Positions 1 through 64,000 are shown, numbered from the stretch's first letter. The stretch is 64,000 nucleotides of DNA from Alphaproteobacteria bacterium (GCA_965225945.1 CBDDBZ010000020.1:58368-122367), one strand, 5' to 3'. Made by a program: numbers and translations. The notes: generated by a model from the letters alone, not told the origin.

Positions 1-30
1 TTACAAAAATCGTATCATTCTTGTCAGGTA

Positions 31-1168
31 TACCCCGACTCCCCGCAGACCCGAAAAAGTTCTGGCAATCCGGCTGCGGATCGATTCTTCTCGCGGTCAT
101 GATTCGCGGTGGATTTCTGAGCATCGAGGAACGCGCGGCCCTGGAGGCGGTGATGGGGCATCCGAGCGAGACCCACGGGGTGGCGCGCCGCGCGAACGCC
201 GTTCTGCTCTTGGATGACGGCTTGAGCTGCGTCGAGGTGGCGAAGGTGCTCTACCTCGACGACGACACGGTGCGGACGTGGCTGAAGCGCTACCGTGCGG
301 GCGGCCTGGATGAAATGACGCTGTTCGACTGGCATGGCCGGTCGGGCCATCTGAGCCGGGAGCAAGAGGCGGAGCTTTCGGCCCATCTGAGCCAACGGCT
401 TTACCGCGATACCGGCGAGGTGGCGGCCCATATCAAGGCGACCTACGGAGTGATCTACAGCCATTCGGGCTGCATCAAGGTGATGCATCGCCTGGGCTTC
501 GAATACAAGCGCCCGAAAAGCCTGCCGGCTCAGGCCGATGAGGCCGAGCAGGCCGCCTTTATCGAGGCCTATGATAAGTTGCTCAACGGCTTGGCCGCCG
601 ACGAGGTGGTCTACTTCGCCGATGCGGTGCACCCGGAATTCCAGTCCCGCCCAGTCCATGGCTGGGTCAAGAAGGGCGACAAAGTGGCGTTACGCCGGAC
701 CTCGGGGCGCCAGCGCATCAATCTCCACGGCGCGCTCAACCTGGAAAACTTCCACTGCCCCTTGGTCCAGGCCGAGAGGATCAACGCCGCCTCGACGATC
801 GCGCTGTTCGAGATGCTGGAGGCCACCAATCCCGGCAAGTCGCGGATCTATGTCTTCGCCGACAATGCCCGCTATCACCACGCCCGCCTGGTCCGACAAT
901 GGCTGGAGAGACCGGGTTGCCGCATCAAGCTCATCTTCCAACCGTCCTACGCTCCCCACCTCAACGCCATCGAGCGATTATGGGGCGTCATGCATCGCGA
1001 GGTGACCCACAACAGCTTCTACGCCAGCTTCGCCCTCTTCACCGAAGCCATCGACGATTTCTTCCGCCGACGACTGCCACGAGAGTGGACGACGTGGCGC
1101 GACACCATCACCGACAATTTCCGAATCATCTCGCACAAGGATTTTCGGGTTCTGGGGTGAGGCGAGTA
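31..1168 (+). mobile_element. IS630-family insertion sequence
   Basis: Imperfect terminal IRs (TACCCCGACTCCCCGCAGACCCGAAAA vs rc of TTTTCGGGTTCTGGGGTGAGGCGAGTA), flanked by TA at 29-30 and 1169-1170. Confidence 0.85.
99..1160 (+). CDS. IS630-family transposase
   Basis: HTH N-terminus, YFAD...FADNARYH...PSYAPHLNAIERLW DDE motifs; ATG at 99 preferred over upstream TTG. Confidence 0.92.
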   Translation: MIRGGFLSIEERAALEAVMGHPSETHGVARRANAVLLLDDGLSCVEVAKVLYLDDDTVRTWLKRYRAGGLDEMTLFDWHGRSGHLSREQEAELSAHLSQRLYRDTGEVAAHIKATYGVIYSHSGCIKVMHRLGFEYKRPKSLPAQADEAEQAAFIEAYDKLLNGLAADEVVYFADAVHPEFQSRPVHGWVKKGDKVALRRTSGRQRINLHGALNLENFHCPLVQAERINAASTIALFEMLEATNPGKSRIYVFADNARYHHARLVRQWLERPGCRIKLIFQPSYAPHLNAIERLWGVMHREVTHNSFYASFALFTEAIDDFFRRRLPREWTTWRDTITDNFRIISHKDFRVLG

Positions 1169-1202
1169 TATTTGCATCTGAGTTGGCGTTTATGGCGGCA
1201 AC

Positions 1203-2425
1203 CATGGTACACGACGGCATTTACGTAGGACGTTGAAAAGGTTGTAGGATTCCCGATTCACTCCACGACGAGTCAAGAGGGAAATCATGCGAGACAACCC
1301 GATCAACGCCCTGCGTGAGACGCTACGATGCGGCTTCGCCTTTCGCAAGAGCCGTCTGGAGAGCCTTTGCGTCTTGGTCTTCGGCGTGTTCGTCGCCCGG
1401 ACGGTGAACCTCTCTCACTTGGCCTGCCATTTTCCGGGGCGCGCGCGATCCAGCTCCAACTATCGGCGCCTGCAACGGTTTTTCGAGCAAGTCGATTTCG
1501 ATTACGATCGCCTCGCCGAGTTCCTGGTCGCGATGATGGGGCTCCAGGCGGGGCCGTGGCGGCTGACCATGGACCGGACCAACTGGCGGCTGGGTCGCCG
1601 CGACGTCAACATCTTGATGATCGGCATCGTCAACCGCGCCATCGCCATTCCCGTGTGCTGGCGGGTGCTCGACAAGGCGGGCAATTCCAATACCAAGGAG
1701 CGGATCGCGATCCTCGAACACGTCCTCCGGCTCTTCGGGGTCGACAAGATCGCCAGCCTCCTGGCCGACCGGGAATTCATCGGCGACGCCTGGCTGGCAT
1801 GGTTGCAGGAAAAGGCCATCCCCTTTCACATCCGCATCCGATCCAACATCAAGATCGCCAACACGCGTGGTCGCATGGTCAAGGCGAGGGAGCTGTTTCG
1901 CGACCTCAAACCCGGGGAAAGCCGCATCCTCTCCAACGCCAGGCGCCTCTCGGAGGCCAGAAAACCCAAGGCCAGGCCCGTCTTCGTCGCCGCGCTCCAT
2001 CTCAAGACCGGCGAACTGTTGATCGTCGTGACCAACGACGCGCCCGAGGAGGCCTTGGCCATCTACGCCCAGCGCTGGCAAATCGAGACCCTCTTCGCCG
2101 CCTTGAAAACCCGTGGCTTCAACCTCGAAGACACCCACATGACCGACCCGGAGCGCATCTCCAAGCTCACCGCCGTCCTTTCCATCACCTTCTGCTGGGC
2201 GCACAAAGTCGGCGATTGGCTCCACGAGGCCGAGCCGATCCGCCTCAAAACCCACAAAAGGATGGCAAAATCCATCTTCCGATACGGTTTCGAGTGGATA
2301 AGGCGACAGCTCGTCAATCCTATCGACAGGCGTCAAGCCATTGAGCTGATTCGTTTCCTCGTCCCCGGAAAACCACCAGTCCAGGTGCCCAGGCCAAAGC
2401 CAGCATGAACGAGTCGTGTACTGTG
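1203..2425 (+). mobile_element. IS4-family element, copy 1
   Basis: TIRs CATGGTACACGAC / GTCGTGTACTGTG, 9-bp DR GGCGGCAAC (1194-1202, 2426-2434); near-identical copy at 16248-17470. Confidence 0.93.
1287..2408 (+). CDS. IS4-family transposase
   Basis: MDRTNW, LADREFIG, YAQRWQIETLFAALK (YREK) motifs. Confidence 0.93.
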   Translation: MRDNPINALRETLRCGFAFRKSRLESLCVLVFGVFVARTVNLSHLACHFPGRARSSSNYRRLQRFFEQVDFDYDRLAEFLVAMMGLQAGPWRLTMDRTNWRLGRRDVNILMIGIVNRAIAIPVCWRVLDKAGNSNTKERIAILEHVLRLFGVDKIASLLADREFIGDAWLAWLQEKAIPFHIRIRSNIKIANTRGRMVKARELFRDLKPGESRILSNARRLSEARKPKARPVFVAALHLKTGELLIVVTNDAPEEALAIYAQRWQIETLFAALKTRGFNLEDTHMTDPERISKLTAVLSITFCWAHKVGDWLHEAEPIRLKTHKRMAKSIFRYGFEWIRRQLVNPIDRRQAIELIRFLVPGKPPVQVPRPKPA

Positions 2426-2617
2426 GGCGGCAACAATGTTCACATGCATTCGGGCTGTCGAAGCTGGCCATCCGTTTTCGGCGGACGCCCGCTCTTGGCT
2501 ACGAGTGACCGAATCCGCCACCTCCGCCCCAATCCGAATTATCGGTCAAATGCCGGAGGAATTTCGGACCCGCCACTGCGAGGCGCGGGGCGGCTTCGGG
2601 GGCTTTCGAGTCGGAAC

Positions 2618-3300
2618 TCACGAAATCAGGCCGAGCGCCTTCAAGCTCGCGTGCTGGCCGTGGCCGACGATCACGTGGTCGTGCACCGCGATGTCCATCG
2701 CCTTCGCGCCTCGACCACCAGCTTGGTCATGTCGATATCGGCGCGGCTCGGCGTCGGATCGCCCGAGGGGTGGTTGTGTACCAGGATGATCGCGGTGGCG
2801 CCGAGCTCGAGGGCCCGCTTCACCACCTCTCGGGGATAGACCGGCGTGTGATCGACGGTGCCGCGCTGCTGCTCCTCGTCGGCGATCAGGTAATTGCGGC
2901 GATCAAGGAAGAGGACGCGGAAGCTCTCGGTGCGTTCATGGCCCATGGCGATCTGCAGATAGTCCTGCAGCGCGGTCCAGGAACTGAGGGTGGGTCGCTC
3001 CCTGAGGCGTCCCCGCGCCAGCCGACGGGCGCCGGCGTCGACCGCCTTCAGGATCGCCACCGCGCCCTCGCCGATGCCGGCGACGCGACGAAGTTGCCTG
3101 GGCGGCGCGCTGACCACGGCAGCGAAATCTCCGAACTCCGTCAATAGACGCTTGGCCAGCGGCTTCACGTCGCCCCTGGGATTGGCGCCGAAGAGCAGCA
3201 GCTCCAGCAGTTCGTAGTCCGGCAAGGCGTCCGGATCGGCGGCGAGGAAGCGCTCTCGCAACCGCCGGCGATGACCGTGATAGTGGGGTTTCTCGGCCAT
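2618..3300 (-). pseudogene. radC: RadC/JAB-domain protein with 1-bp frameshift near 2708
   Basis: [27 protein letters not shown] motifs; the conserved tail [15 protein letters not shown]...LGLIS* continues in another frame to TGA at 2618. Confidence 0.85.
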
Positions 3301-3309
3301 GGCGCGGGC

Positions 3310-4131
3310 TCACTCGAACGGAGGCTGGTGCTTTCCGGCGGGCGAGGTGGTGAAGATCTCAACACCGTCGGCGGTGACGCCGACGCTGTGCTCGAACTGT
3401 GCCGAGAGCGAACGGTCCTTGGTCACGGCGGTCCAGCCGTCGCTCAATATCTTCACCTGCCATTTGCCCAGGTTGATCATCGGCTCGACGGTGAAGAACA
3501 TCCCCTCCTTGAGCGTGATGCCGCTGCCGGCCTCGCCGTAATGCAGGACGTTCGGCGCGTCGTGAAAGACCCGGCCGAGGCCGTGGCCGCAGAAATCCCG
3601 GACCACCGAATAGCGCCGCGCCTCGGCGAAGCTCTGGATCGCGTGGCCGATGTCGCCGAGGCGCGCGCCGGGCTCGATTTGCCCGATTCCCAGCATCATC
3701 GCCTCGTATGTGGTCTCGACCAGCCTGCGGGCCTTCAGGGCGACGTCGCCGAGGAGGAACATCCGGCTGGAATCGCCGTGCCAACCGTCCAGGATGACCG
3801 TGATGTCGATGTTGCAGATGTCGCCGTTCTTCAGCACGCGATCGCCCGGAATGCCGTGACAGACGACGTGATTGATCGAGGTGCAGATCGACTTCGGGAA
3901 GCCGCGATAGTTGAGCGGCGCCGCGATCGCCTGGTGATCGAGGATGAATTCGTGGCAGATCCGGTCCAATTCGCCGGTCGTGACGCCCGGGTGGACGTGG
4001 GCGATGAGCATGTCGAGGACTTCCGCGGCGAGCCGTCCGGCCCGCCGCATCGCCTCGAATTCCCCGGCGCCGTGCAACTTGATAAGTCCGGTATTGCGCT
4101 CCGGCGCCTCGGTCGCCGTGACATAGTTCAT
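3310..4131 (-). CDS. map: type I methionine aminopeptidase
   Basis: CTSINHVVCHGIP, DITV...DSSRMF, CGHGLG, EPMIN, SAQFEHSV. Confidence 0.97.
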   Translation of the reverse strand: MNYVTATEAPERNTGLIKLHGAGEFEAMRRAGRLAAEVLDMLIAHVHPGVTTGELDRICHEFILDHQAIAAPLNYRGFPKSICTSINHVVCHGIPGDRVLKNGDICNIDITVILDGWHGDSSRMFLLGDVALKARRLVETTYEAMMLGIGQIEPGARLGDIGHAIQSFAEARRYSVVRDFCGHGLGRVFHDAPNVLHYGEAGSGITLKEGMFFTVEPMINLGKWQVKILSDGWTAVTKDRSLSAQFEHSVGVTADGVEIFTTSPAGKHQPPFE

Positions 4132-4149
4132 GCCCTGCGTTCCTCGGCT

Positions 4150-4851
4150 TCAGACGTTGATATCGAGGCGGGAAGCCAGCTCGATCCCCGCCGTGGTCAT
4201 CATACAGGAATAGCAAAGTGCCTCAACGCCGCGGCCGCGCGCCTCCTCGAAGCTTCGGGCATACTCGGGGTCGATGTCACCGGCGAGCGCGAAGCGCCGG
4301 CAATCCGCGCGCTGCACCAGATAGAACATCACCGCGCGCCCGCCGACATCCACGACATCCGCCAACTCCGCCAAATGCTTGGCGCCGCGCAAAGTGACGG
4401 AATCGGGAAACTCCGCCAGCTCCGGCGCGCGCCTGAGGTGAACGTTCTTCACCTCGACATAGCAGGCCGGCAGCACCTCGTCCTCCAGCAGGATATCGAT
4501 CCGGCTGTTCCGTCCGTAGCGCACTTCTCGACGGAGATGCGCGTAGCCAGCGAGCTCCGGCACCCGGGCGATCCCGATCGCCTCGGCGACGATCCCGTTT
4601 GGATGCGCGGTATTGATGCCCACCAAGCCGCCGTCGGCGCTGATCAGCTCGAGCGTGTATTTCAGCTTGCGCTTCGGGTTTCGCGCCGGCGATAGCCAGA
4701 CGTCGGAGCCGGGCTCGACCAGGCCCAGCATCGAGCCGGGATTGGCGCAATGGGCGGTGACGATCTCGCCGTCGGCCAGTTCCACGTCGGCGAGAAAGCG
4801 CTTGTAACGCCGGACCAGGCGTCCAGGCACGAGGGGATCGGGAAATCGCAC
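4150..4851 (-). CDS. sfsA: DNA/RNA nuclease SfsA
   Basis: [40 protein letters not shown]; GTG start at 4851 (or TTG at 4866). Confidence 0.95.
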
Positions 4852-4881
4852 CGTGGCCTTGCCCAAATCCGCCGCTGACGC

Positions 4882-5031
4882 CTAAAAGAGCGTGTAGATG
4901 AACGGCGCCACCGCGGAGCCTTCAGCGAAGACGATCAGGCCGCCCAGGATCAGCGTCATGATGACGATGGGCAACAGCCAATATTTCTTGCGCATCCGCA
5001 TGAACGCCCAAAACTCGACCAGGAACGCCAT
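4882..5031 (-). CDS. DUF5989/SxtK-like small membrane protein (49 aa, not in ORF track)
   Basis: MAFLVEFWAFMRMRKKYWLLPIVIMTLILGGLIVFAEGSAVAPFIYTLF; RKKYWLxP and APFIYTLF signatures; GGAGAAGG RBS. Confidence 0.85.
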   Translation of the reverse strand: MAFLVEFWAFMRMRKKYWLLPIVIMTLILGGLIVFAEGSAVAPFIYTLF

Positions 5032-5075
5032 GACGCCACGCCTTCTCCGCGATTGTTGTCGGCTCGGCGGCTGGT

Positions 5076-5407
5076 TTACTGCGTGAAGGCATTCTTGCCA
5101 AGCCTCTTCGCCACCGCTTCGGCGATCAGCTCATGGCCATGCGGATCGGGGTGACCGTCACCGTCGCCGAAATAGGGCTGGCGCGAGGTGGCGGCCGAGC
5201 TCCGCGCGCAGCCGCCGTCCCGTGCTCGCCTGGCGTTCCAGATCGACGTGGGATTGCCGATTCGCGATACGGGGAAGGAACACACTCTCCTTCGTCGGGA
5301 CCAGCAAGAGCAGAAAGCCCACCCCGCGCCGTGCCAGCCGGCGCGCCATTTCGACCAGCGCGCGCTTGATCGCCTCGATGTCGGCGCGAATGCAGGGGTG
5401 CGCGGCT
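5076..5407 (-). pseudogene. C-terminal fragment of SGNH/AlgJ-like hydrolase
   Basis: LLLLVPTKESV in one frame and YFGDGDGHPDPHGHELIAEAV (DxH) in another; no N-terminus. Confidence 0.55.
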
Positions 5408-5833
5408 TCAGCCGAGCGCCGCGCGAATGGTCTCGGCGTGCGCCGCGATCCGGTCCATGTCGCCCGCTTCAATGCCCCAGTTCAGCATCGCGCCATCGTC
5501 CTCGGCGCGGGGGAACACGTGGATGTGGAAATGGAAGACGCTTTGTCCGGCGCCCGCTCCGTTGGCCTGGACGAGGTTGATGCCGTCGGGCGCGAGGCAT
5601 TCCGCGATGGCCCGGGCGATCCGCTTGGCGGCGGCGATGCAGGCGGCGAGGTCGGCGTCGTCGGCCGCGTAGAGATTTTCCGCGTGCGCCTTGGTGATCA
5701 CCAGGCAGTGGCCGTCGTTGAAGGGGTTGATGTCCATGAAGCACAGCACGCGATCGTCCTCGTGGATCTTGAAACAGGGAATCTCGCCGGCGACGATCTT
5801 GCAGAAGATGCAGTCGCTCTCGTGATCGGTCAT
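5408..5833 (-). CDS. HIT family nucleotide hydrolase
   Basis: CIFCKIVAGEIP, FMDINP, GQSVFHFHIHV triad; GGAGGAG RBS before ATG 5833. Confidence 0.93.
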   Translation of the reverse strand: MTDHESDCIFCKIVAGEIPCFKIHEDDRVLCFMDINPFNDGHCLVITKAHAENLYAADDADLAACIAAAKRIARAIAECLAPDGINLVQANGAGAGQSVFHFHIHVFPRAEDDGAMLNWGIEAGDMDRIAAHAETIRAALG

Positions 5834-5965
5834 CGTCTCCTCCCATGGGGCAGTTGCTCGCGTCCGGGACAAGCTATGCCACGAGCTGGCGCTCGCGTTA
5901 GCCATCGCGGAGGTGATTTGGCTCGGGCCTGAGCATCGCGTAATGTCATCCCAGAGGTATACGAT

Positions 5966-6382
5966 TTGCCCGAAGCCTTGATCTGGATCGTGTTCGCGAG
6001 TTTCGTCGTCGCGCCGATCCTCGCCGCCGCCATGCTCGGTCTGTTGGGGCGCGGCATGAATCGGCGGCGCGACGCCATCGCCGAGTGGCACAACCGCGGC
6101 ATGGCGCAGCGACCGCCGGCGACGCTTCGCGACCTCTCGCGCATGGCCGAGTTCGACCGCCGTCACCGCCGCTGTCTCGTCTGGTGCTGGAGTGGTTGGA
6201 TCGTGGGCGCGGTCATGGTCGCGCTCTCGCTTCCGTTGAGCGGTATCGCCATCGCCACGCTGACCTCGATATGGGCCCGCCGCGCTCATCTGCGCTGCCC
6301 GGAATGCGATACCTCGCCGGGCTTTCGCGGGCTCGAGTGGGGCTGGGGCTGTCGCGGGTGCGGGGCCAAGCTCCGGCCCTGA
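5966..6382 (+). CDS. hypothetical membrane protein with C-terminal Zn-ribbon
   Basis: Hydrophobic segments plus CPEC...CRGC; GAGGT RBS before TTG. Confidence 0.6.
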   Translation: MPEALIWIVFASFVVAPILAAAMLGLLGRGMNRRRDAIAEWHNRGMAQRPPATLRDLSRMAEFDRRHRRCLVWCWSGWIVGAVMVALSLPLSGIAIATLTSIWARRAHLRCPECDTSPGFRGLEWGWGCRGCGAKLRP

Positions 6383-6391
6383 ATCCCTCGT

Positions 6392-7594
6392 TCAATCCCG
6401 CTCCAAGCGACGGATCGCCAACGCCAGGACGATCGACATCGCGCTCGCCACGATGAAAAGGCTGCTCGCGCGTTGCCAGTCGCCGGCCTCGCCCACCAGC
6501 CAGGCGAGGATCGGGGGTCCGAGCAGACTGCCGCATTGGGCCGCCTGCATGACCACGCCGTTGCTGGCCGAGACGTCGCCGGCGCTGGGCGCGTGGCGCA
6601 CCGCGCCGGTCAACGCGGCGGCGGGTGTCACGCCGTTGATCAGGCTGTAGAGGAAGGCGGCGAGGATCTTCCACGCATCGTCGACCGCGTCGGAATAGAT
6701 CACGCTTCCGGCGATGGCCGCGGTGATCGCGGCGAGCGCGATCAGCCGCCAACCCGGCACGCCGCGCCGCAACAGCCAGGCGCCGCCGAGATTGCCGCCG
6801 ACGTTGATCATCACCACCATCGCCGTGACGAAGGCGGCGAACTCGGCGCCGTGGCCCAGGCGCTCGATCAACAAGGTCGGCAGCCAGGCCATGATCGCGA
6901 ACCATTGCAGGGTGTAGAGCGCGAAGCAGAAGCCGAGCAGCCACGGTCCCGGCACTCGGAGGACGGCGAGGATGGCGGCGCGGTCGCGTCGGGGTCCGCG
7001 CACCGCGCCCGCCGGCCATCGCGCCCTTGTCGTCAGCGCCACGAACAGGGCGGCGTAGGCGGCGGCGAGGAGGGCATTGGCGAGCCAGAGGCCGCGCCAG
7101 CCGACGGCGGCGAGGACCAGGGGCGCCGCCAGCAGCATGAGCGAGACGCCGGCCGGCAGATAGGCGCTCCACAGGCCGATGGCGAGGTTGCGGTCGTCGG
7201 CTCGAGTGGCACGGACGATCTGCGCCGGCGCGGCGACGACCACGGCGACGAAGCCGAGGCTTTCCAGCAGGCGGGCGGCGAGCAGCGGCGCGATGCCCTG
7301 GGCGATGCCGCCGAGCGCACCACCGGCGGCCATCGCGCCCAAGGCGGCGAGCAATGTCGATCTCGGTCCGACCCGGTCCGCCGCCAGGCCGAAGGCGATG
7401 CCGAGGCCGGCAGCCACCAGGTTCAGCAGCGAGGCGAGCCAGCCGCCGGTCACCATCGAGACACCCAACTCGGCCCTGAGCGCCGGTAGCGCCGGTGGCA
7501 CCTTGCCGAACTGGAAGGCGGCGATCAGGCCGACGCCGAGCGCCAGCGCCACGATGTCCCAACGGGTCTCGGGTGGCGCCGGCGGGGCGGTCAC
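6392..7594 (-). CDS. MFS transporter (CynX/NimT-like)
   Basis: About 12 hydrophobic helices, GLAADRVGPR motif A; GTG start at 7594. Confidence 0.88.
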   Translation of the reverse strand: MTAPPAPPETRWDIVALALGVGLIAAFQFGKVPPALPALRAELGVSMVTGGWLASLLNLVAAGLGIAFGLAADRVGPRSTLLAALGAMAAGGALGGIAQGIAPLLAARLLESLGFVAVVVAAPAQIVRATRADDRNLAIGLWSAYLPAGVSLMLLAAPLVLAAVGWRGLWLANALLAAAYAALFVALTTRARWPAGAVRGPRRDRAAILAVLRVPGPWLLGFCFALYTLQWFAIMAWLPTLLIERLGHGAEFAAFVTAMVVMINVGGNLGGAWLLRRGVPGWRLIALAAITAAIAGSVIYSDAVDDAWKILAAFLYSLINGVTPAAALTGAVRHAPSAGDVSASNGVVMQAAQCGSLLGPPILAWLVGEAGDWQRASSLFIVASAMSIVLALAIRRLERD

Positions 7595-7934
7595 GAATTG
7601 CCTGCCCCCTGGTCGGGTGGCCGCCGCTCGGCAAGGGCGAGTTGGCCGTCGGTCGCGTCCGGCTCCCTCGTCGCATATCGGTGGACGTAGTCGCGTTCCC
7701 CTATCTGGCCGTCGTGCGGGCTCATGGTCGCGGGCTTCCGTTCCAGGGCTCTGGTCACTAGCCTTACCGAACTCGGCGCGACGTTCGCAACCCGGGCGCG
7801 CCGGAGGAGGGGAGTCGCACGCCATGCAGGGCCTCGGCGAGATACTGCCCGCCTCCCGTGTCGCGGCGATGCGGCGGGCTGGTGGCGAGAGCGGGCGCGG
7901 GCGCTCGCATCGGAAGCTGTGATGGAGTGAGGCG

Positions 7935-8432
7935 ATGAACGACGACATGGCGGCCCGGCTGGCGGCGCTGGAAGCGAAGGTGGGGGAGCTCGACGACATC
8001 GAGCAAATCCGTCGTCTCCGCAACGACTACCACCAGGCGATCAACGAGGGACGCTACGACGAGATCCCGGCGATGTGGACCGAGGACGGCAGCCTCGATT
8101 TTAACTATATCGGCAAGGCCCAGGGGCGCGAGACGATCCACAAGTTCTTCGCCGCGACGCCCAAGGTGCTGCCCTTCATCAAGCAGTTCATCCACAATCA
8201 TGTCGTCGATCTCGACGGCGACCGGGCCAAGGGCTACAGCTACATGGAGGCGCGCACCGTCAACAAGGGCGAAGCCTATATGGTCGCCGGCCGCTACGAC
8301 GACGACTATGTGCGCCAGGGCGGTGTGTGGAAATTCAGCCACATGAACTTCCTCGCCTACTTCACCGTGCCGTTCAATGAAGGCTGGGCGCAGGAGGACC
8401 TCTTGAAGATGAACCGTCGCGACCCGAATTAG
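7935..8432 (+). CDS. SnoaL-like/NTF2 family protein
   Basis: LDDIEQIRRL...HNHVVDLDGDRA...GRYDDDYVR...WKF. Confidence 0.88.
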   Translation: MNDDMAARLAALEAKVGELDDIEQIRRLRNDYHQAINEGRYDEIPAMWTEDGSLDFNYIGKAQGRETIHKFFAATPKVLPFIKQFIHNHVVDLDGDRAKGYSYMEARTVNKGEAYMVAGRYDDDYVRQGGVWKFSHMNFLAYFTVPFNEGWAQEDLLKMNRRDPN

Positions 8433-8504
8433 GGAGGTGGGCATGGGCAGGCCGCGCGAGGAAACGGCGTGGCGCGCGATGGTTAGGCGTGCCGGAGTGC
8501 CCTG

Positions 8505-11500
8505 GTGACCGATAGTCAATTCGAGCTTCTGCGAAGCCGCCGATTCCTGCCACTCTTCGTGACGCAGTTCCTCGGCGCGTTCAACGACAACGCGTTCAAG
8601 AACGCGCTGATCATCCTGGTGACCTTCCGGGGTGCCGATGCGCTCGGTCTCGACGCCGGCATCATGGTGGCGTTGGCCGCCGGGATCTTCATCCTGCCGT
8701 TCTTCCTCTGCTCCGCGACCGCGGGCCAACTCGCCGACAAGCACGAGAAGGCGAAGCTGATTCGCATCATCAAATTCGCCGAAATCGTCGCCATGGCGTT
8801 GGCGGTCGTCGGCCTCTTCCGCCAGGACGTCTGGATGCTGATGGGCGTGCTCTTCCTGATGGGGACGCAGTCCGCCTTCTTCGGCCCGCTCAAGTACGCG
8901 ATCCTGCCCGACCACGTGGCACGCGAGCGTCTGCTCGCCGCCAACGGTCTGATCGAAGCCGCGACCTTCATCGCCATCCTGCTCGGCACCATCGCCGGCG
9001 GCGTGCTGATCTTGCTTGCCCAGGGCACGCTCTACATCTCGGTCCTGGTGGTGGGGCTTGCGGTTCTGGGCTTCGTCGCGAGTTGCTTCATCCCGAGCGC
9101 CGGCCCGGCGATCCCCGACCTCGCGATCAACCCCAACTTCCCCGCCGAAATCGGCAACATCATCGGCCACGCGCGGACCCGCCGCGAGGTCTTCCTCTCG
9201 ATCATGGGAATTTCATGGTTCTGGCTGGTGGGCGCCGTCTATCTCGCCGAGTTGCCGACCTACGCCAAGGACGTGCTGGGTGCCAACGAGCACGTCGTGA
9301 CGCTCTTCCTCGCGACCTTCGCGATCGGCATCGCCGTCGGCTCGGTGCTCTGCAACCGGGCACTGCGCGGCGATATCAGCGCCAAGTTCGTGCCCGTGGG
9401 CGCGATCGCAATGACCGTCTTCGCCCTCGATCTGGTAGCGGCCAGCACCGGCGTCCCGACCCCCGCCGGTGGTGCGGCGATGAGCATCGGCCACATCATC
9501 ACGAGTTTCGCGGGCGTGCGGATCCTCGTCGATCTCTTCCTGATGGCGCTGGCGGGCGGCTTCTATACGGTACCGCTCTACGTCATCCTGCAAGCGGCGA
9601 GCAGCGCCGAACACCGGGCGCGCAACATCGCCGCCAACAACATCCTGAACGCCCTCTTCATGGTTTTGGGTGCCGGCGCGACGATCGTGCTGCTCGCCCT
9701 CGGCAGCTCGGTACCGGACATCTTCCTCTATATCGCGATCCTGAACGCAGCTGTCGCCGCCTATATTTGCAAACTGCTGCCGCGCGAGGTGGTGAACGCG
9801 GTGGCCAGGTGGATCCTCGGGCTGCTGTACCGGGTCGAGGTCCGGGGCGAGGCGAATTTCCGCGCGGCCGGAAACCGCGTGGTCATCGTCGCCAACCACA
9901 CCAGCTACCTCGACGGCGCCTTGCTCTGCGCCTATCTGCCGCGCACGCCGACCTTCGCCATCAACAGCCATGTCGCGAGCAAGTGGTGGGCCAAGCCCGC
10001 GTTCCTGCTGTTCGAACTGTTGCCGCTCGATCCCACCAACCCGATGGCGGCGAAGACCCTGGTAGGGGCGGTGAAGGCGGGGAAACGCTGTCTGATATTC
10101 CCGGAAGGGCGGATCACGACCACCGGCTCTTTGATGAAGGTCTACGAAGGGCCGGGCACGATCGCCGATCTGGCCGGCGCCAAGATTCTGCCGATCCGCA
10201 TCGAGGGCGCGCAGTACACACCCTTCTCGCGGCTCGGCGACAAGCTTCGGCTGCGCTGGTTCCCGCGCATCACGCTCACCATCCTGGAGCCCCGAGCGCT
10301 GGAGGCGCCGGCGGAGCTCAAGGGGCGGGCCAGGCGACGCCTGCTGGGCGAACAGCTCTACGACATCATGGCGAGCATGATGTTCCTGACCGCCGACACC
10401 GAGCGGACGCTGTTCCAGGCGCTCTGCGACGCGCGCGCGATGCATGGTGGGTCCAAGACGGTGCTGGAGGATGTCGAGCGCATTCCCGTCAGCTACCGCC
10501 GATTGATCCTGGGCGCGCTCGTGCTGGGCCGCCGGCTCGCCCGCTCGTCCAAGGTCGGCGATCATGTCGCCCTGATGTTGCCCAACGCCAACGGCGCCGT
10601 GGTGGCCTTCTTCGCGTTTCAGGCCTTCGGCCGGATCCCGGCGATGCTGAACTATACGGCGGGCGTCGACAACATACGGTCCGCCTGCCGCGCGGCTCGC
10701 GCCGAAACGGTGCTCACCTCGCGTCGCTTCGTGGAGCTGGCCAAGCTGGAAGATGTGATAGCCGGCCTGGAGGCGGAGGCGAAGGTTACCTACCTGGAGG
10801 ACATCGGGGCCGAGATCTCCATCCTGGACAAGCTCTTCGGCCTGGCCGTCCGGCCGGTGGCGCGCTTCGTCGCCGGGCTCCTTTCCGAGCGCGCGACACC
10901 GAGTGACCCCGCCGCGGTGCTCTTCACCTCGGGCTCCGAGGGCAAGCCGAAAGGCGTCGTGCTCAGCCACCGCAACCTGCTCTCCAACCATTACCAGCTT
11001 TCCGCCCGCGTCGATTTCAACCCCACGGACAAGGTCTTCAACGCGCTGCCGCTGTTTCATTCCGTCGGGCTGTCGAGCGGACTGCTGTTGCCGGTGCTCT
11101 CGGGCGTCGAGGTCTTCCTCTATCCCTCGCCGCTGCATTACCGCATCGTGCCGGAGCTGTTCTACGACACCAACGCCACCATCCTCTTCGGCACCGATAC
11201 CTTCCTCGCCGGCTACGCGCGCGCGGCCCACCCCTACGACTTTTATAATCTACGCCACGTCTTCGCCGGCGCGGAGAAATTGCGGGCCGAAACCCGGCGG
11301 GCCTGGGCCGAGAAGTTTGGCAAGCGGATCCTCGAGGGCTATGGCGCCACCGAGACCTCGCCCGTCATCTCCACCAACACGGCGATGCACTACCGCGCCG
11401 GAACGGTCGGTCGGCTCTTGCCCGAGATCGAGGCGGAACTGGAACCGGTACCGGGGATCGAGGTCGGCAGCCGTCTCTTCGTCTCCGGCCCCAACGTGAT

Positions 11501-11936
11501 GCTCGGCTATCTGCGTGAGGGCGGCTTCGGCCGTATCGAGGCGCCGCACGAGGGCTGGTACGACACCGGCGACATCGTCGAGATCGACAGCGACGGCTTC
11601 ATCACCATTGTCGGGCGGGTCAAGCGCTTCGCCAAGATCGGTGGCGAGATGGTCTCGCTGACCCAGGTCGAGCAGCGCGCGGCGGAGCTCTGGCCCGAGA
11701 CCCGGCACGCGGCGGTCGCGCTGCCGGACCCGAGGCGAGGGGAGCAGATCATCCTGCTGACCGAACAGCTCGATGCCGAGCGCGCCGATATCCAGGCCCA
11801 CATGCAGGGCATGGGCGATGCCGAGATCACGATTCCCCGAGCCGTGGTGAAGCTGGCGGAACTGCCGCTCCATGGTAGCGGCAAGGTCGACTATGTGACG
11901 AGCGAGACGCTCGCCGGCGCGGCGCTCGCGGACTGA
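8505..11936 (+). CDS. aas: acyl-[ACP]--phospholipid O-acyltransferase (MFS + acyltransferase + AMP-binding fusion)
   Basis: TQFLGAFNDNAFK MFS, NHTSYLD/FPEG acyltransferase, FTSGSEGKPKG and EGYGATE adenylation motifs. Confidence 0.93.
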   Translation: MTDSQFELLRSRRFLPLFVTQFLGAFNDNAFKNALIILVTFRGADALGLDAGIMVALAAGIFILPFFLCSATAGQLADKHEKAKLIRIIKFAEIVAMALAVVGLFRQDVWMLMGVLFLMGTQSAFFGPLKYAILPDHVARERLLAANGLIEAATFIAILLGTIAGGVLILLAQGTLYISVLVVGLAVLGFVASCFIPSAGPAIPDLAINPNFPAEIGNIIGHARTRREVFLSIMGISWFWLVGAVYLAELPTYAKDVLGANEHVVTLFLATFAIGIAVGSVLCNRALRGDISAKFVPVGAIAMTVFALDLVAASTGVPTPAGGAAMSIGHIITSFAGVRILVDLFLMALAGGFYTVPLYVILQAASSAEHRARNIAANNILNALFMVLGAGATIVLLALGSSVPDIFLYIAILNAAVAAYICKLLPREVVNAVARWILGLLYRVEVRGEANFRAAGNRVVIVANHTSYLDGALLCAYLPRTPTFAINSHVASKWWAKPAFLLFELLPLDPTNPMAAKTLVGAVKAGKRCLIFPEGRITTTGSLMKVYEGPGTIADLAGAKILPIRIEGAQYTPFSRLGDKLRLRWFPRITLTILEPRALEAPAELKGRARRRLLGEQLYDIMASMMFLTADTERTLFQALCDARAMHGGSKTVLEDVERIPVSYRRLILGALVLGRRLARSSKVGDHVALMLPNANGAVVAFFAFQAFGRIPAMLNYTAGVDNIRSACRAARAETVLTSRRFVELAKLEDVIAGLEAEAKVTYLEDIGAEISILDKLFGLAVRPVARFVAGLLSERATPSDPAAVLFTSGSEGKPKGVVLSHRNLLSNHYQLSARVDFNPTDKVFNALPLFHSVGLSSGLLLPVLSGVEVFLYPSPLHYRIVPELFYDTNATILFGTDTFLAGYARAAHPYDFYNLRHVFAGAEKLRAETRRAWAEKFGKRILEGYGATETSPVISTNTAMHYRAGTVGRLLPEIEAELEPVPGIEVGSRLFVSGPNVMLGYLREGGFGRIEAPHEGWYDTGDIVEIDSDGFITIVGRVKRFAKIGGEMVSLTQVEQRAAELWPETRHAAVALPDPRRGEQIILLTEQLDAERADIQAHMQGMGDAEITIPRAVVKLAELPLHGSGKVDYVTSETLAGAALAD

Positions 11937-12018
11937 GGTGCATGCTCCGTTTGGGTTGACAATTCCCGCCCGCCCGGAAAACATCGGGCCGCCCCCAACA
12001 GACAACGTGGAACGACGC

Positions 12019-14070
12019 ATGGCGGTGCATATCGGAGTGGATGTCGGCGGCACCTTCACCGACATCGCCATCGCCGTGGGGGAGGAGAATCGCCTCGTCC
12101 TCTATAAAACGCCCTCGACGCCAGATGAGCCCGATCGGGCCATCGTCGAGGGCCTTTCCCGCGCGCTGGCGGAGAACGCCATAAGTGCGGCGGACGTCGT
12201 GCTGTTGGCGCACGGCACCACGGTCGGCACCAACGCGCTTATCCAGCGCCGGGTCGGCAAGGTCGCGGTGGTGACGGGACGGGGCTATCGCGACCTTCTG
12301 GAAATCGGCCGGCAGATCCGCCCGAAGGTCTACGACATGCACACCGACTTCCCCGACCCGCTGGTCCCGCGCAAGCTCCGGCTGGAGGTCGGAGAGCGGA
12401 TGCGCGCCGACGGCATCGTCCACCGGCCGCTCGCCGAGGATGAAGTGCGCGAGGCCGGCGAATGGCTGCGGGCGGAGGGAGCGGACTGCGTCGTCGTCTG
12501 CTTCCTGCATTCCCATCTCTACCCCGCCAACGAGCGACGCGCGGCCGAGATCCTGCGCGAAGTCATGAGCGACACGACGCGTATCATCGCCTCCTCCGAC
12601 GTGTACCCTGAGTTTCGTGAGTACGAGCGCTTCTCGACGGCGGTGCTGAACGGCGCCTTGCTGACCGTGATGGACGCCTATCTGGACCGTTTCACCCGGG
12701 CCGTCGGCGACCTCGGCATCGGAATCGAGCCGACCGTCAGCCAGAGCGCGGGCGGCTTGATGTCGGTGGGCATGTCACGGGAATTTCCGGTCCGCTCGGC
12801 GCTCTCGGGCCCGGCGGCGGGTGTCATCGGGGCGGCCCAACGAGCCGGCCTGGCGGGCTTTGGCGATGTCATCACCCTCGATGTCGGCGGCACCAGCACC
12901 GACGTCAGTCTGCTTTCGGGCGGCGAGCCGTCGCTCGTCGGGAGCCGCCGGCTCGCCGGTTTCCCGTTGCGGCTACCGACGCTCGACGTCAACGCCGTCG
13001 GCGCCGGCGGCGGTTCGATCGCCTGGATCGACCGCGACGGCCTGTTGAAGGTGGGACCGGGGAGCGCCGGCGCCGATCCGGGCCCCGCCTGTTACGGCCG
13101 GGGTGGCGAGGCGGCGACGGTGACGGACGCCAACGTACTGCTCGGACGCTTGCCGGGCGATTCGCTGCTCGACGGTCGGATGGCGATCCGCCGAGACCTC
13201 GCGGAAGCCGCGGTGGATGCACTGGCCGCGGCGCTCGGGCTCGAGCGGATGGAGACGGCGCACGGCATCGTCCGCGTCACCTCGGCCGTGATCGTCAAGG
13301 CGATCCGCACCATCTCCATCGAGCGGGGCTTTGATCCGACCGGCTTCACCCTCTTCGCCTTCGGCGGCGCCGGGCCCTTGCACGCGATCGACGTCGCGCG
13401 CGAACTCGCCATCGAGCGGGTGGTGGTCCCGCCGAACCCGGGCATCCTCTGCGCCGAGGGACTGCTGGCCTCCGACCTGGCCGCGGATTTCATCCGTTTC
13501 GACCTGAACCGCTTCGACGCCGGCATCGTCGATGGTCTGCGAGGCCGAATCGCCGAGTTGGAGGCTCAAGTCGCTGGCTGGGCCCGACGCGAGACGGTGG
13601 CCGACGGCGATCTCGCCGTCTCCTGGGGCGCCGACATGCGCTACGTCGGACAGAACTTCGAGTTGACCATTCCCTTCGAGGCGGTGGACTTCGGCGCCGC
13701 CACGATCGCTCGGCTGGCCACTGACTTCCATCTGGCGCACGAACGCGCCTACGGCTTCGCCCAGGACGGCGAACCGATGGAGTTGGTCAGCGTCCGGGTG
13801 AGGGCGGTCGGCCGGTTGGAGAAGCCGCGCCTGCCGGAGCTGCCGAGGGGCGAGGCGCCGGGCGCACCCAGCGGCGAGCGACAAGTGATGTTCGAGGGGG
13901 CCGAATGGTCCACGGCCGCGATCTATCGCCGCGACGCCCTGGTCCGCGATCAGCTGGTCGCGGGGCCGGCGGTGATCGAACAGATGGACTCCACGGTGCC
14001 GATCTCCCCCGGCGACCGGGCTCGAGTCGACGCCTGGGGCAACCTGAACATCGAGCGCGCGGCCGAGTGA
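12019..14070 (+). CDS. hydantoinase/oxoprolinase A subunit
   Basis: GVDVGGTFTD, HGTTVGTNA, SGPAAG, DVGGTSTD, GAGGGS, DMRYVGQNFEL. Confidence 0.93.
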   Translation: MAVHIGVDVGGTFTDIAIAVGEENRLVLYKTPSTPDEPDRAIVEGLSRALAENAISAADVVLLAHGTTVGTNALIQRRVGKVAVVTGRGYRDLLEIGRQIRPKVYDMHTDFPDPLVPRKLRLEVGERMRADGIVHRPLAEDEVREAGEWLRAEGADCVVVCFLHSHLYPANERRAAEILREVMSDTTRIIASSDVYPEFREYERFSTAVLNGALLTVMDAYLDRFTRAVGDLGIGIEPTVSQSAGGLMSVGMSREFPVRSALSGPAAGVIGAAQRAGLAGFGDVITLDVGGTSTDVSLLSGGEPSLVGSRRLAGFPLRLPTLDVNAVGAGGGSIAWIDRDGLLKVGPGSAGADPGPACYGRGGEAATVTDANVLLGRLPGDSLLDGRMAIRRDLAEAAVDALAAALGLERMETAHGIVRVTSAVIVKAIRTISIERGFDPTGFTLFAFGGAGPLHAIDVARELAIERVVVPPNPGILCAEGLLASDLAADFIRFDLNRFDAGIVDGLRGRIAELEAQVAGWARRETVADGDLAVSWGADMRYVGQNFELTIPFEAVDFGAATIARLATDFHLAHERAYGFAQDGEPMELVSVRVRAVGRLEKPRLPELPRGEAPGAPSGERQVMFEGAEWSTAAIYRRDALVRDQLVAGPAVIEQMDSTVPISPGDRARVDAWGNLNIERAAE

Positions 14071-14085
14071 ACCGGCCGTCGGCCT

Positions 14086-15744
14086 TCAGAGCGGCGCGCC
14101 CGCCGGGTCGGTGATCGCCATGGTCACCGCCCGAGTGGTGCCGAAGGAGAACAACAGGCAGGAGTGGCGGCCGGCGGCGCCGGCGACCGCGATCTGCAAC
14201 TCCTCCGGCGCCGAGAGGATGCGAGATCCATTCCGCCAGTCCTCGCCGATGAAGCGGTCCGGAACCCTGGCGGCCATGGCGCGGCCCTGGGCTTCCGAGA
14301 TGTGGTGGCCGGGGATGATCGCGCGTTCCAGCAGGAATTGCTGCACGTCGCGGCGCGAGAAACCGTCGGCGGCGATCACCTCGGCGTGCTCCGGCCCCAG
14401 GATCAGCATGATCTCGCCGCCGAGGTAGCAATTGTTGCAGCCCGTCGTCGCCATGGAGCCGGCGATGGTCAACAGGATCTCCTCGGCGTTGCGGCCGAAA
14501 TGGTCGTTGACATTGTGTGGCCCCTCGACGCCGGCGAGCGTCACCGTGCTGTGCCCGGCTTCGTATCCGCGCGTCGTGTGAAAGCCACCCCAGGGATTGT
14601 CGGCTTCGTTCTCGGCGAAGCTGAAGGCGAACTTGGCCGGCGAGCCCTGGGTCGAGCGGTCGAGCACGCCGGGCGCCGCACCGCCGATGTTCAGGAGCAC
14701 GAAGCGAAGCGCGCGGCCGAGCGCGGCGTTGGCGAGACGGCCCTGGCCCATGGCGTTGTAAGTGGCGTTGAGGCCCGCGCTTTCCGCCGCCGGGCCGTTC
14801 ACCATCACCATCACGGTCGCGGGATGCGTCGTCGTCTGTAGCGCCTTCAGGTTGAGCGGCGCCTCCCCCAGCGCCCGCGTCGCCGCCAGCACGATCGGAA
14901 ACTGCGCGGGCTCGAGGCCGGCCATCACCGCGTTCGCCGCGACCTTGGCCACCGTCGCCCGGCCGAGCTTCGGCTCGACCAGGCTCAGGAGTTCGCCGCT
15001 CTCCCAGCCCTCGAGCATGGCCTCGACGCGGGCCGACGTCGGCGGCACCACTGGCAGGCCGTCGGTCCAGCCGCGCCGGTACACGAGCGCGTTGATGGCG
15101 TCCAGCGTCTCCGGCGCGTTGAAGCTCTCGGGCGCGTCGGGGCCGTTGAAGTTGCCCTCGAAGAGGGAGTGGTAGCGCAGCCGGCCCTTGGCCTCGGGCT
15201 GGCGCTGTTGGTGGAACGCCCGGAGTCGTTTCGCGTCGCCGCTCCAGCATTCGACGATCTCGTCGAGCGCCGCCGCTGCGATTCTCCCGACCTCGGCATC
15301 CGAGCGCTTGGCCATGGGGTGCGGCAGGATCACCAGCGGCAGCCCCGACATGCCGAGGATCTCCGCCTCCGACTTGGCGAGGGCGTGGAATTCATCCGTG
15401 CAGAGCACCACCGTGGCGATGCCCCGTTGCTCCAGCTTGATGGCGTCATGGATACACCACGACGTACAGGAGCCTCAATCCGCGAGCGCGGCCAGCACCA
15501 CGTCGCATTGCTCGAGAAAACCCGAGGTGAAGTTGGCCGGCTGGCTCGCCTCCTTGGAGAAGCGGGCGAACTCGATCCCGCCGTTGCGGGCCGCCAACAG
15601 CTCAGCCACCTTCTCTACCACCGTGTCGGCGTTCTTCTTGGAGTTGTTGACGAGACCGATGGTGATGCCCCGGGCCAGCCCCGGCCGGGCCGCCAGCGGC
15701 GTCACCTCGTGGCTGAATTCCCCGCAGGGGTTGATCAGTTCCAT
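14086..15744 (-). CDS. UGSC-family selenoprotein fused to TDGLPxxPPT-domain protein (in-frame UGA at 15475-15477)
   Basis: ORF 15475-15744 and ORF 14086-15411 are in one frame joined by AD-UGA-GSCTSWCIHDAIKLEQRGIAT; SECIS-like hairpin follows the UGA. Confidence 0.85.
15444..15464 (-). promoter_or_regulatory. putative bacterial SECIS element
   Basis: Stem CGUCGUGG/CCAUGACG with apical loop UGUAU starting 18 nt after the UGA. Confidence 0.7.
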
Positions 15745-16247
15745 CGCTGTCGGCTCCCTCGCGACGTCGTTCGGGCGAGCGCCATTGCAGCAAAATCGGG
15801 CGGGCCGGGCAAGCCGGCGCGCTCGGCCCGGCGCGCTCGGGCCGCGCCATCAGGCCATGGTGATGGCGCTGCCCATGGCCTTGGTGCCTTCGGCGTTGCG
15901 GATTGGCGGCGGCGCCTCGACGCCGCCGCGTGGAGATCGATCATCGAGGCCTCGGGAGTGATGGTGTAGAAAGCATCGATAGGCCGTTATCGCGACCGAA
16001 TTCAAACGCCGTATTCCGTAACGCAGGAGGAACACCCGTGGCCGATCTCGAACTCACCCTCGACGGCGCCGTCGCCACGCTGACCATGAACCGGCCCGAG
16101 GCCAGAAATGCGCTGTCCATGGAGATGCGCCAAGGGATGGACGAGGCCTTCCACCAGGTCGAGTTCGACGCTTCGATCCGCTGCGTCGTGTTGACCGGCG
16201 CGGGCGAACATTTCATGGCCGGCGGCGACGTCAAGAAACTGCACGCC

Positions 16248-17470
16248 CACAGTACACGACTCGTTCATGCTGGCTTTGGCCTGGGCACCTGGACTGGTGG
16301 TTTTCCGGGGACGAGGAAACGAATCAGCTCAATGGCTTGACGCCTGTCGATAGGATTGACGAGCTGTCGCCTTATCCACTCGAAACCGTATCGGAAGATG
16401 GATTTTGCCATCCTTTTGTGGGTTTTGAGGCGGATCGGCTCGGCCTCGTGGAGCCAATCGCCGACTTTGTGCGCCCAGCAGAAGGTGATGGAAAGGACGG
16501 CGGTGAGCTTGGAGATGCGCTCCGGGTCGGTCATGTGGGTGTCTTCGAGGTTGAAGCCACGGGTTTTCAAGGCGGCGAAGAGGGTCTCGATTTGCCAGTG
16601 CTGGGCGTAGATGGCCAAGGCCTCCTCGGGCGCGTCGTTGGTCACGACGATCAACAGTTCGCCGGTCTTGAGATGGAGCGCGGCGACGAAGACGGGCCTG
16701 GCCTTGGGTTTTCTGGCCTCCGAGAGGCGCCTGGCGTTGGAGAGGATGCGGCTTTCCCCGGGTTTGAGGTCGCGAAACAGCTCCCTCGCCTTGACCATGC
16801 GACCACGCGTGTTGGCGATCTTGATGTTGGATCGGATGCGGATGTGAAAGGGGATGGCCTTTTCCTGCAACCATGCCAGCCAGGCGTCGCCGATGAATTC
16901 CCGGTCGGCCAGGAGGCTGGCGATCTTGTCGACCCCGAAGAGCCGGAGGACGTGTTCGAGGATCGCGATCCGCTCCTTGGTATTGGAATTGCCCGCCTTG
17001 TCGAGCACCCGCCAGCACACGGGAATGGCGATGGCGCGGTTGACGATGCCGATCATCAAGATGTTGACGTCGCGGCGACCCAGCCGCCAGTTGGTCCGGT
17101 CCATGGTCAGCCGCCACGGCCCCGCCTGGAGCCCCATCATCGCGACCAGGAACTCGGCGAGGCGATCGTAATCGAAATCGACTTGCTCGAAAAACCGTTG
17201 CAGGCGCCGATAGTTGGAGCTGGATCGCGCGCGCCCCGGAAAGTGGCAGGCCAAGTGAGAGAGGTTCACCGTCCGGGCGACGAACACGCCGAAGACCAAG
17301 ACGCAAAGGCTCTCCAGACGGCTCTTGCGAAAGGCGAAGCCGCATCGTAGCGTCTCACGCAGGGCGTTGATCGGGTTGTCTCGCATGATTTCCCTCTTGA
17401 CTCGTCGTGGAGTGAATCGGGAATCCTACAACCTTTTCAACGTCCTACGTAAATGCCGTCGTGTACCATG
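16248..17470 (-). mobile_element. IS4-family element, copy 2
   Basis: Same TIRs as copy 1; 9-bp DR CTGCACGCC (16239-16247, 17471-17479). Confidence 0.93.
16265..17386 (-). CDS. IS4-family transposase (YREK Arg->His variant)
   Basis: Identical to 1287-2408 except YAQHWQIE. Confidence 0.92.
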   Translation of the reverse strand: MRDNPINALRETLRCGFAFRKSRLESLCVLVFGVFVARTVNLSHLACHFPGRARSSSNYRRLQRFFEQVDFDYDRLAEFLVAMMGLQAGPWRLTMDRTNWRLGRRDVNILMIGIVNRAIAIPVCWRVLDKAGNSNTKERIAILEHVLRLFGVDKIASLLADREFIGDAWLAWLQEKAIPFHIRIRSNIKIANTRGRMVKARELFRDLKPGESRILSNARRLSEARKPKARPVFVAALHLKTGELLIVVTNDAPEEALAIYAQHWQIETLFAALKTRGFNLEDTHMTDPERISKLTAVLSITFCWAHKVGDWLHEAEPIRLKTHKRMAKSIFRYGFEWIRRQLVNPIDRRQAIELIRFLVPGKPPVQVPRPKPA

Positions 17471-18065
17471 CTGCACGCCTATCTTTCGAGCCACGAAGGG
17501 CCCGGGGTGCAAAGCTACTTCCTGCACCGTATCCACGACCTGCATGTCATGATGTTCTCGATGCGCCGGATGGCGAAGCCGATCGTCGCCAAGGTCAGGG
17601 GTGCGGCAGCCGGTGCGGCAGCCGGTGCCGGCGTCTCGCTCGCCGCGGCTTGCGATCTGGTCATCGCCTCGGAAGACGCCTTCTTCACGCTGGCCTATTG
17701 CCACATCGGCACCACCCCCGACGGCTCCGCCAGCTTCCATCTGCCGCGCGCCATCGGCATCAAGCGGGCGATGGAAATGATGCTCTTGGGCGATCGCCAT
17801 ACGGCCCGCCGGATGGCCGACATGGGCCTGGTCAACTTCATCGTCCCCGGGGCCGAACTCGACGCCGAATGCGACAAGCTCGTCGCTCGTCTCGCCGCCG
17901 GTCCGACCCATGTCCATGGCATGGGCAAAAAACTGATGTATCGCAGCCTGGAGAACGAGTTCGAAGCGCAATTGCAGTTGGAAGCCGAATGCTTCGCCGA
18001 CTGCGCCGCCCGCAACGACTATCGCGAGGGCGTCGCCGCCTTCGTCGAAAAGCGCAAGGCGAATT

Positions 18066-18527
18066 TCACGGGGACTTGAGGGAACGAATGCATCCGACCT
18101 TCCTCAGCGCCGAATAGATCATGGCGCCGCCGAAGGCGGCGAACAGGAGGCCGATCGCGCACATGATGTAGAAGAACAGATCGTCCCACGAGCCCTCGAT
18201 GGCGTGGGTGCTCGGGTCGCCGGGCAGGTAGAGCACGCCGATGTCGCTCCGCCCCGCCACCAGGTCGCGCCAGACGTCTTCCTTCAGCGAGGTCTCGCCC
18301 TCGAGACGCTGGCCGGCGCGGGTCTCGAACTCGTAAGCGATCCAATAGGAGGTGCCGTCCTCGTCGTCGTAGTCCTCCCATTTATCGCTGACGAAGGCCC
18401 GGCCCGGCTCGCCGTTCTCCTCGATATTCAGCTGATGCAGCTTGGCCCAGATGCCGCCGACGATGACGCCGATGCCGAGCAGGCCGAAGATCAGGCCGGG
18501 AACGATGGCGCCCTTCGATTCGGCCAT
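18066..18527 (-). CDS. DUF3592-like membrane protein
   Basis: TM-soluble beta region-TM, VLYLPGDP motif; ATG overlaps phyH stop (TGATG). Confidence 0.75.
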   Translation of the reverse strand: MAESKGAIVPGLIFGLLGIGVIVGGIWAKLHQLNIEENGEPGRAFVSDKWEDYDDEDGTSYWIAYEFETRAGQRLEGETSLKEDVWRDLVAGRSDIGVLYLPGDPSTHAIEGSWDDLFFYIMCAIGLLFAAFGGAMIYSALRKVGCIRSLKSP

Positions 18528-19351
18528 CAGCGGGCCTCGGCGTGGCCGACGTCGAAGTCGTTGAGGCCCGAACGGTCGACGCCCCGCATCAGGAAGAGGG
18601 GGCGGCGGCCGATGTCGCTCGGCCTTACCCGTTCGGCCAGTTCGGCGCCCCAGGCGTGGTCGTAGTGCGAGGTGGTCGGCATGAAGCGCATGATGAAGGC
18701 GGCGCGCCGGTGGCCCGAGCGGTTGGCGTTGGAGCCATGCACCATGTAAACGTCGAAGATCGCCATCTGGCCGGCTTCCAGCGTCAGGTCGCGGGCCTCG
18801 GCCTCGTCGAACTCGCTTCCGTCCAGGGCCAGCTCCAGCAGCACTTCGGTCTGATCGGTCGGCACGTGGCGGCCGGTCCTGCCCATCCTGTGGGAACCCG
18901 GAATGTAGCGCAGACAGCCATTCTCGAGCGTGCTGTCGTCGAGGGCGAGCCAGACCGTGGTGTTGGCGAGCGGGCGGATCGGCCAGAACTCGCCGTCTCG
19001 ATGCCAGGGAATCGTCTTGCCCGATCCCGCCGGCTTGCCGAAGATCGTCGTGCCCCAGAGCAGGAAGTCGGGGCCGATGCATTGCGCCACCATGTCGAGG
19101 ATCGGCTCGAGGCGGGCGAAGTCCATCCATTCCTCGTCGCCGACGGTGCCCTGCGCCACGCCCCGGCGGAGGTGCGGCGTGAACATCTGATCGCGCGGCA
19201 CGTCGGGGTTCTCGGCGAGGAAGCGGTCGAGCATATCGCACATGCGGGCCAGCATAGCGTCGGGCAGCCGGTAGCTCGGCACCACCAGGCCCTCGTCCCG
19301 GTAACGGGCGACTTCCTCCGCGCTCAACACGTTGGAACCGCTGTTCGTCAT
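18527..19351 (-). CDS. phytanoyl-CoA dioxygenase (PhyH) family Fe/2OG oxygenase
   Basis: PWHRD (HxD), WLALDDSTLENGCL, MVHGSNANRS...RR. Confidence 0.92.
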   Translation of the reverse strand: MTNSGSNVLSAEEVARYRDEGLVVPSYRLPDAMLARMCDMLDRFLAENPDVPRDQMFTPHLRRGVAQGTVGDEEWMDFARLEPILDMVAQCIGPDFLLWGTTIFGKPAGSGKTIPWHRDGEFWPIRPLANTTVWLALDDSTLENGCLRYIPGSHRMGRTGRHVPTDQTEVLLELALDGSEFDEAEARDLTLEAGQMAIFDVYMVHGSNANRSGHRRAAFIMRFMPTTSHYDHAWGAELAERVRPSDIGRRPLFLMRGVDRSGLNDFDVGHAEAR

Positions 19352-19377
19352 CTTATCGACTCCCGGCGCGCAGTTTA

Positions 19378-19779
19378 TCATGCATCGAGCTGGCGGCGCA
19401 GGTCCTCGAGGTCGCCGAGGACCCAAAGCTCGGCGATCCGCCCCTCGGCGAGGGCGAAGAACGCCGCGCCCGCCCAGGTGACCTGGCGGCCCGTGGCCGC
19501 GACGCCTTGAAAGACCTCGCGGTGAACGCCGGTGAAGTGCATCCGTGCCGCCGCCCGATCTCCCTCCACCAACAATTCGTCGATGATGCACCGGTAGTGG
19601 CCAAGGGCGCGATGGACGCCGCGCATATAGTCGATGAAACTGTCCGCTCCCGTCCGCGTCTGGCCGAGCGAGCCGCGAAATCGGAAGTCGGGACTCAGGA
19701 TCTCGCGCACCAGCCTCTCGTCGGCCCGGTTCCAGACCTCGACATAGAATTGCTCGACCAATTCGCGGGGCGTCGTCAC
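19378..19779 (-). CDS. SnoaL-like ester cyclase
   Basis: FYVEVWN, EGDRAAARMHFTGVH, ATGRQVTW, WVLGD. Confidence 0.88.
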   Translation of the reverse strand: MTTPRELVEQFYVEVWNRADERLVREILSPDFRFRGSLGQTRTGADSFIDYMRGVHRALGHYRCIIDELLVEGDRAAARMHFTGVHREVFQGVAATGRQVTWAGAAFFALAEGRIAELWVLGDLEDLRRQLDA

Positions 19780-20004
19780 GGCGTCACCAGGCCCTTGAGC
19801 GGGCAGCCTCGAAAAGCGCCGGCAGAGCCGCCTTCCGGACCTTGCCAGTGCTGGTCGGCGGCAAGCGGTTCGTTCAGCAAGGCCGGTACGGTCCGGCTCG
19901 GGGGTTTCCGCATGGCTCTCGCATCTCCCGTCGGCGTCGTCCACGGGAGGGGAGGTTACATGGCTTCGCCGAGCGCTGGCGAGCCCGGTGCAAAGGCACG
20001 GCCC

Positions 20005-20541
20005 TCAGGTGGCCACGGCGGAGAAATCCCGCTGACCGAAGGTGCCGAAGATGTAGCCGGCGCCGTCCGGCGTCGATCTCGTCGAGCGTGCCGGCATGAA
20101 GACCGAGCGAAACCGAATTTCGCACCCGTTCCGGCGGCGATAATCGCCCTCGCAAGCAACCGGTCGACTTTCGGTGCGCGCGTGCTGGATCGCTTGCTTG
20201 ATCTTGCGGATAATTTCGCGAGGTATCGCCTCGCCGAGCGTGAGTCCCACCGGATTGTCGGGGAACGCCATTCGGACGGCATCGCCACAGAGCACGAACA
20301 CCGATAGCTCGACCATTTCGTCTTCACGCAGCAGGAAGCTCACGTCCTCGAGTTCGGCGTTCCGCCCGAGATCGAGATCCGCGAGGGAGGGCACATCGTC
20401 GCCTTCGGCCTTGACGCGGCTCCAATGATCCTGGACGCGCCAACCGGCCCGCCGCTCGTTCGGGAGTTTGACGACACCATGGGGAGAATCCGGACCAGCC
20501 GATGCATGGGACATGGACACGCGAACCTCTGACGATAACAT
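20005..20541 (-). CDS. PAS-domain-like protein
   Basis: ERR...HW...PSLADLD...FRSVFMP pattern typical of alphaproteobacterial PAS_5-like proteins; start uncertain. Confidence 0.65.
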   Translation of the reverse strand: MLSSEVRVSMSHASAGPDSPHGVVKLPNERRAGWRVQDHWSRVKAEGDDVPSLADLDLGRNAELEDVSFLLREDEMVELSVFVLCGDAVRMAFPDNPVGLTLGEAIPREIIRKIKQAIQHARTESRPVACEGDYRRRNGCEIRFRSVFMPARSTRSTPDGAGYIFGTFGQRDFSAVAT

Positions 20542-20703
20542 GGCGAACCGCGCGATCCTTAAGAGCCTCAACCCACTTATAATCGTTGGTCCATCGTTAA
20601 TATATACTTAATACGAAACCGAAAACAAGATCTCTACGCGCGGCCTTTCGAAGAATCGGACGAAGTGCATGTCATGCGGGCGAGGGGGGACGAAGTCGCG
20701 GCC

Positions 20704-21102
20704 ATGGCGAGGGCGGTGGACGAAACGCGGCTCTGGACGACGTTGATGGAGATGGCGAGGGATCCGGACGATGCCGTGCGTTTCACCGTCGGGCGCCTCG
20801 ACGTCAGCCCCAATTCAGCCAATGGCGTTCCCAATCGCGTGCGCTTCTCGATCGATCTCCGCCATCGCGATGCCGAGAGGCTGATAGGTCTGGGCGATGC
20901 GATCGCGCCGCTCGTCGACAAAACCGTCGCACCCGCATTCCATGATGCCGCCTTCTACGCCGAGCATTGCCCCACGGCGATGGTCTTCGTGCCCTGCGAG
21001 CGCGGCGTCAGTCACCATCGGAGCGAAAACGCGAAGCCCGGCGAACTCGCCACCGGGGTCAGGGTCGTGGCGATGGCCCTCCTCGCCGCCGCCGAGGTCT
21101 GA
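20704..21102 (+). pseudogene. internally deleted M20 Zn-amidohydrolase (allantoate/N-carbamoylase-like)
   Basis: RLWTTLMEMA N-terminus joined to FTVGRLDVSPNSANGVP...IDLRH and AFHDA...MVFVPCERGVSH...E; only about 130 aa. Confidence 0.75.
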
Positions 21103-21372
21103 AATTCCGACTCGAACACGGCGTGGCGGGCGTTCGCCGCCCGCGCCCGGCTCGGCGGCTGGACCGGTTACCAAGGTAAGCCCGGACCCGTGGTCATGCT
21201 CCGAGGCTTGTACCAATTCAGAGCCATACGTCACGGCCGGGGCCTCGCACGATATGTGTGGATCTCGTAGCCAACCACCGCGAGGGTACGCTCCCATGGG
21301 TGGCTTGGCCGGGGGAGCGGGTGGCCCGGCAATTCGGTTTTAACCTGAAGCGCTCTAAGTTCTGGAAGTCGT

Positions 21373-21417
21373 TGGAGGCGCGGACCGGATTCGAACCGGT
21401 GTGAACGGATTTGCAGT
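21373..21417 (-). other. 3' fragment of tRNA-Cys(GCA), probable island att site
   Basis: ACTGCAAATCCGTTCACACCGGTTCGAATCCGGTCCGCGCCTCCA; 5' half (acceptor/D-arm) absent. Confidence 0.85.
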
Positions 21418-22223
21418 TTCAAATTGCCAGTTTTCCAAGCCTTTGACGCGTAAGAGATTTTTGGATCGCTGGCGCTCGACCCTATATTTTTCAAAGTATT
21501 GACTGTCATTTTAAGAAGACGCTTGCAGTCATAGGGCGACACTGGTACCTTATTTTCCTGTTGACATAAATTTGACGGGAGAGTGTGTACGGATGACGAG
21601 CGAGCGACAACCCAACCTCCAGCCGGGGACCATGAGGGACAAGGCCGCGACGGCGGTTCCTATCCCGGCGACAGGCCAACGAATTTATTTCTGGCAAGAG
21701 GATCTGGGCGGGTTCGTGATGTATGATTTTATACCATTGATTTAATTGATAATTTATATGTTATCATTTCTCCCGTAAGCGAAACGCAAGCGAATTCAGT
21801 CAAACTCCAGCGCTTGCGGGCGCATCTCTGACGTAGCTCCCGCCCGCCCCTCTTGAAGATACCTCGGCGGCCCACCGGGGGTTGCGGAAGCAGGCCGGGA
21901 TCGAGGGGGTACACGAATTCACGATCTGAGACACACTTGTGCCGCACCACCGTATCTTCTAGCTGCATAAATTATCGTAAACCATTGTAATTACGTTTCT
22001 TTTACTTTCCCTCTCTCGTCGGCCAGATTTCGCCAATTTCCAATCCGTGTACAAGCGGTCAGCGGATTGGAGTCAATGCGTGTCGTGACAGGTCCGTCTG
22101 AAACTATGATTCGCCGGCTCACCGGCCTTCACCAGTAACGATTCGGTCGTCGCGGGAGGTCGTCGCCAAGGCGGACGGAGTTTCCTTGTGTATCGCACCC
22201 GGTTCCTTGGACACAAGTTTGTC

Positions 22224-23135
22224 TCATGCGGCGGGCCTGAGTGACATCGCGGTGTGCCACGCCTGACGAGCTTGAGCGGGGCTCAGGTAGCCGTTCTTCT
22301 CCACGATCCACTGGGCATTGTACTGTTCGACGAACCCGCGGACGGCGTTCCGCAGCTCCGCGATGTTGCGGTAGATGCGGCCATGGATGATCTGTTCCTT
22401 GAGCGTGCGATTGAACCTCTCGGCGACGCCGTTGGTCTGGGGCTGTTCGACGAAGGCGTAGGACGGCTGGATGCCCCAGAACTTGATCTGGTTGGTGAAG
22501 TGGTCCGACAGATACTGGGAGCCGTGATCCATCCGCAAGGCCAGCCCCCGCGCCGCACCGGCGGAGGTCGAGGCATACAGCCTCGCAAGCCCCATGGAGA
22601 TCGGCTGAAGGGCGGCGAAGCGGTCGCCTCGCTTGCACACATGCCAGCCGACGCACTCGGCGTTCCAATGCTCGATGGCGGTGAATATCCAGCCCCAGCC
22701 GTCGTCCACCGTGAACACCCGAACGCCGTCCGTGCCCCACATGAGGTTGGGGGCATGGGTGATGATCTCACCGACATGGGGATTTCCGCCACGGCGGCGG
22801 CAGCGATGGGGCGAGAGCAGGTTGTTCTCGCGCATCACCCGGAGCACCCGCTTGCGGGAAACACGGATGCCACGACAGACCCGAAGCCGAGCCCAGACCT
22901 TGCGGTGTCCCTCGCCCTCCCAGGGGGATGCCTCCAGGTCGGCCTCGATGGCCACCAGCAGAGCCTCGTCCGAGATCGAGGGCTTCGGTCCCCGGCGCTT
23001 TGCTGGTGGGCGCTCAGCGGTGGCCTGCTGCCGGGATTTCATGGCGTAGAACGAGGAACGGGCAAAACCCCAGGCCGCACAGACCCGCTGGAGGCCGTAG
23101 GCCAAACCCGTGCCGGGAGAGGTGGCGGCACTCAT
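22224..23135 (-). CDS. IS3-family transposase OrfB (rve)
   Basis: WGTD, RMDHGSQY, QTNGVAERFNRTLKEQ. Confidence 0.9.
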   Translation of the reverse strand: MSAATSPGTGLAYGLQRVCAAWGFARSSFYAMKSRQQATAERPPAKRRGPKPSISDEALLVAIEADLEASPWEGEGHRKVWARLRVCRGIRVSRKRVLRVMRENNLLSPHRCRRRGGNPHVGEIITHAPNLMWGTDGVRVFTVDDGWGWIFTAIEHWNAECVGWHVCKRGDRFAALQPISMGLARLYASTSAGAARGLALRMDHGSQYLSDHFTNQIKFWGIQPSYAFVEQPQTNGVAERFNRTLKEQIIHGRIYRNIAELRNAVRGFVEQYNAQWIVEKNGYLSPAQARQAWHTAMSLRPAA

Positions 23136-23563
23136 CGCCGCGACCTCCGCCGCCCCAAAGGGCCGGACGTCTCCGTCTTGGCCTCCAGCAGTTCCACCTG
23201 CATGATCAACTCCCCGATCCGCTTCATGGCGATGTCCAGTTCCGCCTTTACCGGATCGCCCTTGCGTTCCTTGAGCGAGGCATCGATCCCGGCGATCGCC
23301 TTCTCACGCCACTGCTCGAGCCGGAAAATCTCCACGCCCAACTGCCGCGACAAAAGTTCCACCGGCTCGCCACGCAAAAGCCGCAGGGCAACCTCACGCT
23401 TGCGCGTCACCGTCCACCGCTGGCCAAGTCCCAGCGGGCCTGCCGGCGAAACCTGGCCCGGGGAAAACGTGGACGAGCCAAGCTCGCCCTCGTTTACCAC
23501 AGGCCCATCAACAGCAACTTTGTTCTCAAAATTGTCGGTCATGTTCCGGTCCTCCTTGGACAC
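23132..23563 (-). CDS. IS3-family OrfA (HTH)
   Basis: RWTVTRKREVALRLLRGEPVELLSRQLGV; ATGA overlap with orfB. Confidence 0.85.
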   Translation of the reverse strand: MSKEDRNMTDNFENKVAVDGPVVNEGELGSSTFSPGQVSPAGPLGLGQRWTVTRKREVALRLLRGEPVELLSRQLGVEIFRLEQWREKAIAGIDASLKERKGDPVKAELDIAMKRIGELIMQVELLEAKTETSGPLGRRRSRR

Positions 23564-24150
23564 TTCGATTAAGCCAATTCTGTGTCCAAGGAAATCGGGT
23601 CCGACTCACCACGATGGCCGGAATGCCTGCGCCGGGGGGGGGGGGGGCGCGAGTGGTGCGGGCGCAGGGAGCGGAGCGACTGAGCCACGGTCGCGTATTG
23701 CACCGGCGCTAGCCGCGCAGCGGCGTGGCATTGCGCGCTATCGCCGTAACGGAGCGTGAGCGGAGTGGAGGACCCCGCAGGGGTTGGCGCAGTGAGAACG
23801 TGTGGGACAATGAGACATCATGACGGGATGATTATTCTCCCACTCCCACGCCTCTCTTCCACCGTAACCGCGGGCTGGGTGCTGGCAATAGGGGGCACAA
23901 TCCGGGTCGCGAGGGTGCCCGCACCGATGGCAATGAGGTCGTCGTTTAAATCAGACAGGTCGGGATGATCATGATTTAGGGATTGCGGCGTTCCGCATAA
24001 CGGCGCCAAATGCGGATTGCGGAGCATTCGCCCAACGCTTTCGGTATGGGATGTATTTCCTGGACTCGAAGAGCACAGCATGAAAAAAGGCCGGTCCCAC
24101 GCCAATCTGGCGGGAACCGGCCCTGGGGTATGCGGGAGAAGAAAACCAGC

Positions 24151-24389
24151 TTAGAAGGGGATCTCGCTGTCATCCACCGTCGTGGCGGTTTCGGCGGCCG
24201 GCGCGGCGTCGCCGTTCGGCTTGTCGAGAAACTGGACCCTGCCGCCGGGGACTAGGAGGATCTCGGTCGAGAACCGGTCGCTGTCCTCGCCGTCCTTGCG
24301 CCACTTGCGGGTCTGCAGCTTGCCCGAGACGTAGACCAGGCGGCCCTTCTTCGCGTGCTTCTCCAGCATCTCCACCAGGCCGTCCTGGA
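24151..24389 (-). pseudogene. ssb: ssb 3' part (split by satellite)
   Basis: KKGRLVYVSGKLQTRKW...STEI...DDSEIPF acidic tail. Confidence 0.9.
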
Positions 24390-24511
24390 CTCGAACTCTC
24401 CAATGAAATCAACGTCTTAGGTCGTCCAACCCCCCCCCCCCCCCCCCCCCCCCAACCGGGGCATTGATTCCAAAAGGGAATTTTCCCGGTTGTCCAACCC
24501 GATTCGCGGCG

Positions 24512-25489
24512 ATGAGCGCCCAGCTTGAGCACCCGCTCGACTCCGTGCCTGAGCCGGTGCGGTCGCACGGTCTGCGGGCCGCGCACGTCGCTCCGCTGGT
24601 CGGCAGGCGGGTCGGGCCGGGGAAGCAATTCTGGGCGAGGCGCGTTCCCGCGCCGCACGCGTGGGCCTATCCGTACATCGCCATGGCCGATGCCGGCGCG
24701 ACCTGGGCAACGCTCACCTACGACTGCGACAACCGCCAAGCGATGGCTTTGGGCCTGAGCGAGCTGCCGTCGTGGAACTGGTTTGCGGAGACGACACGCG
24801 GGGCGCACGTGACCTGGGCGCTGGCCGTTCCGGTCGCGAAGCACGCAGCAGCACGGGCTGCACCAGAGAGATACCTGTCGCACGTGGCCGAATATTATCA
24901 TGCGGCGCTGGGTGCGGACCCAGCGTTCAATGGGCTCGGTAGGAACCCTGCGCATCCGGACGCCAAGGTGCTGTGGGGCGCGCCAAGGCCCTACACCCTC
25001 GATCAATTGGCGAGCATCTTGCCGTTCAACTGGCGGCGCCCGAAGGTGGCGACAACGGGGATTGGAAGGAACAACGACCTGTTCCGCACGGGCCTGCGCT
25101 GGGCCGGCCGGGAGGCGAACGCGGGCCTCGCCGTGTTGCCCGCCCTGCATGCCGTGAACGCGGAGGTCGCGGCGTTGCACGGCAAGCCGCCCCTGCCGGA
25201 CGCAGAGGTCGCCGGCATCGCCCGGTCAATCGAACGTTACCGCGAGAGATGGGCGCGCCAAGGCCACAAGCCGTCATGGTTGGCGAGGCAAGCGGCGCGA
25301 GGGCGCAAGGGTGGACGGCCGCGCTTGTATGAGCCCGGCCGGGAGCCATGGGTGCTGGAGGGCATCAGCCGGGCCAGCTGGTATAGACGGCGGCGTGAGA
25401 CAAAAGCCAATACAGATATTCCCCCCCTCGGGGGGCCTTGCTCTCCCCCTCCGTCTGCTCTACCTGAACCAAGATCGCTGGCGAGCTGA
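24512..25489 (+). CDS. ColE2-type replicase (primase/PriCT-1 + HTH)
   Basis: TYDCD, GAHVTWAL, LGADPAF...NP, GRNNDLF, PLPDAEVAGIARSI, EPWVLEGISRASWYRR. Confidence 0.85.
   Translation: MSAQLEHPLDSVPEPVRSHGLRAAHVAPLVGRRVGPGKQFWARRVPAPHAWAYPYIAMADAGATWATLTYDCDNRQAMALGLSELPSWNWFAETTRGAHVTWALAVPVAKHAAARAAPERYLSHVAEYYHAALGADPAFNGLGRNPAHPDAKVLWGAPRPYTLDQLASILPFNWRRPKVATTGIGRNNDLFRTGLRWAGREANAGLAVLPALHAVNAEVAALHGKPPLPDAEVAGIARSIERYRERWARQGHKPSWLARQAARGRKGGRPRLYEPGREPWVLEGISRASWYRRRRETKANTDIPPLGGPCSPPPSALPEPRSLAS
25396..25436 (+). promoter_or_regulatory. putative ColE2-like replication origin
   Basis: TGAGAC-AAAAGCC-AATA-CAGATA at the 3' end of rep resembles the ColE2 ori consensus as recalled; followed by a C-run/G-run hairpin. 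Confidence 0.6.
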
Positions 25490-25501
25490 AGGACACAGAG
25501 C

Positions 25502-25690
25502 ATGACGGAGCGCAAGGTAATCCTGGAACTCACGCCACGGGAGGCGCGCGCACTCGCGAGCTTGCTCGGTCAACTCCGCGCGGCGTTCGAGGGAATCGAC
25601 CGTGGGGGCTACAAAGGCACGGACCCGCTGTCCGGCTTGCAAAGCCGCCTTGAGGATGCGATCCGCGCTGCGGCGGATGATGACGGCTGA
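25502..25690 (+). CDS. small hypothetical protein
   Basis: 62-aa ORF with AAGGA RBS, co-directional in the satellite. Confidence 0.6.
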   Translation: MTERKVILELTPREARALASLLGQLRAAFEGIDRGGYKGTDPLSGLQSRLEDAIRAAADDDG

Positions 25691-25798
25691 CCCCCCCCCC
25701 TTATGGCACCGCCCAAATCGCCCGTGGGAGGGGCAGGATCGGGGTGGGGAGTCGCGAACTCCATGAAGACACCGGGCCATGAAGGAAGGGATCGAAGA

Positions 25799-26005
25799 AT
25801 GAAAAGAGACTGCGCAACATGCATGTTCTTTGACGGTGACTATCCTGGATTGAAAAGCCTTGAGGGGGTTTGCCGAGCCGTGCCACCGACTGTGGTCCTT
25901 GATGAAAACCAGTGGCAAACGGGTTGGCCAACCGTCTACGTGGGTGAGTGGTGCGGTGCGTGGCAGGCTGCGGATGACAAGCGGCAATCACAATCGGCTA
26001 ATTGA
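25799..26005 (+). CDS. small Cys-rich phage protein
   Basis: CATC...CRAVPP...WP...WCGAW; purine-rich RBS. Confidence 0.65.
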   Translation: MKRDCATCMFFDGDYPGLKSLEGVCRAVPPTVVLDENQWQTGWPTVYVGEWCGAWQAADDKRQSQSAN

Positions 26006-27482
26006 TTACCTGTCCAGCTTAACCGTCTCGCAAGGCCGTCTCGCCGGACAGGCGTTCGCCGTGCTGCCGTGGCAACGGCGGTTTGTGCGCGGCGCCTTCT
26101 CGCCGGGCATCCAGGCGGCGGCCCTGAGCATCGGCCGAGGCAACGGCAAGACCACGTTGCTCGCGGGGATCGCGGCGGCGACCCTGGATGGACCGCTCGC
26201 GGTGCCGCGTGGCGAGACCGTGATCGTGGCTTCAAGCTTCGAGCAAGCGAGAATCGGCTTTGAGCATGTTCTCGCATTCATGGGCGAGAAGCTGGACGAT
26301 CACGCGCGCTGGAAAGTTTGGAATACAGCGCAACAAGCCCGAATCGAGGATCGCAAGACAGGCGCCAGGGTGCGGTGCATCGGCTCCGATCCGCGCCGGG
26401 CGCATGGTCTGGCGCCGGTGCTGGTACTGGCCGACGAACCGGCCCAATGGCCAGAGAGCACGGGGGAGCGGATGGTTGCGGCGCTTCGGACGGCGGCGGG
26501 CAAGCAACCGCACTCGCGCTTTGTGGCGCTCGGCACCCGGCCGGCCGATGCCGAACACTGGTTCTCAAAGTTGTTGGTTGGTGGATGCGACTATGCGCAA
26601 TGCCATGCGGCGCGGGCGAGCGACCCCCCGTTTCAGCGGCGGACCTGGGCGAAGGCGAATCCCTCCCTCGCGCATATGCCGGATCTGGAGTCGGCGATCC
26701 GCACCGAGGCGAAACAAGCCCGCCAGGACCCGGCCTTGCTTGCCAGTTTCGAGGCGTTGCGGCTCAATCTCGGCACCGAGGATGCGGCGGTTTCCACGCT
26801 GCTCGACGCGGGCTTGTGGCGAGCGATCGAAGGCGTTGCCGAGCTGGACGGGCCGGCGGTTTGGGGCGTCGATTTGGGCACCAGCGCGGCACAGTCCGCG
26901 GTGGCCTGCTATCACCCTCAGACGGGCGCGCTGGCCTGTCTGGCGGCATTCCCTGCGGAGCCGACCCTTGCCGAGCGGGGCTTGCGGGATGGCGTCGGCG
27001 GGCTCTATGCCGAGTGCGCGCGGCGCGGCGAGCTGCTCACCCTGGGGCGGCATACCGTCGACGTGACGGCACTGCTACAGGCGGCGCTCGACCGATTCGG
27101 CCGGCCCGCTCGGATCGTCGCCGACCGATGGCGCGAGGCGGATTTGCGCGAGGCCCTGGAATCCGCCGGCGTGCCGCTCGCCGCGCTCGAATTTCGGGGC
27201 ATGGGCTTCCGCGACGGGGCGGAAGACGTGCGCGGCTTCAGGAAGGCGTGCGCCGACCGGCGGGTGACGCCGCAACCGTCGCTCTTGCTCCGGTCGGCGA
27301 TGGCTGAGGCCCGCACGGTCTCCGACCCGAGCGGCAACGCGAAGCTATCGAAGGGCTCGCAAGGCGGACGGCGGGCCCGGGCTCGCGACGATGCGGCGGC
27401 GGCGGCGATCTTAGCGGTTGCGGCTGGCATCCGGAACCGCGCCCCGCCGAAACGCCGGTGGCGATATGCCGGGATGGCGTGA
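25974..27482 (+). CDS. terL: terminase large subunit
   Basis: LPWQ, Walker A GRGNGKT, Walker B VLVLADE, WAKANPSL, nuclease GVDLG. Confidence 0.9.
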   Translation: MTSGNHNRLIDYLSSLTVSQGRLAGQAFAVLPWQRRFVRGAFSPGIQAAALSIGRGNGKTTLLAGIAAATLDGPLAVPRGETVIVASSFEQARIGFEHVLAFMGEKLDDHARWKVWNTAQQARIEDRKTGARVRCIGSDPRRAHGLAPVLVLADEPAQWPESTGERMVAALRTAAGKQPHSRFVALGTRPADAEHWFSKLLVGGCDYAQCHAARASDPPFQRRTWAKANPSLAHMPDLESAIRTEAKQARQDPALLASFEALRLNLGTEDAAVSTLLDAGLWRAIEGVAELDGPAVWGVDLGTSAAQSAVACYHPQTGALACLAAFPAEPTLAERGLRDGVGGLYAECARRGELLTLGRHTVDVTALLQAALDRFGRPARIVADRWREADLREALESAGVPLAALEFRGMGFRDGAEDVRGFRKACADRRVTPQPSLLLRSAMAEARTVSDPSGNAKLSKGSQGGRRARARDDAAAAAILAVAAGIRNRAPPKRRWRYAGMA

Positions 27483-27547
27483 GTCGGCCGCATCCGCGGT
27501 TAGAAGATCGACGCTATAATTGCCACCGGATAGTCTGACATCTCACA

Positions 27548-28042
27548 TTGGCAGGGGAAACAACCGTGAATAATTTATGGACAGCAATCTGCACCGGTGT
27601 GGTTGGAGGTGTAGCAGCCGGCCTTATTTTAGCCTTGTTTTTTTCGCTCCAAAGAAAATGCATAAGGTGGCCGGACCGTAAAGAACAGACCAAGTACCTT
27701 GCGGCGTTTATCGAAGATGCAAGGAAAAAGATACTCGAAGTCTAAAAACTGCGGTTGCCTGATCCACCAATGCCGGCGGTGGATTCGCGCATATTCGAGG
27801 ATATCCGTAGCTCTTATCATAAGAAATTTAGAGTCGAACTAACCTCGATGCTGTCTAATCGTTGCACTCGAATGACCTACGACGAAAAAGAACAAGTGAG
27901 TGAGATTTTCCTTCGGCACCATGAATTATTTCCAGTCTCTCACTTTTCGAGAGCTCAACACGTTGAGAGATTCTCAATGGCCGAGTCGATCACGTGGCTA
28001 GGTCTGAAGCCTACGAAACGTGACTTTCTCGATACCAAATGA
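27548..28042 (+). pseudogene. low-GC cargo gene (N-terminal TM) with in-frame TAA at 27743
   Basis: ORFs 27548-27745 and 27755-28042 share a frame; AT-rich; TATAAT at 27515. Confidence 0.6.
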
Positions 28043-28332
28043 AGGGTTCTCAACATCATAGACGGCTTAGTTACAAGCGCTGGCAATCGACCCGCCACGC
28101 CGTTTTCCGCCGCGACGGCTACCGTTGCCGCGCGTGCGGCCGGGCCGGTCGACTTGAGTGCGATCACATTGTCCCGCTGCATGTCGACGCCGGGCAAAAT
28201 CCCTACGACCCGGACGGTTGCCAGGCGCTTTGCCGACGATGCCATATCGAGAAAACCCGGCAGGAAAACCGCCGCGAGCCGACCCCTGCCGAGTCCGCAT
28301 GGCGCGAGCTGGTAGCGGAAATGCTGGATTAA
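28039..28332 (+). CDS. HNH endonuclease (HK97 gp74-like)
   Basis: CRACG...CDHIVP...QALCRRCHIEKT. Confidence 0.9.
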   Translation: MKGSQHHRRLSYKRWQSTRHAVFRRDGYRCRACGRAGRLECDHIVPLHVDAGQNPYDPDGCQALCRRCHIEKTRQENRREPTPAESAWRELVAEMLD

Positions 28333-28456
28333 TCCTCGATATTGCGCCGCGCCGCGTAATACCGAGCAATATCAGGGGCTTATCTGGGTTTTTCGTTGAC
28401 TTCTCACACTCGACACCCCCAACTAGTACTCGATTTGTTCTTCTCCGGGGGTTCCC

Positions 28457-29743
28457 ATGACCGATGCCCAGCGCCGTCTCCGCGAGCTTCGCGACCGCCA
28501 ATCGAAAGAGCGCGGCCGGATGGCCGAGCTTTCCCGCGTCGATAGCCTGACAGATGAGACTCGCGCCGAACTCGATCAGCTCGAGTCGGGCACCGCGGAT
28601 TTGGAACGGCTGCTCCGTGCGGCGCGAACCGCTGTTGAGACCGAGGAGTCCGAACAGCGCGCGGCCGGCGCTGCGGCGCGGGCGCCGGAGGGCGATGCCG
28701 AGACCCGCGAGCGGGCCGAGCTGCGCGGCAAGGTGAAGCTGACCGGCTACGTCGCGGCGGCGGTCGAACAGCGCGGCGCGGACGGCGCCGAGGCCGAATA
28801 CAACGCGGCGCTCGGCATCGCCGGTAACCGCTTCCCCCTGGAGCTTCTGGCGCCGCCCGAGAAACGCGCGTCGGTCGAGCAGCGCGCGACCACGGACGTT
28901 GACACCCAGACGATGCCGCGCCGCTGGTTGGATCGGCTGTTCGCCGGCACGGCCGCGATGCGGCTTGGCATCAGCATGGAAAGCGTGCCGGTCGGGGTGG
29001 CGAGCTTCCCTGTCACCACGGCGGGCGCCAGCGCGGCCCAGCGCCAACGGTCGAGCGATGCCGCCGCCGATGCCGCCTGGACGGTCGGCGTCACCGAAAT
29101 GAAACCAAAAAGAAACGCCGTCCGGTTGCTGTTCTCGATCGAGGACGCGGCGCGAATTCCGGGACTCGAAAGCGCGTTGACCCGCGATCTTCGAATGGCG
29201 CTGACCGAGGGCGTCGACCGGGCAATTTTCCTTGGCGATGCGGCCGCGACAGGCACGGACGCGGATATCGTCGGGCTAAACACGGCGGCGATCACCGAGG
29301 TTTCAGTCACACAAGCGAACAAGGTTCTTGGGCCCGGCACCCTTGCCGCCTTCACCGGGCTGGTCGATGGCGTTCATGCGAACATGCTGGGCGACCTCAA
29401 CGTGGTCGCGGCGGTCGGCGCATGGCGATTGTGGGAAGACACGATCGTCAACAGCGCCGCCGACAACATGACGCTGGCCGCGTTCTTGCGGATGGCCGGG
29501 TTGTCGTGGGCGGCGCGCGGCGAGATCGAAACCGCAACCGATGACGGCGACTTTGCGGCCTTCGTCGGGCGCGGCATGGGCATCGACGGCGCGGGCGTCT
29601 CAGCGATTTGGCAAGCCGGCGAACTGGTTCGAGATCCGTATTCAGCTGCGGCGAAGGGCGAAGTCGCGCTGACGCTAATATATCTTTGGGATTTCGCTTT
29701 GCCGCGCGCGTCCAATTTCGCCCGGATCGTCTTCGACGCCTGA
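28457..29743 (+). CDS. HK97-like major capsid protein with N-terminal delta domain
   Basis: Coiled-coil N-terminus, DLRMALTEGVDRAIFLG, LVRDPYS...GEV...D...R...F tail. Confidence 0.85.
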   Translation: MTDAQRRLRELRDRQSKERGRMAELSRVDSLTDETRAELDQLESGTADLERLLRAARTAVETEESEQRAAGAAARAPEGDAETRERAELRGKVKLTGYVAAAVEQRGADGAEAEYNAALGIAGNRFPLELLAPPEKRASVEQRATTDVDTQTMPRRWLDRLFAGTAAMRLGISMESVPVGVASFPVTTAGASAAQRQRSSDAAADAAWTVGVTEMKPKRNAVRLLFSIEDAARIPGLESALTRDLRMALTEGVDRAIFLGDAAATGTDADIVGLNTAAITEVSVTQANKVLGPGTLAAFTGLVDGVHANMLGDLNVVAAVGAWRLWEDTIVNSAADNMTLAAFLRMAGLSWAARGEIETATDDGDFAAFVGRGMGIDGAGVSAIWQAGELVRDPYSAAAKGEVALTLIYLWDFALPRASNFARIVFDA

Positions 29744-29842
29744 CGGAATAGGGTGGCGCCGTACCCCCGCCGCCGCCCTCAAGCTGGCCGGGAGCGCCCG
29801 ACCTCCATCGCCCCCGGCCGGCGCCCCCTTCGGAGGCGATCG

Positions 29843-30802
29843 ATGATGGAATTTGAGCGCCGCGTTTCAGGGATCGAGCTTCGAGCCGAGGGCCGGCGGC
29901 TGTCCGGCATCGTCATGAAATACGGCGACGTTTCTCCCTCGCACCGGGAGCGGTTTGAGCCGCGCGCGATTCGGCTGGCCGAATCGGTTCACCTCGACCT
30001 GCATCATGATCCCGAGCGCGCCATCGCCTGGCACCCCGGCGGCGGGCTCACCCTGGCCAACGGCCGCGCCGAGCTGAAAATGACGGCCGTGTTGCCGCCG
30101 ATCCCTGCGGCTAATCGTGCCTTGGACGAGATCCGCGCCGGCCGCGTCGGCGGTCTGTCGGTCGAATTCCGCGCCGTGAAAGAGCGGCGGGACGGCGATA
30201 TTCGGGTGATCGAGGATGCGATCCTGAGCGGCATCGCGATCGTGAAGGCCCCGAGCTACGGCGGCTCGCGAGTCGAGGCGCGGCGGCGGTCGGGCCGGAC
30301 CATGCGGGCGCGCATCCCTGCCGACCGGAGTGTCGAGTGCCGGTGCAGCGGAGCCGAGTGCAAATTCGCGAAGATGGTGAAGGAGGGCATGGAACAGGCG
30401 TTCAATTCGGCATTCCGGCAATTCGAGCGCGAGGTGATCGCCGGTTTCGGGAGCTACGACATGCCCCTTGCCTCGGCATCGTCCGGCACGCTTCGCGGGC
30501 GAATTCTCCTCAACGGCGATGGCGAGGTCGAGATAGACCTGCCGGCCGATAGCGTCGGCGCTGCGACCCTGGCCGCGCATGAAGCCGCCGGCGTGATCGT
30601 GCGGCCCCATATCGACGCGGCGGCGGCCGAGTCGACGGTCGAGGGCGGGACCCGCGTCTATCAGACCATGCCGATTCGCGCCTTCCTCGTTTCGGCGACA
30701 GATGCCCGCGAGGGCTGGCCGGCGCCGGTGCTTACCGCCACGCCCGAAGAGCTTGCGAGCGCCGAGGCGCCCCGAAGCCGGAGGCTCGCGCGGTGGCTGT
30801 AA
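29843..30802 (+). CDS. HK97-family prohead protease with C-terminal extension
   Basis: RLSGIVMKYG, ERFEP, LHHD, GLSVEF, IAIVKAPSY; GGAGG RBS. Confidence 0.85.
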   Translation: MMEFERRVSGIELRAEGRRLSGIVMKYGDVSPSHRERFEPRAIRLAESVHLDLHHDPERAIAWHPGGGLTLANGRAELKMTAVLPPIPAANRALDEIRAGRVGGLSVEFRAVKERRDGDIRVIEDAILSGIAIVKAPSYGGSRVEARRRSGRTMRARIPADRSVECRCSGAECKFAKMVKEGMEQAFNSAFRQFEREVIAGFGSYDMPLASASSGTLRGRILLNGDGEVEIDLPADSVGAATLAAHEAAGVIVRPHIDAAAAESTVEGGTRVYQTMPIRAFLVSATDAREGWPAPVLTATPEELASAEAPRSRRLARWL

Positions 30803-31104
30803 CCCTCACCGCGGCCGAGCTGGCCGAAGCTGTCGGCACCGACTCGGCGACGGCGACGCGGCTGCTGGTCGTGGCGACCGAGCTTGTGAACCGATACGCG
30901 CCGGACGCCCCGGCCGCGATCAGCAATGAAGCCGTGATCCGCACGGCCGGCTGGCTTGCGGAGCAACCGGCCGCGTCGATCACGGGCGAGACCGAAGGCG
31001 ATGTTCGGACGTTCTACGCGCCGACGATGCAATCGGCGCTTCGGCACTCCGGGGCGATGGCGCTTTTGACTTACTGGCGGGTCCGCCGGGCGGGGGCGAT
31101 ATGA
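30793..31104 (+). CDS. putative head-tail connector/adaptor
   Basis: 103 aa helical, APDAP...EAVIR...SGAMALLTYWR; position after protease. Confidence 0.7.
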   Translation: MAVTLTAAELAEAVGTDSATATRLLVVATELVNRYAPDAPAAISNEAVIRTAGWLAEQPAASITGETEGDVRTFYAPTMQSALRHSGAMALLTYWRVRRAGAI

Positions 31105-31559
31105 CGCGGCGGCTTGCCTTGCGGCGTTTCCCGAACGAGGTCGTTCGCCGGCGCCAGGCGCCGGGCGGCTTTAATCAATTTGGCGAATTCGAGCCGGGCC
31201 CGGTTGTGGAAACGATTTTCCCGGCACGGGTTTTGCCGCTGTTGCTTTCGGACTCGGATTTTGTCGGCGGGGTGTCCCTCGTAGAGCGCCTAAAGATTTT
31301 CGTGCCGCGCGGGATCGCGCGCCGCCGGGGCCAAGGTGACGCGCTTGCTTGGCATGGCGCCGCGCTTGCTTGGAACGGCGATCCGCTGCGATGGGGCGGC
31401 GGCGACGGGGCGCTGATCGAGGATGATTCGATTCCGTTCCTGGCCGCGTTCGAGGACCGGCAGGCCGACGTGTTGGTCTATGCGGGGATCGAGTATGTCG
31501 TGGAGGAAAGCCAGGATTGGCCGCGCTACACGCGAGCAATTGCGCTAAGGGAAACTTAA
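31101..31559 (+). CDS. putative head-closure protein
   Basis: NQFGEF, D-V-YAG-EY-V beta pattern; ATGA coupling. Confidence 0.55.
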   Translation: MTRRLALRRFPNEVVRRRQAPGGFNQFGEFEPGPVVETIFPARVLPLLLSDSDFVGGVSLVERLKIFVPRGIARRRGQGDALAWHGAALAWNGDPLRWGGGDGALIEDDSIPFLAAFEDRQADVLVYAGIEYVVEESQDWPRYTRAIALRET

Positions 31560-31562
31560 ATC

Positions 31563-32621
31563 ATGCGTTGGCCATGGCAACGGGAAACCCGCGAGGCGAC
31601 GGGCGGCTATACCGAGATCATATCCCGGTTGGTGGAGGCGCAGGCGGCTGGAACCACCCAGCAAGCGAGCGCCACGGCCGCCACCGAGGCCGTGGCGGGC
31701 CTGCTGTCGAGGTCCTTTGCGGCGGCGATGGTCGAGGGTCCGGGCGACGTCGCCGGGATCGTGACGCCGCGGTGTCTGGCGCAGATCGGCCGCGACTTGG
31801 TTCGCGTCGGCGAATCGCTTCACGTTATCCGATACATGGGCGGGCGCATGATGCTGGTGCCGGCGTCAACATGGTATTTCGAGGGCGGCGCCGACCCGGA
31901 CGCATGGCTTTGCACGGCAACCGCCTACGGGCCTTCCGGCTCGTCGACATGGCGGGTGCCGCAATCGTCGGTTGTGTTCGTCACATGGGGCTCGCCGACC
32001 GCCCGGCCCTATCACGGGCTCTCGCCGTCGAGCTGGGCGGCCGACACAGCACGGCTGAACGCGAACACCGAGAAATCGCTTGCCGACGAAGCGGGCGGGC
32101 CCGTCGCCCAGCTCTTGCCGGTTCCCCAAGACGGCGGCGACGATGGCGACGAGGACCCGCTCGCCATGCTCCGCAAGGATATCCGGGACGCCAAGGGCAA
32201 GGCCCTGTTGGTCGAAACCGTCGCGAGCGGCTGGGGCGAAGGCAAAACCGCCGCGCCGCAGTCCGATTGGCAGCAACGGCGCCTGGGGCCGCAACCGACC
32301 GAGGCGATGGTGAAGCTCGCGGACTCGGCCTTCGCCAGGGTGCTCGCCGCGTGCGGGTGCTCCCCGGCGCTGTTCGACGATAGCGACGGAACGAGCAAAC
32401 GAGAGGCGCTTCGCCAGTGGCACCTCGGCACCGTCCAGCCGCTCGCGCGGCAGCTGGAACATGAACTATCGACGAAATTCGAGGTCCCGGTGACGCTCCG
32501 CTTCGACCTCTACAACGTCGATCTGGCCGGCCGGGCGCAAGCGTTCCAGAAACTCGTTGCCGGCGGCGTGGCCGTGGACCAGGCGTTGGCAACGACCGGG
32601 CTGCTGGTGTTTGACGAGTGA
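31563..32621 (+). CDS. phage portal protein
   Basis: MRWPW N-terminus, DLVRVGE, HGLSP, VLAACGCSPALF, TVQPLARQLEHEL. Confidence 0.85.
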   Translation: MRWPWQRETREATGGYTEIISRLVEAQAAGTTQQASATAATEAVAGLLSRSFAAAMVEGPGDVAGIVTPRCLAQIGRDLVRVGESLHVIRYMGGRMMLVPASTWYFEGGADPDAWLCTATAYGPSGSSTWRVPQSSVVFVTWGSPTARPYHGLSPSSWAADTARLNANTEKSLADEAGGPVAQLLPVPQDGGDDGDEDPLAMLRKDIRDAKGKALLVETVASGWGEGKTAAPQSDWQQRRLGPQPTEAMVKLADSAFARVLAACGCSPALFDDSDGTSKREALRQWHLGTVQPLARQLEHELSTKFEVPVTLRFDLYNVDLAGRAQAFQKLVAGGVAVDQALATTGLLVFDE

Positions 32622-32848
32622 CCAAGTCTGCCCGGACTGCGGCCGGCCGCGCGCCCGCTCTTGATCGAGGAATAGAGTTCCGGCCGGTTTCCCACCCGGT
32701 CCGGCCGGATTAGGGTGCGGCCCGGTTTCCCCCGATTCCGGGCCGCACTCGCGTCCGGCGGCACACGAAGGGGGGGGCTGCATTTTGCGCCCCCCCCCCC
32801 CCTCGCCGGTGTCGGGGTGCCAGGTTGGCACCCTTCCCCTTTTGAACG

Positions 32849-32907
32849 AACCAAGAAAACTTGGTTGACGTATCAATATTTTTGGTTTACCATTCTTTCA
32901 GAACCAA
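32849..32907 (+). promoter_or_regulatory. sigma70-type promoter with operator-like palindrome
   Basis: TTGACG(32865)-17 bp-TACCAT(32888); palindrome AACCAAG-AAAA-CTTGGTT overlapping -35, extra AACCAA half-sites. Confidence 0.65.
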
Positions 32908-32918
32908 CGGAGCGCGAA

Positions 32919-33314
32919 ATGCCCAAGCGGGACGATAGACGACTGGTTTCCGTGCCCATCGAAACCTTCAAGGCGATTCAGCAATTGCAGCGTGAGCTGG
33001 CGGCGGTCACGGGGCAGAGGGTGACTATCGGCGACGTGGTCGCGCGTGGCGCGCAGTGCCTTTGCGATGCGCACGCGGGGCAGGCATGGCTGTCTCCCGC
33101 CGAACAGGAAAAACCTCTACGGGAGCGGGTTCGAACGGCGGTGATGTCGAATCTCATTGCTCTGCGTGAGCTGGTTCCGGGGATCGGCATCGGCGAAATC
33201 GGGTACGACGCGGAACACGATGCCGTGTTGGTGGCCGTCGAGGGCGAAGATGACCCGGTGCCCCTCTATCCCGACTCGCCGACCACTTGGGCGGCGAGGC
33301 GCCGGCTGAACTGA
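32919..33314 (+). CDS. putative RHH-like regulator
   Basis: RLVSVPIETFKAIQQL...TIGDVV ribbon-helix-helix-like N-terminus; GGAG RBS. Confidence 0.55.
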   Translation: MPKRDDRRLVSVPIETFKAIQQLQRELAAVTGQRVTIGDVVARGAQCLCDAHAGQAWLSPAEQEKPLRERVRTAVMSNLIALRELVPGIGIGEIGYDAEHDAVLVAVEGEDDPVPLYPDSPTTWAARRRLN

Positions 33315-33331
33315 GGGATGGGCCGCGGCTG

Positions 33332-33541
33332 ATGGCGAATCAGAAAGCCACCGTCCGACAATCCGAGTTGACGCGCTACCTGAAGGCCATGCGCGACGCG
33401 GGCATCGCGGAGGGCCGGCTTGAGATTACGAAGCCTGACGGGACACGAATCGCAATCACCTCGGGCAAGGCTTCCGAGATCGCCGACGCCAGCGATGACA
33501 TCGACGCGATGATCGAAAAGGTGCCGCATGCGATACCGTAA
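33332..33541 (+). CDS. putative excisionase/RDF-like small protein
   Basis: RQSELTRYLKAMRDAG...LEITKPDG; overlaps integrase start. Confidence 0.6.
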   Translation: MANQKATVRQSELTRYLKAMRDAGIAEGRLEITKPDGTRIAITSGKASEIADASDDIDAMIEKVPHAIP

Positions 33542-34598
33542 GGAATTCCCCGGCGTGACGGTTGTACGGGATCGGCACGGCCGGCTGCGGTACCGGCTGC
33601 GCCGCACGACCGACGGCCGCAAGATTGACGGCTACTTGCCGGGCGTCATTGGATCGACGGAATTCCGCGCGGCATACCATGAGGCGACCGAGGGCGTCCG
33701 GGCCGCGGGCCGGCGGGCACAGCCCGGCACCGTCGGCTATCTGATCGAGGCGTATCTGGCCGGCACCGCATTTCGGAACTTGGCGGATAGGACGCGAGCG
33801 GACAAACGCTGGCGCCAGGACTGGATCAAGGAAGCCATCGGGAGCGCCCGGTACGCTTCCATCCAGCCGCGCCACATCGAGGCGTTGATGTCGAAGAAAG
33901 GCGGGCCGGCCGCGGCGAACCGACTCAAGAAGGACCTCTCTCAGCTGTTCCGATTCGCCGCGAAACGATTCGGCTACCAAGGCCAAAATCCCGCCGCGCT
34001 GGCGGATACGCACAAGGAGAGGTCGGAGGGTTATCACACCTGGACTGACGACGAGATCGAGGTATTCCGGGCCAAGTTTCCGACTGGAACGAAGGCACGG
34101 CTGGCGCTTGAGATTTTCCTAGGGACGGGTGCTGCCCGGCAAGACGCGGCGACGCTCACCCGGGCGAGCATACGCGGCCTTCGCCTCTTCTATCGACGCG
34201 GGAAGACCGGCCAGGAAGTGGACCTGCCAATCGTGGCCGAGTTGGCGAAGGAACTGGCGTATCTGCCGCCGGACCAAATGATGCTGCTGGCGCACGGGGA
34301 GAGAGCGAAGGCCTACAGCGCCTCACCGCTCGGCAACTGGTTCAGGGACAGGTGCGAAGAAGCCGGCTTACCGCACTGTTCGGCGCACGGGCTGCGGAAG
34401 GCCGGCGCCCGGCGCTTGGCTGAGGCCGGTGCGACCGAATGGGAGGTGATGGCCTTCCTCGCCCACCGGACCGCCAAGGAGGCGAGCCGCTATACCGCAG
34501 CGGCGAATAGGTCGATGCTCACGACGAGAGGTATGGCGAGACTCAGCACGAAACCCGAACAAATCTTGTCCAACCTTCCGTCGAGGTTGGACAAATAG
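33528..34598 (+). CDS. int: tyrosine integrase
   Basis: GTGAAR, HGLRK, LAH, RYT catalytic residues; DRHGRLRYR arm-binding N-terminus. Confidence 0.93.
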   Translation: MRYRKEFPGVTVVRDRHGRLRYRLRRTTDGRKIDGYLPGVIGSTEFRAAYHEATEGVRAAGRRAQPGTVGYLIEAYLAGTAFRNLADRTRADKRWRQDWIKEAIGSARYASIQPRHIEALMSKKGGPAAANRLKKDLSQLFRFAAKRFGYQGQNPAALADTHKERSEGYHTWTDDEIEVFRAKFPTGTKARLALEIFLGTGAARQDAATLTRASIRGLRLFYRRGKTGQEVDLPIVAELAKELAYLPPDQMMLLAHGERAKAYSASPLGNWFRDRCEEAGLPHCSAHGLRKAGARRLAEAGATEWEVMAFLAHRTAKEASRYTAAANRSMLTTRGMARLSTKPEQILSNLPSRLDK

Positions 34599-34646
34599 GG
34601 AGATTAAGTCATTGATATACAACGACGAAAAACAACGGGTGACTGT

Positions 34647-34831
34647 CCGTCCTGGAAGGTGACGATGCGGTGCCATTCGGTGCGGTCCACCTTATCGCCC
34701 GAGTTTTTGTCGAGGTAGCTTTCGTCGGTCGCGATCGAGACGTTGGCGACACGGCCGCCGTTGGTGAGATGGCTGATGGTGGCGTCGGCGCCGAGGCGTC
34801 CGATCAGCTGGGCGTTATTCAATCCGAACAT
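34647..34831 (-). pseudogene. ssb: ssb 5' part
   Basis: NNAQLIGRLGAD...SIATDE...RTEWHRIVTFQDG; AGGAG RBS. Confidence 0.9.
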
Positions 34832-34938
34832 GATCAATCTCCTATGATCCGGGTTATGACATCGGGTTAGCGAACGGGAACCGGTCTCTCTCGATTCCTT
34901 CCCCCTTCACACTTCTCTAAGCCCCCCTCTTCCTCTAT

Positions 34939-35130
34939 TCAGCCGTCCGCGCCGGTATATGTCCGGGAGCCGAGAACCTCGCGGATCGCGTGGGCCGGCA
35001 ATCCGGCCGCGGCCAGCAGCGCGCCGGCATCGGGAAGCGGTGCGGTGAAGCCGGGATCGGCATCGTTTGTGCTATCGGGATTGAAAAGGGTGTCGTTGGA
35101 CTCGGTCGAGGTATGTCTGGAATCGAACAT
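34939..35130 (-). CDS. small hypothetical protein
   Basis: GGAGGT RBS, ATG 35130. Confidence 0.5.
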   Translation of the reverse strand: MFDSRHTSTESNDTLFNPDSTNDADPGFTAPLPDAGALLAAAGLPAHAIREVLGSRTYTGADG

Positions 35131-35291
35131 CTGGCACCTCCGGTTGATGGGGTTGAGACACCGCCCGGAGGGGACTCTCTTTTCCCTTGGGCGCGTCGCC
35201 CTTCTCTTTGCCTTCCTCAAACTCTCTTGCACGTTGGTCGAGGCAGGCCGGAGAGTTCGGGGGCATTGCCCGGCAATCGCCGCGCGGTTCA

Positions 35292-35606
35292 TCAAAGGGC
35301 CGCGTCGTTGGCGTCCATGATGGCGATGATGACGTCGTCGAGGCTGCCCCTGGCGCTCATCAAGGTGTGTTCCAGATGGAGAAGCTGGTGGCGGAGCCCG
35401 GCGCGGTCGTCGCAGGACGGGTTGTTGGGCAGACGCATGATGGCGTTCCGCAACTCGGCGAAGCGCTCCGCCAGATCCTTCATGTGAGCTGCAGCTTCGC
35501 GTGCGCCGGTCCGGGCTTCCTGCAGGAACCCGCCGGGATCGGGACGGGTGCCGGCCATGGTCTCGAAATCGCCGGTCGTGGAGTGTGGTGTGAGGGTGTC
35601 AAACAT
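35292..35606 (-). CDS. small helical hypothetical protein
   Basis: GGAGG RBS, ATG 35606. Confidence 0.55.
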   Translation of the reverse strand: MFDTLTPHSTTGDFETMAGTRPDPGGFLQEARTGAREAAAHMKDLAERFAELRNAIMRLPNNPSCDDRAGLRHQLLHLEHTLMSARGSLDDVIIAIMDANDAAL

Positions 35607-35814
35607 CGGGTTCCTCCGTGGATTGCAAGACAGAATGGCGGCGATGCCGGAATTGCCTCCCGCGCACCCCCCGAACCGCCCCTGCCGTGCTGCCCTCGAC
35701 CTCCATGTGCCGCAACGTGCGGGTGGGAGGGCCTCACTCAAAACGTTGCCGTGGCCTGCTCCTGGCCCATCATGCCGGGTGGCAAGTTACCGGGTGTAAA
35801 CCGGCCTGCCCGGT

Positions 35815-36072
35815 TCAATGGGTGGTTTCATCGCGGGCGGCGGACATGGACCGGCCGGCGATGGCGGACCAGGCATCCCGGTCGAGTCCGAGCTTGGCGT
35901 TCAGGCGATCGCAGATCCTCAGAGCATCGTCGAGTGTGAGCCCAACCAACGCTGTGGGGACGTAGCCCGGCATCGAATCGAACACGATTCGGATCTGCTG
36001 TGGCATGTTGTCGAAGTCATAAGCTGGACAAAACGCGTAGACGGGATCGTCGGGCAGCGTATGAGATGTCAT
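35815..36072 (-). CDS. small hypothetical protein
   Basis: GGAAG RBS; ICDRLNAKLGL motif. Confidence 0.55.
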   Translation of the reverse strand: MTSHTLPDDPVYAFCPAYDFDNMPQQIRIVFDSMPGYVPTALVGLTLDDALRICDRLNAKLGLDRDAWSAIAGRSMSAARDETTH

Positions 36073-36249
36073 GACGATATCTTCCATATGGCGGATTGGA
36101 CTGTTCGTGCCTGTGAGCGGCGCAAAGGCGCAATTTCCCGGATGTGGGTGTCTTCGTGGAGTGAAGAATCCTACAACCTTTTGCGCGTAGCGGGCGGTAG
36201 CAAGGTTTGGCACGCCCCCGCGCCGGATACCGGACGGGAGCGTGCGGGT

Positions 36250-39200
36250 TTACACCGGGCTCGCAGCCGCGAGCGGCCAGCGTTCGAGGATGCGGCCGAG
36301 GTCGATGTATTCGGGCACGAATACACGGGTCCGCCACGAGACGATCTCGGTGGCGCAGCCCATGCGCTTGAGCGCGGCGAGGTCGCCGTCGGCCGGCCCC
36401 TCGATCTCGACGCGCACGGCGCCCATCAGGCGCCGCCTTGCGAGGCGCCAGCCGTTGGCGAGATCGAAGGACGCGCCGCGGGTAAGGATCGCCTCGTGCA
36501 TCTCGGCCGAACTCATGAGCGGTCCGCAGGCCAGTCCGAAGGCGTCGTGGAAGGCGTACGCCTGCTCGGGCGTCAGAACCCGGCCGAGCAGGCTTTCCCC
36601 GGCGTCGGTCGCAAGCCGGCGCACCCGCATGTTTTCGCCCGGCAGGCGGTCCCAGATGGGGAGCAGCAGGCCGGTGACCAGCCACAGGCGGGATTCGGTG
36701 TGGCTGGGCAGCCCCTCGATCTCCGCATCCCACGACGCGCGCCAACGATCTTCGCCTGCCTCCTCCCAGTTCGAGGCGGCAAGCTCCTCCGCGGCCATGG
36801 GCTCGCGGGCGGCGGGACGGACCAGGCGGACCCGGGCTTCGACTCCACCGTCCTCGAACATCCGCGACGGCGCGGGCAGAACCACGGCGGCGCGCTTCGA
36901 GCGGGTGTTGATGACGGGCCGCCCGTCGCGCAAGGCGAGGGCATCGCCGGCCGTCAGCGGCACGAGCCGGTCGCGGCGGACGATCTCGACAAGCTCGGTG
37001 GCGGCGCCCGAGGCTTCATGAACGTGAACCGTCTCGCGCGAGGCCACGGTGAGCGAGTCGGCCCGGATGGTCTCGACGCCCTGCTCATGGGTCCCGGCCT
37101 CGATGGCCTGCTCGATGTTGGCCTCGATGCGGGTTTCCAACTCGGCGAACAGTTCGTTCTGTTCGGCGATGGGCAGGGCCAGCAGGCGATTGAGGAACCG
37201 GGGCATCGGCGGCAGGTCTTCCTTGAGGGAGCCTTCCCAAATCAGCTTCAGACCGGTGGCCTCCTCGAAGCGGTCCATGGACCAGCCCGTTATGTTGCCG
37301 CGCCACAGTGCGATGTAGAACTGGCGCAGCGCCACCTTGGCGTAGGGGCTTTCCAGATTGTCGCTGGCCCGGAACATGGTGGCGTCGCCGCCGCCCATGG
37401 CGGTCTGCGAATCGCGCTGGCCCCGGGTGATGGCGCCGAGGCTGTCGAGACGCCGGGCGATGGTGGCGATGAAGCGGCGCTCGCCCTTCACATCCGTGGT
37501 GACCGGGTCGGAACAGGGGGGCCGAGGCCTGGTGCGTTCGATGGGTGCGGCCCAGCCCCTGGATCGCCTGGTCGGCCCGCCAGCCCGGTTCCAGCAGGTA
37601 ATGGATACGCCGCGCTGTATTGCCGCAGCCGAGATCGGCGTGATAGCTGCGCCCGGTGCCGCCGGCCATGGAGAAGACGAGGATGCGTTTGTCGCCCGCC
37701 ATGAAGGCGGCGGACTCGGCGAGGTTGGCCGAGGCCGGGCGGTTGCGCAGCGCCAGGCGTTCGCCGGATGCATCGGCGATGCGCAAGACCCGGCGCGAGC
37801 GGCCGGTGACCTCGGCGACGGCCTCGTCGCCGAAGCGGTGCAGGATCTGGTCGAGCGCGGCCTGCACCGGTGGCAAGGCCGCGAGCTTCTCGATCAACGC
37901 ATCGCGGGCGGCCACGGCTTCCTGGCACAGGACCGGGTTGCCCCCGGCGTCGGTCACGGGCCGCGACATCAGGTTGCCCTCGTCGTCGGTGAACGGTTCC
38001 TGCAATTGCACCGGGAAGGCGTGGGCCAGATACTCCAGGCACGCCTCCCTCGGCGTCAGGTCGACGGAGATGTCGTTCCATTCCGAGACGGGGATCTCGG
38101 CGATGCGCCGGTCCAGCAAAGCCTCGCCGGTGGAGACCAGCTGGATCACGCAGGCATGGCCGGCCTCGAGATCGGCCTCGATCGCCCGGATCAGGGAGGG
38201 GCATTTCATGGCGGTCAGGAGATGGCCGAAGAAGCGCTGCTTCGCGCCCTCGAAAGCCGACAGCGCGGCGGATTTGGCGTTCTTGTTGAGAGTAGCATCG
38301 CCCTCCATGATGCCGGTGGCTTTGAGAGCGTCTTCCATATTGCGGTGGATCACCTTGAAGGCGCCGGCATAGGCGTCGTAGATGCGCCGCTGTTCGGGCG
38401 TGAGCGGATGTTCGAGCGGCTCGACCTCGACCCCGTCATAGCTGAGCGCACGGGCCTGGTAGAGCCCGAGCGCCTTCAGATCGCGGGCCACAACCTCCAT
38501 CGCCGCGACCCCGCCGGCCTCCATGGCGGTCACGAAATCGGTGCGTTGTTCGAAGGGCGTCTCGCCGCCCGTATCCGCGCCGCCCCACAGGCCGAGGCGG
38601 CGCGCATAGGCCAGGCCGGGCACCGTGGTGGCCCCGGTGGCGGAGACATAGAGTATACGGGCATCGGGCAAGGCGTTCTGCAAACGCAATCCGGCGCGGC
38701 CCTGCTGCGAGGGGGCCGTATCGCCGCGTGATCCCTTGGACCCGGCGGCGTTGGCCATGGCGTGCGCCTCGTCGAACACGATGACGCCGCCATAGGCATG
38801 GCGGGAGTCTTGATCCGTCCCGTCCGCGAGCCAGCCGACGATCTGTTCGAGGCGCGAGCGCTTTCCCTGGCGGGCGGGCGAGCGCAAGGTTGCATAGGTG
38901 GCGAACAGGATGCCGGCCTCTTGCGGAATATCGGCCCCCTGGCGGAACTTGCCCAACGGGATGATGTCGGCCTCGTTGCCGCCGATCGCGGCCCAGTCGC
39001 GGCGGGCGTCCTCTAGAAGCTTGTCGGAGGCGGACAGCCACAGCGCCCGGCGACGGCCGCGCAGCCAGTGGTCGAGAATGATGGCGGCGACCTGGCGGCC
39101 CTTGCCGCAACCGGTGCCGTCGCCCAGCATCCAGCCGCGCCGGAAACGCACTGGCGCGGACAGGGCTTCGCCGTCGCCGGTGGCATCAGGATTCGGTTCA

Positions 39201-39679
39201 AGACTGGTGCATGTTGCGTCAGCGTTATTGGCGGTCTCCGGGACGCTATCGCCGTCATCGCCGTTGTCATCTTCATTGTCGGCAACACGCGCGACGGTCT
39301 CCCAGCTCTCGCCGATGCGATAGAGCGCGGAAAGATGGTGGCCGTGGGCCTGACCGGCGAGGATGACGCTTTCTAGTTGCGCGTCGGACAGCAGTTCGTC
39401 CGTCACGATACGCACCGGCAGCATCGGGCGGTAGGCCGGCACGGGATGGGGCACCGCCGCCATGGCGGCGGATTGCACCAGGGGTGTTGGATGTTCGCAG
39501 GCGCCGGGAATGCGCGCGGTCCGGGCCCGCCAGGGCTCGTAGACCCCGGCATGGGTGGCCTCCGGTTCGTTTGCCGTGCCTTGTCCGATGGCGGATGGTG
39601 TCTCGTAGGCGAGTTCGGCTACCGGCCCCCAGTCGTGGACCTGCGCCGCGGCAGGTTTTGCCTGGGGCGCGGCGGCCAC
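36250..39679 (-). pseudogene. strawberry-notch-like helicase; N-terminus removed at IS21 end, +1 frameshift near 37505
   Basis: LSDAQLES, GDGTGCGKGRQ, FDEAH, SATGA, QGLGRTHRTHQ, FLNRLLAL. Confidence 0.88.
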
Positions 39680-39792
39680 TGTTAGCGGTGGTTCCAGGGT
39701 GCGCTTATATGGTGCTCTTTTTGAGCGGTCGGTGGCGGTTGGCTGACGGGATGCTTTTGGGCTTGGCTGATTTTGTTTCGCGCTGTGGCTAT

Positions 39793-40683
39793 TCAGTCGA
39801 GGGGCCGGTCATCGATCTGGAGCGGTTCGCCGGCGCGGTCGCGCATGAGCATGTCGTTCCAGTCCAGGCCGTCGAGGGCAGGGCGCAGGCGGACGACCCT
39901 GCTGTCGTTTCGGATGAGCCGTGCCGCGGCGTCATCGCCCTGGCGGGTGGCGTCGTAGGCGCAGAAGATCCGGCCGGGGTTCCAGGCCTCGATCCATTCG
40001 GGGAGGCTTGCGGTGGCGCCGCCGGTTGAGACCACGGCGCATCCCTTGCGCCCGGCCGGGACGAGGTGGAGGGAGAGGACCGACAGGGCGTCGATTGCGT
40101 TCTTGGCGAGGATGACGGAGTTCGGCCAGTCGGGTTCCCACGACATCCAGAAGCCGCCGCGCGCGGCGGCGCCGGTCGGCGCGAGGCGGCGTGGCGCCGC
40201 GGCAGGGACGATCTCGGCGCCGAGAGCCTCGCCGGCCGCGTTTCGGCGGACGAACACGGCGTTGCCGTGGCGGTCGGCGTAGAGCAAGCCGAGGTCGCGG
40301 CACAGGGCGACGAGCACATCCGCGAGGCCGCGCTGCTCGACGAGGTAGCTCTGGATGGCGGGCCAGTGGCGGTCCGGGCACGGCGGCTTCGGGTGGCGAT
40401 CGGCCGGGAACCGGTCACGGCACGGCAGTTCCGAGAAGAAGCCGAGGGCCTCGGGCACGGTGCACCGGCAGGCATGGATTACCAGGTCGATCGCTCCGCC
40501 CCCGCCGCGCAGATGTTCGTAGAACATAAAGCCGTTGATGCTGACGACGGATCCGGGACGCCTCCAGCGCGCGGCATCGGTGGGATCGCGGCGGTAGCCG
40601 AGGCGGCGGACGACGTCTTCGAGGGGATAGCCTCGCAGGGCCTCGGCCCGCACCCGCCGGTCCCAGAGGCGGGGACCATCCAT
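39793..40683 (-). CDS. DUF3991/Toprim primase-like protein
   Basis: GGGAIDLV, YLVEQRGL, LYADRHGNAVF, AIDALS, STGG, AYDATRQGD. Confidence 0.78.
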   Translation of the reverse strand: MDGPRLWDRRVRAEALRGYPLEDVVRRLGYRRDPTDAARWRRPGSVVSINGFMFYEHLRGGGGAIDLVIHACRCTVPEALGFFSELPCRDRFPADRHPKPPCPDRHWPAIQSYLVEQRGLADVLVALCRDLGLLYADRHGNAVFVRRNAAGEALGAEIVPAAAPRRLAPTGAAARGGFWMSWEPDWPNSVILAKNAIDALSVLSLHLVPAGRKGCAVVSTGGATASLPEWIEAWNPGRIFCAYDATRQGDDAAARLIRNDSRVVRLRPALDGLDWNDMLMRDRAGEPLQIDDRPLD

Positions 40684-40685
40684 GG

Positions 40686-41474
40686 CTACGCCGGCGGCGG
40701 TTCCCCGCGGTCCTGCGCGCCGGCCTTGCCGGCTCGCCGCCGGCGGCGCTCGGCGCTGCGCTGCTTCTGGCGTTCCTCGGCCTCCTTGCGGCGCCAGGAC
40801 TCGGCGTCGATGGCGATGATCTCGGCGTTGTGGACGAGGCGGTCGACCAGGGCGACGAGGCAGGCGGCGTTGGGGAAGGCCTCACCCCACTCGGCGAAGG
40901 GCCGGTTGGTGGTGATTATGGTGGAGTTCTGCTGGCTGCGGCTGGAGACGATGTTGAACAGCAGATCGGCATGGCGGTTGCTGTAGGACAGGTATCCGAC
41001 CTCGTCGATCACCAGCAGGTGCTGGCGGGCGTAGAAGCGCAGCCTGCGCTGAAGCAGGGTGTCGCTGTCGAGGGCGGCGAGCTCGCCGAGCATGCTGGCC
41101 GCGGTGGCGAAGCGCACGGTGTGGCCCTCGAGGACGGCGCGGTGGGCGATATTGGCGGCGATGGTCGACTTGCCGACGCCGTTTGGGCCGACCAGGACGA
41201 CGTTGGCGGCCTCGTTGAGGAACTCGAGGCTCATGAGATCCTCGACGGCCATGCGGTCGCAGCGGCGCGGCCATGCCCAGTCGAAGTCGGCGAGCGGCTT
41301 GAACTGTCCGAGGCGGGCGTCGCCGAGGCGGCGCTTGAGGCTGCGGCTTCGCCGTTCCTCCTCTTCCCAGGCGACCAGCGCAGCGGGCCAGTCATGCCCG
41401 GCGACCTCGCCCCAGTGGGCGGCGAGGCCGTGCAGGCCGAGCGCCCGGGCACGGCCCATGAGGGTATCGTTCAT
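40686..41474 (-). CDS. istB: IS21 helper ATPase IstB
   Basis: [27 protein letters not shown]. Confidence 0.93.
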
Positions 41475-42976
41475 TGCTCGCTGTCCTCCTCGGGTTCGCC
41501 GGCCAGCCCGTCGTATCCGACGAGGTCGTGATCGCGGACAGTGATGTCGCGCACTCTCGGATCGCCGGGCAGTTCGACGGGGATGGGCGGGGGTTGGTGC
41601 CGCAGCTCGCGCCGCCGGGTCAGGCTCAGGCGCACGGCGTTGGGATGGGGAACGTCCCGCTTCAGGGCCTCGTCGATGGCCGCCTCGAGCTCGGCGGCGC
41701 CGTAGGCGTCGAGGAGGCGCAACAGGGCGGCGACGGTGGCGCCTATATAGCCGCCGCGCTGGGCGGCCTCGGCGAGCAGGCGCTCGCTGTTGGGCGCGGC
41801 CTGGACCAGCCGGTCCTGGCCGCGAAGGCGGCGGGCATGGCTCTTGCGCCTGACCAGCTCGGCGATGTGCTCGGGGTTCTCGATGCGGGCCGCCTTGTCG
41901 AAGCTGCGCGGATGGCTGGCGATGACGTCCACACCGTCGAGGATGCGCACCTCGTCGAGCGTCGCGACCACGACGAGGGTGCGCCGCACATGGGTGTGCG
42001 GCACGCTGTAATCGTTGAGATCGAAGCGGGCGTAGGGGGTCTTGCCGATGGCGACCTCGACCCGGTCGTGGTCGGGGAAGGGATCGCCGGGCAGCGCGAT
42101 GAGAGAGCCGCGTTCCCGCTCGAAGGCCTCGCGCACGGTGATCGAGCGGTCTTCGGGCCAGGGGCGGTCGGCGGCGATGCCGTGGCACCAGGCCAGGGCC
42201 TGGGCGTTGAGATCGTCGATATCGCGCCACCGGCGGGCGGCGAAGAAGCTGGTCCGGACATAGCGAATCGCCCGCTCCACGCGCCCCTTCTCGTTGCCGC
42301 GCGCGACCGCGACGGGCTTGGGCAGGAAGTGGTAGTGGCCGGCGAGGTCGAGGATCCGGGGATTGAACCGGATGGCGGCGCCGCGGCGCTCCAGCACGAC
42401 GCTCTTCAGGTTGTCGTACCAGAGCTCGCGGGGCACGCCCTGCCACGCCTCGAAGGCTTCGACATGGCCGCGCAGGAAGTTGCTCATCCCGGCGTCGAGG
42501 TAGAAGCGCAGGAAGATCCGCCGCGAGTAGCTGAGAACCATCACGAAGCCCATCAGGCGGCGCTCCGCGCGGCCGATCGTCACCTTGCCGAAGTGTCCCC
42601 AGTCGACCTGGGCCTGCTCGCCGGGAAGGGTCTTGAGGCGCAGATAGGCCTCGGCCACGGGCCTGGGCCTGAAGTGGCTGAGCAGATGACGGAAGTGGTC
42701 GCCGCCGCCCGGATAGCCGCGTTCGCGCACCATCTGGTAGAGCCGGCTGGCGGGCAGCGTCGGCCAGGATGCCAGCGTCTCGGCGATGAACGGCACGTAT
42801 GGATCGATCATCGACGGCCTGGGCGACCTCGCGTCCCGGGGCTCGCCGGCCGCGGTGAGGAGGCGCTCGACGGTGTAGCGATGCACGCCGAGCTGGCGTG
42901 TGATCGTGCCGACCGTCCACTTCTCGACGTGATACAGGCGCAGGATCTCCGCGCGGGTCTCCTTGTCGATGGTCAT
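41471..42976 (-). CDS. istA: IS21 transposase IstA
   Basis: [29 protein letters not shown]. Confidence 0.93.
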
Positions 42977-43413
42977 CTCACCCCCTTTCCCGTCGGGCGC
43001 AGCCCCGGATAGACCGCCTGCCCGCAGAACCGGCCGCAGCGATCGCAGCGGAAGACCCTGGCGGGCCGCTCGTGCCCGAAGGGCCGTGTTCCGGGACGCC
43101 CTGCCGGCGTCCGCACCACAACAGGACGCCGCCGCGCGGCGGTCAAAGGGTGATGCGTCACTTCCTGCCCGCGGCGCCGATTCACCGGCGTCCGGCGCCG
43201 CCGGCGTTCGCGATAGCGCCGCTGGCGCTCAGCATGCTTGTGACGGCCCCGCCGGCTGTTCTGGTAGCGCTGCCCGGCATGGCGCTGCGATCGCCGGCGC
43301 ACCCGATCGCTGCAGCTCCGTGAACAGTAGATGTTGCCGTGGTCGCAGTGCCGGCAGAGAACCACCTGTTGATGGCACGAGGCGCAGTTGAACAGGCGGG
43401 CGGTGTTCTTCAT
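42973..43413 (-). CDS. Cys/Arg-rich accessory protein of IS21 element
   Basis: CASC...[28 protein letters not shown]; ATGA overlap with istA. Confidence 0.7.
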
Positions 43414-43814
43414 CGCGCAGCCGATGAGAACGGGGTGGACCCACGCCCAAACCCGCACGATACTGCGCATATGGGTCGTGCCTTGCATGGCTCGGGGGGT
43501 GCGGTGCCGGTCGTTGCCAGCAAGCAAACGGGGCCGGCGCCGCATCGTTCTCAGCGGCCCGAGTGTACTCCCGCGGCTCCCCTTGTCAGGTCCGCGGAAC
43601 CGCCGCCGCCAGCCAGCCAAAACAGGAATCGAGACGCCCGCCCGCGGTGGATAAGCAGCCCGCCGCCGCCAGACTCTTGGCGGTCGCCGCGGCGGGCTAC
43701 TTACCCACCGCTGCGCCGAGCCAACTCCCGCCTGCAAACCACGCAGCTACAGCGCCACGATGCCCGATGTCGCTGAAATCACCATCTAAGCGCGGTTTTT
43801 CATCGCCACCGACA

Positions 43815-44608
43815 TCCAGCTTCTTGTGCCCCAGTAGAACCTGGATCACGCGGATGTCGACGCCCTGTTCGAGGAGATGGGTGGCGAAGCAGTGGCGCAG
43901 CGTGTGAAGCGAGATCCGCTTCTCGATCCCCGCCCCCGCCTTGGCGCCATCGAGGGCGCGACGGAGCTGGCGGGTGGTCAACGGGTTGACCGGGTTCTGG
44001 CCTGGAAACAGCCAACCGCCGGGCAGCATCACGCCGCGGGCGCGGCCAAGCAACCACCAGACCCTGAGCTGCTCGGCGGCGCGATCCGAGAGCATGGCGT
44101 AGCGATCTCGGCGGCCCTTACCTTGCTCGATGCGAAGCGTCTTGCGGTTGCTGTCGATGTCCGGGACCTTGAGATGGACCACCTCCGAAGCGCGCAGGCC
44201 GGCGCCATAGGCCAGCGAAAAGGCCGCCTTGTATTTGGGACCGGGGGCGGCATCGAGAAGCCGCGCCATTTCCTCGACGCTCAGGATCACCGGCAGCTTG
44301 CGCGGCATTGCCACCGTCGTCATGCCGATCTCGGCGTCGCCTCGGCCGAGCGTGACGCCGAAGAAGAACCGCAATGCCGAGACCGCCGCGTTCATCGTCG
44401 TCGCCGATGCGCCTGCTTTGCGCATATGCACTTGATAGCGCCTGAGATCCTCCGCCTCCGCCCGATCCGGAGAGCGTGCGAGAAAGTCGGAAAAGCCGGC
44501 CACCGCACTGATGTAGCCGCGCTGCGTGTTGGCACTGAAGCCGCGAAGCACCATGTCGTCGATCATGCGCTGGCGCAGCGGGCTGATGGTCTTGTCACTA
44601 TCGGTCAT
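43815..44608 (-). pseudogene. tyrosine recombinase of IS91-like element, C-terminus cut by IS21
   Basis: SPLRQRMIDDM, YGAGLRASE, HTLRHCFATHLLE, LGHKKLD then IS end; catalytic Tyr lost. Confidence 0.85.
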
Positions 44609-44802
44609 GGGTCTGCTCCCGTGTTGCGTGAGCTTCGGAACTCCAAACCTCAACACAGGATCGACCCATCCGTTACGCCACCGACCTCACCGCCCGGCAC
44701 CACGAACTACCGCTGAAAGCGGTTTCGTTCGTTGGGCCATTGAGGCCCCGCGAGCCCATGCGAGCGAAGCCAAGCGCCCGGATGGGCGCGCCCGGCGTCT
44801 GA

Positions 44803-45990
<1,188 letters not shown>

Positions 45991-46072
45991 AAGGCAGCCG
46001 AGGGCGCCCTCGCCGCCTCGCGCGCCCCGCTGCCATGATCGAGCGCGCCCGGCCGGGCGTGGGGAGAGTGAA

Positions 46073-47272
46073 ATGCAACGCAGCACGAAGCGCATTCTGA
46101 CGACGCATGTGGGCAGCCTGCCCAGGCCCGCCGATCTGGTGGCGCTGATCCGCGACAGGCTCGCCGGCCGGGCGGTCGACGAGGCCGCCTTCGAGGCCCG
46201 GGTCGAGAGCGCGGTGGCCGAGACCATTCGCCTCCAGGCCGAGCGCGGGATCGACGTCGTCAGCGACGGCGAGATGGGCCGCATCGGCTTCATCCCCTAC
46301 ATCAACGAGAGACTGCGGGGCTTCGAACCCAATACAGGGCCCTCCTACGTCCCCGGTGGCAGCTATTGGGGCCAATCGCGCGAGGTGAAGGCCTTTCCCG
46401 GGTTCTACGAATGGGCCGCCAAGCTGCCGGGAACGGCCGGCGACGTCGGTCCCACGCGCTGGGTCTGCACCGGGCCGATTTCCTACCAGGGCCAGGCGGC
46501 GATCCAAGCCGACATCGCGCGGCTGCGCCGCGCGCTCGACGGCGTCGACGGGCAAGAGGCCTTCATCCCCGCGATCTCCCCCGCCAACATCGAGGACTGG
46601 CACTCGAACGAGCATTACGGCAGCCAGGAAGACTATCTGGCGGCGATCGTCGAGGCCTTGCGCGAGGAGTATCTCGCCATCGTCGAGGCCGGCTTCCTGC
46701 TGCAGATCGACGATCCGCTGCTGGCGACCTATTACGTGCTGCACCCGGAGCTCTCGGTCGCCGAATGCCGGGCCTGGGCGGAGCGCCGGGTCGAGGCCCT
46801 GAATTACGGCTTGCGCGGCATCCCGCAGGAGAGGATCCGCTACCACACCTGCTATTCCATCAACATGGGTCCCCGGGTCCACGACATGGAGCTGAAGGAC
46901 ATCATCGACATCATGGTGAAGGTCAACGCCGGGGCCTATTCCTTCGAGGCGGCGAACCCCCGCCACGAGCACGAATGGCGGCTTTGGGCCGAGGTCGACC
47001 TGCCGGAGGGCAAATCGCTGGTGCCGGGCGTGATCACCCACAGCTCCGTGCTGGTGGAGCATCCCGAGACCATCGCCGAGCGGCTGGAGCGCTTCGCCCA
47101 GGTGGTCGGCGCCGAGAACGTCATCGCCGGCGCCGACTGCGGCTTCGCCAGCTTCGCCACCACCTTCGAATGCCATCCCGAGGTGGTCTGGGCCAAGCTC
47201 GCCGCGCTTGGCCAGGGTGCCGCCATCGCCTCGAAGCGGCTCTGGTCCGGCCGAGGCCGGCCGGCCGAATGA
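46073..47272 (+). CDS. cobalamin-independent methionine synthase II family protein
   Basis: TTHVGSLPRP, SDGE, LQIDDP, HTC, DCGF Zn ligands. Confidence 0.92.
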   Translation: MQRSTKRILTTHVGSLPRPADLVALIRDRLAGRAVDEAAFEARVESAVAETIRLQAERGIDVVSDGEMGRIGFIPYINERLRGFEPNTGPSYVPGGSYWGQSREVKAFPGFYEWAAKLPGTAGDVGPTRWVCTGPISYQGQAAIQADIARLRRALDGVDGQEAFIPAISPANIEDWHSNEHYGSQEDYLAAIVEALREEYLAIVEAGFLLQIDDPLLATYYVLHPELSVAECRAWAERRVEALNYGLRGIPQERIRYHTCYSINMGPRVHDMELKDIIDIMVKVNAGAYSFEAANPRHEHEWRLWAEVDLPEGKSLVPGVITHSSVLVEHPETIAERLERFAQVVGAENVIAGADCGFASFATTFECHPEVVWAKLAALGQGAAIASKRLWSGRGRPAE

Positions 47273-47350
47273 GCTTTTCACGGACCCCTCTCGGCTACTT
47301 GAAAGCAAGTGTCTTCGCCCCTCCCATCTCGTGACCGAGACTTAATGTTA

Positions 47351-48374
47351 GGCTCAATTCGCGAATTGTATGCATTAGTGACAGGGTGCCTGGAACGTCA
47401 GGAGGTTGGGTTATGGACGGCAAGGGTTTCCAGGTGTGGCTTTCGGCGGCGCGCGGGCTGACGCGCGCGCATCGGCGCGAGGCGCTCGCGGTGCTGTCGG
47501 GCCGGAGCGAGGGCGAGGCATCGAAGGCCGCGATCGAGCTTGGTGTGGACGAGGCCCGGCGCTGTCCGCACTGCGCGAGCGAAGGGGCGGTTTCGCGCGG
47601 TATGGCGCGGGGTCTGCAGCGCTACCAGTGCAAGGGCTGCGGCAGGACCTTCAACGCGCTGAGCGGTACGCCGCTGTCGGGCTTGCACCACAAGGAACGC
47701 TGGCTGTCGATCGGGGCGTCGCTGGCGAAGGGGGAGACGGTGAAGGCGTCGGCGGCGCGCTGCGACGTGGCGGTGAGCACGGCGTTCCGCTGGCGTCACC
47801 GGTTTCTGGCGGCGGCGCGGAGCGATTCGGAGGTGCTCAAGGGGATCGTGGAAGCGACGAGACCTACGTCCTGGAGAGCCGGAAGGGCGCGCGCGGGCTG
47901 GGGCGCAAGGCACGGCGGCGGGGCGGCAAGGCGAAGAAGCGCGGCCTCTCGCGCGAGCAGGTACCGGTTCTCATGGCGGCGGACCGGAGCGGAACGACGG
48001 TCAGCGCGGTGCTGCCCAGGGTCGATGCGGCGGCGCTCACGGCTGCCCTCGACCCGGTGGTCGCGAAGGACGCCCTGCTGGTCTCCGACGGCGGCGCGAG
48101 CTACCCACCGTGCGCCGCCGCGCTCGGGGTGAGCCACGAAGCACTCAACCGCTCGATGGGGGAACGGGTTCGGGGCGATCTGCATGTGCAGACGGTGAAC
48201 AGCCGCCACAGCCGGTTGAAGGACTTCCTGCGTCCCCGCCGCGGCATCGCCACCCGCTATCTGGACAACTACCTGAGCTGGTTCCACCTCGTCGGCCTCG
48301 CCCCCGGCGCCAATGACCGAGCCTGCCTCGCCGCCGCCGTAACAAGGTGACGCATACAATTCACGAATTGAGCC
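47351..48374 (+). mobile_element. IS1595-family element
   Basis: IRs GGCTCAATTCGCGAATTGTATGC / GCATACAATTCACGAATTGAGCC, 8-bp DR TAATGTTA. Confidence 0.92.
47413..48350 (+). pseudogene. IS1595 transposase, frameshift near 47855
   Basis: CPHC...CKGC Zn finger, GIVEA|DETY split across frames, VNSRHSRLK, YLDNYL. Confidence 0.85.
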
Positions 48375-48380
48375 TAATGT

Positions 48381-48457
48381 TAAGCGTTGTCGGACACCTG
48401 CCGAGGCGCAGGGGTTGCATCCGGCGGACTGGATCGGCAGGTGTCGGACAACGCTTA
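48381..48457. repeat. 24-bp inverted repeat at downstream end of IS91-like element
   Basis: TAAGCGTTGTCGGACACCTGCCGA ... TCGGCAGGTGTCGGACAACGCTTA (1 mismatch). Confidence 0.75.
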
Positions 48458-48730
48458 AGGGAGGAAACCGCGGGCAGGACTAGGCTCGGCGGTGCGGCAC
48501 GCTCGGTCTATGGGGATTTGCGAGCGGCGGGCCAGCTTTCTCGGGTGGCCGGCGCTGCTGGATGGCTCGGATCTGATTGGCGACGACACCGGCAGGGTGG
48601 TTTGATGGCGACTTCGGGTCGATGCCGGCGGGTCTCGCAGGTGGTTCCCTGCGCGCTCGATGGTGTTGCGGCGAGCGGGATCGTGGCCGCGGGTGAGCGG
48701 CGGCAATAGCGTTATTCGAAGCGGTGTCGG

Positions 48731-49236
48731 TCATGCTGCCGTGGCCCTGGCCAGGGGCCGTGCACGGGGCGGGGCGCGTGGTTGGGCGCCGGCCTCGAAG
48801 CGCTCGATGACGATCATACGGCCGCCGCACTGCGGGCAGGGCTCTGAGAGGGACGGCGGTTCGGTATCATCGTCACTCGCGGCATCGTCGGCCTCACTCT
48901 CCGGTGCCGGCATGGCAAGCAGTTCGCGGGCAAGGGAGATGTTGCGGGTGCGACCGCCGTTGGCGAAGAGGCCGTAATGGCGGATGCGGTGAAAGCCCGA
49001 GGGCAGGACATGGAGGAGGAAGCGGCGGATGAACTCGGGCACGGCCAGGGGCAAGGTCTTGTAGCGCTCGCGTCCTTTGCGCCGGTAGTCCTTGTACTTG
49101 AAGATGACGCCTTGGCTGTCGCAGCTGACCAGGCGGCTGTTCGAGATGGCGACACGGTGGGTGTAGCGGGAGAGATAGGCGAGCACGGCCTCTGGTCCGC
49201 CGAAGGGCGGCTTGGCGTAGACGACCCATTCTTGTT
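48731..49236 (-). pseudogene. IS91-family (Y2) transposase C-terminal fragment
   Basis: YLSRYTHRVAISNSRL, FIRRFLLHVLPSGFHRIRHYG, CPQCGG. Confidence 0.88.
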
Positions 49237-50084
49237 CCTGATTACGCACTAACCTCAGCCAACTTCAGGAGCCGATATGGCATGGGCGGCGTGCGCAGGG
49301 CATCGCGGCCGAGGGCTTCGATCATGTCGGCGAGCCGGTAGCGGCGGTTGTATCGGTACTGGAACGCCGCCAGATAGCGCGGCACATGCTTGGGTCGGAT
49401 CGCATGGTAGGTACCGCGCAGGGTGTTTTTGAGGTTGCCGAGGGTGGTGTTGACCCATTTGAAGGCGGGCACGGCGACGGCCCCGGGTCCGGAGCCGGTG
49501 GGTATCGGATGGTGCGCACAGCCTTACGCGGTGACCGCGGTGAAGCAGCCGAGCCCATCGCTGACAACCGTCGCCAGCGGGCTCAGGTCGCGCTTGGCCA
49601 TCTTGGCGATCTCGCTCTTGCGGAAGCCCTTGACGCGGCGGAGCTTGATGCGCACGGGCTGGCCCTCCTTCGTGGTCTGGACGGCGGCGACGAACGGCGT
49701 CTTGCCCGGCGCGCCTCGGCCGCGCTTGGCCCCGGAACGCCGGCCGCCGAGGTAGGCATCGTCCATCTCCACCCGCCCGGTGAGCGGCAATTTGGCATCG
49801 CGCTCGAGCATGGACTGCATCAGTTTCTGCTTGATCTTCCAGGCCGTGGTCTGGGTGACGCCGAGCCGCCGGCCGAGTTCGAGGGAGGAGATCCCTTTCT
49901 TCGATTGGGTCATGTGATAGATCGCCGAGAACCACAGGGTCAGCGCCAGCTTGGTCGCGTGGAAGAGCGTGCCGGCGGTCAGCGAGACTTGATGACGGCA
50001 GGCGGCGCATTGGTAGAGTTTTCGCCCGGCGATCTCGCAATGGCGCGTGGCGCCGCATCGGGGGCAGGAGAATCCCTCCGGATT
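49237..50084 (-). pseudogene. IS1595-family (ISSod11-like) element, 5' truncated, nonsense at 49524
   Basis: GFSCPRC, EMDDAYLGG, SDGLGCF, WVNTTLGNLK; end CCTGATTAC. Confidence 0.85.
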
Positions 50085-51416
50085 GAGCAACCTGATGTGT
50101 GGAAATTCGGAACGCCGTTGATCAGTCATCCTCTGCTTTCCAAGTGATGTAGGGTTTTTCGGTGGTTTCCCATTTCTCGTCGATTTCGACGAGGATGGCG
50201 GTGACCAGACGTTCGAGCGAGGCCTCGTTGGGAAAGACCCTGACCTTTACGGTGCGGCGCTTGATCTCCTGCTGGATGGATCGCTCCATGGGGTTCGAGG
50301 TTCGCATGCGCTTTTGGTGGCGCTCGGGCAGGGCGAAGACGGCGAGGCCCTCGGGGATCGCCGTCTCCAGCCAATCGGCGAGCTTGGGGGCGCTGTCGCG
50401 GTAGGCCGCCACCAGATGGCCCAGCTCGGCCTCGGCGGCCTTGCCGTCGGCGGCGTTCCAGACCCGGCGCAGCTCCTTGCCGATGGCCTTTCGGATGGCG
50501 AGGTTGGGGGCGTGATGGATGGCGTTTTGAGCCAGATGGTACTGACAGCGCTGCCAGACGGCGCCGCCGAGGACGGCCTTGCGCGCGGCGCCGAGGCCTG
50601 GATGATCATCGGAAACGATATAGGCGACACCGCGCATGCCACCGGCAACCAGGGTCTCCAGGAAGGCGCGCCAGTGCACTTCGGCCTCGGAGAGCGCACA
50701 GGAAACACCGAGCACCCGGCGGCGCTGGTCGGGGCCGATGCCGATCACCGAGAGCACGGCGGCGTCGCGCACCACGCCACCCTCTCGGACTTTCTCATAG
50801 CGCGCGTCGAGGAGCAGGTAGCGGATCTCGCCCAGCGGCCGGTTGCGCCAGGCATCCAGCTCCCCATCCAAGAGCTTGGCGGCGCGGCTGACCTGGCTCG
50901 ACGACAGGCTCTCCAGGCCGAACTCGCGCATCACCGCCTCGGCGTCACGGGTGGAGACGCCTTTGATATACATCTCCGCCACGGCCAGCATGACAGCGCG
51001 GCAGGAGCGCCGTCCGCGCTCCAGGGCTTGGGGGTAAAAAGGCGCCTCATGACCGGCGGTCTTGGGAGCCTCGAGCCTCACCGTACCGGCCGGGGTGTCG
51101 ATCTTCTTGGGTCTGGTGCCGTTGGCGTATCCCCGCCGCTCGGGCGTGCGCTCATAGTGGCCGGCGCCCAAGAACCTCTCCCGCTCGATCCGCATGGCGA
51201 GATTGAAAAGGCCGGCGAAGACCGTCGCCATGTTCTCGCTACCGCCTTCGATCAATTGTTCCACCAAAGCCTCGACAGCGCTATCCTGGTCTTTCCGCAT
51301 ACTGGTTCTCCATGTTTGTTTGGACGCTTTCATGGATAACCAAAATGACGGATCGCCCCGCGCCGGGGTATACCCCGGCGCGGGGCGAAGCCAAATTTCC
51401 AGACCTCACGCTACAC
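50085..51416 (-). mobile_element. IS256-family element
   Basis: IRs GAGCAACCTGATGTGTGGAAATT / GTGTAGCGTGAGGTCTGGAAATT; no DR. Confidence 0.85.
50122..51300 (-). CDS. IS256 transposase
   Basis: LLDARYEKVR, SDDHPGL, QRCQYH, RTSNPMER. Confidence 0.92.
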   Translation of the reverse strand: MRKDQDSAVEALVEQLIEGGSENMATVFAGLFNLAMRIERERFLGAGHYERTPERRGYANGTRPKKIDTPAGTVRLEAPKTAGHEAPFYPQALERGRRSCRAVMLAVAEMYIKGVSTRDAEAVMREFGLESLSSSQVSRAAKLLDGELDAWRNRPLGEIRYLLLDARYEKVREGGVVRDAAVLSVIGIGPDQRRRVLGVSCALSEAEVHWRAFLETLVAGGMRGVAYIVSDDHPGLGAARKAVLGGAVWQRCQYHLAQNAIHHAPNLAIRKAIGKELRRVWNAADGKAAEAELGHLVAAYRDSAPKLADWLETAIPEGLAVFALPERHQKRMRTSNPMERSIQQEIKRRTVKVRVFPNEASLERLVTAILVEIDEKWETTEKPYITWKAEDD

Positions 51417-52410
51417 AAGCGGCCTGGATCGCCTCTTCCTTTACGGCATGGGGGTGGACAGCTTGAGCGGAACCATCCCCGAAAGCGTCTTCGTGGCGTT
51501 CCAGATGACCTTTGCAATCATCTCGCCGGCGCTGATTTGCGGAGCCTTCGCCGATCGAATGAAGTTCCCGGCCTTGATGATCTTCACCGTGCTTTGGATC
51601 GTCCTCGTCTACGCGCCGATCTGCCACTGGGTTTGGGGCGGCGGCTTCCTGGGCGATGCCGGCGTCCTCGACTTCGCCGGTGGCACGGTGGTCCACATCA
51701 ACGCCGGCGTCGCCGGTTTGGTGGCCGCCATCGTGATCGGCCCACGCTTGGGCTATGGCAAGGAATATCTGGCCCCGCATAGTCTGGTCTTGAGCTTCGT
51801 CGGCGCTTCGTTGTTGTGGGTGGGATGGCTCGGCTTCAATGCCGGCTCCGCGCTCGCCTCCGACGGCGCCGCCGGCATGGCCCTGCTGGTAACCCAGATC
51901 GCGGCGGCGGCGGCGGCGCTGAGCTGGGCCTTGGTGGAATGGCTCGTTCGCCGCCAGGCCAGCGGTCTCGGCATCATCTCCGGCGCGGTGGGTGGCTTGG
52001 TCGCGATCACGCCGGCCGCGGGCTTCGTCGGCCCGATGGGGGCACTGGCCATCGGCCTCTGCGCCGGCGCGGCATGCTATTGGGGTGCCGTCACGCTGAA
52101 GCGTTGGGGCAAGTATGACGACTCGCTCGACGCCTTCGGCGTGCATGGGGTCGGCGGCATCGTTGGCGCGGTGCTCACCGGGGTCTTTGCCGTGGAGGCG
52201 ATTGGCGGCACGCCGGGCGTGATCGAAGGCAATCTGGGCCAGCTTTGGCTACAGGTCTATGGCGTCCTCGCCACCGTCGTCTACTGCGGCATCGTCACTT
52301 TCGTGATTTTGAAGGTTGTCGATCTCGTCATCGGCCTCCGCGTGGATGAACAGGTGGAGTTGGAAGGGCTGGATGTGCGACTGCACGGGGAGCGCGGCTA
52401 TGAGATGTAG
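51417..52410 (+). pseudogene. amtB: ammonium transporter, 5' truncated by IS256
   Basis: FQMTFAII, DFAGGTVVHINAG, GWLGFNAGS, DDSLDAFGVHG, HGERGY; first helices missing. Confidence 0.9.
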
Positions 52411-52469
52411 CCGGCCGACGGCGGAGAAGCGCATCGGATATCGGCCATCACCGCATACGGGGTAGAGCA

Positions 52470-52772
52470 ATGAAATACGTGATCGCGATCGTTCAATCGC
52501 ACCGGTTGGAGACTATCCGCGAAGCCTTGGCGGTGCATGGCGTCGAGTCTCTGATCGTCGTCGAGGCGCGACGCTACGGCGCTCATGAGGAGCATCGCGA
52601 GTTCTATCGCGGCGCGGAATACGACGTGGGTTTCATGCCCAAGACCAAGACCAAGACCAAGATCGAGTTCGCGGTCTCGAGCGAGTTGGCGGATGAAGCC
52701 GTGCAAACTCTACGAGAGGCCGCCTTTACGGGAGAGATCGGAGATGGACGGATATTCGTCTTGAGTATCTGA
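52470..52772 (+). pseudogene. glnK: P-II nitrogen regulator, 3' truncated by IS3-like element
   Basis: YRGAEY, TGEIGDGRIFV; RIRTG tail missing, stop supplied by the IS end. Confidence 0.8.
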
Positions 52773-52814
52773 GTCGGACCCGATTTCCTTGGACACAGAA
52801 TTGGCTTAATCGAA

Positions 52815-53246
52815 GTGTCCAAGGAGGACCGGAACATGACCGACAATTTTGAGAACAAAGTTGCTGTTGATGGGCCTGTGGTAAACGAGGGCGAGCTTGG
52901 CTCGTCCACGTTTTCCCCGGGCCAGGTTTCGCCGGCAGGCCCGCTGGGACTTGGCCAGCGGTGGACGGTGACGCGCAAGCGTGAGGTTGCCCTGCGGCTT
53001 TTGCGTGGCGAGCCGGTGGAACTTTTGTCGCGGCAGTTGGGCGTGGAGATTTTCCGGCTCGAGCAGTGGCGTGAGAAGGCGATCGCCGGGATCGATGCCT
53101 CGCTCAAGGAACGCAAGGGCGATCCGGTAAAGGCGGAACTGGACATCGCCATGAAGCGGATCGGGGAGTTGATCATGCAGGTGGAACTGCTGGAGGCCAA
53201 GACGGAGACGTCCGGCCCTTTGGGGCGGCGGAGGTCGCGGCGATGA
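52815..53246 (+). CDS. IS3-family OrfA
   Basis: Identical protein to 23132-23563. Confidence 0.85.
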   Translation: MSKEDRNMTDNFENKVAVDGPVVNEGELGSSTFSPGQVSPAGPLGLGQRWTVTRKREVALRLLRGEPVELLSRQLGVEIFRLEQWREKAIAGIDASLKERKGDPVKAELDIAMKRIGELIMQVELLEAKTETSGPLGRRRSRR

Positions 53247-54154
53247 GTGCCGCCACCTCTCCCGGCACGGGTTTGGCCTACGGCCTCCAGCGGGTCTGTG
53301 CGGCCTGGGGTTTTGCCCGTTCCTCGTTCTACGCCATGAAATCCCGGCAGCAGGCCACCGCTGAGCGCCCACCAGCAAAGCGCCGGGGACCGAAGCCCTC
53401 GATCTCGGACGAGGCTCTGCTGGTGGCCATCGAGGCCGACCTGGAGGCATCCCCCTGGGAGGGCGAGGGACACCGCAAGGTCTGGGCTCGGCTTCGGGTC
53501 TGTCGTGGCATCCGTGTTTCCCGCAAGCGGGTGCTCCGGGTGATGCGCGAGAACAACCTGCTCTCGCCCCATCGCTGCCGCCGCCGTGGCGGAAATCCCC
53601 ATGTCGGTGAGATCATCACCCATGCCCCCAACCTCATGTGGGGCACGGACGGCGTTCGGGTGTTCACGGTGGACGACGGCTGGGGCTGGATATTCACCGC
53701 CATCGAGCATTGGAACGCCGAGTGCGTCGGCTGGCATGTGTGCAAGCGAGGCGACCGCTTCGCCGCCCTTCAGCCGATCTCCATGGGGCTTGCGAGGCTG
53801 TATGCCTCGACCTCCGCCGGTGCGGCGCGGGGGCTGGCCTTGCGGATGGATCACGGCTCCCAGTATCTGTCGGACCACTTCACCAACCAGATCAAGTTCT
53901 GGGGCATCCAGCCGTCCTACGCCTTCGTCGAACAGCCCCAGACCAACGGCGTCGCCGAGAGGTTCAATCGCACGCTCAAGGAACAGATCATCCATGGCCG
54001 CATCTACCGCAACATCGCGGAGCTGCGGAACGCCGTCCGCGGGTTCGTCGAACAGTACAATGCCCAGTGGATCGTGGAGAAGAACGGCTACCTGAGCCCC
54101 GCTCAAGCTCGTCAGGCGTGGCACACCGCGATGTCACTCAGGCCCGCCGCATGA
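53243..54154 (+). CDS. IS3-family OrfB transposase
   Basis: Identical protein to 22224-23135. Confidence 0.9.
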   Translation: MSAATSPGTGLAYGLQRVCAAWGFARSSFYAMKSRQQATAERPPAKRRGPKPSISDEALLVAIEADLEASPWEGEGHRKVWARLRVCRGIRVSRKRVLRVMRENNLLSPHRCRRRGGNPHVGEIITHAPNLMWGTDGVRVFTVDDGWGWIFTAIEHWNAECVGWHVCKRGDRFAALQPISMGLARLYASTSAGAARGLALRMDHGSQYLSDHFTNQIKFWGIQPSYAFVEQPQTNGVAERFNRTLKEQIIHGRIYRNIAELRNAVRGFVEQYNAQWIVEKNGYLSPAQARQAWHTAMSLRPAA

Positions 54155-54289
54155 GACAAACTTGTGTCCAAGGAACCGGGTGCGATACACTTCGGAGTCT
54201 TTGGATTGGCACACGAACCTTTGAACTACTGGATACTTGGAATTCTAGGTGCTGCATTGAACATTGCCGAGAGGGCGGTTGTCCTCGTG

Positions 54290-54400
54290 ATCCGTTCATA
54301 TCTTTGGCAACGGCAATACAGAACCGCAGAAGCGATCGACCTGCTACAACCTGTTTACGATTGGTTCAGCGACGTCTTCGGCACGCCAGACCTGACAGGC
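54290..54400 (+). pseudogene. C-terminal relic of adenylate cyclase/ATPase-TPR protein
   Basis: LWQRQYRTAEAIDLLQPVYDWFSDVFGTPDL resembles the family tail LW..QG...EA..LL.P.Y.WF.EGF.T.DL. Confidence 0.55.
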
Positions 54401-55724
54401 TGTCGTTCCTCAAAACCTATTCCGCGGCGCGGGCGGGTCCGAGACGAACGACCCGGGCGACAGTGTCGGTCGTTGGACCCGGCGGAAAGATTGCAACGGT
54501 CGCATCGACCGATATGCACAAGCTGAATGTTGGCGCTGTGTTCTTTTTCTCAACGGTGTCGGCGCAGCGGAAACGGGCCGCTCGCTTCTTGCAGCACCTC
54601 CTGGGACAGTGCCGTTGTCGGTCCTTAGGCCGCGAGGCGCTCGTACCGGTGATGAAGTCCTCCAACTTGAGGAAACGCAACCACCTTTCCGCCGTCGGCC
54701 GACTGGACGGGCCGTCCGTCGGGCGTATCCTTCCCGAGCGCCAAGTGCGTGCGAGACCCGTGGTAGTAGGCGAGGTAGGAACAAAGAATCTGTCGGAGAT
54801 GGCGCTCGTTGAGAACAATGACGTGGTCCAGACAATCTCGCCTGATCGAGCCGATTGCCCTTTCGACGAACGGATTTTGCCATGGGCTTCGCGGCGCCGT
54901 CACAACCTCCTCGATGCCCATCGCCTTCAACCGCGCCCGAAACTCCTGACCGTACGCCCCGTCCCGATCACGCATGATATACCGTGGTGCCGTGTCCCAC
55001 GGAAAAACCTCGCGGATCTGCTGCGCCACCCACGCCGTGGTCGGGTGTGCTGTAACACCGACGTGCTCGATGCGCCGCCGTTCGTGGCGTAGCACGATGA
55101 AGACGAACAGAACGGCGAACGTGGCCGTCGGCACCACAAAGAAATCGGCCGAGACGAGGCAGCCGACGTGGTTGTCGAGGAACGTCCGCCACGTCTGCGA
55201 CGGTGGCTTCCGATGCCGCACCATGTACCTCGATACCGTCGCCTCCGATGCCTCGATTCCCAGCTTCATGAGTTCGCCGTGGATGCGAGGAGCGCCCCAC
55301 AAGGGGTTCTCCCGACACATTCGACGGATGAGTTCGCGGACATCCTTGGGCACCGGAGGCCGTCCTGGTTTGCCGCGCCTGGATTTCCAGGTCCAGAATG
55401 CACGAAATCCCCTGCGGTGCCAGCCGATGACGGTTTCCGGTCTTACGATCACCAGCACCTCGCGCCAGCGCGGCCAAAGGCGGGAAAGGATGAACCAGAA
55501 CAAGCGGTCGAGCGTCTGGAGCCGCGGCCGTCGTCTTTCCCGCTTCAGGATTGCCACCTGCTGGCGGAGGGCGAGGTTTTCCAGGTGTAGCGACGCGCGG
55601 CTGAGGAAGCTCTCGCGCAGCGTGGTGGAGAGAATCATGATGGTCGCTTGCATGCCGACGACGGTAGTCGGCAGTGGCCGGAAACGCTATGATTTCTGCG
55701 GCAGATGGGGTTTTGACGAGCACA
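54401..55724 (-). mobile_element. TGT...ACA-ended DDE element (IS481/IS1202-like)
   Basis: Ends TGTCGTTCCTCAAAACC / TGTGCTCGTCAAAACC, internal TGTCGG repeats. Confidence 0.7.
54625..55653 (-). CDS. integrase-core (rve) transposase
   Basis: ENLALRQQ, WGAPRIHGEL, ADFF, RDRDGAYG, PWQNPFVERAIGSIRR. Confidence 0.88.
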   Translation of the reverse strand: MQATIMILSTTLRESFLSRASLHLENLALRQQVAILKRERRRPRLQTLDRLFWFILSRLWPRWREVLVIVRPETVIGWHRRGFRAFWTWKSRRGKPGRPPVPKDVRELIRRMCRENPLWGAPRIHGELMKLGIEASEATVSRYMVRHRKPPSQTWRTFLDNHVGCLVSADFFVVPTATFAVLFVFIVLRHERRRIEHVGVTAHPTTAWVAQQIREVFPWDTAPRYIMRDRDGAYGQEFRARLKAMGIEEVVTAPRSPWQNPFVERAIGSIRRDCLDHVIVLNERHLRQILCSYLAYYHGSRTHLALGKDTPDGRPVQSADGGKVVAFPQVGGLHHRYERLAA

Positions 55725-55793
55725 GGGCGCGTCGGCCCGCGCGCGGGCCCCTCCTATGGACTACCTGTACGACCTCCGCCGTGCATCCCCAAA

Positions 55794-55841
55794 GGGGTCA
55801 TTGCACGCCGATAGGGGGTCAATGTTCAACGCCGATTGACA
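55794..55841. mobile_element. isolated IS21-type terminus
   Basis: GGGGTCA...ACGCCGAT repeated twice, ending TTGACA. Confidence 0.65.
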
Positions 55842-56383
55842 TCGCAGAGGCGTTGCGGCCGACGGCCGAACGGCTCGACCGGATCGTCGGCGCCTCGAAG
55901 GAGGTCACGATGGCGCCGCCCGGCCTCTCCGCCTGGGCGAGGGCCCAGCGGGTGCTGCAGCCCTGGGAGGCCTGGCTCACATTCCGCGACTGGCTGGACC
56001 GGCGCAATCCGCGCATGGCCTATTCGGTCGCGCGCAATCTCGTCCGGGGCGCGGACATCGCCGAAGGAGACCGGCTCTGGGCTTCGATGATGCGGGCGGA
56101 GGCGCGGGCCCGTCTCGTCTACCTGTTGCCGCCGGGCACGGTGCTCTGCCTGCCGACCACGCCCTTCCCCGCCCCGCCGAAGGGCCTGTCGATATCGGAA
56201 CAGGAGGCGCTGAGGACTCGCATTTCCGTGCTCGCGAGCAATGGCGGCCTCACCGGCGTGCCGCAGGTCAACCTGCCAGGCGCGACCGTGGACGGCCTGC
56301 CGGTCGGGCTTTCCATCCTCGGCGGCCACGGAACCGATACCAGCCTCGTCGCGCTGGCACTCGCAATGGAGCGTGCAGAATGA
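55842..56383 (+). pseudogene. amidase C-terminal fragment
   Basis: LCLPTTP, GLTGVPQVNLP, LPVGLSILG...D..L; N-terminus removed at IS21 end. Confidence 0.8.
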
Positions 56384-56783
56384 CCGACATGACGCCCAAT
56401 ATCCCGGAAGTGGTGGCGGAGGTCCGCGCACGCTTCGAAGCCTACGAAGCGGCGCTCGAGACGAAGGATGTCGAGGTCCTCGACGCGACCTTCTGGGAGA
56501 GCCCGCACACCATCCGCTACGCCCTGCACGAGAACGGCTACGGCTTCGCCGAGATCCACGCGCATCGCGTCGCCCGCCAGCCGGGGCCGGGCATCAAGGA
56601 AGAACGGCGGGGGCTGGAAATCCTGACGCTCGGGCGCGACTACGCCGTGGTCAATCTGGAGTTCAAGGTCCGCGGCGCGACCTCATCGGGCGGCAGAGCC
56701 AGACCTGGGCCCGCTTCCCCGATTTCGGCTGGAAGGTCGTGGCCGCGCATGTGTCCACGGTCAGCGAAACGCCCTTCTGGTAG
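56380..56783 (+). pseudogene. AtzH/HpxZ-like (DUF3225) protein, frameshift near 56677
   Basis: YEAAL...FWESPHTIRY..., then GRQSQTW...GWKVVAAHVS in the next frame. Confidence 0.85.
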
Positions 56784-56799
56784 GCGCGGACCGGCGGCC

Positions 56800-57738
56800 T
56801 CAGAACGCCCGGTGCAGCAGGGATTCTCCGTCCCGATACCGCCTCAGGTTCTCCAGCCAGATTTCCGCGACGCGCTCGGCATAGAGCGGGCTGAGCGACC
56901 CGTTATGCGGCGTGATGAACAGGTTCGGAATGTCCCAGAGGTTGCTCTCGGCGGGCCAGGGCTCGACGGGCATCACATCCAGGAACGCCGCTGCGATCCC
57001 CCCCAAGGCAAGCGCGTCGCGGAGCGCATCGACATCGACCAGCGCGCCGCGCCCGACATTGACGAGCACCGCCGTGTCCTTCATGCGCGCCAGCGCCGCC
57101 CGGTCCACCATGCCGGCGGTGTCGTCCGCGATCGGCACGGCGAGGACCACGAAATCCGCATCCGGCAGGAACGCCGCGAAGTCGGCCAGCACCCCCTGCC
57201 GGTCAACGCCCGGCACAGGCTCGGCGGACCGCCTTAAGCCGTGGACCGTCATGCCGAACGCCTTGGCATAGTGCGCGACGCGGCTGCCGATGCCGCCGAG
57301 CCCGACGATGAGCACAGTCGTCGCGCTCAGACCGGGCAGCATGAGCTTGTCCCATCTGTGGGCGCGTTGCCCCTCGTGGAATTCGCTGAGGCGCTTCGCC
57401 CCCCACATCAGCCCGGCGAAGGCGAGCTCGGCCACTTCCGGCGCATTGGCGCCGGGGCTGTGGGTGACCGGCACGCCCTTCGCGCGCATTTCGTCGTAGA
57501 AGCGCCCGTCTATGCCGGCGTCTTCCGTATGCGCCCATTTCGGCGGTGTTATCGAGAGCATGTCGTCCACGAAGCTCTCCGTATAGGCGACGCCGGCATA
57601 GACGATGGCGTCCGAGCCTTCGGGCGCCACGGTCCATGCGCCGCTTTCGTCGGTCAGCGCCCATTCTATGTCGGGGCAGACGGCCGCCGCAGCCTCGGCC
57701 ACCCGGTCGTGGAAGTCCCGCGCCGCTGCAATCTTCAT
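56800..57738 (-). CDS. D-2-hydroxyacid dehydrogenase
   Basis: GLGGIG, NVGRG, LDV..EP, ITPH. Confidence 0.93.
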   Translation of the reverse strand: MKIAAARDFHDRVAEAAAAVCPDIEWALTDESGAWTVAPEGSDAIVYAGVAYTESFVDDMLSITPPKWAHTEDAGIDGRFYDEMRAKGVPVTHSPGANAPEVAELAFAGLMWGAKRLSEFHEGQRAHRWDKLMLPGLSATTVLIVGLGGIGSRVAHYAKAFGMTVHGLRRSAEPVPGVDRQGVLADFAAFLPDADFVVLAVPIADDTAGMVDRAALARMKDTAVLVNVGRGALVDVDALRDALALGGIAAAFLDVMPVEPWPAESNLWDIPNLFITPHNGSLSPLYAERVAEIWLENLRRYRDGESLLHRAF

Positions 57739-57860
57739 GGCCCTGCCTCCCTGTCCGAGCCGCCATCATGCCCCATCGGCGCGTCCCGCGTGACCGGGGC
57801 TGGCGGCGTTGTGGGCGGGGGCGGGGGCGGCGGCGCTTATCGTGCCTCGCAAGGGCATTG

Positions 57861-58296
57861 TCATGTATGGACGCCCCCGGTGTTGCAAGGGGAAAACTGA
57901 TTTGAATCGGCGGTAGAGCTTGCAGTCATGTATCCGGCCTTTTCTCTGCGGTACGCTGACCGCTGGCCCTGATGGAATCCGAAAGATCGACGCCCAGTCA
58001 TGTATGGACGCCCCCGGTGTTGCAAGGGGAAAACTGATTGGAATCGGCGGTAGAGCTTGCAGTCATGTATCCGGCCTTTTCTCTGCGGTACGCTGACCGC
58101 TGGCCCTGATGGAATCCGAAAGATCGACGCCCAGTCATGTATGGACGCCCCCGGTGTTGCAAGGGGAAAACTGATTTGAATCGGCGGTAGAGCTTGCAGT
58201 CATGTATCCGGCCTTTTCTCTGCGGTACGCTGACCGCTGGCCCTGATGGAATCCGAAAGATCGACGCCCAGTCATGTATGGACGCCCCCGGTGTTG
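57861..58296 (-). repeat. 3.2 tandem 137-bp units resembling an IS110/IS1111 right end
   Basis: Units start at 57861, 57998, 58135, 58272 (partial); one substitution in unit 2. Confidence 0.9.
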
Positions 58297-59714
58297 GGGT
58301 CAAGTCCGGATTCTGCTGGGAATTTTCTCCGGGGTTGCCTCCGTCGAGGCCTGTTCTGGTAGTTCCAGCTGGGCTTGGTATTCCTGATCGAGTTCCTTCC
58401 TGACGGCGTCCATCTGGCGCCGCTCGAAGACGGTGACCTTGACTGCTTTCCATCGCTCGGCGGCGCGGCTCATGGCACCGAACATGAGCTTCAGTACCGC
58501 CTTTTCGCCGAAGGCGTTGGGGATAATCTTCAAGCGCCGGCGCTCCTCCCCGAACAATCTCTCCAGCAGGTTGGTGGTGCGGATCGCCCGGCGGTGATTG
58601 ACCGGCATGCGCAGGTGCGCGATGCAGGCCTCGAAATCATCCAGGAAACAGGCCACCGCCGAGGGCAGCTCGCGCTCCCAGTCACGCACCACGCCCTCGG
58701 CCAGATCGCGGGCGATGGCGCGCGAGGGGGCCTGGTAGGCCGCTTGGGCGCGGGCCTTGAACTCCGGCCAGAGATCCTCGGGCACCTTCGCCGCCAAGTT
58801 CCTCATCCGGTGCGCGAGGCAGCGTTGGCGCGCGCTCCTGGGAAAACAAATCTCGATCGCCTTGATAATGCCAGGCGCGCCGTCGGAGGCGATCAGGAGA
58901 GGATCGCCCAGGCCTCGGCTGCGCATGTCCTGGAAGAACGCGGAGACGGTCTCGTTGTCCTCCTTCGAGCCCGCCATCAGATGCAGGAGAACCTTCTTGC
59001 CCTCGAGCGTGAAGCCCCAGGCCGCCAGCACCGGCTCTCGCCTCTGCCCGGCCCGCAGCCGCTCGGCGATGCCGTCGACGAAGAGGTAGGCGATCTCGAA
59101 CTCGCTAAGGTCGCGCTTGGCGAAGCCGAGGTAGTCCGCCCAGAGCCGCTCCCCCATCTCCGAGACCGCCGTGCGCGACAGCAGCAAGCGCCCACTTTCT
59201 TCCCTGAAGGCATCTTCGATGTCGCGCACCGAGAGACCGCGCGCCAGCATCTCCACGGCTAAATCCTCCAGGCCCTCGGAATGACCCTTCAGCTGCGCTC
59301 GCAGATCCGAACGGAACGGTTCGTCCGTCCCGGCGACCTGCGGCGCCGCATACCTGATCCGCCCCTCGGCCGTCTTCAGATGACCTTCGCGCGAACCGTT
59401 CCGGTAACCTCGGCCAGGCTCGGAACCGTGCTCGTAATAGTCCCGGCCCAGGGCGTCGCGCACCTCGGCCTCCAAGCCTTCCTCGATGATCAACCGCGTC
59501 GCCAACCGCACCAATTCACTCTTCGCGTCGACCACGCGGGCGCGCCCTTCGATCAGGTCGTTCAAGGCTTCACGCGTGCGCTCGCTTCCGGGTAGTCTCT
59601 TCGTCATGGAGGTGCCTCCTGTGCTGGGCTGGCGCGCAGCCATGCCCGGGTGGGAATCGACACCTCGAAGGATGCACCTCCTACCAAATTCCCAGCAAGT
59701 CTAGGACTTCACCC
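58297..59714 (-). mobile_element. IS256-family element
   Basis: IRs GGGTCAAGTCCGGATTCTGCTGGGAATTT / GGGTGAAGTCCTAGACTTGCTGGGAATTT; no DR. Confidence 0.88.
58300..59607 (-). CDS. IS256 transposase
   Basis: LFVDGI, SDGAPG, QRCLAH, RTTNLLER. Confidence 0.92.
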   Translation of the reverse strand: MTKRLPGSERTREALNDLIEGRARVVDAKSELVRLATRLIIEEGLEAEVRDALGRDYYEHGSEPGRGYRNGSREGHLKTAEGRIRYAAPQVAGTDEPFRSDLRAQLKGHSEGLEDLAVEMLARGLSVRDIEDAFREESGRLLLSRTAVSEMGERLWADYLGFAKRDLSEFEIAYLFVDGIAERLRAGQRREPVLAAWGFTLEGKKVLLHLMAGSKEDNETVSAFFQDMRSRGLGDPLLIASDGAPGIIKAIEICFPRSARQRCLAHRMRNLAAKVPEDLWPEFKARAQAAYQAPSRAIARDLAEGVVRDWERELPSAVACFLDDFEACIAHLRMPVNHRRAIRTTNLLERLFGEERRRLKIIPNAFGEKAVLKLMFGAMSRAAERWKAVKVTVFERRQMDAVRKELDQEYQAQLELPEQASTEATPEKIPSRIRT

Positions 59715-59841
59715 GCCGAAAGGAAGACGTGATGTCGGAACATCAACCTGAAGAACAAAAGGCTTTGGAACAGGCTACTAAAGTGCCACAAATTCAACAG
59801 AACCCGGGTCGAGCGCCTCAATACGCGAAGCGATAGTTCGA

Positions 59842-60219
59842 GTGATAACCACAGTGGTGGATCGTTTTTTGGAAACCTATTTTGACCCTCAAACAGAGCA
59901 GGCAAGTACATGGATTTTTCGGTTTCTTAGTTCGTTAGGTGGCTCCGTATCGTTTATATTTCTATCTCAAAAAGTAATAGATGCCGATGACCTTTTGAAC
60001 ATAGTCGAAAAAATTAAGGAATTTGGTGCTAATGCAACGTCAGTGATGGCAGTTATAATGATTTCACTAGGATCAATGCAAGCAATGAAACTACTAGCTC
60101 CGGTTTTTCTATCACTTGCAATGGCTTCTGCAATTACTAAAGGTAGCTCTATGCGTCTATTTCTTTCAGGCTTCTTCATCACAGCATTACTATTCAGTGT
60201 GGGGTCTTTAGCCGCATAA
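59842..60219 (+). CDS. low-GC multi-TM hypothetical protein (possibly frameshifted from ATG 59732)
   Basis: AT-rich, several hydrophobic segments. Confidence 0.5.
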   Translation: MITTVVDRFLETYFDPQTEQASTWIFRFLSSLGGSVSFIFLSQKVIDADDLLNIVEKIKEFGANATSVMAVIMISLGSMQAMKLLAPVFLSLAMASAITKGSSMRLFLSGFFITALLFSVGSLAA

Positions 60220-60261
60220 TTGCCGGCCGCCAGTTAGGGAACTAATCCGGATAAGGAGGAC

Positions 60262-60319
60262 ATGAGCCGACACCACACCCACCTGAATGCTCGCCGCTGG
60301 GCCGCCGTGAGCTGGGCCG
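60262..60319 (+). pseudogene. HNH endonuclease N-terminal stub
   Basis: AAGGAGG RBS then MSRHHTHLNARRWAAVSWAV, similar to HHRRLSYKRWQSTRHAV of 28039; cut by IS3. Confidence 0.55.
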
Positions 60320-60392
60320 TGTCCGTCATCAAAACAAATGGGACTGTTGAGCGTGTTTCATAAGGGAGGATCTGGCTCATCTTTGTTTGATG

Positions 60393-61366
60393 TTAAGCCG
60401 CTTGGCGTTGATGGTTCAAGCGGCGGTTTTGGGTGGTCAGTGTTTTGATCCTTTTTCTCTTTTCGATGATGGCGGTGTGGCGTCCAAAGTAGGCGTCGGC
60501 TGGAGTTACGTTGCCGATGCTCTCGTGGTAGCGTTGGTTATTGTAGTGATCGACGAAGGCGCTGATCTGGTTTTCGAGATCGCCGGGTAGATAATAATTT
60601 TCAAGCAGGATCCGGTTCTTCAGCGTTTGATGCCAGCGCTCGATCTTGCCCTGGGTTTGCGGGTGATACGGTGCGCCCCGAACGTGATCCATACCGTGGT
60701 CCTCGAGCCATTCAGCCAGATCGCCGGAGATATAGGACGAGCCGTTGTCGCTGAGCAGCCTCGGCTTGTGGACGACATTGGCGCGATTGCAGCCTGAGGC
60801 TTCTAGCGCCAACTTCAGTGTTGCCGTCACATCGTCCGCCGTCATGTTGGTGCAGAGCTTCCAAGCAATGATGTAGCGGGAATAGTCGTCCAGGATGGTC
60901 GACAGGTAAAACCAGCCCCAGCCGATGACCTTGAGATAGGTGAATGCCACAGCTGGTTCGGCGCCGTGGTCTTGTCGCGGAACTCATCGGCTGCCTTGAT
61001 GACCACGAAAGCGGGGCTGGTGATCAGGCCGTGGGCCTTGAGAAGCCGGTAAACCGAGGCTTCCGAGACAAAGTAGCCCCTGGTGTCCGTAAACCTGACG
61101 GCCAGTTCCCGGGGCGACAGTTGCGTCTCCTCCAGGGCAAGATCGATGATCTGCCCCCGGACATCATCCGGGATCCGGTTCCACACCCGGCCCGGGCTGC
61201 TGTTGCGATCCTCAAGACCGGCGTCGCCAAAGGCCAGGAAGCGATCGTACCAGCGATAAAAGGTGGTCTTCGGAATGCCCAGCTTGTCCAAAGTGGACCC
61301 GACGCCCAGGTGGGACTGTTCGACCAGGCGGATGATCTCCAGCTTCTCGGATGCGCGATACCTCAT
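60393..61366 (-). pseudogene. IS3 OrfB, small deletion near 60945 removes first catalytic Asp
   Basis: NQLW|FTYLK (QTD lost), LSDNGSSY, GKIERWH. Confidence 0.85.
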
Positions 61367-61558
61367 TCCTCGTCTTCCCCATGCCCGATCATGTTTTTTT
61401 GAGAAGACGGTTCTCCAGCGAAAGTTCGGCGACCAACGCCTTCAAGTCGCGAATCTCCTGGCGCAGGCCTTTAACCTCGCCCGAGGTCGCTTGGCGCCCG
61501 GTGTCGCCGGCGAGCCGCTTCTTGCCGCTTCCAAAAACTCTTTCGACCAGCTGTAATA

Positions 61559-63476
61559 GTTACGGTAGGAATGCGCATTGCTGCGCACCCCCCGCGCAGA
61601 TCCGGACGTGGTCGTTGAACCATCCGGCTCCTACCTCGGGTGCTTGACGGCAAACCGCTGGTCCGGCCATGGGTGGCGGATGGAGGCGCGTGGCCACAGG
61701 ATTTCGGTCATGCGCTCCAGTCGCTTCCAACTAAATCGGGCTCGCTGGGACCGGCGGCGTAGCGCCCGCATCCACCGGCGTTGCAGCCTGCGGAGGAACG
61801 CACGGATGAACCGGCCTGACCCTGGGACGGCAAAGTAGTTGAGCCAGCCATTGCAGACTCGCCCCAGCCACCTACCAACTTCCCAGATGTCGTGGTGCCA
61901 GCGCTTGCGGAGCACCTCGTCGATGCGCGCCAGGGTCCTGTTGACCCGTTTGGCGACCGGTTTGCGACCAAGCCGAAAGCGTCCTCTCAGGGTCGTCGTG
62001 CAATAGTGCGTGAGGCCCAGAAAGTCGAAAGTCTCCGGCTTGCCCACCCCGCGCTGGCGCCGGTTCAAATCCGCGAACCGGCCAAACTCCACGAGGCGGG
62101 TCTTGTCCTGGTGGAGGCTGAGACCGAACCGGGCCAGCCTCTCCCGAACGTCGCGGAGGTACCGCTCCGCATCCCGCTTGTGTTGGAACCCGACAACGAT
62201 ATCGTCAGCGTAACGGACGATGATCGCTTCGCCATCCGGGACGTTCGGGCGCCATTTCTTGTGGAACCACAAGTCGAGCACGTAATGCAGGAACACGTTC
62301 GCCAAGACGGGGGAGACTATTGCCCCCTGCGGCGTGCCCATGCCCGCGTCTGTCCATGATCCACCGTCCATGACGCCAGCGTTCAGCCATTTCCGGATCA
62401 GGCGGATGACCCGCCTGTCGCCGATGCGGTGCTCAAGGAACGTGATCAACCAATCCCGCGGGATTGTGTCGAAGTACGCCCGTAGATCCGCGTCGGCTAT
62501 CCAGCTGACCTTGCGCCGTTCTATCCCGAAGGCCAGGGCGTCGAGCGCATCGTGCGCCCCCGCCCCGGTCGGAACCCGTAACTGAAACCAAGAAACTCCA
62601 CCTCGTAAATCGGTGTCAGGATCACATCCACAACCGCCTTCTGGACGATCTTGTCCTCCAGCGCCGCGATCCCGAGCGGTCGTGTCCCCCCGTCCGGCTT
62701 GGGTATCTCTACCCGCCGAACCGGCGGCGCCCGGTACGCTCCCCCTCTGTGCAGGCGCCGGTGCAGGTCGAGCAGACGCTCTTCCAGACCCTCGCCGTAC
62801 TTGTTCCACGTGACGCCGTCGACGCCCGCCGCAGCGTCCCGCCTCAAGGCGTGGAACGCCCGGTGCAGCGCGTCCGGCGTAATGTGGTGGAAGAGCGCAG
62901 TGAGACGCTCCTTCGGGTTTCTCTCTGCAGCTTTCCGTATCCGGGCCGCCGCCTGTGGCACGCTTGCCCGACACTGGGTTCGGCGCGTGCTTTGGCAATC
63001 CGGATTCCCCTTGGTTGAGGCCCTTTCCTCCGGCGACTCCGCAGAAGCTCGCGCTCCCTTGTTCGCCGCCCTCACAGGTCGTACGGCCTCATCCGACTTC
63101 TTCAAACCGTTCATCATAGGCTTCGGTTTTCTCCATTCCCTACGCGGCCCCTTTACGACAACCGGGGCAGTTTGAAGACCTCCCAGGGTCCCAACAGAAG
63201 GCGTGCGAACGTGCATGGGTTCTCTGACACCGCGGGGCTCGCCGACATCTCACCAAAACGACGCCTGCGATATTGCCTTCGACCGATCTGAAAGCCTCGG
63301 CACCCCGGACCATCGCTTTTACGGTGCTCAATAGCCCTGCCCATCCATGCCGCTACCGACGCTTCGCCTGCCCCCTCACGGGAGCCAACGCACGGCTCGC
63401 GGAGAAACGTGGTTCGGTTACTCCTTCGTTCCGGGGGACTTGCACCCCCTACCTTCTGCCAGTTCGCCTGGCGCAC
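61559..63476 (-). mobile_element. group II intron
   Basis: 5' GTGCG, domain V GAGCCGGATG...CACGTCCGGATC, 3' CCTACCGTAAC; splicing restores orfA EGL|YYSWSKE. Confidence 0.92.
61631..63117 (-). pseudogene. group II intron reverse transcriptase/maturase, frameshift in G-run near 62558, no endonuclease domain
   Basis: AAGVDG, IPKPDGGTRPLG, SYGFRPGRG|HDAL, GTPQG, RYADD, FDFLG. Confidence 0.9.
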
Positions 63477-63653
63477 CAGACCCTCGGCGATGCCCTCGCG
63501 GCGGCACAAGGCGGCGATGCTCTCCTCGCCGCGCAGGCCCGACACCACGATCCGGATCTTCTCCTCAGCCGTATACTGCTTGCGTGTCTTGCGCCGAATT
63601 TCCCGAACCGTTCTCTCCGCCGGGTCGTTCTTGCTCATTGATTTCTGGCTCAT
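63477..63653 (-). pseudogene. IS3 OrfA 5' exon
   Basis: RKQYTAEEKIRIV...SIAALCRREGI. Confidence 0.85.
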
Positions 63654-63740
63654 CTTCGTTCCCTTCGGTCACTACGATGAGCCAAAAATCCTCCGTTATG
63701 CAATTACCTCAATTCGTCCCAAAGGCGCTGACGTCAGACA

Positions 63741-64000
63741 GCCTGGACAAGACATCCGGAGATATTCTTACTTCGTTCAGACGAATAGTGTGGTTTACCT
63801 GCGTCTTGAGCTCCTTCACTTTGTGGGTGTAATGACGTTCAATGCCACCGCCATACCTAATGCCACCGAGGTGGATGCCGGATGCATGCAACTGACTAAT
63901 GTTGACAACATCATCCTTACCTGTAGAAAAACGCACTTCCGGATACCAAGTGGAATATCCGGCATGACCGAGCGCGGCAAGATTTTGGAATCTGTTGACG
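63741..64000 (-). pseudogene. low-GC ORF fragment cut by IS3, runs off window
   Basis: Open frame VNRFQNLAALGHAGYSTWYPEVRFST...; function unknown. Confidence 0.4.

Follow-up and report, generated by a model that had tools for sequence, protein, structure and literature searches.

According to two reports, cf-PICIs make their own capsids and depend on phages only for tails (bioRxiv 10.1101/2022.09.08.507074; 10.1101/2025.02.11.637232). They are described as elements of about 10–15 kb that carry an integrase and are without tail and lysis genes; in those of Proteobacteria the capsid gene is followed by the protease gene, both before the portal, and the proteobacterial clade is delimited by packaging-module proteins 50–90% similar to those of EcCIEDL933 (bioRxiv 10.1101/2022.09.08.507074). 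The cfPICI model of SatelliteFinder calls for at least 9 of 11 components within 10 genes and for no forbidden tail or holin component, and the main text of the paper nowhere mentions Alphaproteobacteria. We compare with these systems an element found in a 64,000-nucleotide stretch of DNA from an alphaproteobacterium (the window). This element is probably an integrative, capsid-forming phage satellite that would borrow its tails and work in the manner of cf-PICIs.

The initial annotation had described a bounded 10.3 kb element with 10-bp direct repeats. This was borne out by an insertion of 10,267 bp that splits an ssb gene and has 10-bp direct repeats at its ends:

24151–24387, − strand: 3' part of the interrupted ssb (target) gene; Pfam SSB 58-98, E 1.4e-7 (24387..24154)
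24380–24389, unstranded: attL core, left 10-bp repeat copy, read directly; an empty-site joint falls here
24431–24456, unstranded: run of 26 C just 5' of rep, read directly; perhaps an assembly-prone homopolymer, as contigs seem cut at 24420-24465
34647–34656, unstranded: attR core, right 10-bp repeat copy, read directly; empty-site joint
34647–34837, − strand: 5' part of the interrupted ssb gene; Pfam SSB 1-56, E 1.4e-11

Both copies of the repeat, CCGTCCTGGA, fall within a single ssb gene, which is read from the − strand. The empty site is present in two of the four public runs compared (X1 and X5). One joint, 24379->34647, occurs in a single contig of run X1, with a shorter side of 42 letters and 10 letters that fit either side, and another, 24382->34650, occurs in contigs of both X1 and X5; each skips 10,267 bases and rejoins the ssb halves exactly at the repeat. 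The borders, being matched by these contigs, are therefore supported by more than a 10-mer that could recur by chance. Among the 15 of 61 joints listed, there was no empty-site joint from runs X2 or X4 and no circular junction of the element, and terminal overlap was found in none of 32 loci (metagenome, viral and genome-collection contigs or stretches cut from them). The copy in the window sits in ssb with only 10 bp of identity, and its relatives adjoin tRNA genes; possibly it went into a secondary site. Insertion sequences abound in the flanks: those at 22188-23608 and 52770-54190 form an IS3-type pair, and those at 1203-2432 and 16240-17470 a DDE pair. The surroundings also carry genes of plasmid/ICE type (ssb, a Strawberry-notch-type helicase and DUF3991-Toprim).

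Between the repeats the following features were assigned:

24464–25489, + strand: Rep, ColE2-type replication initiator/primase (PF03090, PriCT_1, PDB 3vw4_A)
25502–25690, + strand: small ORF, 62 aa; no family match, GC3 0.75
25703–26005, + strand: small Cys-rich ORF, 100 aa, overlapping the terL start; weak codon signal, GC3 0.56
25860–27482, + strand: TerL, large terminase (phrog_9, Terminase_6N, TerL_nuclease); true start probably near 25974
27548–28042, + strand: low-GC stretch (GC 0.53) with two small ORFs (65 and 95 aa, GC3 0.47-0.48); cargo or non-coding
28039–28332, + strand: HNH endonuclease, packaging type (PF01844, 4.3e-8; phrog_589, 1.2e-19)
28457–29743, + strand: predicted major capsid protein, HK97 fold, 428 aa (AlphaFold model, Foldseek)
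29753–30802, + strand: S78 prohead serine protease (PF04586, 7.1e-12, residues 46-185)
30793–31104, + strand: candidate head-tail adaptor (gp6-like connector); Atlas lead, conserved in the family
31101–31559, + strand: probable head-closure/stopper neck protein (AlphaFold and Foldseek, Atlas)
31563–32621, + strand: portal (PF04860 below threshold, phrog_12, relatives)
32715–33314, + strand: ORF, no family match; probable start 32919 (131 aa), with an AT-rich promoter-like stretch 5'
33287–33541, + strand: small ORF, 84 aa, adjoining the integrase; candidate excisionase (neighbour of a related integrase)
33528–34598, + strand: tyrosine integrase (PF00589, 1.4e-9; phrog_1, 1.3e-30)

Family matches, structural models and the Atlas lead agree across the element with the gene order given in the initial annotation, and its description of intact core genes on one strand also holds: all credible and strong ORFs are on the + strand, and in the lone − strand ORF (25460-25987) the codon signal is weak. 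Head and packaging genes are present, and, as that annotation had stated for a tail-less element encoding a head, searches of Pfam, PHROGs, NCBIfam and PADLOC matched nothing in the element to a family of tail, lysis or TerS proteins. Partition or mobilisation genes likewise gave no match, nor did AlpA or HTH. The product of 32715–33314 may be a regulator. The 84-aa protein has only a weak match to phrog_9554, a family of no assigned function, but a gene 60% identical to its own adjoins the related integrase in L006/L071. The ORFs of 65 and 95 aa between terL and the HNH gene had no family or defence match; this junction varies among relatives, and its length differs in L003, L004 and L005.

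The TerL protein matches phrog_9 at 1.4e-56 and is 28% identical to HK97 TerL (E 7e-32), which places it, by sequence, nearest to the HK97-type terminases that act with an HNH protein. HNH-type cos packaging normally requires TerS. None was recognised here with Pfam, PHROGs or NCBIfam, and relatives differ in the genes 5' of terL; the Cys-rich ORF at 25703–26005 occupies the usual TerS position and has no TerS homology. The capsid sequence had no Pfam (PF05065 included), PHROG or NCBIfam match, and some relatives' capsids narrowly pass PF05065. Its AlphaFold model (pLDDT 90.3, pTM 0.78) consists of an HK97 fold, with A and P domains and a spine helix, and an N-terminal helical, delta/scaffold-like domain of about 120 aa. 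Foldseek gave 348 PDB matches at E<=0.001, the best of them phage capsids (2e-12), with probability 1.00 to the HK97, T5, RcGTA and other capsids, and a structure search of BFVD gave 273 matches, the best again capsid proteins. The 428-aa protein is thus predicted to have the HK97 fold of major capsid proteins. Neither capsid nor portal had a tblastn match in 50,697 phage records. The protease extends about 165 aa beyond its S78 domain at the C terminus, and in relatives it is either short (about 158 aa) or long (about 315-349 aa). The portal scores 9.3e-9 (35.3 bits) against PF04860, below the cut-off of 39.1, and 1e-6 against phrog_12, and relatives hold full-length copies 58-92% identical to it. 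For the product of 30793–31104, assignment as a head-tail adaptor is a lead from language-model (Atlas) features: these give 0.96 with clusters of head-tail connectors, and in one such cluster 63% of the members have PF05135. The next product is probably a head-closure/stopper neck protein: its AlphaFold model is of moderate confidence (pLDDT 78.1), its three PDB matches at E<=0.001 are all phage connector/neck chains, just below these in score come the SaPI1 neck, the RcGTA virion and the connector of SPP1, and the Atlas score is 0.91-0.92.

The Rep protein matches PF03090 (7.4e-11, 42.7 bits, cut-off 26) and PriCT_1 (2e-4, 21.3 bits, cut-off 21.1), and its residues 202-310 match PDB 3vw4_A ('Rep', E 3.2e-7), which we take to be the solved DNA-binding domain of ColE2-P9 Rep. 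Sequence matches thus cover both the primase domain and the C-terminal origin-binding domain of a ColE2-type plasmid Rep, although the known one is on a small colicin plasmid and this one is in an integrating, capsid-encoding element. Nearly all of its 142 homologues have PF03090, and many sit on contigs of about 8.7-12 kb. One capsid cluster and one Rep cluster have two contig sizes in common (11,721 and 437,767 bases), suggesting that the linkage of capsid and Rep recurs.

Seventeen elements were examined: that of the window, L003 from the same genome, L004, L005, L008, L069, L070, and ten in a genome of the same genus (G427). All 17 share the order terL-HNH-capsid-protease-adaptor-(stopper)-portal, so that the 16 further elements, from six other genome regions or genomes, uphold the view of a separate alphaproteobacterial family with the portal at the end of its head module. 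The TerL, capsid and portal frames are full-length in 16 of the 17, the portal of L074 being cut short. A tRNA gene lies at one end of 12 elements, and the ten with both ends marked (integrase or repeat at one, tRNA gene or repeat at the other) measure 9.4-12.3 kb. No tail gene was found in any of the 17, and since the largest non-core ORF is that of a 431-aa AAA_25 protein, there is no room for a tail module. At the DNA level the window element is a mosaic, with the rep block 79% identical to L078, terL 82% to L079, the HNH-to-portal block 81-82% to L072/L073 and int 68% to L006; identity to L078 in the Rep region is limited to the coding part, 24505-25451. The initial annotation had made a ColE2 replicase characteristic of the family. 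The assignment of Rep itself stands, but ColE2-type Rep occurs in three of the 17 elements, the others having HTH_36 or AAA_25 replication genes or, as in L005, none evident, and it is one exchangeable module and not a family-wide trait. AlpA-like genes are present in two relatives (L073 and L077). In a viral-contig collection there was no close relative, the 10 matches being only 25-29% identical.

Like the cf-PICI EcCIEDL933 of E. coli, the window element is small and integrative, encodes a capsid, S78 protease, portal, connectors (here with moderate support, from the stopper fold and the Atlas lead), HNH and TerL, lacks tail and lysis genes, and has its capsid gene directly 5' of the protease gene and ahead of the portal. 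The earlier claim of a gene order foreign to cf-PICIs was therefore overstated. The module is nevertheless rearranged: the order in EcCIEDL933 is capsid-protease-portal-closure-connector-HNH-terS-terL, whereas in the window element terL and HNH lie 5' of the capsid and the connectors 5' of the portal. TerS and the PICI-type left arm (AlpA/divergent regulators, pri-rep) went unrecognised, and a ColE2-type Rep, which does not match the DUF927 protein of EcCIEDL933, takes the place of the DUF927 primase-helicase. The two also differ in size (10.3 against 15.4 kb) and host class. Identity is 22% for TerL and 25% for the protease; capsid, portal, connectors, integrase and Rep have no BLASTP match at E<0.1, the HNH match spans 35 residues only (E 0.005), and the family capsid profile reaches E 0.03 against the EcCIEDL933 capsid. 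Because identity is at most 25%, with most proteins unmatched, the module rearranged and neither TerS nor AlpA found, the element is, judged by sequence, no close member of the described cf-PICI clade and does not nest within it. Cf-PICI-like elements of Beta- and Gammaproteobacteria (e.g., L012, L015 and L053) are also small and integrase-bearing, with capsid then protease, and their capsids align to that of the window at 25-30% identity; however, they have an EcCIEDL933-like portal and protease (32-48%), an HK97-like TerS, a TerL 65% identical to that of HK97, and a capsid with 204 phage matches. Phage HK97 shares the HK97-fold capsid with an N-terminal domain, S78 protease, adaptor, closure protein and HNH-assisted terminase type, but is ordered terS-terL-portal-protease-capsid-adaptor-closure, followed by tail genes. 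RcGTA has small HK97-type heads and an alphaproteobacterial host, and matches the capsid (6tb9, 1.1e-9) and stopper (6tba, 2.3e-2) in structure. Gene transfer agents carry tail genes of their own, are not known to have an integrase or replicon, and package DNA of the host at random. The window element, unlike these, has an integrase, Rep and defined repeat ends and no tail genes that were found, and assignment as a gene transfer agent was rejected.

Other origins can be weighed against these data. The IS-rich flanks and the degraded copies in the family (L006, L009, L074 and contig C3 of G191, which has a stop codon) would fit a prophage remnant that had lost its mobility and, by deletion, its tail and lysis genes. 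Such an origin is very improbable, as 16 of the 17 elements keep one compact layout with full-length core frames and ten are marked at both ends within a narrow span of sizes; with the layout so repeated, independent deletions are an unlikely source. Moreover, no tailed relative was found, the empty-site contigs represent a clean insertion, and mosaic blocks of 79-82% identity point to ongoing exchange. It is somewhat less improbable, though still unlikely, that the element is mainly a plasmid-like replicon able to integrate and akin to phage-plasmids, one that persists after excision as an episome of ColE2 type and uses its capsid only occasionally or moves by other means. The domains of its Rep, the many Rep homologues on contigs of about 8.7-12 kb, the recurring capsid-Rep linkage and the plasmid/ICE-type neighbourhood all speak for this. 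Against it are the restriction of this Rep to three of 17 members, L005 with no replication gene at all, the missing partition and mobilisation genes, the 32 loci without a closed circular contig, and a capsid search of 72,556 plasmid records that gave one weak match (27% identity).

No helper phage was identified in the host assembly or in four further host genomes. In the host assembly, which is 96.6% complete, there was no match to PF05065 Phage_capsid, PF10145 tape-measure, PF04984 sheath or PF13550 Phage-tail_3, and the one other portal in it is a broken remnant (contig C4); PF13550 was missing in three, and PF10145 in all, of the four further genomes. The result for the host assembly would suit a self-sufficient former of tail-less particles, or a GTA-like device, that needs no helper, as would the release of tail-less capsids reported for cf-PICIs (10.1101/2025.02.11.637232). 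The reading is very unlikely all the same. Since it brings its own integrase and replicon and its ends are defined, the element would package itself and not random host DNA; it has no lysis gene for release, and it encodes adaptor- and stopper-like neck proteins. The known role of such proteins is to join tails, and to our knowledge there is no tail-less HK97-type virus of bacteria. Points against the satellite reading are the lack of a helper, of TerS, of a circular junction and of close relatives among viral contigs, as well as the tentative adaptor, the moderate confidence of the stopper model and the site in ssb with its 10 bp of identity.

As a satellite, the element would build small HK97-type heads and package its own DNA of roughly 10 kb, while another phage would supply tails and probably lysis too. 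Excision of the element at the 10-bp core would be carried out by the tyrosine integrase, possibly helped by the 84-aa protein encoded next to it; the borders and an empty site are observed. The ColE2-type Rep, to judge from its family, would prime replication of the circle at its own origin. The capsid protein, with its scaffold-like N-terminal domain, would assemble on the portal and be matured by the S78 protease, genes for all of which were identified; TerL and the HNH endonuclease would cut and package unit-length DNA as in HK97-type cos phages, and the adaptor and stopper would close the head and present a docking face for the ready-made tails of the helper. We infer both the dependence on a helper and the piracy of its tails.

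The family is a large, diverse and so far unnamed group of recombining alphaproteobacterial elements of roughly 9-12 kb, in which the head and packaging module is constant and the integrase and replication modules are exchanged. There is a small chance that it is instead an independent, ancient lineage of plasmid-like mini-heads with no dedicated helper, whose tail-less, DNA-filled heads dock on any compatible free tails. If so, the tails of gene transfer agents or of unrelated phages would be usable in a dense community such as the sponge microbiome, and up to ten copies per genome would recombine freely. Under the preferred satellite reading, the family most likely spreads by tails borrowed from other phages.

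The 10.3-kb element is bounded by the decamer CCGTCCTGGA, present at 24380-24389 and 34647-34656, and both copies, read directly, lie within one gene on the minus strand. The right-hand flank of this gene (34837..34647) matches positions 1-56 of the Pfam SSB family (E 1.4e-11), and the left-hand flank (24387..24154) matches positions 58-98 (E 1.4e-7) and terminates in a typical acidic SSB tail. Because both repeats fall in one gene and the flanking pieces are two parts of the same protein, ssb is interrupted by the element; nothing restores its 3' end. Contigs from four public sequencing runs (X1, X2, X4 and X5) were mapped over 23300-35800. One X1 contig joins 24379 to 34647, with a shorter side of 42 letters and 10 letters that fit either side, and contigs of X1 and X5 join 24382 to 34650, with 10,267 bases left out in every case. 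Taken singly, each joint is modest evidence, given the likeness threshold of 90 and the short sides. The joints coincide exactly with the independently predicted repeat; ssb therefore also occurs uninterrupted in nature, and 10,267 bp were cleanly inserted, with the borders drawn in the initial annotation. Among the 15 of 61 joints listed, neither X2 nor X4 provided an empty-site joint and no circular junction appeared. Further joints (e.g., 23608 to 25660) are short-sided and begin at the end of an insertion sequence.

A check of 32 loci, some of them excerpts of longer contigs, showed no terminal overlap. When the computed sequence of the excised junction was searched against the host genome and all loci, no second attachment site emerged and the matches were homopolymers only. 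In L071, a locus of another genome (G006), a tRNA-Met gene at 7489-7565 adjoins an integrase 66% identical to that of the window, and such a tRNA-Met gene neighbours the closest integrase relatives. The window copy, in contrast, lies in ssb with only a 10-bp shared core and may thus be a secondary-site insertion. The listed sequencing runs that carry the region include no RNA datasets; a sponge metagenome label is found on 4 of 20 run rows, all from one study, among them X4, which covers the element in pieces; the remaining rows bear coded organism labels.

The surroundings contain two inverted pairs of transposable elements, one of IS3 type (22188-23608 and 52770-54190, 100% identical over 1,421 bp) and one of DDE_Tnp_1 type (1203-2432 and 16240-17470, 99.8% identical over 1,231 bp). 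Between the IS3 copies lie ~29 kb with the satellite and ssb, genes for a Strawberry-notch-type helicase (37085-39679) and a DUF3991-Toprim protein (39793-40683), IS21-type genes, and a further tyrosine recombinase gene (43697-44656); the region looks plasmid- or ICE-derived.

Every ORF of the element whose third codon positions give a strong GC signal lies on the plus strand. The features with assigned positions or family matches are as follows.

24464-25489, + strand: Rep, PF03090 'Replicase family' (7.4e-11) and PriCT_1 (2e-4, at the cut-off)
25860-27482, + strand: TerL, phrog_9 (1.4e-56)
27548-28042: low-GC stretch (GC3 only 0.47-0.48) with no family match, either cargo or non-coding
28039-28332, + strand: HNH protein, PF01844 and phrog_589
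28457-29743, + strand: capsid protein of 428 aa, fold predicted by AlphaFold and Foldseek
29753-30802, + strand: protease, PF04586 over residues 46-185, with a C-terminal extension of ~165 residues
31563-32621, + strand: portal protein, PF04860 (9.3e-9; 35.3 bits, below the 39.1 cut-off) and phrog_12 (1e-6)
Start probably at 32919, + strand: 199-aa ORF behind an AT-rich promoter-like stretch, no family match
Following ORF, + strand: 84 aa, with a 60% identical partner that adjoins a related integrase in another genome
33528-34598, + strand: tyrosine recombinase (integrase), phrog_1 (1.3e-30)

Residues 202-310 of Rep match PDB chain 3vw4_A, a molecule named 'Rep' (E 3.2e-7) and presumably the origin-binding domain of ColE2-P9 Rep. 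The best phage matches of TerL are HK97-type terminases at 28% identity; homology begins near residue 40, so the true start is probably 25974. The labels 'regulator' and 'excisionase' for the 199-aa and 84-aa ORFs are guesses. Nowhere in the element was a match to a tail, lysis or small-terminase family obtained, in line with the initial annotation, and the small genes upstream of terL, where no TerS was recognised, are unconserved among relatives. The small ORFs gave no PADLOC match to defence genes, and NCBIfam returned nothing for 10 element proteins. Upstream of rep, in the non-coding part of the element, is a run of 26 C (24431-24456), and G8 followed by C13 lies between the portal gene and the next gene (about 32775-32805). 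Comparable C runs occur elsewhere in the genome (e.g., contig C33) and public-run contigs break at the 26-C run; these homopolymers could be real or assembly artefacts.

The capsid protein sequence matched nothing in Pfam, PHROGs or NCBIfam, nor in the PDB by sequence. Its AlphaFold model, built on a 50-sequence alignment (pLDDT 90.3, pTM 0.78), comprises an N-terminal domain of ~120 residues that is helical and, after it, a body of mixed alpha/beta structure. Foldseek returned 348 PDB matches at E<=0.001 with phage capsids on top (DT57C at 2e-12, Dinoroseobacter phage R4C, T5, HK97 and RcGTA), and 273 matches in BFVD, the top ones being annotated major capsid proteins at only 9-18% identity. 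On the strength of this model, the product is a capsid protein of the HK97 fold that carries a delta/scaffold-like domain. The model of a 152-aa protein (pLDDT 78.1) had three PDB matches at E<=0.001, all of them phage connector or neck chains, and the scores just below belonged to the SaPI1 neck, the E217 neck, the SPP1 gp6/gp15/gp16 connector and the RcGTA virion; with moderate confidence, it is interpreted as a head-closure (stopper) protein. A 103-aa protein resembles head-tail connector clusters in language-model features (0.96), with PF05135 in 63% of the members of one cluster, a lead towards a connector or adaptor role. Shallow family alignments of these two proteins gave nothing significant in hhalign against the closure and connector proteins of HK97 and EcCIEDL933 (best probability 7.5). 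Three homologues of the 152-aa protein (P0417-P0419) are 254-255 aa long, the combined length of adaptor and stopper; these, and a 257-aa adaptor-like ORF in a second element of the host genome, are possibly adaptor-stopper fusions or miscalled starts.

Seventeen elements were examined: that of the window, L003 (contig C34 of the host genome), L004, L005, L008, L069, L070, and ten in G427, an 8-Mb genome of the same genus (L072-L080, L076 holding a tandem pair). The order terL-HNH-capsid-protease-adaptor-(stopper)-portal, with the portal last in the module as initially annotated, is kept in 17/17. The TerL, capsid and portal frames are full-length in 16 of the 17, the L074 portal being cut to 136 aa, and one TerL exceeds the end of its locus. 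A tRNA gene lies at one end of 12 elements, and those with both ends marked span 9.4-12.3 kb. The biggest non-core ORF encodes a 431-aa AAA_25 protein, so a tape-measure-sized gene or a tail module cannot fit; tail-bearing homologues, which would have made the element a deleted prophage, are thus not represented among the 17. Some members carry three to five extra small genes after the portal, one of them weakly Mu gp37-like (3.9e-5, just under the cut-off). L003, at about 26600-37240 of its contig (locus 4594-15236), reads int, a 382-aa HTH_36-like gene, terL, HNH, capsid (69% identical), a short protease, the 257-aa adaptor-like ORF, portal and three small genes, and terminates at a tRNA-Lys gene. 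In L008, from a Rhodobacter MAG, an AAA_33 kinase-like ATPase gene (11188-11703) lies between capsid and protease, and a 128-aa gene resembling an extra neck protein follows the stopper position. Degraded copies of the family were seen in L006, in L009 and on contig C3 of genome G191, the last with a stop codon.

Around this conserved core the remaining modules are exchanged. A ColE2-type Rep, which the initial annotation had taken to define the family, is present in 3/17 elements, namely the window, L078 (76%) and L075 (42%), and is an exchangeable module. HTH_36 proteins are found in L003, L004 and L073 and an AAA_25 ATPase in L070, L005 has no evident replication gene, and the integrases are diverse. 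At the DNA level the window element is a patchwork: its rep block is nearest to L078 (79%), its terL block to L079 and L004 (82% and 80%), its HNH-to-portal block of 4.3-4.5 kb to L072 and L073 (81-82%), and its int block shares 68% with L006 and L071 and 67% with L069.

Among 8,000 candidates scored, 1,340 capsid homologues were detected at E<=0.001; the best 120 of these are 73-100% identical, and just one of the 120 is named, as 'hypothetical protein'. In a search of all cluster representatives, 2,099 clusters passed E<=0.001, of which 293 also passed E<=1e-30. Distribution across species-representative genomes is patchy, with the capsid in 4/401 of a class sample at E<=1e-20 and in 3/33 of the order at E<=1e-10, the host included in both. 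None of the ten capsid genes of G427 contains stops, and ten copies is an unusual number of satellites for one genome. With the single capsid protein as query, viral contigs and JGI metagenome contigs yielded mostly distant relatives, the only close ones being L041/L042 (77%) and L043 (37%), and a plasmid collection gave one weak match. Rep has 142 homologues, often on contigs of 8.7-12 kb; contig sizes of 11,721 and 437,767 bases are common to one capsid cluster and one Rep cluster, a hint that the pairing recurs elsewhere.

The prototype capsid-forming PICI (cf-PICI), EcCIEDL933, was taken from the E. coli EDL933 chromosome for comparison. Its order is int, HTH, a DUF927 protein, ssb, capsid, protease, portal, closure, connector, HNH, TerS and TerL, with further genes between HTH and the DUF927 protein, between the latter and ssb, and before the capsid, and passages of the source report give the same order for proteobacterial cf-PICIs (10.1101/2022.09.08.507074). 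The unusual placement of capsid and then protease ahead of the portal is common to both, whereas in our element terL and HNH lie upstream and the connectors precede the portal. The layout is therefore a rearranged cf-PICI layout and not a wholly different one, a correction to the initial annotation. In BLASTP, similarity to EcCIEDL933 was limited to TerL (21.6% identity, E 9e-7), the protease (24.7%, E 7e-6) and a 35-residue match in HNH (E 0.005); the capsid, portal, connectors, integrase and Rep had no match. With the family capsid profile, the EcCIEDL933 capsid scored E 0.03 and the HK97 capsid E 1. Elements of Beta- and Gammaproteobacteria recovered in the capsid search (L011-L023 and L044-L058) are classical cf-PICI-like: portal and protease resemble those of EcCIEDL933 (32-48% identity), TerS is HK97-like, and TerL shares 65% identity with that of HK97. 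Their capsid has 204 phage matches, whereas tblastn at E<=0.001 against 50,697 phage records yielded none for the capsid and portal of the window element. A special kinship with these elements, drawn from capsid matches of 25-29%, was dropped because of these 204 phage matches and because the E-values were relative to a small candidate set. The element is cf-PICI-like in its presumed working, yet it departs from cf-PICIs in packaging-module similarity, TerS, AlpA and pri-rep type.

The head set comprises shell, maturation protease, portal, a packaging ATPase-nuclease with its HNH partner, and two neck proteins. As these genes cover the needs of a head only, and are combined with the element's own integration and replication genes, defined ends and no room for tail or lysis genes, we regard the element as most likely a capsid-forming satellite, self-packaging and reliant on borrowed tails. 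On this point the initial interpretation largely stands, and its underlying observation holds. Gene identities, borders, an empty site and a family both conserved and mobile are established by the data. Following induction the element would be replicated by Rep, its DNA would be packaged by a cos-type mechanism, the two neck proteins would seal the portal and accept a tail, and the heads would dock tails made elsewhere. For cf-PICIs, this mode of transfer has been demonstrated experimentally; they are reported to release capsids lacking tails, which then join up with tails from various species (10.1101/2025.02.11.637232). The weak points of the satellite reading are that no helper was identified, no TerS was recognised and no circular form appeared among the joints listed. 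In the host assembly, a helper search found no match to PF05065, PF10145, PF04984 or PF13550. The sole other portal gene there, in a remnant cluster at 3500-6685 of contig C4, is split by a stop (PF04860, 3e-71) and preceded by 443-aa and 192-aa ORFs, with nothing phage-like beyond, and may belong to a decayed prophage or a GTA-like cluster. G427 carries a single ordinary capsid gene, with a Phage-tail_3 gene some 19 kb away.

To date, capsid-forming satellites are on record from Enterobacteria, from other Gammaproteobacteria and from Firmicutes, with at least three reported origins. A full-text search found no description of them in Alphaproteobacteria, and the word Alphaproteobacteria is absent from the main text of the SatelliteFinder paper, though supplementary lists of that paper and of the cf-PICI paper may include some. 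The alphaproteobacterial family is interpreted as a further, divergent lineage of capsid-forming satellites, for which an independent origin is plausible. Neither capsid nor portal has a Pfam match at the gathering cut-off or an NCBIfam match, the PHROG match of the portal is weak and the sources say 'hypothetical'; because both proteins escape current annotation, present satellite finders may overlook the family. With ten copies in a single genome, some of them in tandem, and with replication, terminase, head and integrase modules swapped in blocks, the family offers a system for studying satellite evolution, and it indicates that a plasmid-type ColE2 Rep can act as a satellite replicon, if replication is driven by Rep as proposed. 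It would carry the capsid-forming lifestyle into Alphaproteobacteria with a separately arranged head module, and provides a concrete handle for finding tailed helpers in these hosts.
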